IMG/VR virus record: IMGVR_UViG_3300025296_000029
Span: 1 to 45,052 of that record
DNA from: a virus
Lineage: Duplodnaviria > Caudoviricetes
DNA length: 45,052 nt
Reading direction: 5' to 3' (one strand)
Shown here: piece by piece, positions 1-45,052 of the stretch
Numbering within the stretch: position 1 is the stretch's first letter
How the letters are laid out: every line of letters starts with the position of its first letter
Translations under genes and position numbers: made by a program
Notes under the pieces: model-generated
Databases searched by the model: none
What the model was told of the DNA's origin: nothing
What the model saw: the letters and a program-made list of their open reading frames with translations, nothing else

Positions 1-1
1 T

Positions 2-1762
2 GGTGCGATGAATGGAACGGCTGGAGATGCTGATGACGCACCAGCTTCTACAGATAATGTATTTGTAGGATATGATGCTGGTGGTGGAGATTGGGCAGAT
101 GATGAGGATTCCAACTTTAATGTAGGCGTTGGTAATTATGTAATGGATGCCGCTATGGATGGGGCATTAGGTAATGTTGCAGTAGGGCATCTGGCGGCAA
201 GTGCATTAACGGATGGAACTAATAATGTTTTTATTGGGCGTCAAGCTGGTCACGAAGGTAATAATTTTTCAACAGGCGATAGTTGTACTTTGATTGGTGC
301 TTATTCTGATGCAAGTGGAACTAATGGTCAAAATCAAACAGTTATAGGATATGATGCAACAGGACAATCTGACCAATCAGTAACACTTGGCAATACTCTT
401 GTAACTGATGTGTATATGGCATCGGATAGTGGAGCTACGGTTCATTGTGAAGGTATTTCAATACAGAATACGTCACTTGATACGGCTGACGGTAAAACCT
501 TTTTTGACTTTGATATTACAAAGTCAGCTGGGGCAAGTGACAAAGGTGATGCTTTTACTTTTATTGATGCATCCCTTAAACATCATGATGCTGGACAAAT
601 ACACGGTGTTTTAACTGGTATAGCCATGTCCACTTATGCCCAAAGTGGAACTGGTGATTGTGGTGCATTATATGGCATTTCAAATACTGTTCGTGATAAT
701 GCAACAGATGCTGACCTTGGTTATGGTATCTACAATGCTATTACTTGGGATGGTTCAAGCGGATGTGATACTGATGTCGCTGGTATATATACTAAAACAT
801 TGATTGATACAAGTGGTACTATCACTGGTTCTGCCTATGGACAATTCACTTATGTTGATGTTGATGATGCAACATTGAGTGCAAGTATTTATGGTCATTT
901 TCTGAAAATTAACACTGCAGAGACTCCAAGCACCAAGATACATGGATTATATATTGAAATGGCTGGAGGTGCGACATACGCTACAGATGATACTTTTCTA
1001 ACTTGTTATGATAATGAGATTGGTGATACAGTTGCTCAAATTACCGCCCTTGCTGGAGTTGCTACTTTTGATAGTGGTGATTTCTCTGGTGCTCCTGACT
1101 ATGCAGAGTATTTTGAATCCAAATCTGGTTCTGCAATAGCAATAGGCAAAACAGTAAAATTAGATGGTGATAAGATTGTAGCCTGTTCTGATGGAGATAC
1201 TCCGATTGGTGTGGTAAGACCTAAATGGTCATCTTCGGTTGTTTGTGGTTCTGCTCCACTTCGTTGGGCAAGTAAATATCTGAAAGATGATTATGATGAA
1301 GTCCAAATGGAAGAGTATTCCCATATTAAGTGGGATGAAGAAGTTGATTCAGATAAATATCATTCCCGACATCTAGAAAGTGATGAATACTACAAAGTTG
1401 AAGGCAGTAAAGCAGTTCTTTATACAGGAGAAGATGAACTACCAGAAGGAAAAGAAGTTGGAGATGTGAAAATTGCCGCAGTCACAGATACATTTTTCAG
1501 GGAACATTGTTATCATTCAGACAGGATTCCAGAAGGAATAACTGCTCCAGATGATGCTAAAACAGTAAAGGCTGGCAGTAAACGTAAAAAACTAAATCCA
1601 GACTTTGATGAGTCTATTGAATATTTACCTCGTAAAGATAGAGATGAATGGTGTTTGATTGGTTTACTTGGACAGATTCCAATAACCAAAGGACAGCCGA
1701 CAGGCAGTTGGATTAAGATGAAGGATGTTTCTGATACAGTAGAAATGTACTTTGTTAAATAA
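2..1762 (+). CDS. Tail fibre/spike protein (5'-partial) with C-terminal intramolecular chaperone (Peptidase_G2-like autocleavage domain)
   Basis: Frame is open from the window start. N-terminal N-x-x-(V/I)-G-x-x-A repeats are typical of trimeric fibres. The C-terminal GAPDYAEYFE...PIGVV...IGLLGQIPI pattern matches phage tail chaperone domains. Confidence 0.85.
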   Translation, partial: GAMNGTAGDADDAPASTDNVFVGYDAGGGDWADDEDSNFNVGVGNYVMDAAMDGALGNVAVGHLAASALTDGTNNVFIGRQAGHEGNNFSTGDSCTLIGAYSDASGTNGQNQTVIGYDATGQSDQSVTLGNTLVTDVYMASDSGATVHCEGISIQNTSLDTADGKTFFDFDITKSAGASDKGDAFTFIDASLKHHDAGQIHGVLTGIAMSTYAQSGTGDCGALYGISNTVRDNATDADLGYGIYNAITWDGSSGCDTDVAGIYTKTLIDTSGTITGSAYGQFTYVDVDDATLSASIYGHFLKINTAETPSTKIHGLYIEMAGGATYATDDTFLTCYDNEIGDTVAQITALAGVATFDSGDFSGAPDYAEYFESKSGSAIAIGKTVKLDGDKIVACSDGDTPIGVVRPKWSSSVVCGSAPLRWASKYLKDDYDEVQMEEYSHIKWDEEVDSDKYHSRHLESDEYYKVEGSKAVLYTGEDELPEGKEVGDVKIAAVTDTFFREHCYHSDRIPEGITAPDDAKTVKAGSKRKKLNPDFDESIEYLPRKDRDEWCLIGLLGQIPITKGQPTGSWIKMKDVSDTVEMYFVK

Positions 1763-1774
1763 CAAGGAAATATA

Positions 1775-1855
1775 ATGGAAAGTTTAATTATGGTTGGAGC
1801 TTTGATTATAGTCTTTTTAATGGGCTACGCTTCACACAAGATTTTTGGCAAATAA
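1775..1855 (+). CDS. Small single-pass membrane peptide (26 aa, MESLIMVGALIIVFLMGYASHKIFGK)
   Basis: AAGGA upstream, one hydrophobic helix, fills the intergenic gap; below the ORF-track cutoff. Confidence 0.5.
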   Translation: MESLIMVGALIIVFLMGYASHKIFGK

Positions 1856-1875
1856 CAAACAAACAGGAGTTACAA

Positions 1876-2139
1876 ATGGCTAAAGTAAAAGACAACGAAC
1901 AGCAGCCTGAAGTAATAGACAGCGAACAGAAATCGCCTGTTTTAACTTTGGATGAAGTAGAATATGATGTATCTGATTTTACAGACTATCAGAAGGATAT
2001 ATACAATGATATTCTTAACTATCTCGCCCAGCAACAACGGTTAGAGAGATGGAAACAGGGACAGGTACATATGCTTCGAGTATCACTGAATGGTGAAGTT
2101 GAAGAAAAGGTAGAAGAAGAGGTAGAAGCAGAGGCATGA
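1876..2139 (+). CDS. Small acidic hypothetical protein (possible fibre assembly helper)
   Basis: AGGAG RBS; lies next to the tail fibre gene. Function inferred from position only. Confidence 0.6.
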   Translation: MAKVKDNEQQPEVIDSEQKSPVLTLDEVEYDVSDFTDYQKDIYNDILNYLAQQQRLERWKQGQVHMLRVSLNGEVEEKVEEEVEAEA

Positions 2140-2585
2140 TTATTAGAAGGTGTAGTCAGGGTCATCGAGTTCGTGTTCATAGGAACACTACTCCTGGTGC
2201 GACAAGAGTAAAGACTTATCCCGATGATAGTGTCGAGACTCTGACTTACCCTTCGTCTTATAAATACTTTGTGGATGTTGATGGTACTGTAGTTAAGCGT
2301 TCAAACAGTTTTAAAACAATAGAAGAATTCTATGTTGATGAATGTGCAAAGAAGCACGGTGATGGACATGGCAGGTTCTTAATTGGTAAGCATCATATAA
2401 TTAATGGTGTAGCTACTTTACAGTCTGATTATCCATCTTCTTCAAATACAAAGAATGAGATAAAAGATTTTTATGATAAGCGTGGTGTATCTTATGGTGG
2501 CAGTGAGACTAAAGCAGAACTGCTGTCAAGGATAGTTTCTATGTATCAAAACAATGCTGAAGTATCTAAACATTTAAAGGCTTAA
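2136..2585 (+). CDS. Hypothetical protein with C-terminal HeH/LEM-like helix-extension-helix domain
   Basis: TKNEIKDFYDKRGVSYGGSETKAELLSRI fits the HeH/SAP pattern; ATGA overlap with the upstream gene. Confidence 0.6.
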   Translation: MIIRRCSQGHRVRVHRNTTPGATRVKTYPDDSVETLTYPSSYKYFVDVDGTVVKRSNSFKTIEEFYVDECAKKHGDGHGRFLIGKHHIINGVATLQSDYPSSSNTKNEIKDFYDKRGVSYGGSETKAELLSRIVSMYQNNAEVSKHLKA

Positions 2586-2586
2586 T

Positions 2587-2877
2587 GTGAATCCAATTAG
2601 TAAAGTAATACAAAAGTTTATACAGCCTCCCTGGATAGACAAATGGACTTCAGTACACATGGCTGCTGGGGCTTTTATCTGTAAGGTAGCGTTATGGTGT
2701 GGAGCTTCTGATTTCTATGCTGTAATGAGCGTATTTGCCATTGGGGTTGTATGGGAAGTAATGGAATGGATAGTTGAAGATGGCTGGAGACCTTATGGTA
2801 GCCGTTCTAACTGGGCAAAGAATACAATTAGTGATCTGGTTGTAGAAACAGGACTGGCGTTATGGATGGTATTATAG
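2587..2877 (+). CDS. Small membrane protein (VanZ-like pattern)
   Basis: DKWTSVH...WEVME...NTISDL motif spacing with 2-3 hydrophobic helices. Confidence 0.55.
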   Translation: MNPISKVIQKFIQPPWIDKWTSVHMAAGAFICKVALWCGASDFYAVMSVFAIGVVWEVMEWIVEDGWRPYGSRSNWAKNTISDLVVETGLALWMVL

Positions 2878-3053
2878 GTGATTCCACAAAAATACTTAAA
2901 CCTAAAGTATCTGAAAAGATACGGATTGAAACTCCAGTTGGAGCAATTGAATCTGATTCTGGCAATCATTTAATAGATGGATTAACGGTAGTAATAATAA
3001 TTTTAGTGTTATATGCAGGAAAAAAACTTGTGGAAAAGGTGATTAATGGATGA
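2862..3053 (+). CDS. Hypothetical membrane protein
   Basis: C-terminal hydrophobic helix; overlaps its neighbours operon-style. Confidence 0.55.
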   Translation: MDGIIGDSTKILKPKVSEKIRIETPVGAIESDSGNHLIDGLTVVIIILVLYAGKKLVEKVING

Positions 3054-3312
3054 CAAAATATTGATGGCTATAGTTGGAATTATTGGAGGTTTGATAACAT
3101 TCCTCCAGAAAGTTCTCTATGGGCAGGGTAAATCTAATTATGAAATCATTGTCAAACTTATTGACAGATTCAATAAATCAGATGAAAGATTCAAGGCGAT
3201 GGAAAGCAGAGTAACTGAAGCCGCCGAAAGACGGCACGAAAAACTGGTTGATGAATTAAATGATTTAACTGATGATATGAATTTTATTAAAGGCAGGATT
3301 GATAAAAGATGA
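3046..3312 (+). CDS. Holin-like protein (N-terminal TM + coiled coil)
   Basis: Topology and position upstream of the endolysin. Confidence 0.5.
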   Translation: MDDKILMAIVGIIGGLITFLQKVLYGQGKSNYEIIVKLIDRFNKSDERFKAMESRVTEAAERRHEKLVDELNDLTDDMNFIKGRIDKR

Positions 3313-3512
3313 ATCATAGAGAGTTGGAAGAATACAGAGATGATTTAAAGAGCAGGATAGTAAGGATTGAAACTATAGTAGAGCGTAGCGAAAGAGAGCT
3401 ATGTAAACTTAATAGTCGAACTTCCAAGATTGAAAGCTGGAGAAGCTGGATGATTGGTGGTATGGCAGGACTTGGATTAGTAATAACATTAATAGGAATA
3501 GGAGTGTTATAA
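3309..3512 (+). CDS. XhlA-like coiled-coil + C-terminal TM protein (lysis cassette)
   Basis: Heptad pattern followed by a Gly-rich TM helix; context. Confidence 0.5.
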   Translation: MNHRELEEYRDDLKSRIVRIETIVERSERELCKLNSRTSKIESWRSWMIGGMAGLGLVITLIGIGVL

Positions 3513-3808
3513 TGGAATGGTTAGCAGCAAAATTAGGAGCATCAGCAGCTCAATACGCAGCTGGAGGTGCCGTAGCTGTTGGAGTTGCATGGGCATTGAA
3601 AAAGATACCAAATGCTACAATTAAGGCAAAGTTTGGTTTGCTGATGTATGGTGCAGGAGTTGCTTGTACTTTAGGATTAGCAAAATTTAAATGGACAAAG
3701 AAGGTTTACAATAAGACAATAGAGCCGTATATTGTAGATGCTATTGATAATATAGTAGCTCACGGAATACAAGAATTTGTTCGTGGTTTAAGATCAGATA
3801 ACGAATGA
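3512..3808 (+). CDS. Putative holin / membrane protein
   Basis: Two hydrophobic segments, GGAG RBS, directly upstream of the endolysin. Confidence 0.5.
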   Translation: MEWLAAKLGASAAQYAAGGAVAVGVAWALKKIPNATIKAKFGLLMYGAGVACTLGLAKFKWTKKVYNKTIEPYIVDAIDNIVAHGIQEFVRGLRSDNE

Positions 3809-4257
3809 AAGAAGACATAAAGAAGATCATAGATTGGTCTCTTGATAATCTTAGTATGAATAGTAAAGATGCATCCAGTTTGGTGTATAGAACTGGAATG
3901 GCTGAGTCAGGTTATAGGCATCTCTCTCAAATGGGGAGTGGCCCAGCTGTTGGATTCTTTCAGGTAGAACCAGCAACAATAGATGATACCTGGAATAATT
4001 ATGCAGTATACAGAAAGCCGATAATGGCTGTACTCAAGGATATGGGTTTTGATCCAGATGATTCCAGAATGAGAGTAATGTCATCTATAGCATTACAGGC
4101 AGCATTTTGCAGGTTGAAATACAGACGTGACCGTTTGGCTATACCTCCAGCAGATGATATCCATGCACAGGCTGCATACTGGAAAAGAGTTTATAATACT
4201 GTACTTGGTAAGGGATCAGTAGAACATTTTATTAAAGCAAATGAGGAAAGTGCATGA
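3805..4257 (+). CDS. Endolysin, lysozyme/transglycosylase-like fold
   Basis: AESG (catalytic Glu)...AVGFFQVEPAT...AAYWKRVYNT..GKG pattern of phage lysozyme-like proteins. Confidence 0.75.
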   Translation: MKEDIKKIIDWSLDNLSMNSKDASSLVYRTGMAESGYRHLSQMGSGPAVGFFQVEPATIDDTWNNYAVYRKPIMAVLKDMGFDPDDSRMRVMSSIALQAAFCRLKYRRDRLAIPPADDIHAQAAYWKRVYNTVLGKGSVEHFIKANEESA

Positions 4258-4316
4258 TAGATTATGAATGGGTATCCACACCAAGCTGGTATTGGATAGA
4301 AGTAGTTTATGCCTAA
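4254..4316 (+). CDS. Possible 20-aa micro-ORF (MIDYEWVSTPSWYWIEVVYA)
   Basis: Start overlaps the endolysin stop (ATGA) and the stop overlaps the next start; GAGGA upstream. Confidence 0.35.
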   Translation: MIDYEWVSTPSWYWIEVVYA

Positions 4317-7300
4317 GCAAGTTTTAAAGCTTGAACAGTTTCATGGAGGTTTGAGTACTAACTCAGATCCAAGGGATGTTGCAGTAAATGAGCTTACTGC
4401 AGCTACAGATGTAATGGTAGATGAATTAGGTAAGATTAGAACTTTAGGTAGTACTGCTAATCATGATGCTACTCCTTCTACTGCTATTCAGATTTACCCT
4501 GGACATGGGTTATTTCAATTTAGTCATGACAGGATTGGTGGTCATTTAGGAGAGCATTTAGCTAGTGGTGGTGATTTTACTACTGGTACTAAATGGACTA
4601 GGACAGGGGATTTTGCAATAGATTCAACTGATGCTACATATACACATAGTAGTGGAGCTGGTACAATATATCAAAGTACTGCTAATCGTTTGGAAGAGGG
4701 AGTAATTAATGTTACTTATGCTCTTAAGTATACAATTAGTAGTTGGAGTAATGGAAGTATTACAGCTTTTAGAATTAAGGGTACTGGTTCTCAGTTTGCA
4801 AGAGCAAGTGCAAATTTAGAACAGTCTAATGGAACACATATTACTACTTTCACATCTCATGCTTCTGATGCTGATCAGCCTTTTACAATAGAAGCTACTT
4901 CAGATGGGACGGCATCATTTAATATTGATGACCTTTCACTTTATATATATGATGCTGCAGAGACTGGCGATGACTATTTAGTATTAGCAGATGCTGAATC
5001 TAGTGATTCTGCTATTTATATATATAGTAAGAATCAGGATGCATGGAGTCTGTCTCAGACCATTACTTTAGGTAGCTCTAATAATCCGAAGACTACTTTT
5101 TATACTGTAGATGGAGCATTAAGAATAAGTGATGGAAATTTTGGATCTACCAATTCAAACAAGTGGTATGGATATATAAAAAGAGATTTATTTTCTGATA
5201 TATCACCTTCTTATGATATTAACCAGTGGTATGTGGCATCCCAGAAAGTTTCTGCTCCGAATAAGTCTACTTGGGATGATGATGCTACGCTTGCTGCTGT
5301 TTATGGTTCTACATCTACTCAAGCTGGTACTGGATTAAATGATCAAGATGTTGATATTGGTCGAACTACTCTTGTAACAGCTACTGTTGCTAATGTAACA
5401 AAAGCTGAGGTAAATTATACATATACAGTACTTATCCCAGGTTCTACAGTTTCTATAGAATTTGAGGCTGGTACTTATATTTCAGCTTTTGTTGCTTCTG
5501 ACACACATATTATTGCACAAGAAAGTGTGGGAGCTGGAACTTATACTGGACAAATAATTTTTTATCCTGATCCAGCTGAAACTATTACAGATGGAAGTGT
5601 TACATGGACTGATTTTAGGGTAAAGATTAATTCAGCTACAGGTGTTTCAACTTCTGGTATAACAAATTTAAAGTGTTATGAATTAGGTGCATTACCTGAT
5701 CATTCTTCTAAGCTTTCTAATAATAATGTTCATATAGATTTTGACTGGGAAACTGCTGTTGGTGCTTCTGGATGGAATAATGTTGGTAATACTGGTGAAT
5801 GGAAGATTGGAGTAACTTTTATATATGATGGAAAACAGGAAAGTCAAATTACTACTATTGTAGATACAGCTGATGCACTTGTATCTAGTTTTGTAGTTCC
5901 TGGTAGTCTTGGGGTTACAGCAGCTCCATCTATTAGGTTGTTTATAGCTGATTTTCAAACAGTATCAACTGCATGGAATAAAAGAATAACTGGATGTAAT
6001 ATATATATGCAGGATGTTGCTCAAGATATAACACAACCTTGGTTTTTACAGTTGTCTGCTGATTTTGAAAGTGGAAAACTGAAGGTTGAAAGTTCTCAAA
6101 AGGAATATGACGCAGTTTATTATGCTGAGAATACTCAAGAATATTATTATTGGGAGGTTGGTGATGGATCAACAGATGGATCTGTTATGTTGACTCCTGC
6201 TAATGTTATTACATATGGAATCAATTCAGGTTTATTGGAAAATGAAAAAAGTGTTTTATCTAAGTATAAAACTGCAGTTGTTGTTGGAAGAATAGTGTAT
6301 ATTGGTGGATTGGAATTTCAAAATGAAGATGGATCAAGAGAAGTGAGAGGAGATGCTATGATTAAATCTCCTGTTAATAAGTTTGATCTATTTCCTTTAA
6401 GCAGATTAATTGAAGTTACTGTTCAAGATGGTGATAATATAATAAAGCTTGAAGAGTATGCAGATAGGATATTGCAGTTTAAAAAGAATAAAATGCATTT
6501 GATAAATGTATCACAGGAGTTGGAGTTTTTAGAGGATACATTTGTACATAAGGGAGTATCTCATCCTGCAGCTACTTGTAAGACTGATTTTGGTATAGCA
6601 TGGGTTAATAAACTTGGATGTTATCTGTATGATGGTCAGAAAGTAACTAACTTACTTGAGAAACAGGGTAGGCAGATAATAAAAGAAAGTGAGTGGGCTA
6701 CATTTACTGCTAATGATCCTATGATTGGTTATGTTCCAAAGAAAAGACAGTTGATTGTTGTAGATGACATTACTACAGGTGACGGTACTAATGATGGTGA
6801 ATGTTATATATATGATCTGGTGACTCAGTCATGGATTCGAGGATTTGCTGCTACTTTTGCTGATCAGAAGAAAACAAACTTTGTTACAGACTGGAATGGA
6901 GATTTAGTACATGCTCATACAAATGGTACTATATTAAAATGGGATGATGCTAGTGATACTTCAGCTAAAATTAACTTAATGACAAAAGATATAGATTTTG
7001 GACAACCTTCAGTAAGAAAGAAGGTTTATAAAGTATATTTAACTTATAGGGGAGATGCTAGTCATGTACAAGTACATTATGGTGTAGATGGTCTTGCTCC
7101 TGCCTCAACCTTTTTTGTTACTAATGCTGATGGTACTACGACAGGAGCAGGAGCAATTCCTAAATGTATAGCTCATGATGTAGACACTGATGATTGGGTT
7201 AAAGCTGAATTAAAACCTGGTGCCCCTGTTAATAATATTTCTAGTTTCAGGTTAAAGATAAGTGGTGACGGTTCAAGTGCTATTGCTGCAGATTTTGAGA

Positions 7301-7344
7301 TTAATGATATCTCGATAGTGTACAGATTAAAGAATATAAAATAA
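4309..7344 (+). CDS. Tail nozzle / head-stabilisation protein (P22 gp10 / T7 gp12-like position)
   Basis: N-terminal FHGGL..N.DPRD, beta-rich propeller-like body, C-terminal TKDIDFGQPSVRKKVYKVY...FEINDISIVYR, as in podovirus tail proteins. Confidence 0.7.
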   Translation: MPKQVLKLEQFHGGLSTNSDPRDVAVNELTAATDVMVDELGKIRTLGSTANHDATPSTAIQIYPGHGLFQFSHDRIGGHLGEHLASGGDFTTGTKWTRTGDFAIDSTDATYTHSSGAGTIYQSTANRLEEGVINVTYALKYTISSWSNGSITAFRIKGTGSQFARASANLEQSNGTHITTFTSHASDADQPFTIEATSDGTASFNIDDLSLYIYDAAETGDDYLVLADAESSDSAIYIYSKNQDAWSLSQTITLGSSNNPKTTFYTVDGALRISDGNFGSTNSNKWYGYIKRDLFSDISPSYDINQWYVASQKVSAPNKSTWDDDATLAAVYGSTSTQAGTGLNDQDVDIGRTTLVTATVANVTKAEVNYTYTVLIPGSTVSIEFEAGTYISAFVASDTHIIAQESVGAGTYTGQIIFYPDPAETITDGSVTWTDFRVKINSATGVSTSGITNLKCYELGALPDHSSKLSNNNVHIDFDWETAVGASGWNNVGNTGEWKIGVTFIYDGKQESQITTIVDTADALVSSFVVPGSLGVTAAPSIRLFIADFQTVSTAWNKRITGCNIYMQDVAQDITQPWFLQLSADFESGKLKVESSQKEYDAVYYAENTQEYYYWEVGDGSTDGSVMLTPANVITYGINSGLLENEKSVLSKYKTAVVVGRIVYIGGLEFQNEDGSREVRGDAMIKSPVNKFDLFPLSRLIEVTVQDGDNIIKLEEYADRILQFKKNKMHLINVSQELEFLEDTFVHKGVSHPAATCKTDFGIAWVNKLGCYLYDGQKVTNLLEKQGRQIIKESEWATFTANDPMIGYVPKKRQLIVVDDITTGDGTNDGECYIYDLVTQSWIRGFAATFADQKKTNFVTDWNGDLVHAHTNGTILKWDDASDTSAKINLMTKDIDFGQPSVRKKVYKVYLTYRGDASHVQVHYGVDGLAPASTFFVTNADGTTTGAGAIPKCIAHDVDTDDWVKAELKPGAPVNNISSFRLKISGDGSSAIAADFEINDISIVYRLKNIK

Positions 7345-7345
7345 T

Positions 7346-7837
7346 ATGCCGATAACAAAGTCAGAAAGAATTGCCAGGAAACTTGGTCATACAAAACAGG
7401 AAAGACTTCAAGTTCAAAATGGTACTCCTGCTATTAGTAATATGGAAGAAGGTGTTCCAGTTTTAAGTTATGTAACAAATACAGGATTGACTGAATTTAT
7501 CAGGCATAAGAATGTTCTGCATAAAAAGGTATTAGATAAAGCAAAGGATATAGCTGGTGGTACATCTGAATCTTTTGCTGATGATGGGTATGTTAAGTTT
7601 TCTAATGGTTTGATTTTTCAATGGGGTCAAGAAACAGTTAGTGCAACTACGGAAACAGTTACATTTCCCATAGAATTTCCAACTGCATGTTTAAATGTTA
7701 CAGCAACATCTTATGTTGTTGATACAGATGGACAGACTCACTCACCAGGGATTAATACTCTACCTACTACAACTCAAGTTATATTAAATACTAAAAGTAG
7801 TTGGAGTACAATATTTTGGCAGGCAATAGGACATTAA
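7346..7837 (+). CDS. Tail-associated protein with gp53-like C-terminal fibre domain
   Basis: GYVKFSNGLIFQWG...VTFPIEFPTAC...FWQAIGH is the typical tail-fibre C-terminal motif. Confidence 0.75.
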   Translation: MPITKSERIARKLGHTKQERLQVQNGTPAISNMEEGVPVLSYVTNTGLTEFIRHKNVLHKKVLDKAKDIAGGTSESFADDGYVKFSNGLIFQWGQETVSATTETVTFPIEFPTACLNVTATSYVVDTDGQTHSPGINTLPTTTQVILNTKSSWSTIFWQAIGH

Positions 7838-7857
7838 TAAAAGTATAGGAGAATAAT

Positions 7858-8403
7858 ATGCCAACAGACGAAAATACGAACTCTCTAATGCCTCTCATGC
7901 CTGAGCTCCAATGGGATCCCTCTATAGGATATGGAAAAGGATTACAATTACTTAAGTATGATGTAGCTTTAGAAGATTATCAAGAACAAAAACTTTATGA
8001 AAGGGAACTGCTATTAGCGGAGAAGAAAGCTAGGGAAGAATCTGAAAGCAGTTCATTATGGTCTACTCTAGGTTCAATAGCTGGAGCAGGAATTGGTTTA
8101 TTTGCAACAAAATCATTGAAAGGTGCAGCAGTAGGGTCTACAATAGGTGGTGAAGTAGGGAAATGGGGACAAAACATATTTGTTGGGAGACATTATGATC
8201 CAGAAGATTATGCTTTAAGTACTGATGTGGGTAGGTTTGATGTAAAACAGAAGTATGAAATTGAACGGATAAACCAACAGTTTGCAGCGGCAGCAGAAGC
8301 ACAGTACTGGAAAGATTGGGCTGGTACAGGAAAATCATTAGCTACTCTTGGTTTTCTAAAGGGAGATACAGGAATAGAGTGGCTTGATGAATTCCTTACT
8401 TGA
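7858..8403 (+). CDS. Putative ejection (internal virion) protein with glycine-zipper
   Basis: GSIAGAGIG...GAAVGSTIGG zipper; position after the tail genes. Confidence 0.55.
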   Translation: MPTDENTNSLMPLMPELQWDPSIGYGKGLQLLKYDVALEDYQEQKLYERELLLAEKKAREESESSSLWSTLGSIAGAGIGLFATKSLKGAAVGSTIGGEVGKWGQNIFVGRHYDPEDYALSTDVGRFDVKQKYEIERINQQFAAAAEAQYWKDWAGTGKSLATLGFLKGDTGIEWLDEFLT

Positions 8404-8414
8404 TGAATTGCTTA
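8383..8414 (+). repeat. 16-bp tandem duplication (cttgatgaattcctta / cttgatgaattgctta)
   Basis: Two adjacent copies with one mismatch, spanning the stop codon at 8401-8403. Confidence 0.85.
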
Positions 8415-8459
8415 CTGGTACTCCAGAAACAACAGTTTAAGGGAGAAAAAGGATAGATT

Positions 8460-9341
8460 ATGCCACAGTGTAGTGATTATGGAGAAGGATGGGCAGGTGA
8501 ATATCCTAATTGTACATATCAAACACCTGGTTTTACGGGGAGTGTTGAAAGTCTCGGATATGGAGGATTACTTCCTACAGATATTGAAGGAAGACCATAT
8601 GAAGACTATTTTGATCCTTATGATCCTACTCAACAACAGATGGCTGAGACAGTTGCTGGGACAAAAGTTGGTGCTGCAGAGAGTGCTTGGTCTTTGCAAC
8701 AAGAACAATTAGGTGAAGCTGCTGCATTGAAAACAGGACAATTAGGAAAAACTTGGGGATTACAAAGAGGTCAGCTTGGATGGGGAGCAGGAATGGGGGT
8801 TAGCGGAGCAAGAAGAGCTGGTATAGGTGCAAAAAGAAAGAGTGAATTTGCATTTTCTGGAACAGCAGAAGAAATGCAAAGAACTGCTGAAGCTGATGTT
8901 ATGACAAAATATAGGGGAGGTATAAGAGCAGGAGAAACAGCGTACCAACAAGCTTTAAGAACGACAGAAACTGGTTTGCAACAAGCTTTAAGAACTGGGC
9001 AGTTAGGCTTGGAACAGGAGATAACAGATATATTTCAGCAATTGGGACAAGATGTATTAGGATTTCAGCAAGATTGGCAAGGAGGTCAACAACAGACATA
9101 TTTTAATCTTCTTGGTCTAGGTTTAGACTGGGGAGATGCTGGAGGAGGGCCTGTATATGATGATCCAAATTGTTTTCAAAATTGTATAAATGGAGGTGCA
9201 TCAGAAGATTATTGTGAAGTGAGTTGTGGAAATCCTGCTCCTTCTGATCCTCAAACCTGTGCTGAACAAGGTTTGGTAGAATGTACTGATCCGAATGCTA
9301 ATAATTATGGTTTATGTGGACCTTGTGATTATGGCGAATAA
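8460..9341 (+). CDS. Putative ejection protein, Gln/Gly-rich helical core with Cys-containing ends
   Basis: 11-residue periodicity (GQLG..., QQALRT x2); position in the ejection block. Confidence 0.55.
   Translation: MPQCSDYGEGWAGEYPNCTYQTPGFTGSVESLGYGGLLPTDIEGRPYEDYFDPYDPTQQQMAETVAGTKVGAAESAWSLQQEQLGEAAALKTGQLGKTWGLQRGQLGWGAGMGVSGARRAGIGAKRKSEFAFSGTAEEMQRTAEADVMTKYRGGIRAGETAYQQALRTTETGLQQALRTGQLGLEQEITDIFQQLGQDVLGFQQDWQGGQQQTYFNLLGLGLDWGDAGGGPVYDDPNCFQNCINGGASEDYCEVSCGNPAPSDPQTCAEQGLVECTDPNANNYGLCGPCDYGE
8946..8995 (+). repeat. 17-bp direct repeat caacaagctttaagaac (33-bp period, coding)
   Basis: Exact copies at 8946-8962 and 8979-8995. Confidence 0.85.
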
Positions 9342-9510
9342 AGGATTAGGAGATACAGTATCCAATGTCATTAAGAAAGTTTCTGGTGGCAGGGTAAAGG
9401 AATGTGGAGGCTGTAGCAAAAGACGTGAGTGGCTGAATGATAAGGTATCATATACTAGACGTAATGCTTTAAATGCAATTGATAAGATTCAGAATGGAAA
9501 TATAAGATAA
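9331..9510 (+). CDS. Small phage protein with GLGD...CGGC..RR..LN motif
   Basis: Start taken at MANKGLGD, overlapping the upstream stop. Confidence 0.6.
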   Translation: MANKGLGDTVSNVIKKVSGGRVKECGGCSKRREWLNDKVSYTRRNALNAIDKIQNGNIR

Positions 9511-11267
9511 TGGCTTGGAAAGCAAGACAGCCTGAAATAGATTATTCAGCTGCAGATGCTCTACGTGAAGTATCATTATTTATAGTAGAGATGTATGGGG
9601 CGAAATTAGATAGGGAAGAGGGAGATAGAGCTCATCACCTAAATATTCTTGCAGATGAATTAAGAACTGCTAAAACTATTTTAAGAAATGAAGAGAATGC
9701 ATATGACGCTGCGAAGCTAGAGCATGAATCTCGTTTTGGAAAGCTTAAAGAAGAAGATTATACAAGTCAGAGTAGACCTGTAACTGATGATGTATATAAA
9801 TGGTATGAGTCTAGGATAGAGGATAAAGAAGGTGCAATTCAACATTATAAGGGAAAAACTCAAAAAATGTTGGAAGAAATAAATTTTATTAATAGAGTAC
9901 AGACTGGATTAAACACTGTAAGTACAAAACTTGGTCCAAGCCCAATTTGGTTGGACCCTGAAGATGTTACTCCAGTAGCTCTTGCTCCTCAGCTTGTAAC
10001 AGGTACACCAGAAGAAATTGCAGAAAAACAAAAGCTGATAGGAGCTTTTTTTGAAGAACGGCCTGAAGTAGTATCTCCAGGAGCACTTGAAGTGATAAAT
10101 CTTCTTAAAGCAGAGGCTATAGCTAAAGCAGAAGGGCGAGATTGGATTATAGATGAACGTAAATATCAAAAAGATAAACGTGAGGAGATCGAAAAGGATA
10201 AAATACTAGCAAGTGATTTAGCGTTAAATCCATTTGTATCAAGTATAAAGGCTATTGCTGGTGGGGATTATAACGATGAAAAAATGATGGATCTGATACT
10301 TGATATAGGAACTGCACATGGTCAAAAAATAGGAGATATGTTATGTCCTGGCTGTACAACACAAAAACAGTATGATATGGTTTTAGCAACTTATAATACT
10401 ATGGCAAGCTTTGCACAAAAAGGAACTCCAAATGATATTACAGGATTAGGTAGACTTGTAGATAATTTGACAAAACAGTATGAAGAGTCACCTGGGAAAG
10501 TTGGTGATCTCACAACAGAAAAAGGATTTTTTGCAAGCTGGGTTTATAATGTGTTTAATATTAATATGGAAACGATCGATAAAATAGAATTAGAAGGATA
10601 CAATCCTATAACTAAAGAAGTCACAAAGCATCAAATGAGTGATATGACTCCTGAAAAGTTGATAATGGTTGAGTTTGAAAATTCAGGCTTGAGCAAAAAT
10701 GAATATTTTGAGAAACGAGGTAGAAAGATTTTCAAATTATTTAAACAGGTGTATGGAAAGAAAGAATCTGGAGCTGACCGAAGTGCTGGTGAATTAAAGA
10801 AGATGATAGAGGCTGCTTTTCCTAAAAAAAAAAGTGAAGATGAAGTAGCAATTCTTCGTGAGAAGTTAGTTAATATGGATTTTGAAATAGTTGATGTTAC
10901 TGCAGATACTGGTTGGTATAGTGTATTAGCACAGGGAGAAGGAAGGCTTAGATTAGTAAAACCATTGGCAGATAGGGTTAAAGAAGCAAAGAATATATTG
11001 GAAGGTAAAGGAATAAATCTTCAAATTGGAGATTCACTGGTAAGAATGGATGTTAAAGAGAAGCAATATCAAGAATGGTTAGCTGCTGGATCAAAAGGTG
11101 CCACAGTAGCACCTGCTCATAGATCATTTCATACAATAGGATTTGCTTTTGATTTAGACCGTGAAGATGGATCTATGAATAATCCAGAAATATTTGATGT
11201 TTTAAGAGATTTAGGATTAGTGCAAAGTGATACAGAATGGTGGCACTGGTCGCTAGAAGAAGTATAA
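9510..11267 (+). CDS. Internal virion protein with C-terminal M15 (VanY-like) peptidoglycan peptidase
   Basis: R....Q...VAP..RSFH..G.AFD...EWWHW motifs (SxH-x6-D and ExxH zinc ligands). Confidence 0.75.
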   Translation: MAWKARQPEIDYSAADALREVSLFIVEMYGAKLDREEGDRAHHLNILADELRTAKTILRNEENAYDAAKLEHESRFGKLKEEDYTSQSRPVTDDVYKWYESRIEDKEGAIQHYKGKTQKMLEEINFINRVQTGLNTVSTKLGPSPIWLDPEDVTPVALAPQLVTGTPEEIAEKQKLIGAFFEERPEVVSPGALEVINLLKAEAIAKAEGRDWIIDERKYQKDKREEIEKDKILASDLALNPFVSSIKAIAGGDYNDEKMMDLILDIGTAHGQKIGDMLCPGCTTQKQYDMVLATYNTMASFAQKGTPNDITGLGRLVDNLTKQYEESPGKVGDLTTEKGFFASWVYNVFNINMETIDKIELEGYNPITKEVTKHQMSDMTPEKLIMVEFENSGLSKNEYFEKRGRKIFKLFKQVYGKKESGADRSAGELKKMIEAAFPKKKSEDEVAILREKLVNMDFEIVDVTADTGWYSVLAQGEGRLRLVKPLADRVKEAKNILEGKGINLQIGDSLVRMDVKEKQYQEWLAAGSKGATVAPAHRSFHTIGFAFDLDREDGSMNNPEIFDVLRDLGLVQSDTEWWHWSLEEV

Positions 11268-11279
11268 TAGGAGTTAAAA

Positions 11280-12386
11280 ATGGCAAATGATAAGAAGAAA
11301 GATGAAGGAGTTCCAGATGAATGGTTTTTTGATCCTGACAGTGTATTAGCACTAGAGTCTTTATTAAAACTTGATCCTAATGCAGGTGCAATAGACTCAT
11401 TAGAAAATCTTGGGGGGGCAGGAATAGTAAGAACTCCTCCTCCAGCAAGTAATGTTGTAGGGAATCTTCCTCTTGCATATGAAAAAAGTTTGGGATTTAG
11501 GGAGAAAATTGAAGATATAGAGGTTGATCAGGGTGTAATTGATAAAATAGCTCCAGCATTATACATAGGTGCATATGAATTAGGAAAAAAAATTGTAGGA
11601 AGAGATTGGAGATGGCCTAAGGGGTGGAGCCCTAAAATAAGAGGAGCTGGTAAGCAATTGGTTGCTTATAATTTAGCTTTACAAGCTAGTGATTTGGTAG
11701 GAAGTTATGTGGATGATTGGAATAAAGCACATCCAGGTATGAAGTTAAAGCCATTACCTGGTCAAATTGCTGCTGGGGTTGGTGCAGTCGGAACATATAA
11801 ATTTGCTTCAAAATTTGCCTGGACTATTATGAATAATGTTAAAACAGGCATGGCTGCTGAAGCAATGCCTGCTGTATTGCTTGAGGCTAAAAATAAATTA
11901 ACTGAAAAAGTTGTAAAGCAATATGGAATTAATCAACCAGAAATAATAAAGCGAGCAGATAAAGTTGGTAGAGAAGCAACAGAGAAAGCAGCAAAAGATG
12001 TTGCAAATGTAGTTAAAGAGCGTCTTGGAAAAGATGCAACTAAGAGATGGGATGATATAACTAGACAGCTTATTAAGCCAAGAGTAGCTACAAGGGTAGG
12101 TAAATATTTAGCAAAGTTCGCTCCTAAAATAGCAACTAGGTTAGCTGTAAGTGCAACTGCAACAGTAATTCCTGAGGGTTTTAGTACCTTTTTTGGAGTA
12201 CTTGGTATAGGGTGGACTGCTTATGATATATTTAATCTTATGGAATCAATGCCTGATTCTTCTACTTTATATAACTTAATATTTGAAGATGCTCCAGAAC
12301 AAACTGCTGAAGATATGCTTATGAATGAAATGACAGTTTCAGATAGTATTTTTGTTTCTGGAGAACAGCAAAGGATGAAAGAGTAG
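11280..12386 (+). CDS. Putative ejection protein with hydrophobic segments
   Basis: AGGAG RBS; Ala/Gly-rich amphipathic helices, no Cys; context. Confidence 0.55.
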   Translation: MANDKKKDEGVPDEWFFDPDSVLALESLLKLDPNAGAIDSLENLGGAGIVRTPPPASNVVGNLPLAYEKSLGFREKIEDIEVDQGVIDKIAPALYIGAYELGKKIVGRDWRWPKGWSPKIRGAGKQLVAYNLALQASDLVGSYVDDWNKAHPGMKLKPLPGQIAAGVGAVGTYKFASKFAWTIMNNVKTGMAAEAMPAVLLEAKNKLTEKVVKQYGINQPEIIKRADKVGREATEKAAKDVANVVKERLGKDATKRWDDITRQLIKPRVATRVGKYLAKFAPKIATRLAVSATATVIPEGFSTFFGVLGIGWTAYDIFNLMESMPDSSTLYNLIFEDAPEQTAEDMLMNEMTVSDSIFVSGEQQRMKE

Positions 12387-15300
12387 ATGCCCGATCCCAA
12401 TGGTGGAATATCCATTGAAGAGTATCTTAAATATTTAGAGCAGCAAAACGCTAGAAATTTAAGTGCTACTTCTGATACAGGTACTGTACCTTCAGTTTTA
12501 GGAGATGTTCCTTCTGTAGATGTTGATCCTACAGCTCAAGGATGGACTGCACGTAGAAAAAGACTTGGACTTGAGGTAGTAGATGAAGTATCAAGTGATA
12601 ATGCTGCTCTTGACTTTTTGGGTTCTTTAGCTTGGGGTGGTGTTCATGGTATTACTTGGGGAACTTCTGAATTTGTAGAGAAAGCTAAATCCTGGGATGA
12701 AATGAATGACTGGGAAAAGGCTGGTTGGGTTACTGGTGAAGGTCTTTCATTGTTTACTCCATTCGTTGGTCCATTTGCTTTGTTAGGCAAAGGTGGTCAG
12801 ATTGCTACTAGAGCTTTAAGGGGTAATAATTTTATAAGAAAGGCAGCATCTAATCTAGTAAAGGAAGAAGCAATTATTGCTAAAGGGCTTTTAGATCAAG
12901 CTAAAGCTAGAGGAGTTGTTTCTCCAGCTGTATCTAGATCTCTTGAAAGACAATTCGCAAAACAACTTCCCAAAGCCCTTAAAGACAAACATTCAATAGC
13001 AAGATTACGAGATCTTAATGCAGATGTAACAGCTGCTCGAACTGCTAGTGTAGGATTACGATCTCAAAGTGAAGATGTGATAGGTAAAGTGCTTGAGGGT
13101 GCAGGAGTTCCTATAAATGTAGCAGCTCAGAGAAAATTGGCTAAAAGTTTTGTAGAGGAATTAGGCAAGGGCAGATATGTAAATGATATAGGTGAGTGGG
13201 TTACCAGATCATTTGGTGGAACAAATCCAGGAAGAATATCACAATATCTTGGTATGGCAGCTCAGGACTTTCTTTATCTTGGATTACATGCTCTTGGCGT
13301 AGAAAAGATAGATTCTTTAGCACATAAGAGATCTGCTGATTATGCTGATATACCTATGAGTACTACTGTTATGTCATTAGGCTTTCCGCTTATAAGAGGT
13401 ATAGGAAGAGGTGGTCGTGAGTCTCTTACTCGTGGTATTACATCTTATGCCCAAAGATATAAAAAGATTAACTATAATAAGATAAGTGAGATGCCAGGTG
13501 GTGATGCTACTGCAAGAGAATTATTAAAAAGTAATGTTAAGGGAGCTAATATAAATATAATTAATTCTTCGGAACATGGACAAAAGACTTGGACAGTTTT
13601 TGGTAAGTCTTATATGGGTAAGCAGGATATACTACATCAAGCAGATACAATGCCATTAGAACATGTAGTTGGACTTCTGAATAAGATGAGACTCTCAGTT
13701 TCGCAAAGCCTTGTAAAAAGATGGAATAGTAATTACTGGGGAGATCTTTTAGCATCTACACCTCGTATGGGTACAGGTATTTTATTCATGAATTACGGTG
13801 CATTTCAAAGTGGTGCATTTAAGAATATGAGTCCTCAGGAATTATCTTCTCACTTATTTATGGCAGCATTTATGACTAAAGGTAAGGGTGCCTGGGATCA
13901 TGCTGGTAAAAGAGGTTATCTATCAAGTGAGTATGGGGAGATGAACCGAGCATTAGAATTTCTTCAGACAGATCATAAACAAATGGATGCAACTATTTCT
14001 ACCATGAAAATTAGGAATATGATTGATAAGCATGGTGTTGTTCATGGGAATAATCCAATTGCTGATGAAATTGTAAATGTATTTGATAGTGTTATTGAAG
14101 GTGAACGTATTGCCTGGAGAAATGATGGGGAATTTATTTCATCGACAAAGTATGCGAAAGTTCAGGAATTACTTAGTGCATATAATGCAATAAAGAGGAT
14201 GAAGGATAAAAGCTTTACTCATGTAACTATTGATGATATGAATACTCAAGCATTGGATATGATTAAAAGAGATCTTGGGGTAGTAAAGATAAGGGATAAG
14301 TCAGTTGATGATATATTAAAAGATGATCTTCGAGAAGAGTTAACAGAAGAAACCAAGAAAGAGATAATTTCTGATGAGTATGGTATACTTGGGTTGCTCT
14401 CTGAAAGATTTGGGATACCTTTTAGTATTGTTCCTGTTCCTGAAGGTACACCTTTAAAAGGATCTGCAAGACTGATTAAGACACCAGAGGATGGGAATAA
14501 TTATCCTAATATACATGAATATAATAATTTGATAGTAAAATATGGCTCTTTATTGAATATTGATATAATTGATAAACCTGCACTTGCTACTAAGCTGGCA
14601 AAAGATAGAAATATGGAAGTAAGAGATTATGATAATGCTTTGGGAGATGTGACACATGAATACATGGTTAATATGGAAGGCAGATATCTAAATCATAATT
14701 TATATTTAGAATTTGGTGATAACATATTTCTTCAAGCCCTTCATGATATTAATGCTAGCCAAGCAAAATCTGATATATATAAAGTTGTTTCTAATGTTGA
14801 AACTGATAAACAGAATGTTATTACGTTAAGAGAAGCTCTTGTTCATGTTTTTGGTCAGAAGGGTAAGTTTTCTGAGAATATATATGACAATGAGGTTGAT
14901 AAAAAGGTTGGAGAAGAGTTACTTAGTGATGCAAAAATATCTGAAAATTTGTTAATTATACAGCCAGTGTATGATTTAATGAAGAGCTTATCAAATATAG
15001 GTAAAACCAGATCACCGAAACTTAATATAAAATCAGGTGATGTTCAGGAAGTTGCTGACAAAGTAGGAGACATGGTTAATAGACTCCCTGGTGACTGGAA
15101 ACCTCCAAATCTATATATTAGAGGATTGGAGGAATTTCAATCTAGAATATTTACTGGCGGTAATAGATTATCTTATACTGCATTTCAGAGAGCTAAAGAT
15201 GATGGTCTTATTCGTATGGATTTTGAGGGAGGAGTGAGAAAAATAATATTTCCTAGTGAAAATGCTATTGATAATGGACTTCCTGGAGATCCAGTATCCG

Positions 15301-18300
15301 CAAGAGCTGTTAAGGAAGCAGTTAGAGGAGTGTATGATTTGTTTAATCCTCAGATGGTAGATAGAGCTCATCATGTTCCATTTGAAGCTGATTTGCTTAA
15401 GTGGATTGGTATTCATCAAGAGGTTACACATAGCAAGGTTAAAGATTTTGTAGAAAATATAAATGATACACTTCGTAATCTTAGTAAAGATAGTATGGTG
15501 GTAACACAGATAGCATCTTTGAGAAAATTATCTGATGAAATAAGAAGTGAGATGGTCAGCCCTAAGAAGGTACTTGATGCTGACAAAATAGATAAAGCTC
15601 TTGCAGAAGCAAAGCTTATACATGAGACATTAATAGCAGAAAAAAATATCAGTGTAGAGGCCAGTAAAAAATTAGATGGTCTTATTACTGCTCTTGAATT
15701 AGGTATAGCAGAAAGTAAGGATCTTCCTTCTAGAACTTTTAGTGAAGAAAATTATGGTAAAATGATTGAAACGTTTGATGAGTTGATTCAGTTTGAGATA
15801 GAAGCAGATCATGTCCAAAAGAGAGAGCTTTCCAGATTTCTTATTAAACTTGAGAATCATATTACACAAAAAGATCCAAACATATCTTATACTGATTCAA
15901 AAATGTTGCTTGAAAAATTAACTGCAGATTTTCATGGTCTTTTGGGTAACAGGAAATCAGCTGAAGTACCCTTGCAGGAATTGATTGATGAGTTTAACAA
16001 TACTGGTAATTGGAGGGATGCACGAACTGTTATTGATGCACTTGTGAAAACTGCAGGTAGATTTAATGCACATCATGAAGCTTATAATGATATAGCAGCT
16101 AAAATGGTAAATGAAATCCAGGGTGAAAAGCTAAATACTGAAAGACCTGTAAATTATCAGGAATTATTATTTAAATATCCATCAATACAGGATCCTAATA
16201 ACCCTAATGCTGTAAGCAATAGGTTTGTGTCAGATATATCAGATGCATTTGATCCAGCAAAACCGAAAATAACTGCTCCAGATGTATTTGAAGACTATAT
16301 CTATAGTGATATAAGAAAGAAGTATTCTAATTCTGGTGAGCAGGCAGTAAAAATAGAGGAGTTTAATACTGCTGAAGCATTGCCTTTGCTGCAAAATGTT
16401 TTTGGCCAGGTTCTTAGAAAAGTTTTTGTATTGGATCATGATAGATTGAATCTTGATGAAAAACCTATGCGTCATTCTCTTTCAACTATGGTTCTTGATA
16501 GGACAAATACAGTAGATCCTCAATTTAAGTATGAATATATACTTTTAAGTGGAAGTATAAAAATTGGTGATCGTACTATTAATATGGATGATTCTTATGA
16601 GATAGGTGGTGACTGGCTTAAAATGCAGAATTATATTGACAAAGCTATAACTGTTGATATGAGTGAGATGAAAGGTCTATATGAACAGTTAAGAAATGTG
16701 GATTATGTAATAGATATTCCAAGTTTAGGAAGTCTTAAACCAGTAAGTGAGAGCAGTAAAGTATATATGCGTTTAAGTCCCAAGATGCGAATTGTTTTTC
16801 CAAAGACAGAAGAGAATCTTGATTTACTTAATAGAGATTTTGATGATATATATACACAAAAGCTAACTGATTACACAGGACCTGAAAATAAAAAGCGTTT
16901 GCGTGCTTTTAAAAAAGCTTTTAAGAATTATTTTAATACTACTGATCAGGATAATGAAATTTTAAGATTAAAGATGATGTTCGTTCATTTTAATAGAACT
17001 ATGGGTCCTCAGTTTGATGATATGATGAATAAAATGGATGTTGATAGGGGGGAGATAGAGTTTAATAGTTTTAAAAGAGGTTTGCTATCTGATGGTGGTA
17101 CGACAACTCATTTGACAAGGCAGGCATTGGAATGGTCTAGAGATAATAATTCTGATCCTTCTGTAAGAACTAAGGCTCAAAAACTATTAGATGATGGAAT
17201 AAAGATTGGTGTTGTAAATGATGAGCCAGCAAATAAAGCAGATGATCATTTTTTTAGTAATAAAAAGATAGTTATAAAACAGTTGAGTGATAGAGTTGCA
17301 AATCTTGTGACTATTGCTGGAAGGGATACACAAGAATCAAAGATAGTGGATAGTTTTGTTCAAGATATTACTGAGGGAACATATACCAGTCTTAACTCTT
17401 TCTTTTTAGATGGAGGCAAGTTTTCTAGTATTCCTTTCAGTCAATTAATACGATCAGTAAAAGGTGGTGGTGACTGGAATGGTATGAAAACTATTATTAT
17501 GGATAATGATATGCTTGGTAAAGGATTCACTGTGTATAATCCAGAGGTAGCTTCTGTATTAACTAATCTAGGTGTTGATCTTTTGGTTGGTGAGAGTGTT
17601 GCTAAGACATTAAATCTAAATAGAGCTCAAGCATTTACTATTGATCCAGCCAGAAGTCTTGAGAGAGGGTGGGAAGCTGATCTTTCTTACATGGATGAAT
17701 CTAATTTTATGAGTATTCCATATAAGAATTTTGGTATATCATTTACTACGCACTCTGATCCTGGTGTTAACTATTCATCATCTATGTTCGATTTTCAAAG
17801 TACACGTCATCTTCGACAAGCAAAACGACTGTATAAGATAGATGAGATTATACAAAAGATGGGTACAATTAATAATAATAAAGATTTTGCTAATGGAGAT
17901 TTATTAAGAATTTTATATAAGATAAGGCAAGAAGAGACTGGTCAGCAGTTAACGACGGATAGTTATACTTTAACTGAAACACTTCTTGAATATGGTGGAA
18001 GGGAATCCAATCCTTTGTTACAAAAAGATCTGGAAAGGTTACTTCAAAGTGATTTTTATAAGATTCTTTCAAGTAGGCCAACACGGCACGGAGAAGAGGG
18101 AATTGCCGCTGTTGATGTAGATAATACTCTTAGTAATCCTGTGTATGCTCAGTTTGAAAATCTTAGAAATAACAAAATTGCTAATAGTGTTTATCAGTAT
18201 GGCGGTGGTTCTATTACTCGTGCATTGGCTAACCAATTAATCAGTAGAGATTCAAAAACAGTAGCTGATATGCGGGATATTTCTTTTATAGCAAGAGATA

Positions 18301-21218
18301 AGGATACAGGTTTAGATATAATTTTCTCTTATAGTGATAAGGGTGTTTGGGAAAAATATAGTCCATTTCTTGAAGCTCAAAAAGAAGCAAAAACTTATGC
18401 AGGTGCAGGTGTGAGGGGATTAGCAAAGGATGAATGGATTAAAGTAAGTGAAAAGTCATATAAGGAAATTGAATCTGTATTAAATCAATTGAATAAACTG
18501 ACTCATTCAATGAAGAATGTTAAGTATAACGATTTGATAAGATTATTGGATATAAATGAATATCATCCACAAAATTGGAATGTGTTTTCAAAGAGTAAAA
18601 TGATAAGAGAAGATATTAAAGTAGGTCTTGGAAAAACTTTTATAAAATTAGCAGATAAATATAAGATACAGTTAGGAATGTCTGTCAATGCTATTCCTAA
18701 GGTGATGAAGGATCAGCCTTTTATGCGTATTGAAAAAGTTCTTGATACAAGTCTTAATGGGTTGGCAACTATCAATACATTCGATTTGCGTGTAACTTTG
18801 CAAAGAGATCATGATGGAGATCATATATACAAATATTTAAAGATACCTATATCCATGCTTAGAGATTATGTTGATGATATGGGAGATATACGAGATTATA
18901 CTCTTATTCAAGATTCTGAGTATACCCAAGGAATAAATATGTTTGGGTTTAAGGGCGGTGTTGCTGGGAAAGATATTTCTTCTATAGGATTTGATAAGGT
19001 AGCTCATGATATAGCTAAAAAAGATAGAATTGTATCTAGTGTAATTTCAAGGAAAGGAACCTTGAGTTATCTTTTAAATTCTGAATTAAAGTTGGATGAT
19101 AACCTTTTTGTATCTGAAGTGTTTAATAATAAGAATGTAAATCTAGCAGTGTCAAAAGCATTGGATGTATTTCAAAGGGGAGGGGAAATATTTCAGAGTT
19201 CTTTGGATAAATGGAAAAAAACCCCAAAGATCGCTAGAAATATTGAAGATATTGAGGACTATTTTATTTATGGTTTATATCCATCAGATCTTAGTAAACC
19301 AAGTGTAAAACACAGTACAGAAAGTTTTTTACAATCTGGATTTGGTATAAAGGATAAATTTGAAAGGGATATGTTCAGGATTATGCATAGAACTCTTAGT
19401 AAAGCAAGAGTTATGGATAATGATGTATATGATGCTGCAGGACGAAGACAGCCTACCACTAGTGAATTACGTAGAGCAAGAACTAATATTAACTCGTTTT
19501 TTGATAATCCAAATAGATATTTAATAATGGGTTTACTTGGAGATGCGAGGAGGATGAGGAAAAAGAAAAATTACGATGGAGCAAGCAAACAGATTGATAA
19601 TGTGATTGGTTTTTTCTATAGGAATGTTTCGGTTAGTTCATCAAGATATCCTAAGATATATTCTGATTTAGAGAAAGGATATATACCATCAGGATTAGAA
19701 AGAAGATTTACTGTAGATAAAACTCTTGGAATTAAGAGTAGTATGAGTGGACATGTTTTGGATGAAGTCATAAGAAATCCTATTTTTTATGAGAGGGACA
19801 ATAAAGGTGAATCAACTAAAAATAGAACCATGTTCCAACATTATAATAACTTGAGAAATAAGCTAGAAATTATAATGTCTTATGGAGATGTAACACCTGA
19901 AAGAATTGATGAAATGATTTTAACAGACAGTGCATTTACAGAAATAGTTAATGGACAGTCTGTATTTAAAGCTAATCTTAGTGGTATAATAAGGTTTGTT
20001 GCTAATAGTCAGCATGCGAATTCAGTAGGAAATTTGAGGCTTTTGAAGAATGAAACTTTTAAAGATTTAAATAAAATAGAAAGAGCTGAAGATAGAATTA
20101 CTGTAATCCAGAAAGTTATTGATGTGTTGGATCGCCAAATGGCTAGAGATGCTATACTTCGTAAAGCTCAAGACTTAAAACTTTTTAAGATAAATCCTCC
20201 TAAAGATGATATAAATTGGGAATACAGAGATTTTAAGTTGAATGGTAATTTGTATAGAATTAAAGGAACAGTATCAAAAGACGATTTGGATCCTACAACA
20301 TCTATGGGGTCGCTTGAATATATAGGGTCAATAAGAGATGGACGTAAACAAAGAGTACGCAGAGGATATACTTATATTGTTGATAAGAGACCTCCCAGGT
20401 TTGTAACTGTTGATGATCCAGAAGTAAGATGGAATAGAGCTTTTGCACAGGCAACAGGAGTTGGTACACATAGATCAAGTGATATTGATCCTTCTCGTTA
20501 TCATTACGATAATGAACCTCTTGGTTTGAATAGACTTTTGTCTGCTGTAGATGCTTTAAGAAGAGGTGTAAGCGATTCTTATAGCAGAGCACATGAAGCA
20601 GCAGATAAACAGCCAATTGATAGAAATGATATTTATTATTATAATTCTGTTATGACTGATAGATTGATAGGAAAGTTTTTTAAAGATTTTAGTACTCCAG
20701 ATAATTTTGAAGGTCTTTTAAAGTATTTGATCCAGCCACAGATACAAAGGAATATGTATGTAAAAGAAGGCACTGAAGAAATGCCTTACTTTAAGATGAA
20801 TACTCATCTTATTCAATCTGTATTTAATTGGATGAGAAGACCAGCAGTTGGAGGTCAACCAAGTAATGCAGAAAGGCATGGATTTGATCCAAGAACATCG
20901 ATAGAAAGTATTATTAAAGATACGAATCATTGGTATGATCATACAACTGGTCAGTCAGAATTGAAAACTCAGCAGTATAATAGGATGAGGATGGCAGGAC
21001 GTGAAGATTGGAGTAGATTTAGAATGTCTACTGGTGATATTTTAATGAGTGATTGGTATGTCAATCCAGTATTGAGCAATTATGCCAGAGGTTTTATATT
21101 GGGAAGAGGAGATATTACCAGGATGAAGGATAATACTGGAAAACCAAGTTATTTTTATGATTATACAAAAAGTGGACCCCCTGATAAAAGAATGAAGAAA
21201 ATAATGGGATGCCGATAA
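12387..21218 (+). CDS. Giant internal virion protein, putative two-barrel (DPBB) virion RNA polymerase
   Basis: QRDHDGDH (nt 18801-18824) preceded by NAIPK...MRIEKVL...LATIN; upstream LDGG...LGKG...VDLLVGESVAK; downstream QSSLDKWK. Located in the ejection block. Confidence 0.7.
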   Translation: MPDPNGGISIEEYLKYLEQQNARNLSATSDTGTVPSVLGDVPSVDVDPTAQGWTARRKRLGLEVVDEVSSDNAALDFLGSLAWGGVHGITWGTSEFVEKAKSWDEMNDWEKAGWVTGEGLSLFTPFVGPFALLGKGGQIATRALRGNNFIRKAASNLVKEEAIIAKGLLDQAKARGVVSPAVSRSLERQFAKQLPKALKDKHSIARLRDLNADVTAARTASVGLRSQSEDVIGKVLEGAGVPINVAAQRKLAKSFVEELGKGRYVNDIGEWVTRSFGGTNPGRISQYLGMAAQDFLYLGLHALGVEKIDSLAHKRSADYADIPMSTTVMSLGFPLIRGIGRGGRESLTRGITSYAQRYKKINYNKISEMPGGDATARELLKSNVKGANINIINSSEHGQKTWTVFGKSYMGKQDILHQADTMPLEHVVGLLNKMRLSVSQSLVKRWNSNYWGDLLASTPRMGTGILFMNYGAFQSGAFKNMSPQELSSHLFMAAFMTKGKGAWDHAGKRGYLSSEYGEMNRALEFLQTDHKQMDATISTMKIRNMIDKHGVVHGNNPIADEIVNVFDSVIEGERIAWRNDGEFISSTKYAKVQELLSAYNAIKRMKDKSFTHVTIDDMNTQALDMIKRDLGVVKIRDKSVDDILKDDLREELTEETKKEIISDEYGILGLLSERFGIPFSIVPVPEGTPLKGSARLIKTPEDGNNYPNIHEYNNLIVKYGSLLNIDIIDKPALATKLAKDRNMEVRDYDNALGDVTHEYMVNMEGRYLNHNLYLEFGDNIFLQALHDINASQAKSDIYKVVSNVETDKQNVITLREALVHVFGQKGKFSENIYDNEVDKKVGEELLSDAKISENLLIIQPVYDLMKSLSNIGKTRSPKLNIKSGDVQEVADKVGDMVNRLPGDWKPPNLYIRGLEEFQSRIFTGGNRLSYTAFQRAKDDGLIRMDFEGGVRKIIFPSENAIDNGLPGDPVSARAVKEAVRGVYDLFNPQMVDRAHHVPFEADLLKWIGIHQEVTHSKVKDFVENINDTLRNLSKDSMVVTQIASLRKLSDEIRSEMVSPKKVLDADKIDKALAEAKLIHETLIAEKNISVEASKKLDGLITALELGIAESKDLPSRTFSEENYGKMIETFDELIQFEIEADHVQKRELSRFLIKLENHITQKDPNISYTDSKMLLEKLTADFHGLLGNRKSAEVPLQELIDEFNNTGNWRDARTVIDALVKTAGRFNAHHEAYNDIAAKMVNEIQGEKLNTERPVNYQELLFKYPSIQDPNNPNAVSNRFVSDISDAFDPAKPKITAPDVFEDYIYSDIRKKYSNSGEQAVKIEEFNTAEALPLLQNVFGQVLRKVFVLDHDRLNLDEKPMRHSLSTMVLDRTNTVDPQFKYEYILLSGSIKIGDRTINMDDSYEIGGDWLKMQNYIDKAITVDMSEMKGLYEQLRNVDYVIDIPSLGSLKPVSESSKVYMRLSPKMRIVFPKTEENLDLLNRDFDDIYTQKLTDYTGPENKKRLRAFKKAFKNYFNTTDQDNEILRLKMMFVHFNRTMGPQFDDMMNKMDVDRGEIEFNSFKRGLLSDGGTTTHLTRQALEWSRDNNSDPSVRTKAQKLLDDGIKIGVVNDEPANKADDHFFSNKKIVIKQLSDRVANLVTIAGRDTQESKIVDSFVQDITEGTYTSLNSFFLDGGKFSSIPFSQLIRSVKGGGDWNGMKTIIMDNDMLGKGFTVYNPEVASVLTNLGVDLLVGESVAKTLNLNRAQAFTIDPARSLERGWEADLSYMDESNFMSIPYKNFGISFTTHSDPGVNYSSSMFDFQSTRHLRQAKRLYKIDEIIQKMGTINNNKDFANGDLLRILYKIRQEETGQQLTTDSYTLTETLLEYGGRESNPLLQKDLERLLQSDFYKILSSRPTRHGEEGIAAVDVDNTLSNPVYAQFENLRNNKIANSVYQYGGGSITRALANQLISRDSKTVADMRDISFIARDKDTGLDIIFSYSDKGVWEKYSPFLEAQKEAKTYAGAGVRGLAKDEWIKVSEKSYKEIESVLNQLNKLTHSMKNVKYNDLIRLLDINEYHPQNWNVFSKSKMIREDIKVGLGKTFIKLADKYKIQLGMSVNAIPKVMKDQPFMRIEKVLDTSLNGLATINTFDLRVTLQRDHDGDHIYKYLKIPISMLRDYVDDMGDIRDYTLIQDSEYTQGINMFGFKGGVAGKDISSIGFDKVAHDIAKKDRIVSSVISRKGTLSYLLNSELKLDDNLFVSEVFNNKNVNLAVSKALDVFQRGGEIFQSSLDKWKKTPKIARNIEDIEDYFIYGLYPSDLSKPSVKHSTESFLQSGFGIKDKFERDMFRIMHRTLSKARVMDNDVYDAAGRRQPTTSELRRARTNINSFFDNPNRYLIMGLLGDARRMRKKKNYDGASKQIDNVIGFFYRNVSVSSSRYPKIYSDLEKGYIPSGLERRFTVDKTLGIKSSMSGHVLDEVIRNPIFYERDNKGESTKNRTMFQHYNNLRNKLEIIMSYGDVTPERIDEMILTDSAFTEIVNGQSVFKANLSGIIRFVANSQHANSVGNLRLLKNETFKDLNKIERAEDRITVIQKVIDVLDRQMARDAILRKAQDLKLFKINPPKDDINWEYRDFKLNGNLYRIKGTVSKDDLDPTTSMGSLEYIGSIRDGRKQRVRRGYTYIVDKRPPRFVTVDDPEVRWNRAFAQATGVGTHRSSDIDPSRYHYDNEPLGLNRLLSAVDALRRGVSDSYSRAHEAADKQPIDRNDIYYYNSVMTDRLIGKFFKDFSTPDNFEGLLKYLIQPQIQRNMYVKEGTEEMPYFKMNTHLIQSVFNWMRRPAVGGQPSNAERHGFDPRTSIESIIKDTNHWYDHTTGQSELKTQQYNRMRMAGREDWSRFRMSTGDILMSDWYVNPVLSNYARGFILGRGDITRMKDNTGKPSYFYDYTKSGPPDKRMKKIMGCR

Positions 21219-21323
21219 TGAAAATTAACGAAAAAGTTATCTCATGTATATCAAATTTTCAGATTGATTTTAAAAAGGTGCCCTGCCCTACACATCAAAT
21301 TTTGAAACTTTTTAGGAGTAGTA

Positions 21324-23981
21324 ATGTCAGCAGGTTGTAATGAAGTTCAGTCAGCAGGAGTAGATATTGATTATAATGCTGAAAGAATGAATGAGATATT
21401 CAAATATTGGGTTGATAAGCCTAATATCAGGAAAAGATATACGAGACCTGATGGAACATTTGAAAAAGAGATAGCTGAAAAAGGTTTAGAAAGCTATGTT
21501 TGGGATATACTTGATTATCCGTTTAAAGTAGAGCAGAATTTTACAGATAGACAGTTAAAAAGGATAAAAATAGCTATTGATGGACATGATAAAGATTTGA
21601 CAGGAAAGTTTAAGAATATAGCTGGAATTTTTGCTGTACCCAGGGGATTGGCAAGATTGGATCCATCATCTAATAAAATGTTAATGGACCTGGAAAGTGC
21701 TAAAAACTATGAACGTAATAAGATGAGTCAGGTGGAATTTTCCATTCAGGAGATCAAAGATAAAATATTATCTGCTCATATTGATGTAAATAAGGGAGGT
21801 AGGTTTTTTGGTAATAAGAGTTATAAGGAATATAGAAAGATAAGAGATAAGATTGTAAAAGCAAAAGATGAGCATGTAGAACAGGCTGTACATGATGCTG
21901 TTAAAGGATTTTATTTAACAGATAATGGAAAACTTCTTGGGGAATATCATACTCTAGTCAAGTTAGCAAGTAAAAATCCTGAAAACGGTAGATCTAAGAA
22001 TTCTGAACTTGATATTGCAATTCGTAATGGATACTTACATACAGATCCTGTTACAGATGTACAAAAAATGGTTAAGTATAATCCTAAAATAATACAGGCA
22101 GTAGAGATGTCTCATAATTTGCTGGATACTGTTGGTAGAGTTCATATTGCTTCTTTCCGAGAAATGGCTAATGTTATTGATTTTAAGTTTTCCAGGTTTA
22201 ATCCTGCAAGCAAGAATCTCATGGATAAATTAGAAGCTGCAGCTGTACGTATAGAGGGTAGGATGGAGAAAGGAGATTATTTCCCGAAGATTATATTGGA
22301 AACTATGTATGATATGAAAGTAAAGCTTGAGGATATGATAACAGAGTCCAATATAAGTACTGCAAATGAATATATGAATGAAATGATGGGCATTACAGAC
22401 GGATTGTTAGGTCAATTAAATCAAGCTCCTAAAAATACAAAAGCAGCAAGTAGAAATTTGAATCTTTTATGGGAATCTGATCCATATGTAATCCTGGAAA
22501 AATATTCAAGGGATGCTATTCAGTTTAATAAGAATATTCATATACAGAGGGCATATCTTGAAGCAATGAGAACTATTCCTAATGCAGATACTGCATTTTT
22601 AAAAGGAATGAAAAGTTTTATAATGGAAGAATATCTTGTAGCTAATACTGAAGGCAGAAGTCGTCCTAAATGGGTAAATGATTGGACACGTACCATAAAT
22701 AGTTTTCAGACAGGAAGAACTATGGGATTAAATATAACTGGTGGAATAAAAAATGCTGCCAGTGTGCTTCATTATTCATCCAGAGTAGGTCTCAAAGCTA
22801 TTAGAAATGCAAAAAAATCATATCAAAATTTGAAAATGAAAGAGATTGTTGATAGGGTAGAAAAAGAAGAAGGTTTTCTATTTACTCCAAGTGATAGTGC
22901 TATTATGATGGAGGGTATTGTAGGCAGGGATAAATATAGTAAGAATGAGCTTGTATTTAATGAACAAAAAGGTCAGTATTTTTATAAAGGTACTATGGTA
23001 AAAGATCTTGTTGAAAAGATGGGAGATAAAACACTTGGATTTTTATTATCATTTCATAGATGGACTGAAAATGGACAAAGGAAATTTATGTTCAGGACTT
23101 CATTTATTAATAAATTTCAGGAATTATCTGCTACCAATAAGTTATCTGAAAAAGACAATGAAAAATTTGCTAAGAATTATGCCTTAAAAATGGTAAATGG
23201 ATGGGCATATGAATATGCTCCATTTGCTAAAAATAAGTGGGTGCGAGGCAGTCAGAATATTAAGATAGTGGATGAAGTTGGAGAGTCTTACATAATTAGA
23301 AAAGGTCCCAAAGCTGCTGGAGCAGGTCTTAGTGAGGTAGCATTCCATTTAATGCATTATCCTATGAGCCTTCTAGAAACGCATGTAAGCCAGTTAAAGG
23401 CAGCAGGACAGTCAGCTAAGGCTGGTAACTGGGATTCACCCGAAATGCAGTATATGATGCGATATGCGGGTGTATTTGGGCTAATACAGCTAGGATCTAT
23501 TTTACTTAATGCTAATCTTAATAATATATTAGAAAATGAGACTCTTAATAGATTAGGTAGAATTGAAAGAGATCTGCTTGAATATGGAAATGAAGACAGA
23601 GCTACATTTGGATTACTATCTGAATTTACAGGTCCTACTGTAGGTCATTTAAAATATTTCAGTATAATGGGTGGTCTTGTGAAGCTTGATTCTCCTGCTA
23701 AAAAGATTCTTCTTGGCAATGTAGATTATACAGAAGATACTGAGGATAGCAGAAGATATACTGATTATCAATACAGTACAGAATATGGAAGAATAAAACA
23801 CAAAATATATCCTGCAATACGTGACGGACGGAGCATAGACTTAGCTAGGCATTACCTTGCTTGGTATCCAACTACTTGGATCAAGAAGGCTAGAGAACGC
23901 TTAGGATTGAAAAAACCAAGTAAGTCTAAATTTACTACAGAAGAAATATTATACTCCATTCGTCCTAGTGCTTTTCGTTAA
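21324..23981 (+). CDS. Large helical ejection / DNA-transfer protein
   Basis: DYFP...MGLNITGGIKN...ENGQR...YP pattern resembles C-terminal regions of podovirus ejectosome proteins; last gene of the + arm. Confidence 0.55.
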   Translation: MSAGCNEVQSAGVDIDYNAERMNEIFKYWVDKPNIRKRYTRPDGTFEKEIAEKGLESYVWDILDYPFKVEQNFTDRQLKRIKIAIDGHDKDLTGKFKNIAGIFAVPRGLARLDPSSNKMLMDLESAKNYERNKMSQVEFSIQEIKDKILSAHIDVNKGGRFFGNKSYKEYRKIRDKIVKAKDEHVEQAVHDAVKGFYLTDNGKLLGEYHTLVKLASKNPENGRSKNSELDIAIRNGYLHTDPVTDVQKMVKYNPKIIQAVEMSHNLLDTVGRVHIASFREMANVIDFKFSRFNPASKNLMDKLEAAAVRIEGRMEKGDYFPKIILETMYDMKVKLEDMITESNISTANEYMNEMMGITDGLLGQLNQAPKNTKAASRNLNLLWESDPYVILEKYSRDAIQFNKNIHIQRAYLEAMRTIPNADTAFLKGMKSFIMEEYLVANTEGRSRPKWVNDWTRTINSFQTGRTMGLNITGGIKNAASVLHYSSRVGLKAIRNAKKSYQNLKMKEIVDRVEKEEGFLFTPSDSAIMMEGIVGRDKYSKNELVFNEQKGQYFYKGTMVKDLVEKMGDKTLGFLLSFHRWTENGQRKFMFRTSFINKFQELSATNKLSEKDNEKFAKNYALKMVNGWAYEYAPFAKNKWVRGSQNIKIVDEVGESYIIRKGPKAAGAGLSEVAFHLMHYPMSLLETHVSQLKAAGQSAKAGNWDSPEMQYMMRYAGVFGLIQLGSILLNANLNNILENETLNRLGRIERDLLEYGNEDRATFGLLSEFTGPTVGHLKYFSIMGGLVKLDSPAKKILLGNVDYTEDTEDSRRYTDYQYSTEYGRIKHKIYPAIRDGRSIDLARHYLAWYPTTWIKKARERLGLKKPSKSKFTTEEILYSIRPSAFR

Positions 23982-23991
23982 CTTTAATAAA

Positions 23992-24195
23992 TTATTTTAT
24001 TTCAATAGTTAAGGATATTTTTATATAGTTAAATATATGTATTCTAATGCATGATGATACATTGTTAATGATAAACATGAAGATAAATGGAAACAAATTT
24101 ATTCTTATAAATCTTTGTTGTTCATCTTTTATTTGAGTTTTACCAATCCAGGCTCCAAGGATTGTTCCACCTAATCCATAAGTTTTATTATCCAT
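23992..24195 (-). CDS. Hypothetical protein
   Basis: ORF following the resolvase in the operon. Confidence 0.45.
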   Translation of the reverse strand: MDNKTYGLGGTILGAWIGKTQIKDEQQRFIRINLFPFIFMFIINNVSSCIRIHIFNYIKISLTIEIK

Positions 24196-24200
24196 TTTAT

Positions 24201-24527
24201 CTATCTTTCTTTAGGCATTGAGGATACAAACTTATCATTTAACCAATCATCAAATCGCATGATAATAAGTGTTTCTCCTCTATCTTGTTTACATACCACA
24301 GCATCTACATGTACACTTGGAAGTAGAAATGATGCTAACTTCTTCCTGCATTTAGCTTGTATCTTTACTTTAGGTTCTTTACCAATAGTAAGATCTACTT
24401 CTTCATGAAAACCTAATGATTGACCATTGGATCCCCATGCACGTTCAGCAGTAAAACCTGCACTTTTTGCTTCATTTACTATTGCTCTTTCAAATCTGTT
24501 ACCTTTTGCTTTACTTGGATGTGGCAT
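24201..24527 (-). CDS. Holliday junction resolvase (Hjc-like PD-(D/E)XK)
   Basis: SKAKGNRFER...VDL...IQAK...LIIMRFDDW. Confidence 0.8.
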   Translation of the reverse strand: MPHPSKAKGNRFERAIVNEAKSAGFTAERAWGSNGQSLGFHEEVDLTIGKEPKVKIQAKCRKKLASFLLPSVHVDAVVCKQDRGETLIIMRFDDWLNDKFVSSMPKER

Positions 24528-24759
24528 TTAATGCTCCTTTTTTTGCTTCTCTTCTTCGTTTACGTTCTGCAGAACTTTTTTTACTTGCTTTCCATTCACC
24601 ATATTTTCTTATACAATATCCCTGGAATATCCACCAACCGTTTCCATTTTCCTCAAACAGTTTATTACGGTCTTTGATATATTTGGGATCATCTAGATCA
24701 CCTTTGTAAGGCCATTCTCTTGTAGAAAATGTTTTCCAGTCATAGTTCTTTCTAGCCAT
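24511..24759 (-). CDS. Hypothetical basic protein
   Basis: GGGAG RBS; overlaps neighbours. Confidence 0.6.
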   Translation of the reverse strand: MARKNYDWKTFSTREWPYKGDLDDPKYIKDRNKLFEENGNGWWIFQGYCIRKYGEWKASKKSSAERKRRREAKKGALNATSK

Positions 24760-25015
24760 CTAGCTCTTCTCCCTTTTTAAAGTAATCCACATCTTTTATT
24801 TCACCATCAACCATAAATACACCAGATACTTCTCTATTTGATTTTACTATTGAATACCCTAATGCAACATCATCATCGTATACTATTAAATCATTAGCTT
24901 TCTTGAACTTTTCCTCTTCAATTGCATCAGCATGTTCTTTACAAGAACAACAGATATCACTATCTGGATATCCGAGTTCTAAAAATAATGCTCCACAACA
25001 ATTAGTTACTTTCAT
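24752..25015 (-). CDS. Zinc-finger-containing hypothetical protein
   Basis: TNCCGA...ICCSCKEHA N-terminus; C-terminus similar to the ORF at 28094-28249. Confidence 0.65.
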   Translation of the reverse strand: MKVTNCCGALFLELGYPDSDICCSCKEHADAIEEEKFKKANDLIVYDDDVALGYSIVKSNREVSGVFMVDGEIKDVDYFKKGEELDG

Positions 25016-25047
25016 TGATTATGTCCTTCCATGACAAGTTTAAAATA

Positions 25048-25143
25048 TTAGGGCAGTCAGTTTGCCAACCCAGCAATTACGTGTACTTGCTAGCTTTCAT
25101 CAATAGAACAATTTTGTTATTGATTCAAGTTATACTGCCCTAA
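25048..25143 (-). ncRNA. Putative structured RNA element A (closed by 10-bp stem)
   Basis: ttagggcagt (25048-57) / actgccctaa (25134-43); internal hairpins atcaata/tattgat and ccagcaa/ttgctag (G-U on - strand). Confidence 0.55.
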
Positions 25144-25175
25144 AATTGTTATTTATTTATTTTTCCTTTCAATTA

Positions 25176-25350
25176 TTGAGGACTTGGCATAGAACGGTGG
25201 GTAAGACAAGGTAAGGATGTTCTATTAGCGTTAATTCGCTGTTTACTTGCCAAGGCTAGCCCTGTAACAATTATTACTACTGCAGCCTCACAACTGCCTT
25301 CAGGGGGTTCTAATGCTCGCTTTCGCATAACAAGGACACCAAGCCCTTAA
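25176..25350 (-). ncRNA. Putative structured RNA element B
   Basis: ttgaggacttgg (25176-87) / ccaagcccttaa (25339-50), with one G-U on the - strand and one mismatch; internal atagaac/gttctat, agcg/cgct, aggct/agcct and a GC-GAAA-GC loop. Confidence 0.5.
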
Positions 25351-25361
25351 TTCTTTAATTC

Positions 25362-25543
25362 TTTGGTTCAGCTAGCCCCTAACTCAGCAATCAGAGTTTT
25401 AACCGTATAGGATTAGTCCAACATTTAACAGGAAGTTAACCATATTACAAATTGCAAACCTGTTAATGTCCAGCATTTTTACAGAATTATGACAGTTATT
25501 ATAGTCAATTTTACCTTTTCTGCTCATCGGTGACTGAACCAAA
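25362..25543 (-). ncRNA. Putative structured RNA element C
   Basis: Perfect tttggttcag (25362-71) / ctgaaccaaa (25534-43); internal acatttaacagg/cctgttaatgt and aactc/gagtt hairpins. Strand taken from the neighbours. Confidence 0.55.
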
Positions 25544-25547
25544 ATTT

Positions 25548-25620
25548 ATGAGTATAGGTTCATTAGTTGTATTAGTAGGATTCTGACATCACGTAGTGTG
25601 AAAACCATACCTATACTCAT
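25548..25620 (-). ncRNA. Putative structured RNA element D
   Basis: Perfect 12-bp atgagtataggt (25548-59) / acctatactcat (25609-20). Strand taken from the neighbours. Confidence 0.5.
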
Positions 25621-25668
25621 TCGATAAACTGTAACTCGATCGCCAAATCTAACTATTCATGCTAACCA

Positions 25669-25935
25669 TTAGTTATGATCAGTTTCCAGTTTATCTATAT
25701 ACTTTTGAACTTTTACACCTAATAATCTGCTATTTGTATGTAGCTGATCAATATGAACCATTGTTTCTGTTAATAGTGATTCCACATGATCTAACTTACA
25801 TTTTAGATCAGAGATTTCACTTTGATAATGCTCTTCAGGCATCTTTGAATCAAAAATATCTCCCATTATCTGACTCTCTTTCTTAGTTATAGTATTATAA
25901 ACACTTATTTCTTTAAACAATCCCATATCAAACAA
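25669..25935 (-). CDS. Hypothetical coiled-coil protein (start may be 25926)
   Basis: Heptad pattern; operon position. Confidence 0.55.
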   Translation of the reverse strand: MFDMGLFKEISVYNTITKKESQIMGDIFDSKMPEEHYQSEISDLKCKLDHVESLLTETMVHIDQLHTNSRLLGVKVQKYIDKLETDHN

Positions 25936-26089
25936 TTCCTACTCGAGTTTCTAATCTTTTAATTCTATAAACTACATTAATTATTTTTTGTTCAAGTGAA
26001 TCTAAATTATCCATCATCTTTAACATATCTTCCTTAATGTCTTTGAGTTCTGTATTATTTTTTACTACAGGTTTTGTTGTTTTAGCCAT
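25928..26089 (-). CDS. 53-aa coiled-coil protein, paralogue-like to 31237-31461
   Basis: MAKTTKPVVKNNTELKDIKEDMLKMMDNLDSLEQKIINVVYRIKRLETRVGIV; GAGG RBS; not in the ORF track. Confidence 0.65.
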   Translation of the reverse strand: MAKTTKPVVKNNTELKDIKEDMLKMMDNLDSLEQKIINVVYRIKRLETRVGIV

Positions 26090-26459
26090 ACTTGTTTCCT
26101 CTTATTAGTTTTCCATGACAATTACATTTAAATGGATGTGACAGTTTTTCTTCTGTAACGTTATAATCAATTGTGATTTCCTTACCTTTAGGTATGTTTT
26201 TAATTGGTACTAAAGCTATGTTATCTGTTTCATTGAGTTTAGTTACTTTGGTATTTGGATTGCAACTATGATTTATACATTTTCCAATATTATCTTCAAA
26301 ATGTTTACCTTCAAATTGAATAGAAGTTCTTGTTGGACTTTCTATATAAGTAGGTTTGAATTTATATATAGGAAATATTAGCTCTAAAGAACCAGATATT
26401 TCTTCTGTAGTAAACAATCCTTTTTCACCTTCTTGGTTTACCATTGTGCATAATTTCAT
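26082..26459 (-). CDS. SET-domain protein (putative lysine methyltransferase)
   Basis: KGLFT..EI..G, INHSCNPN, IPKGKEITIDY and post-SET-like FKCNCH. Confidence 0.9.
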   Translation of the reverse strand: MKLCTMVNQEGEKGLFTTEEISGSLELIFPIYKFKPTYIESPTRTSIQFEGKHFEDNIGKCINHSCNPNTKVTKLNETDNIALVPIKNIPKGKEITIDYNVTEEKLSHPFKCNCHGKLIRGNKYG

Positions 26460-26725
26460 TTCTTTTTATTTCTATCACTCATTCGTCTATCTATCTTAGA
26501 TCTTACAGTATACTTATCTTGTATACTCCATTCTTTACCATTGAATCTATTATTATCTTTATCAGCAGTTGTTGGTTCTCCATCAAGAAAAGTTCTACTT
26601 ATATCTCTTATCATCTTTACTTTGTTTTCTGCTGTTATCGAATTATCAGTTGCTATTCCCCAACAATCTTCTAACCCTTGTTTAAATCTCTCATAATATA
26701 GTTGATAATTAATCATTGGACTCAT
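26456..26725 (-). CDS. Hypothetical protein
   Basis: Start reassigned to MSPMIN after the AAGGAG RBS. Confidence 0.6.
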   Translation of the reverse strand: MSPMINYQLYYERFKQGLEDCWGIATDNSITAENKVKMIRDISRTFLDGEPTTADKDNNRFNGKEWSIQDKYTVRSKIDRRMSDRNKKK

Positions 26726-26727
26726 CC

Positions 26728-27027
26728 TTATTTCTCCTTTCCCTCCATTACATTTTCTGCACATTTTTCTATCATTATAAAATACCATTTACCATCAGCT
26801 TTAAACCAAGTGCTATCACAATTCTCTTCTACTTTTTCAGGATAATTTCCTGTTAAAGTCTCTATAGCACTTTCTATGCTTTCTGCTTTTTCTAATCTTT
26901 CCACAAGTTCTTCGTGTGAGAGTTTATCTATACATTCATTGCACATTCTTTCGTCTGTGTCTCCATCTTCATCATTATATTTATGTCCACACTCAATACA
27001 AGTGTATCCTTGGTCGTAACTACTCAT
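26728..27027 (-). CDS. Zinc-finger protein (CxxC...CxxC)
   Basis: CIECG...CNEC; AAGGAG RBS. Confidence 0.7.
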   Translation of the reverse strand: MSSYDQGYTCIECGHKYNDEDGDTDERMCNECIDKLSHEELVERLEKAESIESAIETLTGNYPEKVEENCDSTWFKADGKWYFIMIEKCAENVMEGKEK

Positions 27028-27028
27028 T

Positions 27029-27256
27029 TTATTTCTCCTTTCTTATTTCAAATAAAGTTTCTTCAAGAATTTCATAAACATCTTGATTGATTCCATCAAA
27101 TCCATATCCATCTGTTGCATTAATGACCTTGTTCCATTCTTTATCAGTTACGTTATCATAATTGTTATACAATGTATCAAAATCCCACCACATTACTAAC
27201 AATTCATCTTCAGGGTCATATTCTTTCATATATTCAATTACATCTTTTGCTTTCAT
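27029..27256 (-). CDS. Hypothetical acidic protein
   Basis: AAGGAG RBS; ATGA coupling. Confidence 0.7.
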   Translation of the reverse strand: MKAKDVIEYMKEYDPEDELLVMWWDFDTLYNNYDNVTDKEWNKVINATDGYGFDGINQDVYEILEETLFEIRKEK

Positions 27257-27513
27257 TTTATTTCTCCTTTATTTAAAGCAAATACTTGCTTTGAAATATT
27301 TGTTGTTCCAATCATAATTCCACCATAACTTGCCTTAATCATTTTTCCATTAGATAAATCAGCAATATTATCTATATATCTTGGTGTTACTGTTAATTTA
27401 TTATCTAAAGCATATTCAAGAAATTCTTCTTCATTCATGATTTGAGCATTGTGTTTCACTTTCATTTTTCCTTGTTTAGTAATATCATTTTTATCAAATA
27501 TTGTTATTCTCAT
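27253..27513 (-). CDS. Hypothetical protein
   Basis: Start reassigned to MRITIF after GGAGGAG. Confidence 0.65.
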   Translation of the reverse strand: MRITIFDKNDITKQGKMKVKHNAQIMNEEEFLEYALDNKLTVTPRYIDNIADLSNGKMIKASYGGIMIGTTNISKQVFALNKGEIK

Positions 27514-27514
27514 T

Positions 27515-27715
27515 TTATTTCTCCTCCATTTCTTCCTGTTCTTTGCATTCCCAATACCAGAATTCCATATCACCGAGTCCCGATGTTCCATTTTCTTGGA
27601 GATAATATTTTACACTATCTCTATTAGCCATCTTGTCTGAACCAGAACGATGTCCTTCTATTCCGTATCTCTCTGCATCATTTATTTCGACTGTGTATTC
27701 GACTTTTACTTTCAT
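27515..27715 (-). CDS. Hypothetical protein
   Basis: AGGAG RBS. Confidence 0.65.
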   Translation of the reverse strand: MKVKVEYTVEINDAERYGIEGHRSGSDKMANRDSVKYYLQENGTSGLGDMEFWYWECKEQEEMEEK

Positions 27716-27846
27716 TTTATTTCTCCTGTAAATAATCCCAATAGAACCATAAGAAAACTACCGATTAGAATTATTATTTTTGCTGTTTCTGATCCTACCG
27801 AAGACAAAAGCATTAGCATCCATATTGCTGTTAGTGTATATCTCAT
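27712..27846 (-). CDS. 44-aa two-helix membrane microprotein
   Basis: MRYTLTAIWMLMLLSSVGSETAKIIILIGSFLMVLLGLFTGEIK; AGGAG RBS; ATGA overlaps at both ends. Confidence 0.6.
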   Translation of the reverse strand: MRYTLTAIWMLMLLSSVGSETAKIIILIGSFLMVLLGLFTGEIK

Positions 27847-27974
27847 TTTATTTCTCCTAACATAATTACATATTTTCCAAATAATTTATGGCAAATACTG
27901 CAAATCTGTCCTTTACTTTTCATTTTATTTTTATAACAGTATCTACATTCATATAGTTTTTTTTCCTTTTTCAT
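27843..27974 (-). CDS. 43-aa basic zinc-finger microprotein
   Basis: MKKEKKLYECRYC...ICSICHK...GEIK; AAGGAG RBS. Confidence 0.65.
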   Translation of the reverse strand: MKKEKKLYECRYCYKNKMKSKGQICSICHKLFGKYVIMLGEIK

Positions 27975-28013
27975 TTTTATCTCCTTTAAGTATTTTATTC
28001 TCAATCGTAATTA

Positions 28014-28102
28014 AAGGGGTAATATCTTTTGCCAACCTAAGTTTCAGGTATCTATTCACTGAAAGATAATTAACCTTACCAACCTGGTTTATACTACCCC
28101 TT
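28014..28102 (-). ncRNA. Putative structured RNA element E (related to element A)
   Basis: aaggggtaatat (28014-25) / atactacccctt (28091-102), 12 bp with one G-U on the - strand; internal tttcag/ctgaaa; shares tttgccaacc with A. Confidence 0.55.
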
Positions 28103-28249
28103 ATTCTTCTGTTTATTTATGAATTTGTTATAACTAACATTTGTTATAATAGTATGTTCACCATCATGTATAAATACACCTTCTACTTCATCATTTGATT
28201 TAACGATTGAATAACCTAAGCCCATATCTTCTATCTCCCTTTCAGTCAT
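28094..28249 (-). CDS. 51-aa protein paralogous to the C-terminus of 24752-25015
   Basis: MTEREIEDMGLGYSIVKSNDEVEGVFIHDGE...; GAGG RBS; not in the ORF track. Confidence 0.7.
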   Translation of the reverse strand: MTEREIEDMGLGYSIVKSNDEVEGVFIHDGEHTIITNVSYNKFINKQKNKG

Positions 28250-28363
28250 ATAATGCCTCTATTTGTTGAAATTTGATAGTTTAAATGAACTTTTATCATT
28301 TTATTGATATCATACTTATATTTTAATGGACAGCTCTTTAAATCGAGTATTTTTTAGTGTCTG

Positions 28364-28492
28364 TTATTTTACTAGACTTATTAAATATCCTATTATCATT
28401 CCTATTATTACACCTATTGGAATGCCAGTCTGGAATCCTCTCCAGTACATCTTTTTGGCAAGATAAAAAGCTCTTTGTTTTAGACTATTCAT
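28364..28492 (-). CDS. 42-aa membrane microprotein
   Basis: ...GFQTGIPIGVIIGMIIGYLISLVK glycine-zipper TM; ATGA overlap. Confidence 0.55.
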   Translation of the reverse strand: MNSLKQRAFYLAKKMYWRGFQTGIPIGVIIGMIIGYLISLVK

Positions 28493-28824
28493 TTATTTTT
28501 TGTTAGTTTAGTGTTATATGATGCTTTAGGGTTACAAAAGTAACACTCTGATTTTTCAAGTTTATATTTTGGGAAGTTTGGTAATAGCCTAGAGTTGGCT
28601 ATTTTAGTGTTGCTACAGTATTCTCTTGCCCATACAAGATTACATTTAGGACATAATTTAGGATCAGCTTTTGCTTTTTGAGCATGTATCCTATTCCTAT
28701 TATGATGTGCTGTTACATTTCCTCGCAGACTGCAATAGTACCACCAACCATTTTCAAGTTCTAAATAGTTTTCTATGTTGTCTTCTATTGAATATAGTTT
28801 TTCTTTTTTAGAAGATTTCGTCAT
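28489..28824 (-). CDS. Hypothetical zinc-binding protein
   Basis: CPKC...CYFC. Confidence 0.6.
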   Translation of the reverse strand: MTKSSKKEKLYSIEDNIENYLELENGWWYYCSLRGNVTAHHNRNRIHAQKAKADPKLCPKCNLVWAREYCSNTKIANSRLLPNFPKYKLEKSECYFCNPKASYNTKLTKNK

Positions 28825-29035
28825 AATTTATAGTAACATTGTCATTTTCTTTTATCTCTGTCAAGTCTTCTACATTCTTCAGTACGTAGTCTCTTGATAG
28901 TACTGGATATTCTTTTCTAAATTTGTCAATTGCGTCAGATATGTTGTATGCAGTTAAGCTAACATAATTTACATCGCCATATTTGTTACTTGGAACACTT
29001 AAAATATATTCTCTCATTTTTAATGTCATCATCAT
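28808..29035 (-). CDS. Hypothetical protein
   Basis: AAGGA RBS. Confidence 0.6.
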   Translation of the reverse strand: MMMTLKMREYILSVPSNKYGDVNYVSLTAYNISDAIDKFRKEYPVLSRDYVLKNVEDLTEIKENDNVTINYDEIF

Positions 29036-29037
29036 TA

Positions 29038-29193
29038 TTAGTTATCCTTTATTTCTTGTTTTTGTAACCAGTGTATAGCTACATCGATAGCATCACGATA
29101 TTCAGCCTCATTTTCAAGTCCATCGACGCTGTCTTTTAATGATGTTAAAATAGCTACTGTTTCTTTTATATCACGCTTATCTTGTTCTGTCAT
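29038..29193 (-). CDS. 51-aa hypothetical protein
   Basis: MTEQDKRDIKETVAILTSLK...; AAGGA RBS; fills the gap. Confidence 0.6.
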   Translation of the reverse strand: MTEQDKRDIKETVAILTSLKDSVDGLENEAEYRDAIDVAIHWLQKQEIKDN

Positions 29194-29217
29194 GATATTA
29201 TCCTTTTCTATATAAAC

Positions 29218-29298
29218 ACAGGCTAAAGGTAGTGAACCACCTTAGCCAGTCCAAACACTTTCTACTGAAAGCCACTAGTATCACTTTTAATAGCCTGT
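29218..29298 (-). promoter_or_regulatory. Structured intergenic element with two mutually exclusive stems (terminator/antiterminator-like)
   Basis: Local hairpin at 29221-29247 versus long-range acaggcta (29218-25) / tagcctgt (29291-98). Confidence 0.4.
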
Positions 29299-29314
29299 AT
29301 TTATACATCGTTAA

Positions 29315-29587
29315 CTACTTACTCTCTTTAGTAGTAGTATATTCACTCACAAGCTTGTTAAACTTCTGTTTAAACTCGTCCATTTTTGCTGATGGTTCGG
29401 CATTTGTTCCACCTCTAAAATATAGAGTCGGTGATACCCATTTACCATCTTTTGTTTTCATGAACCTCTTTGTGGCTCGACGAGAGTTGCTTGCTAGACC
29501 TTTTTCTTTAATGCCTTTAGCAGTCTTGTCATTGACAATACCTGCTTTTTGCAGTGATTCAAGGTCATTTGCTGTTAGTATACCCAT
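29315..29587 (-). CDS. Basic hypothetical protein (possible DNA-binding)
   Basis: Lys/Arg-rich; AAGGAG RBS. Confidence 0.65.
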   Translation of the reverse strand: MGILTANDLESLQKAGIVNDKTAKGIKEKGLASNSRRATKRFMKTKDGKWVSPTLYFRGGTNAEPSAKMDEFKQKFNKLVSEYTTTKESK

Positions 29588-29592
29588 ACAGG

Positions 29593-29820
29593 TTACTCCT
29601 TTTTATCTGTGTTAGCTTGTTTTATATAAAATGACACATAGCTAGGGTTAACTGATAAGTCTAATAATTCTTCAGTTTTAAAGCATAACATCGACTTACC
29701 ATTTAATAGCTTTGTACCAACATACTTTATTCTGTTGAACTCACGACCATCGTTAAATCCTACGCTATAAACTTCGTCCTTATCAAAAACTATTTGGTTG
29801 TAACTCCAAGAATCTACCAT
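29593..29820 (-). CDS. Hypothetical protein
   Basis: ORF in operon context. Confidence 0.6.
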   Translation of the reverse strand: MVDSWSYNQIVFDKDEVYSVGFNDGREFNRIKYVGTKLLNGKSMLCFKTEELLDLSVNPSYVSFYIKQANTDKKE

Positions 29821-30173
29821 TCTTCATCTTCCTTTTTCTCACCTTGTTGTTTTATTGCATTTGCTACCTCATCAGCACTTGCAAATTCACTACCTGCATA
29901 ACCTGCACTTGCTAAAGCTCTTCCTATTGCTGATGTTTCACAATTCTCAACATGAGATGTTTTATTTATATAACCTGCATTTTCTCTTTCATATGCATGT
30001 CCTACAAATACTCCTCTGTCAAGTGTTAATGTAGCTTTCATTAAGCATGCACCATTAGTCTCACCTAATACTTCGGTAATTAAATCATACTTACCTTTGT
30101 TTTCAGTTGACATTTCGTGTATCCTTTCAGCTACAGTTTTGTATTCCCTGTCATGTATTAATACTGGACACAT
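29814..30173 (-). CDS. Single-strand annealing protein (Sak/Rad52-like)
   Basis: YKTVAERI...GHAYE...VENCETSAIGRALASAG; adjacent to the exonuclease. Confidence 0.7.
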   Translation of the reverse strand: MCPVLIHDREYKTVAERIHEMSTENKGKYDLITEVLGETNGACLMKATLTLDRGVFVGHAYERENAGYINKTSHVENCETSAIGRALASAGYAGSEFASADEVANAIKQQGEKKEDEEW

Positions 30174-30939
30174 TTACTTTCCCCTTTGTTGATTGTTTTG
30201 TTGTATACGGACTATTACATCTGTAAGAATATTGACAATAGTTACATTCCCATTGTTGCATTGGTGATCCAAATACATCTGGAACTTGTATTTCGTCAGG
30301 ATGGACATTGCTATTTGTCCATTTATTAATAGATTGCCACAGATTCTCCCAATACTTTTCAGCTTTTTCAATCCATATGCTGTTTACTTGTATTGGTTTT
30401 TTCATTGAACTATTATCTTTATTATACCAACAAAGATATAATTCTGTTTTATTAATATCAGTATCTTTATTGTGTACTGCTAATCCATATGTACCTAATT
30501 GTAAGTTATAATTTATGTCAGCGTTTGGGTCTGCCTTAACTCGACGAAACTTCATACGCCATTTATAGCTTGCAACTGTTTTAAAATCATAAACTCTATT
30601 AATATCACCATCTTGCTCAAGTATATCAATATGACCTATAACTTTTAAACTAGGTATTTTAACCCTTTTCTCTGTTGCTATATCGGTTTTATGCGTCTTA
30701 TTATATGCTTTTATAGATTTTTCTATATCAGAATGAACAATAGTCCCTAACCGTAAAAGCCGAGAAACCCTTACATCAGGCTCCTCAGCTTCAACATTTG
30801 ATAGTTTGTAGTATTGTTTTTTAAAGCAGTAACCAGATGATGAAGCACCAAGCCAATCTTTATGACTTTCGTACTTTTGGTTACGCTTCTCTTGTTCAGA
30901 TTCTATAAATTCAGCATATACGCGCTCTAAATCAAGCAC
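30151..30939 (-). CDS. Cas4/AddB-like PD-(D/E)XK exonuclease with Fe-S ligands (GTG start assumed; track start 30966)
   Basis: ASS..YC, GTIVH, GHID, YDFKT, QLGTY and C-terminal CNYCQYSYRC. Confidence 0.85.
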   Translation of the reverse strand: MLDLERVYAEFIESEQEKRNQKYESHKDWLGASSSGYCFKKQYYKLSNVEAEEPDVRVSRLLRLGTIVHSDIEKSIKAYNKTHKTDIATEKRVKIPSLKVIGHIDILEQDGDINRVYDFKTVASYKWRMKFRRVKADPNADINYNLQLGTYGLAVHNKDTDINKTELYLCWYNKDNSSMKKPIQVNSIWIEKAEKYWENLWQSINKWTNSNVHPDEIQVPDVFGSPMQQWECNYCQYSYRCNSPYTTKQSTKGKVNVSSINT

Positions 30940-31169
30940 TAGGCTGATTTGCCTTCTTTGTCCCAAGGACCAGAAGTGTCATCATCTTCAATTCTTTCAG
31001 AAAATTGAATGCTTAAGTATGGATCACCTTTTTTAGTGCGAGATTTCCATAAAGATATTTGAAACTCTTTATCTAGAACATTGACAGTGCCACCAAAGTC
31101 AGGTTGTTTTTCATTTGTCTTTTCTCTGGTGAATGCGGCACCTTTGCCGATTTGATTGTATTTAGCCAT
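30939..31169 (-). CDS. Putative ssDNA-binding protein (DUF736-like)
   Basis: KQPDFGG.V...ISLW...GDPYLSI with an acidic tail; next to recombination genes. Confidence 0.65.
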   Translation of the reverse strand: MAKYNQIGKGAAFTREKTNEKQPDFGGTVNVLDKEFQISLWKSRTKKGDPYLSIQFSERIEDDDTSGPWDKEGKSA

Positions 31170-31236
31170 TGATCTCTCCTTTTAGCTATTGATTATAGTG
31201 TTAGAATTTACGGATTATTTTGATATAGTACATGAT

Positions 31237-31461
31237 TTATATCCCGTATTTATTCTTTTTGTTTTTTAATTCCTCGAAATCTCTTGCAAGCCAATTGAGC
31301 TTTGTGTTAAGATTTATAATCTTTTGTGCAAGATCATCAATCTTGTCCATTATCTTTAACATATCACTTTTCATTGCTTGCATGGTTGCTTGCTCCATTT
31401 CATCCATATCTGCTCGATAATCGTTCATATCATATGGTTTTTCCAGATGAGGTTCACTCAT
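31237..31461 (-). CDS. Coiled-coil hypothetical protein
   Basis: Start reassigned to MSEPH after GGAGG. Confidence 0.6.
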   Translation of the reverse strand: MSEPHLEKPYDMNDYRADMDEMEQATMQAMKSDMLKIMDKIDDLAQKIINLNTKLNWLARDFEELKNKKNKYGI

Positions 31462-31477
31462 AGTTATATCCTCCATT

Positions 31478-32377
31478 TTAAGTGAGTATTCTAGGTGGTA
31501 TGTAATCTCCATGTAGATTATTGTTACGCCAAGCGAGAGCAGCTTTAACAGTATTTTCTTCTATTCTGTTATGCCATCCTACATGATTACCTGGGGGAAC
31601 AGGCACTTCATAATTAGGAACACCTTCAAAATGTATTTCTTCTGTAGAAGGATTTACCATTCTTAAATACGTGCCTTTTCTATATCCTGTTAACTCCCTA
31701 TTATCAGGTATGTCAATTTCAACTAACTCATAGTAATTATTACTTACAGTGTCTCTATCTACAATTTTATGACTTAATGAAGCAATGATTGTATCCATAC
31801 CAAAGTGTGCTATTACTTGTCTTCTATCTGTAACATTATGTAATTTGAACACATCATCCATTTGCATATATCTATTATAATCACCTGATTGATCAGCTTC
31901 ATTTATGCGATTCATAGCTTGTTGATTATGGTAATGACTACGACTAGCAGCATTTCTTTCTTGCCTATTAGTCTCAATCAAGTCGCTATATGCTTTTTGT
32001 GTCTTTTTAGGTATTTTGGTTAATAAAGAACCATGGTATGATACTTTCATGTTATGAAATGGCATTGTTTCTACATTTGAGAACGTAACAATATTTCCGT
32101 TCCTTTCCCATCTCCATTCTATGTTTATCATTAAATCATGTCTTTGTAATTCCTTATAATGCCAAGCGCTTGATCCGTCAGTTATAATAATATGATCATC
32201 ATATAACTTTAATAATGGATCGCTATACGTATGAGCATATGCACTCATGTACATATTTACTTGTTTGCTATTCATTTTTATATATATAACATGTCTGCAA
32301 GTATTTACAGCATATGTATGTGCATAACCTATTTTTTCTTCTATGACTTTATCATAAAAGTATGACAGATTATTCAT
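31478..32377 (-). CDS. DUF6745-like domain protein
   Basis: C-terminal YLRMVNPST...FEGVP...TVKAALAW; start reassigned to MNNLS after AAGGAG. Confidence 0.6.
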   Translation of the reverse strand: MNNLSYFYDKVIEEKIGYAHTYAVNTCRHVIYIKMNSKQVNMYMSAYAHTYSDPLLKLYDDHIIITDGSSAWHYKELQRHDLMINIEWRWERNGNIVTFSNVETMPFHNMKVSYHGSLLTKIPKKTQKAYSDLIETNRQERNAASRSHYHNQQAMNRINEADQSGDYNRYMQMDDVFKLHNVTDRRQVIAHFGMDTIIASLSHKIVDRDTVSNNYYELVEIDIPDNRELTGYRKGTYLRMVNPSTEEIHFEGVPNYEVPVPPGNHVGWHNRIEENTVKAALAWRNNNLHGDYIPPRILT

Positions 32378-32430
32378 TGTATTACTCCTTTTGTTATTAA
32401 TGAACTTAACTCCGATAAATCCTGTATAGG

Positions 32431-32787
32431 TCAATCAACAACTCTTCTTTCCCTTTGAGCTATGTGATCCATTTCTCTTACAAATGTAACTTGATATATA
32501 CCTTTAGGTACATTAATCGGATTATGCTCTTCATGATATAAAGTTGCAGCTCCACCTGTAATTTGCACCATTGAAGGAAATTGATCCCATTGTTTTCCCC
32601 ATGCTTGAACTTGCACATCAGGTCCGAACTTTGCGCACTCAAACCTATGATGATGCCCTGTCCCTTCTCCTTCTGCAACTACTATTTTACTGTCACATTC
32701 TACTTTATTATAGCCGTAACTTGGAACGTTATCTACTTCAGTTAAAATAACATCACCTTGTTGGTATATGACTTGTGTTTCTTCCAT
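32431..32787 (-). CDS. His-rich conserved protein that usually accompanies DUF6745 genes
   Basis: QQGDV...AEGEGTGHHH...LYHEEH..I.VP.G.Y.V...RE...R.V.D. Confidence 0.7.
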   Translation of the reverse strand: MEETQVIYQQGDVILTEVDNVPSYGYNKVECDSKIVVAEGEGTGHHHRFECAKFGPDVQVQAWGKQWDQFPSMVQITGGAATLYHEEHNPINVPKGIYQVTFVREMDHIAQRERRVVD

Positions 32788-32816
32788 TTTTATATTCCTT
32801 TTTGTTTATTAATGAT

Positions 32817-32899
32817 GGGTGACAGGATTTCCTGACCGAGATAAGATATGAGAATAAGCAGGAAAGTGGAGTCGGGCCAATAATAACCCCCTGCCACCC
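32817..32899 (-). ncRNA. Putative structured RNA element F
   Basis: gggtgacagg (32817-26) / cctgccaccc (32890-99), G-U on the - strand; internal tttcctg/caggaaa. Confidence 0.55.
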
Positions 32900-32918
32900 G
32901 AACTTTTACTGTAAATTA

Positions 32919-33037
32919 TTGATTGAGCTGTTACATTGCTCGAGCAAGTGGTCATTATTTAAAGAGGTTTTTCAACCCCACAGCTTATCATTCTATGGTT
33001 TTGATAGAATTGCTCTGTATCTATTTCACTCAATCAA
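32919..33037 (-). ncRNA. Putative structured RNA element G
   Basis: Perfect ttgattgag (32919-27) / ctcaatcaa (33029-37); internal ttgctcgagcaa and attctat/atagaat. Confidence 0.5.
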
Positions 33038-33044
33038 CTATTCT

Positions 33045-33773
33045 TTACCAAATTTGGAATCCACCGCTCTTGTCACAGAATTTTGCGAACTCCCTTATGT
33101 ATTCTGCTTCTATCTTGTACTTAGCTTCAAATGGCTTTAATTTGCCAACTCCTTTACAGGCATTGCAACCTTTCATTTCATTAGCCCACTTGAAGGTTAT
33201 TTCACCTGTTCCAAGACCTTTTATTCCTTTTTTAGCAGCTCTATCAAGTATTTTGTAAAGCTCTTCTTTAGCCTTGTTTTCAGTTGATAGCGATGAATGT
33301 GTTTTTAGCCATTCTTCTTCACTTTGCCATCCTTCCCATCCTTTTCTAGTACCTGTGCCATTACATATTTCACAGTTTTCCATTACCATTCTTTCTATTT
33401 CTATATCCTGGATAACTTCAGCTTCATCCATTACACCTATTTTATCTAGATGATTAAGCCTTTGAGCTATCTTTCTAGCAACATTAGCTGGGATAGTGAA
33501 TCCGTCATTGTGATGACACGTTGAATACATCTCGTCTACTGTGTTCACTTCATCAAAGTCACCGATGTGCTTATCAAATATGTCCTGACAGTGGTTATGA
33601 ACAAAATCCCACAATGGATGCCACCCCCAGACATTCATTCTGAAATATGCTCCTGGTGTATTATTTTGCCATGTAAAATACGCTTTGATTGTCTTATCAT
33701 CTTCTAATGACCAATCAGGCGTATCAGGTTTAGGCTCATTGTTAGGTTTTAAACCATATACGTCGAATCCCAT
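33045..33773 (-). CDS. Hypothetical protein with DnaJ-type zinc finger
   Basis: CEICNGTG...CNACKGVG; MGFD start and GGFQIW end. Confidence 0.7.
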   Translation of the reverse strand: MGFDVYGLKPNNEPKPDTPDWSLEDDKTIKAYFTWQNNTPGAYFRMNVWGWHPLWDFVHNHCQDIFDKHIGDFDEVNTVDEMYSTCHHNDGFTIPANVARKIAQRLNHLDKIGVMDEAEVIQDIEIERMVMENCEICNGTGTRKGWEGWQSEEEWLKTHSSLSTENKAKEELYKILDRAAKKGIKGLGTGEITFKWANEMKGCNACKGVGKLKPFEAKYKIEAEYIREFAKFCDKSGGFQIW

Positions 33774-34018
33774 TATTTGTTCTCCTTTTCACGTTTTTTC
33801 ATTACTTTTTTAGTTTCTTTCCATGCGTCATCTAACTTGTCTACATACTTTTTTTTCAACTCCATGTAATGAAGTATTATTCCAAAATATGTATCATTAT
33901 CCAATCCTGCAGCTTTCTTAGCCATTGGATCAAACATGTTCCATCTCCCATATCTTCTAACGCCTTCAAATGCAAGAAACTGATCTTCAGTAATATCTTT
34001 TACACTAGCTTCAGCCAT
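33773..34018 (-). CDS. Hypothetical protein (VR..G.WNMF motif)
   Basis: AAGGAG RBS. Confidence 0.7.
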   Translation of the reverse strand: MAEASVKDITEDQFLAFEGVRRYGRWNMFDPMAKKAAGLDNDTYFGIILHYMELKKKYVDKLDDAWKETKKVMKKREKENK

Positions 34019-34179
34019 TATTTACTCCTTCCGTGCAATATGTGCCACAGTCTCCTAACGTCATCTTTTGTCATTTCACTTATCATACGTTGATATTGCT
34101 TACCAAAATATTTAGATATTTCATGCAACATCAACATATGATCTTTATCATTCGTTTTAATGCTGATACCATCTATCAT
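34018..34179 (-). CDS. 53-aa hypothetical protein
   Basis: MIDGISIKTNDKDH...; fills the gap, TAATG coupling. Confidence 0.5.
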   Translation of the reverse strand: MIDGISIKTNDKDHMLMLHEISKYFGKQYQRMISEMTKDDVRRLWHILHGRSK

Positions 34180-34183
34180 GTTA

Positions 34184-34750
34184 TTAGACATCATATTCTG
34201 TGAATGCAGCTATTGTTGCATCTACAGCGTTCCTCAGATTTGTTAATGATTCAGTGAAATTACTGTTAACCGTGGGAACCATAGATTTGGGTTCCTCTGT
34301 GATTCTTTTCTGCCTTGCTATTCTTGCTCTATACATATCATTAAACTGTCTGACATTATAGTTACAACTTTTAATATCCTGTAGAACATTCTCTTTGATC
34401 TTTAAGACGTTTGTTACTTCAGTATCAGTGAATTTAGTTGTTACAAGAGCTTTGACCTTATCACATAATACTTGAGTAACTCCAATCGTATTACTTTGCT
34501 TGATATAGTGAGTTTTATCGTATTCACGACATTCTTCAAATGTGATTTCACGAACTCTTTCTCTTAATCCGTAACTTGCATCCTGTGTGATTGCGCCAGT
34601 GCCTTTTGATTTAGTCAATACTGATGTGAGAGTACCTTCTTTGTGACCTTCTTCATTACTCCAATGACGTATTGTATCGAACGTATACTTTTGTCCAATT
34701 CTCATTTTCTTGTTTAACATGTGAATTACAGCTTGTTGTTTAGTCATCAT
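34184..34750 (-). CDS. Hypothetical protein
   Basis: AAGGAG RBS, 188 aa. Confidence 0.75.
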   Translation of the reverse strand: MMTKQQAVIHMLNKKMRIGQKYTFDTIRHWSNEEGHKEGTLTSVLTKSKGTGAITQDASYGLRERVREITFEECREYDKTHYIKQSNTIGVTQVLCDKVKALVTTKFTDTEVTNVLKIKENVLQDIKSCNYNVRQFNDMYRARIARQKRITEEPKSMVPTVNSNFTESLTNLRNAVDATIAAFTEYDV

Positions 34751-34851
34751 TTGACTCCTTTTTGTTTGTTGTTATCGTTCCTAAGATACTCTGCTATTGA
34801 TAGCGCTAAATATCCCACTAGAATTATTGCTATAAGTGTTGTTTCAATCAT
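34747..34851 (-). CDS. 34-aa membrane microprotein
   Basis: MIETTLIAIILVGYLALSIAEYLRNDNNKQKGVK; ATGA overlaps at both ends. Confidence 0.55.
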   Translation of the reverse strand: MIETTLIAIILVGYLALSIAEYLRNDNNKQKGVK

Positions 34852-35045
34852 CTTTTTGTCAACTCCTCACCTAAAGCCATATGTACTATTTCTCTAACTT
34901 CATCTTTTGTAAATAGCCTTGTCTTTAGATAATACCTACTTCTGAAATAGAATGCACATGCACCTATTAAAAATCCTGTTGATACAAGAGCAAGATGCTC
35001 TATCCATAATATTACTTGTTTGCTCATTGCTGCTGTCTCTGGCAT
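34848..35045 (-). CDS. Small membrane protein
   Basis: Start reassigned to MPETAA after AAGGAG. Confidence 0.6.
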   Translation of the reverse strand: MPETAAMSKQVILWIEHLALVSTGFLIGACAFYFRSRYYLKTRLFTKDEVREIVHMALGEELTKR

Positions 35046-35121
35046 TTTTAACTCCTTTTTTGTATTTAATAAATAGTTGCAAGTTCTTTCCCATATAACT
35101 AGTACAATCAATACTAATATA

Positions 35122-35436
35122 CTATGCAGCTGCGTCATTATCATCTCCAAGTATGTTAGCTTTTTCTATAACTACAGCTTCCTTACTCTCGTCAGTGTCA
35201 ATTGATTTTTCCATATCTTCTATCTTTTCCATTAATACTTTATTTATTGTGTCAGTACTAATATTCAATTTTGCAAGTAGAGCTGCAGTCATTCCTGCAG
35301 AAAGATCAAATACTTTACTAATTGTTTCCTCATCAACGCCAGCCCTTTGTGCCCTTTTGGCAGTTAGTCCAGTAAGAGTATGCATGTCCATAATTATTTC
35401 AGTAACCTTTTCATGGTCGAATGGTTTGTTTGTCAT
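35122..35436 (-). CDS. Hypothetical protein
   Basis: AAGGAG RBS. Confidence 0.7.
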   Translation of the reverse strand: MTNKPFDHEKVTEIIMDMHTLTGLTAKRAQRAGVDEETISKVFDLSAGMTAALLAKLNISTDTINKVLMEKIEDMEKSIDTDESKEAVVIEKANILGDDNDAAA

Positions 35437-35448
35437 TGTTAACTCCTT

Positions 35449-35556
35449 TTATTTGTCGCTTAATATTTTATATACTATCCAAATTGCTACTCCAATTACT
35501 ATAATACCTGCTAACGATACTATAGCAAGCTGAGTTACTTCTATTAACTGTATCAT
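35449..35556 (-). CDS. 35-aa membrane microprotein
   Basis: MIQLIEVTQLAIVSLAGIIVIGVAIWIVYKILSDK; GGGAG RBS. Confidence 0.6.
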   Translation of the reverse strand: MIQLIEVTQLAIVSLAGIIVIGVAIWIVYKILSDK

Positions 35557-35864
35557 TAACTTTCTCCCATTATTTGTTCTATAAACTCTTTAGTGTTAAG
35601 AGGTGAAAAGTTACTCTTGTTAATTGTATCAAATGTAATCCACATCATTATAGTTTTATCTATGTTAGGTATGGAGTCATCATTTAAGAACTTATGTATA
35701 GCTTCAATCACTTCTGATGCTGCATCGCTAGTACGAAATATACCATTAAATCTATCTTGATTATGAGATATGACACCAGTTACATAATCGTTATCTAATC
35801 CTAACGCATCAGCCATATTTTCTTCGTCATGCTTAAATTTGAATGTTCGGTTTGTGTTTGTCAT
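35556..35864 (-). CDS. Hypothetical protein
   Basis: AAGGAG RBS. Confidence 0.7.
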   Translation of the reverse strand: MTNTNRTFKFKHDEENMADALGLDNDYVTGVISHNQDRFNGIFRTSDAASEVIEAIHKFLNDDSIPNIDKTIMMWITFDTINKSNFSPLNTKEFIEQIMGES

Positions 35865-35882
35865 TGTTGACTCCTTTTGTGT

Positions 35883-36137
35883 TTATTCTTCTTCTTCTAA
35901 TAATTTGCTAATGCCACTGTTTACAACTTTATCTACTGTGTCGTGAATGTGCCTTACCATACAGTTAGTTTGTTCACTTAAACCAGCTGTATATCCATCT
36001 TTATAACCTGTCCTGTAGTGGCTATCTTTTGATACTACTGTTATTAGCCAGATTGTCACTGAAAATACTATTGACCACATTATAAAGAACCATGTCTCTA
36101 CAACTGATATGTCGAATGTATTAAATGCTGTGTCCAT
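35883..36137 (-). CDS. Membrane protein with GYxxG repeat
   Basis: N-terminal TM, YRTGYKDGYTAG; AAGGAG RBS. Confidence 0.7.
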   Translation of the reverse strand: MDTAFNTFDISVVETWFFIMWSIVFSVTIWLITVVSKDSHYRTGYKDGYTAGLSEQTNCMVRHIHDTVDKVVNSGISKLLEEEE

Positions 36138-36152
36138 TGTTCACTCCTTTAT

Positions 36153-36314
36153 TTAGTATTTCCTAGCATCTCTTAATGCTTGTTGGGATATTTGATAGTG
36201 TGAGTACGGCTGTGAATCATGATGAGGCTCTATATTCCTCTTCTTCATATATTCTGACTTGTACTCAGTCTTTGTAACCAGCCACTTTACATATTTATAT
36301 AACTTCTTCAGCAT
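36153..36314 (-). CDS. 53-aa hypothetical protein
   Basis: MLKKLYKYVKWLVTK...; AAGGAG RBS. Confidence 0.6.
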   Translation of the reverse strand: MLKKLYKYVKWLVTKTEYKSEYMKKRNIEPHHDSQPYSHYQISQQALRDARKY

Positions 36315-36338
36315 TGTTTACTCCTTATTGTTACATTA

Positions 36339-36581
36339 TTAATTGTTTGAAGGTAGACTCCTTTTTAATTCTTTGTATAATCTGCGACCCCAACTTTTTA
36401 TTAAAAGAATATATCTTTCAGCGTCAATCTCAATTAAATCCCTGTAATTCGGAAATACTCTTTCCTCCCAAGGTGTCATATGACGATTTTCTGGTAAATC
36501 ATATTGTATTGGAATACGACGATCATCTTTTGAACTTCCTGGTTTCTTCCACTCATAATATTTAGTTTCACGTTTGAAAAT
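36339..36581 (-). CDS. 80-aa hypothetical protein with probable ATT start
   Basis: Open frame IFKRETKYYEWKKPGSSKDDRRIP...RSLPSNN after AAGGAAGGAAGG; the first ATG is codon 35. Confidence 0.45.
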   Translation of the reverse strand: MFKRETKYYEWKKPGSSKDDRRIPIQYDLPENRHMTPWEERVFPNYRDLIEIDAERYILLIKSWGRRLYKELKRSLPSNN

Positions 36582-36596
36582 GCACCTTCCTTCCTT

Positions 36597-36827
36597 TTAA
36601 TTATATTTGTTATTCCTGCGCTGCTTGTTTAATCGCTCAGGAGAACTGTACCTTGGAAAGTCACTATTAAATATTATCATACAAGTATCTAACTGTAAAT
36701 ATGTTGCCCTGTTACGTTGCTCTACTGATATTACTTTGTCAGGGAACTTGTTTATGATCTCTTTAATAGATAAATTGTCTAAAGAATGCCTATTGATAGG
36801 ATTGTTGACATGTTTAGTATTCGCCAT
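36597..36827 (-). CDS. Hypothetical protein
   Basis: Start taken at MANTKHV to avoid a long overlap. Confidence 0.5.
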   Translation of the reverse strand: MANTKHVNNPINRHSLDNLSIKEIINKFPDKVISVEQRNRATYLQLDTCMIIFNSDFPRYSSPERLNKQRRNNKYN

Positions 36828-37041
36828 AATATGCCTTGTAGTGTATGTTAGAATCTTCATAGTGCTGTCTACCAATATATACATCAACTGGTTCTACTGC
36901 TGATGATGTTTCTTGGTACTCGTCAGTTAATAACACAACTGTACCAGCTATGCCTAACCTATTCAACACTTCATACTGCCTGTTTGATGCTAAATAATCA
37001 TTTAACTTCTGTTCACTTGTAAACTGTTTTAATACTGTCAT
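36814..37041 (-). CDS. Hypothetical protein
   Basis: AAGGAG RBS. Confidence 0.7.
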   Translation of the reverse strand: MTVLKQFTSEQKLNDYLASNRQYEVLNRLGIAGTVVLLTDEYQETSSAVEPVDVYIGRQHYEDSNIHYKAYYGEY

Positions 37042-37256
37042 TGTTGACTCCTTTACATTATGTTAATGACCAAGTTACTACAAATATTTAATATATGATA
37101 GAGAAATATAGCAGGTTATAGTGCTACTGACTATTCCCATTAGATAATATACAACTGGTATAACTAATAGGACTCATGTTATATCCTCCCTTCAAGGATT
37201 TATGGTTTAATTCACCTCATATTTTCTACAGGACACATTACATGCCCTGCATGAGG

Positions 37257-37385
37257 CTAGTCCTCTTTAGCTTTCTGAACAATAAGTCTACATAAGATGT
37301 CTATCCTTTCACAGATAAGACAAATCAAGTAGTACTTAATACCCGTTGGCTTAGGACAATCCTCGATAGACCAGCGTATTTTCAT
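37257..37385 (-). CDS. 42-aa Cys-containing microprotein
   Basis: MKIRWSIEDCPKPTGIKYYLICLICERIDILCRLIVQKAKED; GGGAGG RBS. Confidence 0.5.
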   Translation of the reverse strand: MKIRWSIEDCPKPTGIKYYLICLICERIDILCRLIVQKAKED

Positions 37386-37517
37386 ACAGACCTCCCTTTC
37401 GAAGATATTACTTGTGTTAAGTATAAGTTTGTACATCTATAATCCCTAGCTTTATAGTCGCCAAGACCTACGACTGTGCCTGCTATACTCCTTATTATCA
37501 TCACAACAGTGTAATAC

Positions 37518-37542
37518 AAAAGAAAAGGGGACCGAAGTCCCC
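37518..37542 (-). terminator. Intrinsic terminator
   Basis: Minus strand GGGGAC-UUCG-GUCCCC followed by UUUUCUUUU, just after the stop at 37549. Confidence 0.9.
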
Positions 37543-37548
37543 AATCCG

Positions 37549-37815
37549 TTACTCTGCTACTGTTCCAATCTTGACTTCTTCCTCGTCGGGGTCTACGTAG
37601 ACTGGGTCCCAACCGAAGTATGCACAGACTAGGTTTAATGTTTGCAGGTCGGCTACTGCTGATGCCTGTACGTCACGCTTACTAGGTATTGATACCTTGG
37701 CTAGTGGTGACCATCCTCTACGTACATCTGCACGCTGAACGTCCTTGATCATCTTCAAGAGTATACCTTTCGCCTCGGATATGAGACCTGCACGGGTGAT
37801 ATTGTTATCAGTCAT
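37549..37815 (-). CDS. First gene of the - arm, hypothetical protein
   Basis: AAGGAG RBS, own terminator, GC-rich codons. Confidence 0.8.
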   Translation of the reverse strand: MTDNNITRAGLISEAKGILLKMIKDVQRADVRRGWSPLAKVSIPSKRDVQASAVADLQTLNLVCAYFGWDPVYVDPDEEEVKIGTVAE

Positions 37816-38119
37816 GATAACTCCTTTCTGGTTATGTTAAAGATTACTATGAATATCTAAAAATGAAATTTAACTAAAAACTGAATTATCAAAATCCCTG
37901 GATAGGGTATATAGAGGGTAAAAAGGCCGCGCATCAAAATGACGCAATTTTTTCAAGTTCTCTCTACGCGCGTGCGTATTATATAATATATATATAATTA
38001 GTGTTAATGATTGATGTACACTATGGGTGGTATGGGTGGTGTTTAAGAGGAGGGAAAGGAGGGTATAAATTCAGATAAGTCTTGATTGGCGAGTGGTTTT
38101 TATAGTAAGCTTTATCATC
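37816..38119. promoter_or_regulatory. Divergent intergenic control region (candidate promoters / genome end / origin)
   Basis: Coding strand switches here; short palindromes, an alternating-AT tract and a tatgggtgg tandem repeat. Confidence 0.5.
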
Positions 38120-38335
38120 ATGCAGAAAGATATGGAAATTCTTAGTAAGTTGACTGCTGAAGAGCAAGTATCTGTATTATCAATTATATCGAGAAGTACA
38201 TCTGATTTAAGCCCTATAGAGATCGACGATGTAGTGTACCAAATACCAGAAACTGTGCATGACTTGATTGACAATCTAGCGTTACAAATTAAAGAATTAT
38301 CTACTTTAGATGGCGATATAAGCAAGCCAAACTAA
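38120..38335 (+). CDS. Hypothetical protein
   Basis: First gene of the + arm; ATG at 38120. Confidence 0.6.
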   Translation: MQKDMEILSKLTAEEQVSVLSIISRSTSDLSPIEIDDVVYQIPETVHDLIDNLALQIKELSTLDGDISKPN

Positions 38336-39124
38336 ATGGAGTATCGCAAGATAAAAGGAGTGAAGCATTACGTATTCGATGATGTACACGACTTCAATAG
38401 CTTCTTCACTGACGAAGACAATAGACCAAATATAAGCTTTGACTGGCGCACAGCAAATGAAGGTAACTGGGTTTTAGCTGACGATGGCGGAGTCATACAG
38501 TTACTTAAAAGGTCAAATATTAGACATCCGAATGACAGAAGAAACTATAAATATTGTGAAAATTATGTTCGCACTGTTGTTGGCACTTTCTTATGCTTAC
38601 CTAAAACGTATATGGACACTGATTTCTCACAGCACAAGAACAGGTATACATTCTCAAAGTCGATTAAAAGACCTGATACTAATTTTTACAAAAGAGATAA
38701 AACTACTAAAAAAGAAAAAGTATTTGCAACGAACGTTGCAGTTGGTATGGGTGCCGTTAAAAGTTACATGGATGCGTTTAGTGAATTGGACTCGTACAAA
38801 GCTGGGAAGAAAGCGGCGATATTATTAAGGCAGGAGAGAGTTATGAAAGAAGTTGAAAAATCAGTAGTAGATGTAGCTAAGTCATTAGGTGTTGACCATG
38901 AGTATGTATTAACTAAGTTGAAGTGTTTAGTAGACAGCTCACCTGAAGATAATATTGTTTTAAATGCTGTAAAAGAAATAGGCAAAGCTATAGGTACTAT
39001 AGGTGGAGCTACTGTTAAACATAAGGAAACTGGTATAATAGGACTATTCCAAGGTTTTCAGCCTGATCAGCTTGAAGAAGCTAAAAGACCTGAACTATCC
39101 GAAATAACTGAAAAAGGAGAATAA
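38336..39124 (+). CDS. Putative terminase small subunit
   Basis: KEKVFA...GAVKSYMDAF...KAAILLRQERV helical pattern resembles TerS HTH; lies upstream of TerL. Confidence 0.5.
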   Translation: MEYRKIKGVKHYVFDDVHDFNSFFTDEDNRPNISFDWRTANEGNWVLADDGGVIQLLKRSNIRHPNDRRNYKYCENYVRTVVGTFLCLPKTYMDTDFSQHKNRYTFSKSIKRPDTNFYKRDKTTKKEKVFATNVAVGMGAVKSYMDAFSELDSYKAGKKAAILLRQERVMKEVEKSVVDVAKSLGVDHEYVLTKLKCLVDSSPEDNIVLNAVKEIGKAIGTIGGATVKHKETGIIGLFQGFQPDQLEEAKRPELSEITEKGE

Positions 39125-39125
39125 T

Positions 39126-40022
39126 ATGTTATGTCCCCATTGTGCATCAATGCACACTAAGATACATGGGTACCGTCGTAATACAGATAACGATCTGATG
39201 CAACGTCACTTATGTCGTAAATGTAATCACACTTTCACAATACCATATGAAACACAAGTACAAGATAGTGATACTGAAGATTCTGTGCGTGTGAAGTCAG
39301 GTGGATTGTTAACGTTTGAGTATAATGGTAAAATAAGGATACATGGATTAACTGATGTTCATGTAGGAGCTAACGAGCATGACCATAAGAAACTGAAAGA
39401 AGCTATAAGCGTAATCAAGAAAGATAAGTTTGCCAGGTGGTTTGGTAATGGTGACTTAATAGAATGCATACCTCCAAACTATCATATCCCTCAGCGTGGT
39501 CAGAGTATGTCACCAGATGATCAGTATGAAGAGTTCATAAAATTATGTAGACCTATTGCGGATAAGTGTTTGTTTATTCGTGGTGGTAATCATGATTATT
39601 TAAGAAGCTTGAGAGTTCTTGATTTTGATATATCAAGAGGCATAGCTAATGCTTTGCAAGTACCTTATTATGAATTGCCTGGGTATACATCAATTGTAAC
39701 ATCTGGCAGAACTTGGAATCTTGTTAGTGGTCATGGTACAAGTGGAGCAAAGAATGGAGATTTAGAATTAGACAGGTTGGCTGCTGTCTATAGTGATGGC
39801 GATGTATTCTTTTTAGGTCATAATCATCAGCTATATACTAAGCCTATAGACTCTATAGCTATATATAATAATGAGGAAACTTTACATAGAAGGTGGTACA
39901 TAAGAGGCGGTAGCTTCTTACGTTACGCGGACTACGCACGATACTCCATGTATCAGATTGTTAGGACAGGATGGGTGACAATGGAGTTTGATCAAGATAG
40001 AATTGAATGTTGGGTAAACTGA
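39126..40022 (+). CDS. Calcineurin-like metallophosphoesterase with N-terminal zinc ribbon
   Basis: DVH, GDL, GNHD, HG and GHNH motifs; CPHC...CRKC. Confidence 0.85.
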   Translation: MLCPHCASMHTKIHGYRRNTDNDLMQRHLCRKCNHTFTIPYETQVQDSDTEDSVRVKSGGLLTFEYNGKIRIHGLTDVHVGANEHDHKKLKEAISVIKKDKFARWFGNGDLIECIPPNYHIPQRGQSMSPDDQYEEFIKLCRPIADKCLFIRGGNHDYLRSLRVLDFDISRGIANALQVPYYELPGYTSIVTSGRTWNLVSGHGTSGAKNGDLELDRLAAVYSDGDVFFLGHNHQLYTKPIDSIAIYNNEETLHRRWYIRGGSFLRYADYARYSMYQIVRTGWVTMEFDQDRIECWVN

Positions 40023-40222
40023 TGGCAAAGCGTAAAAAAGCAATAACAAAACATGATATGATACGTTCTATAAATGTATTGAACGCTAAAGTAGATTATG
40101 TTGATAATGCAGTTACATCAATGAGTGAGATGTTTAGAGATTTTGTAACTTTCATGGAATTTGAAGACCAGTTCTTTGAATATCTTGATGCAAAATTTAA
40201 AGAAGATGAAGATAAAGACTAA
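40022..40222 (+). CDS. Hypothetical protein
   Basis: Start at MAKRKK (TGATG coupling). Confidence 0.6.
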   Translation: MAKRKKAITKHDMIRSINVLNAKVDYVDNAVTSMSEMFRDFVTFMEFEDQFFEYLDAKFKEDEDKD

Positions 40223-41451
40223 TGCCGTTAAACGAATATAGGTATTTAAAAAAGACAGACAAAGGCAAACATATAAATTTGGCTACAGGTCAGCCTAAAG
40301 AAAAAAAGAAAGCTAAGTATACTCCGTATTATGCTGTTAAAGATGGAAGAAGATTGACAGGTAGTGAGGTAAAGAGACATGAGATAGTACTTACTGAAAA
40401 AGGCAAGCCTATTCCTAATCCAATGGCTACTCCTGGAATTATATCTCTTTTGCCTACTAGTCTTTATGATTTAGCTTTTGAGACTTTACTAACTGGAATG
40501 TCTTATGCAGAAGGTGTTGACCCAAGAGTGGCTATTGTAGCTGGTCTTGCAGCTGGAAAAGTAGCTCCTAAATTGCCATCCGCAGTTAAAGCTGCCAATA
40601 TTAAGAGTGGAGCATATTTGACAAGGAGAGCTGTAGACAAAGGGTTTGAAGCTGTGAAAAGAGACCCAATGCTTGCTGATATTCCATTTGAAAAAGTTTC
40701 TAAGTTTTTACCTAAAACTGGAAAAACATTGGTTTCTGGATCGTATTGGCCTCATATGGGGAAAAATTTAATGCGCTCTACTGGACCGCCTTTCGTGCCA
40801 GTAAAGAGGGTTTCTCAAGGGTGGGAACCAGTTTTTACATTTCAAGAGCAATCGTTATTAGATTTACTTGCTTCATCTGGAGGATTTAGTGCTCCGACTA
40901 TTTTTAAACGAAGGTGGGGTGAATCTGTTGTTAGACACGAAGGTCGTCATTATAAACAAAATGTAGAAGGTTTGCGAAATAAAATAAGAAGGGGAAATTT
41001 GGAAGCAATGGAACGACCATTAACAGGTGGAGTAGCAGGTCTTGAATACAGTACATTGATTAATATACCACAACCTAAAAATTGGAAAAAAATTATACCT
41101 AAAAAATATATTGATTCAAAAGGTAGTCTCAAATCTGCAGAGATTATTTATGAAGAAGCTTTGTCGGCAGGTAAATCGACTGCGTATGCAAAAAAATATC
41201 TTGGTAGATATAAAAAGAATATTGAAGATTATGAGTACGTTACACGACATATTGAAGTTGAAGCAAGAATAGAGGAGATTTCGTCATTAGGCAAAAAGAA
41301 TTGGCATGCGTACAGAGATTTAACAAAACGCGCTGGATTTACTAAAAATCAGGTAGAAGATATGGTTTCTGATTATCGAATGGCGAAGTTTAAAAAATAT
41401 CCATATGTTCCTCAATCCCTTGCTGAGGGAATTACAAAACTAAAAAAGTGA
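40222..41451 (+). CDS. Basic protein with zincin-like HExxH motif
   Basis: SVVRHEGRHYKQ...Y....IEVEAR. Confidence 0.55.
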   Translation: MPLNEYRYLKKTDKGKHINLATGQPKEKKKAKYTPYYAVKDGRRLTGSEVKRHEIVLTEKGKPIPNPMATPGIISLLPTSLYDLAFETLLTGMSYAEGVDPRVAIVAGLAAGKVAPKLPSAVKAANIKSGAYLTRRAVDKGFEAVKRDPMLADIPFEKVSKFLPKTGKTLVSGSYWPHMGKNLMRSTGPPFVPVKRVSQGWEPVFTFQEQSLLDLLASSGGFSAPTIFKRRWGESVVRHEGRHYKQNVEGLRNKIRRGNLEAMERPLTGGVAGLEYSTLINIPQPKNWKKIIPKKYIDSKGSLKSAEIIYEEALSAGKSTAYAKKYLGRYKKNIEDYEYVTRHIEVEARIEEISSLGKKNWHAYRDLTKRAGFTKNQVEDMVSDYRMAKFKKYPYVPQSLAEGITKLKK

Positions 41452-43010
41452 ATATAAACAGTCAAAATATAAGCGAAGCTGAGGAAGCTTTAAAGTTATC
41501 TAGTAAAGACTTAATATCTTTTGGTAAGTTATTTTTACCTGAAGACTTTATGCGTAGTGAGACGCCTCCATTCCACTATGAAATATCTGATTGTATTGAT
41601 AATAAAGAGGTAAAGCAGTTAGCTGTTATTGTTCCTAGAGGGCATGGTAAGACTATTTTAACAAAAGCTTCTATACTGAAAGATTTCATTTTTTGTCCAC
41701 CTGATGATTTTTATTTCTATGCCTGGGTATCTGCAACACAAAAACTTTCAGTTGGTAATATGGATTATATTAAACATCATTTAGATTATAATGAAAGAAT
41801 AAGATATTATTTTGGAAATTTAAGAGGTAGGAAATGGACTGAAGAAGATATAGAACTTTCTAATGGATGTAAGTTAATTAGTAAATCTAATGTTGCTGGT
41901 ATTCGTGGTGGCGCTAAGTTACACAAAAGATATGATTTAATTATACTTGATGACTTTGAACATGAAGCAAATACTATTACAAGAGAAGCTCGTGATAAGA
42001 ACGCTAACTTAGTAACTGCTGTTGTATACCCAGCATTAGAACCTCATACAGGTAGATTAAGAGTAAATGGCACTCCAGTGCATTATGATTCGTTTATTAA
42101 TAATTTGTTAGTACAGCATAGTAAAGCTATGAAGGATGGAAGGGAGTTTGCCTGGGAAGTAATTACATATAAAGCATTGCAAGGAGATGGAACACCTCTA
42201 TGGCAATCATTCTTCCCAGCCTCTAAGATCGAGGAAAAGAAAAGGTTTTATTCTGATTCAGGTCAACCTCATAAGTTCTACCAAGAATATATGATGGAAG
42301 TGATGAGTGAGGAAGATGCTGTATGGACAAGGAAGCATTTAAAGTACTATGATGGTTATTATAAGAATGAAGATGATATAAATTATCTTAGTATTGATGG
42401 TGAGGATGTACCAGTTAATACATTTATTGGATGTGATCCTGCTACAGATATAGATACTAAGCATTCTGACTTTAGTGTTATCATGGTAGTCGCAGTAGAT
42501 GCAAATAATGAGTTATATGTTTTAGAGTATGAAAGGCATAGGAGTATCCCTACTATTGGCACAAAGAGCGCTGATGGAGGTATCATTGGTCGTACTGGAG
42601 TTGTTGATTATATATTGGAACTACATGAGAAGTATAATTGTATATCATCTACAGTCGAAGATGTTGCTATGAATCGTAGTATATTCCAAGCGTTGAATGA
42701 TGAAAGAAGACGGTTAAATCGTTATGACATAGCAGTCATTCCTCAAAAGCCAGGTGGCTCTAATAAGAGGAATCGTATATATTCTGGTCTTTCTGGTAGA
42801 TTTAGTATGGGAACAGTACATATTAGAAAAAATATGTTTGATCTAATTAATGAAATTGTTACATTTGGACCTAAAATGTCCCATGATGATACCATTGAGA
42901 CTCTATATTATGCACAAATCCACGCATTTCCGCCTAATATGAAGAAGAATAAAGACAAAAAGGTTTGGTTTAAGCCTAAAAAGAGAGCTAAAAGCTGGTT
43001 AGTGGCATAA
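41448..43010 (+). CDS. terL: Terminase large subunit
   Basis: Walker A PRGHGKT, Walker B LIILDD, GTP coupling motif, QEY, nuclease GCDPA...SDFS and HDD. Confidence 0.93.
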   Translation: MNINSQNISEAEEALKLSSKDLISFGKLFLPEDFMRSETPPFHYEISDCIDNKEVKQLAVIVPRGHGKTILTKASILKDFIFCPPDDFYFYAWVSATQKLSVGNMDYIKHHLDYNERIRYYFGNLRGRKWTEEDIELSNGCKLISKSNVAGIRGGAKLHKRYDLIILDDFEHEANTITREARDKNANLVTAVVYPALEPHTGRLRVNGTPVHYDSFINNLLVQHSKAMKDGREFAWEVITYKALQGDGTPLWQSFFPASKIEEKKRFYSDSGQPHKFYQEYMMEVMSEEDAVWTRKHLKYYDGYYKNEDDINYLSIDGEDVPVNTFIGCDPATDIDTKHSDFSVIMVVAVDANNELYVLEYERHRSIPTIGTKSADGGIIGRTGVVDYILELHEKYNCISSTVEDVAMNRSIFQALNDERRRLNRYDIAVIPQKPGGSNKRNRIYSGLSGRFSMGTVHIRKNMFDLINEIVTFGPKMSHDDTIETLYYAQIHAFPPNMKKNKDKKVWFKPKKRAKSWLVA

Positions 43011-43012
43011 TA

Positions 43013-43669
43013 ATGGCTGGACGTACTTTATTAGATATATTCACTGGTGGCAGAGTTAAACATACTGGAGTAGGTAAGTATAGAGGATCACCAGGAGCTG
43101 CACCTACTGTTCCAGCTGTGTTTTCTAAGTTATATGAATCAATGACAGAATATCAAGAAAGAGGAATGTCTGAAGAAGTTTTTCCAGCAGGTAAAAATAT
43201 ATTTGGTCAACCTACAGAGCCTATAACTCAGGGTAATTTGTATGAAATTGCTATGGGTGCAGCTGGAGTTGGTGCTGTTGTTAAAACAGCTAGTACTGCA
43301 AGGAGGTTATTCTCAGGATGGGCAGAGAATTTACGTAAATATAGGGGAGAAAGTAAAGCAACGGATGCTATTATAAATAGAGCTTCTAGGCTTGTAAATG
43401 AAAATGATATAAAGGGAACTCAAAACTCTTTAGTTAAACTAAATAACAAACTAGGGTTAGGAAAAAAAGTAGTGGTTCCTGAAATTAAAGGAGCTGCTGG
43501 AGCTGGAACGAAACAAGCTGCACAGGCAAAAGGAGCTACAAAGAAAGCAGAAGACCCATTAATGACTAGAATTAGAAAAGAAGGTGAGTTTGAGGCTAAG
43601 ACAGCTAAAAAGAAACTAAAAGAAAGTGGCGATGAGCCATATAGTCCAATGACTCGGAAGTACGACTAA
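43013..43669 (+). CDS. Hypothetical basic protein
   Basis: ORF between TerL and portal. Confidence 0.65.
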   Translation: MAGRTLLDIFTGGRVKHTGVGKYRGSPGAAPTVPAVFSKLYESMTEYQERGMSEEVFPAGKNIFGQPTEPITQGNLYEIAMGAAGVGAVVKTASTARRLFSGWAENLRKYRGESKATDAIINRASRLVNENDIKGTQNSLVKLNNKLGLGKKVVVPEIKGAAGAGTKQAAQAKGATKKAEDPLMTRIRKEGEFEAKTAKKKLKESGDEPYSPMTRKYD

Positions 43670-44046
43670 TGCCTCCTCAAAATCAAATTTCAACAAATGC
43701 AGGTTCATTAAAAGGTGGTAATTATTGGCAGAATTTCGTACCTCATCAGAAATTCTCATTAGATCAGCAATATGCTGGAAAACAACCTCTGATTAGTTCA
43801 CCACTTTTTATGAGTCATAGTACAACTGATCTTTCATCGTCTACCTATGGCACTGGTTACTCTGGTGATCAAAGCAGAAGTCTTTCTGATTTTTTAGATA
43901 TTAAATCAATTATTAAGAGTGGAGGAAAAAAAGGAGCTGTTGTGTTTCCAGTTGGTAAAAGTGGTGTCCTTTCAGGTCGTTGGGATGTAAGTGGAAAATC
44001 ACCATATGAGCATAAAGCAAAGTTAAAATATAGTTGGTCAATATAA
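43669..44046 (+). CDS. Hypothetical protein
   Basis: TAATG coupling; C-terminal amphipathic beta-strands. Confidence 0.6.
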   Translation: MPPQNQISTNAGSLKGGNYWQNFVPHQKFSLDQQYAGKQPLISSPLFMSHSTTDLSSSTYGTGYSGDQSRSLSDFLDIKSIIKSGGKKGAVVFPVGKSGVLSGRWDVSGKSPYEHKAKLKYSWSI

Positions 44047-44047
44047 A

Positions 44048-44530
44048 ATGCCTAATGGGAAAGAATATTCATTTGGGGAGACTTATTCTCCATTTGGCTC
44101 AGAGTCAATGAGTTTTACTCCTGAAGCAGGTAAATCAATTGAAAGCGCAGTTTCAGATTGGTTGAAAACAGGAGGAGATGTATCAAAATGGGGAGGGTTA
44201 GGAGGCAAACTGAAGAAAGGATTAGACGTAGTGAACCTTTTTGGGTCTGCATCAAGAACATATGCAGAGCAGGAAGCTTTATATAAAGAAAAAGGTCCAG
44301 GATATGCTAAGAAACCTGGAACATCATTACATGAAACTGGAACAGCTGTTGATATTCCTGAATCCCTTGCGTATTTTAGAAATTGGTTAGCTGAATCTGG
44401 GCAAAAATATGGGTGGAGTCAGAGAAAGTATAGTGGAACTAAACATCATTTTGAATATAACAAACCTGTGCAATCTTCAGAAGATTTAGCAATGTCTGCT
44501 ATGCAAAAACCAAGTGAATCTTTATTTTAA
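44048..44530 (+). CDS. M15 (VanY-like) peptidase
   Basis: SASRTYAEQ..LY...AKKPGTSLHETGTAVD...WL...KYGW...HHFEY. Confidence 0.8.
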   Translation: MPNGKEYSFGETYSPFGSESMSFTPEAGKSIESAVSDWLKTGGDVSKWGGLGGKLKKGLDVVNLFGSASRTYAEQEALYKEKGPGYAKKPGTSLHETGTAVDIPESLAYFRNWLAESGQKYGWSQRKYSGTKHHFEYNKPVQSSEDLAMSAMQKPSESLF

Positions 44531-44544
44531 TTAAGGAGTAAGTA

Positions 44545-45052
44545 TTGGCTAAAAGAGGAAGAAAAAATAAAGCAGCTATCAATAAGCAATTATGGGATAG
44601 AGCTAACGGTACAGATAGATCAAAGTGGTATTTAAAAAGTCAGAAAGGCTATGATTTTTATTTAGACGAACAGCTCTCTGAGGCTGATAGGGATTCTTTA
44701 GAAGAAGCTGGAATGCCAACATTCACGATTAATAGGATATTACCTATTATCGAGATAATGAGATATTTTGTAACCGCTAATAACCCAAGGTGGAAAGCTG
44801 TCGGTGTGACTGGTGATGATGTTGATATTGCTCAAGTACACTCAGAACTTGCTGATTATTGTTGGCATTTGTCTAATGGTAAGTCTGTTTATGGTCAAGT
44901 AATATTAGATAGCTTAGTCAAAGGGCTAGGTTATTTTCTTGTAGATGTAGATCAAGACGCTGATCATGGTAAAGGTGAAGTAACTTTTAGTCGTATTGAT
45001 CCATATGATGTATTTGTAGACCCTGCAAGTAGAGACTTCTTATTCAGAGATG
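44545..45052 (+). CDS. Portal protein (P22-like), 3'-partial, TTG start
   Basis: AAGGAG RBS; YDFYLDEQL...GMPTFTINRILP...DVDIA...KGLGY...RIDPYDVFVDPASRD; frame is open to the window end. Confidence 0.85.
   Translation, partial: MAKRGRKNKAAINKQLWDRANGTDRSKWYLKSQKGYDFYLDEQLSEADRDSLEEAGMPTFTINRILPIIEIMRYFVTANNPRWKAVGVTGDDVDIAQVHSELADYCWHLSNGKSVYGQVILDSLVKGLGYFLVDVDQDADHGKGEVTFSRIDPYDVFVDPASRDFLFRD

Follow-up and report, generated by a model that had tools for sequence, protein, structure and literature searches.

Which function may a phage assign to a protein of 2943 amino acids that resembles nothing in the common databases? Such a protein is encoded in the DNA analyzed here, a stretch of 45,052 nucleotides referred to as the window. 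The initial annotation had proposed a single-chain two-barrel RNA polymerase that is packaged in the virion and injected to transcribe the early genes. Judged from the protein sequence, its family, and its gene neighborhood, it is quite probable that the giant protein is a one-chain, two-barrel, DNA-dependent RNA polymerase, which would be packed in the head, ejected together with an 885-aa partner, and transcribe an early arm on the opposite strand. The features concerned are compiled in Table 1.

Table 1. Features of the window discussed in the text (residue numbers refer to the giant protein).
Feature	Position (nt)	Strand	Basis or comment
Giant protein gene, 2943 aa	12387..21218	+	ORF; predicted to be a two-barrel RNA polymerase in one chain and an ejection (cargo) protein
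Predicted beta-like barrel (DPBB-B) with preceding helix: K1563, D1612, D1675-G1676, K1701, K1712, K1740	17073..17606	+	Conservation, gp66 order
Predicted inter-barrel connector, residues ~1760-1960	17664..18266	+	Profile alignment to gp66 1090-1310
N-A-I-P 2101-2104, RxP loop with Ala replacing the sugar-sensing Arg	18687..18698	+	P2104 invariant; aligns with gp66 R1322-I-P1324
Q2139-R2140-D2141-H-D2143-G-D2145, predicted catalytic Mg-binding loop with likely relocated Arg R2140	18801..18821	+	
Q2270...D2274, candidate trigger-loop Asp (cf. QDE-1 D1116, gp66 D1612)	19194..19217	+	Order only
C2942, sole cysteine of the giant protein	21210..21212	+	Predicted to form a disulfide with C5 of the following protein
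885-aa partner protein, last late-arm gene, sole Cys C5	21324..23981	+	Predicted ejection protein
Four genes (181, 293, 585, 368 aa) separating the 1011-aa tail gene block from the giant gene	7858..12386	+	Candidate small ejection proteins
Arm of small genes on the opposite strand, including nuclease, annealing, and resolvase-like genes	24201..37815	-	Predicted early arm and predicted template
Conserved non-coding element (A-run, short hairpin with T-run, T-rich tail)	37850..37960	-	Head of early arm

The open reading frame and all motifs quoted in the initial annotation were found in place. RDHDGDH occupies residues 2140-2146, and its aspartates D2141, D2143, and D2145 lie within nt 18807-18821. 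It is preceded by NAIPK (2101-2105), MRIEKVL (2113-2119), and LATIN (2126-2130), and farther upstream by LDGG (1674-1677), LGKG (1710-1713), and VDLLVGESVAK (1730-1740); QSSLDKWK (2270-2277) follows downstream. DHDGD is the sole DxDxD in the protein. As one DxDGD is expected 0.10 times from the composition of the protein, the motif has to be conserved in order to carry weight.

A word-indexed search with the giant protein returned 24 homologues of 2218-3103 aa, and the DxDGD motif was invariant in all 25 proteins. A profile search among 1.84 billion proteins gave a family of 205 clusters at 50% identity, 150 of which were listed; the members looked up carried no name beyond 'hypothetical'. Contig scans for the gene yielded 49 viral and 69 metagenome loci, and 105 family regions of ≥850 aa were reduced to 56 at <88% identity, from which the search profile was built. 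Full-length members span 2819-3327 aa, with a pairwise identity across the family of ~20%. For the alignment, 82 members of <65% identity were drawn from 130 segments of sufficient length. Residues K1701, K1712, K1740, G1939, P2104, D2109, N2130, Q2139, D2141, D2143, D2145, and D2274 were invariant in 82 of 82 members; D1675 was kept in 70 and D1612 in 73 of them, and K1563 was found in 45 of 45 relatives. A loss of DxDGD among homologues had been named beforehand as evidence against a polymerase; instead, the three aspartates are kept throughout, together with the upstream D/K/K/K and the downstream D anchors. The histidine within DHDGD, regarded at first as unusual, turned out not to be a special feature, since position 2 of the motif is variable: 136 distinct motifs carried Asn (50), Phe (34), Tyr (21), His (12), Gln (6), Leu (5), Trp (4), Met (3), or Gly (1). 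At position 4, the same number of motifs showed Gly (112), Val (15), Ala (6), Thr (2), or Ile (1).

No match to the giant protein was found in Pfam, PHROGs, or NCBIfam, nor by sequence in the PDB. A PDB profile search with its family yielded coiled-coil and designed-helix noise only, and a Pfam search with 16 distant relatives gave no match. Among 50,697 phage records, tblastn with the giant protein found nothing, whereas gp66 of phage phi14:2 finds 147 matches there. When the giant family was used to search phage records, a tape-measure protein matched weakly (E 0.07). Neither PF05183 nor PF00623 had a match in five genomes. In the Atlas, the nearest Pfam-named cluster is viral RdRP PF05183 at 0.75, below the threshold of 0.9 and hence a lead only. 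HExxH was absent from 45 of 45 giants, and a strong transmembrane segment was detected neither in the giant protein nor in its neighbors. In GTDB genomes, none of 569 pattern matches was confirmed. A literature search returned no account of the family, which may be included in the 23 RNAP family alignments supplementing the P23-45 preprint or in the 2018 crAss-family paper.

A reference alignment of 57 crAss-like RNAPs was built around phi14:2 gp66; the set conserved therein comprises D962, K1012, K1027, K1065, R1322-I-P1324, D1361/63/65, and D1612 (gp66 numbering). The catalytic set described for QDE-1 consists of D709, K743, K767, R962-X-P964, D1007/9/11, and D1116 (PMC9508822). The giant protein carries its catalytic residues in the same order as gp66 and QDE-1, and the spacing from RxP to DxDxD is 39 residues both in the giant protein and in gp66. 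Compared profile against profile with the crAss RNAPs, the whole family reached a score of 39.9 in the catalytic barrel as compared to ≤25.0 in 30 shuffles. The RxP subfamily, i.e., 26 sequences with an intact R/K-x-P, aligned with the 57 crAss-like RNAPs in three colinear blocks (catalytic barrel; K1740 through connector; D1612 to D1675), and scores of 50.6, 42.6, and 25.3 were obtained versus ≤20.1 in 20 shuffles. For the window's own branch (56 sequences), the score of 23.5 was not clearly above the 22.5 found in shuffles.

In a global block alignment of the whole family to gp66, the catalytic barrel scored 28.5 (≤7.0 in shuffles) and the connector, aligned to gp66 1090-1310, scored 14.3 (≤5.3 in 15 shuffles). 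The DPBB-B block alone was unsupported, and the bridge-helix/trigger-loop block, with D2274 as its residue kept in all 82 members, scored 2.8 versus up to 4.5 in shuffles. Weak local profile blocks paired D1675 with gp66 D962 and K1740 with K1065. Full-length global hhalign of the family and the crAss RNAPs failed, block-wise alignment succeeding for two of four blocks, and the family HMM did not score gp66 as a single sequence above shuffles. By these profile alignments, the giant family was shown to be homologous to gp66 transitively, via the RxP subfamily, for the catalytic barrel and the connector. The second barrel (DPBB-B) is predicted from invariant residues and weaker profile blocks, and we infer that the protein holds two double-psi beta-barrels. 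D2274 is a candidate trigger-loop Asp, assigned from residue order. The two-barrel polymerase reading of the initial annotation was thus strengthened by the invariant catalytic set and by the alignment of the RxP subfamily with gp66; of the comparison with gp66 suggested there, the part concerning the catalytic barrel and connector held, whereas the second barrel and trigger-loop blocks found no support in the global alignment.

Furthermore, alanine had been noted where the conserved RxP arginine is expected. This proved correct: the loop reads A2102-I-P2104, and the replacement is matched by a new arginine at 2140, position -1 relative to the motif. In the NADFDGD numbering, we take Asn458 to be position -2 and Ala459 to be position -1; Q2139, invariant in the family, then stands at the place of Asn458 and R2140 at the place of Ala459. 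In E. coli RNAP, 2'-dNTPs were reported to be rejected mainly through beta-prime Arg425, which contacts the 2'-OH, as does Asn458 (bioRxiv 10.1101/2020.06.30.179606).

A first count comprised 136 motifs preselected for Arg, Ala, or Gly at position -1; 102 combined a non-basic residue in RxP with Arg at -1, and the remaining 34 combined R/K in RxP with Ala or Gly at -1. For a recount without preselection, 355 sequences were reduced to 169 distinct stretches, eight of which were uncallable fragments. Arg at -1 was found in 122 of the 161 callable motifs and R/K in RxP in the other 39; no motif had both and none had neither, counts that reflect about three events and not 161. When the trait columns were left out and a tree was computed from the 82 rows (quick search, unrooted), two changes per trait were required, and the changes of both traits coincided on the same branches. 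Additionally, among 23 pattern matches there was one crAss-like RNAP, matching the crAss profile with E 5e-131, in which Tyr stands in RxP and DFDVD is preceded by Lys. The swap of the arginine or its charge apparently occurred at least twice in the giant family and once in the crAss-like enzyme, i.e., in at least three lineages. Such a compensated swap argues for selection on a substrate pocket. From gp66, QDE-1, and beta-prime, we infer that RxP is the ancestral state. R2140 would replace the guanidinium lost from RxP, so that an arginine almost always kept by cell-type RNA polymerases has likely moved to a neighboring active-site position. If so, nature has itself tested the residue that governs the choice between NTPs and dNTPs in cellular RNA polymerase: at least three lineages lost the arginine, and in each of them a basic residue took up the same alternative position.

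Could the moved arginine also mean a changed choice of sugar? A two-barrel enzyme using dNTPs would be a DNA polymerase or primer maker like PolD, a two-barrel DNA polymerase for which a His steric gate and DP2 are described (PMC7708050). The role of Arg425 against 2'-dNTPs would fit such a change, as would the absence of a family A, B, or C DNA polymerase from five genomes, four of them rated complete, and the lack in the window of the primase-helicase found in its relatives. Small phages, however, often rely on the host replicase. Moreover, the basic residue is always restored at -1, the amide Q2139 is kept in 82 of 82 members, and relatives that retain RxP do not differ in size or terminal Cys, with two of them sharing the neighbor as well; we therefore regard an enzyme with changed sugar choice as very unlikely. 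Just as little probability is given to a wider version, according to which a widespread group of 55-62-kb marine podoviruses without a DNA polymerase of their own injects a two-barrel polymerase, chained to its partner by a disulfide, whose moved arginine no longer excludes dNTPs, so that one enzyme would serve for transcription as well as for the priming or copying of DNA. An ejection protein with an unrelated Asp metal site, or a barrel relic with a structural or DNA-pulling task and no mRNA synthesis, would agree with the missing library matches and with a second barrel backed by motifs and weak local blocks only. This is unlikely as well, given that the expected catalytic residues are conserved across ~20% pairwise identity, that the compensated swap implies selection on the substrate pocket, and that the alignment to gp66 exceeds controls both in the catalytic barrel and in the connector.

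Packaging of the putative polymerase is suggested by gene order and by cysteines. The giant protein contains one cysteine, C2942, versus ~34 expected at the background rate of the window. Exactly one cysteine, located within the last seven residues, was found in 45 of 45 full-length giants and in 51 of 51 locus proteins whose 3' end is closed. The 885-aa family likewise has exactly one cysteine (41 of 41 full-length members), which lies within the first 15 residues in 44 of 44 partners. A homologue of the 885-aa protein follows the giant gene in all 44 loci (the window's own included) with a same-strand next ORF of >300 aa; in the other 12 of 56 loci, the locus breaks off too early or a small ORF intervenes. 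The giant gene lies between the tail genes and the 885-aa gene, after which the coding strand flips. The order of the four genes upstream of the giant gene is conserved in close relatives, and the gene directly upstream encodes no cysteine in 23,038 residues from 46 loci. The 181-aa protein gave a Gly-zipper match below the cut-off. The 885-aa protein showed no similarity to deposited phage sequences or PDB chains; in the Atlas it lies near (0.97) a viral cluster, 28% of whose members bear LPD39, a domain of unknown function (PMC5512222).

Comparable patterns are found in other phages. In phi14:2, gp67 has its only cysteine at 1797, gp66 at 3 and 2179 only, and gp65 at 3 only; among 78 crAss-like rows, a C-terminal cysteine was present in 50 of the 58 with a closed 3' end. 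Cysteine loss marks ejection proteins of the N4 type (PMC11445570), and in cyanopodophage A4 a disulfide between gp27 Cys1715 and gp26 Cys5 was seen in the cryo-EM map of the packed ejection proteins (PMC12002296). The crAss001 structure places RNAP-related proteins in the capsid cargo, with disulfides described in tail and vertex proteins (PMC10172136); our literature search returned no account of terminal cysteines in crAss cargo. The facing single cysteines C2942 and C5 are thus predicted to be an ejection-protein signature, for which A4 gp27-gp26 is a solved precedent. Gene position, single facing cysteines, and the phi14:2, N4-type, and A4 precedents make it likely that the giant protein is packaged and linked to the 885-aa protein; gene position and cysteine pattern support the packaging that the initial annotation had assumed. 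A polymerase of the same fold could also stay in the cell and transcribe middle or late genes, as YonO or P23-45 gp64, enzymes which share this fold, would suggest. In all informative loci, however, the gene ends the structural arm, and the near-total loss of cysteines is typical of ejected proteins; such a non-virion enzyme is therefore highly improbable.

The window record is linear, rated 82% complete, and ends inside a P22-like portal gene; four relatives rated complete have 55,990-62,092 nt. The relatives encode a P22-like portal (Pfam P22_portal), an SU10-type capsid (SU10_MCP) and adaptor, an AEP primase-helicase fusion, ThiF, and JAB. Compared with phi14:2 using profiles of three to four sequences, their TerL gave E 0.019 and their portal E 0.063, and their capsid did not match the capsid gene. 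No crassvirus was found among the best 30 of 400 TerL matches, 17 portal matches, or 18 capsid matches; the best matches listed for terminase, portal, and capsid were unrelated podoviruses with 22-34% identity. The crAss gene set is described as including a genome near 90-100 kb, a DnaG primase, and an SNF2 helicase block (PMC7886860). Judged by its genes and by the genomes of its relatives, the phage is a 55-62-kb podovirus outside the Crassvirales.

The opposite-strand arm was recognized from the ORF map and a GC-skew switch and contains a PD-(D/E)XK/Cas4-like match. The non-coding element at its head is present in six of seven genomes with 55 conserved columns versus 14-31 in 20 shuffles, a score inflated by motif-anchored segments; it may serve as an early promoter, a packaging site, or an origin. 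A search for early promoters revealed minus-arm repeats that are SD regions and no intergenic word repeated within genomes, and sigma-70-like sites numbered 85 versus 71.7 ± 8.9 in shuffles. An SD-like site was found ahead of 19 of 25 starts in the minus arm and of 11 of 23 in the plus arm, as compared to 13.5% of random 15-mers; the use of SD sites noted at the outset is thus real. Bacteroidota use SD sites little. Bin labels (Dehalococcoidia, Methanosarcinales, Poseidoniales) were rejected as host evidence, as the three TerL-related contigs disagree and phage-type genes only were present in the stretches read.

Taken as a polymerase, the giant protein may act as follows. It would be made late, its gene standing at the end of the structural arm, and be packed as cargo with C2942 bonded to C5 of the 885-aa protein, as A4 gp27-gp26 suggests. 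It would then thread through tail and envelope in a partly unfolded state, in which the scarcity of cysteines may avoid wrong disulfides in the periplasm; single facing cysteines could hence be a simple handle on the threading of 300-kDa enzymes through a phage tail. By homology, D2141, D2143, and D2145 would hold Mg, and D1675, K1701, K1712, and K1740 of the other barrel a second metal, the NTP, and the RNA. R2140 would supply, from the catalytic loop and beside Q2139, the charge of the ribose-selecting arginine (beta-prime Arg425, QDE-1 R962). After injection, the giant protein is predicted to read the first viral genes; by analogy with phi14:2, later genes may be read by the host polymerase.

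The closest known counterpart is phi14:2 gp66 (PDB 6VR4; bioRxiv 10.1101/2020.03.07.982082), likewise one chain with the order D...K...K...K...xP...DxDxD...D, whose gene ends the late arm facing an opposite arm and whose cysteines are confined to facing termini. The two differ in protein size (2180 versus 2943 aa), genome size (100 kb versus 55-62 kb), the residues before the motif (G-S in gp66, Q-R in the giant protein), the RxP arginine, which is Ala in the giant protein, and the number of cysteine links (two versus one). Motif position 4 is described as Ile/Val in crAss-like phages; it is Gly in the giant protein as in 112 of 136 motifs, with Val/Ile in 16 of 136. The giant protein would work like gp66 but falls outside the crAss family by motif, sequence, and virion markers. 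QDE-1 and the eukaryotic RdRPs of PF05183 (PMC9508822) share the ordered catalytic set and are the nearest Pfam-named Atlas cluster; the giant protein differs from them in having no HMM match, no RxP arginine, and an amide instead of Gly at the Asn458 position, and in being a predicted phage cargo protein of ~3 times the core size.

N4-type enzymes are T7-like single-subunit polymerases, whereas the giant protein carries the DxDGD two-barrel signature; N4 gp50 and DEV gp71 are nevertheless similar as giant, cysteine-depleted, ejected polymerases behind smaller ejection genes (PMC11445570). A4 gp27/gp26 resembles the present pair in that a C-terminal cysteine of the large ejection protein is bonded to Cys5 of the next protein; the available part of that report does not mention a polymerase in gp27 (PMC12002296), and the 885-aa protein has no sequence similarity to deposited phage chains. 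Thermus phage P23-45 gp96 is a two-barrel RNAP with a canonical DxDGD, carried in the particle outside the Crassvirales, described in a preprint comparing 23 RNAP families (bioRxiv 10.1101/2022.12.01.518664). By that description, P23-45 is set apart as a siphovirus with a tape-measure fusion and a second RNAP, gp64; the giant protein is a podovirus-type cargo, with no second RNAP seen.

If the proposed function is correct, injected two-barrel RNA polymerases would be present not only in crAss-like phages and P23-45 but also in small marine podoviruses, which form a large group that is unannotated. No RNA run was among the sequencing runs listed with the window stretch. Half or more of a 9.5-kb stretch of the window was held by 16 of 24 listed sequencing runs, and these 16, many of them possibly from one campaign, were all marine or aquatic.

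The window and its relatives differ in the gene content of the predicted early arm. A tblastn search of positions 24201-37815 (-) of the window found no genes for the primase-helicase fusion, DnaB, ThiF or JAB, which the relatives carry at that place, yet coverage of this arm appears full. The fusion is common among relatives, and in some of them a plain DnaB-like gene replaces it. The adjoining ThiF/E1-like and JAB-domain genes of the relatives are a ubiquitin-like modification pair.

The giant protein encoded by L266, a contig of genome bin G006 (8816-17908, (-)), is of the RxP type and very divergent, matching the family profile at E 1e-33; the terminase of this phage is 75% identical to that of the window. 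The combination of a near terminase with a distant giant sequence suggests that the cargo module was exchanged or that divergence has been fast. The genes for terminase, portal, capsid, giant protein and primase-helicase each occur twice in genome G003 (104,488 nt, stretches L257-L262), as two complete sets; G003 is probably an assembly product that joins two related genomes. Its second giant protein has 3026 residues, belongs to the RxP type, and carries the motif DYDVD.

Features of the window and of relatives (stretches L139, L143 and L148)
Feature	Location	Strand	Remark
585-aa protein, C-terminal D,D-peptidase-like domain	window 9510-11267	+	weak match
160-aa protein, C-terminal D,D-peptidase-like domain	window 44048-44530	+	VanY match
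293-aa protein, Cys-rich ends (10 Cys), Gln/Gly/Ala-rich middle	window 8460-9341	+	
Zn-ribbon/calcineurin-like phosphoesterase fusion	window 39126-40022	+	between small and large terminase genes
Long early-arm stretch without SD-led ORF	window 25016-25668	-	
Long early-arm stretch without SD-led ORF	window 37042-37548	-	
Archaeo-eukaryotic primase domain/DnaB-like helicase fusion, ~580-600 aa	L139:15223-17028	-	
ThiF/E1-like gene adjoining JAB-domain gene, early arm	L139:18971-19624	-	
ThiF/E1-like gene adjoining JAB-domain gene, early arm	L143:11983-12873	-	
ThiF/E1-like gene adjoining JAB-domain gene, early arm	L148:13108-13962	+	

Among the window proteins with a D,D-peptidase-like domain, the 585-aa protein could open peptidoglycan during ejection. 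The 293-aa protein contrasts with its cysteine-poor neighbours. One of the two long stretches without an SD-led ORF contains a strong terminator-like hairpin (window 37542-37527).
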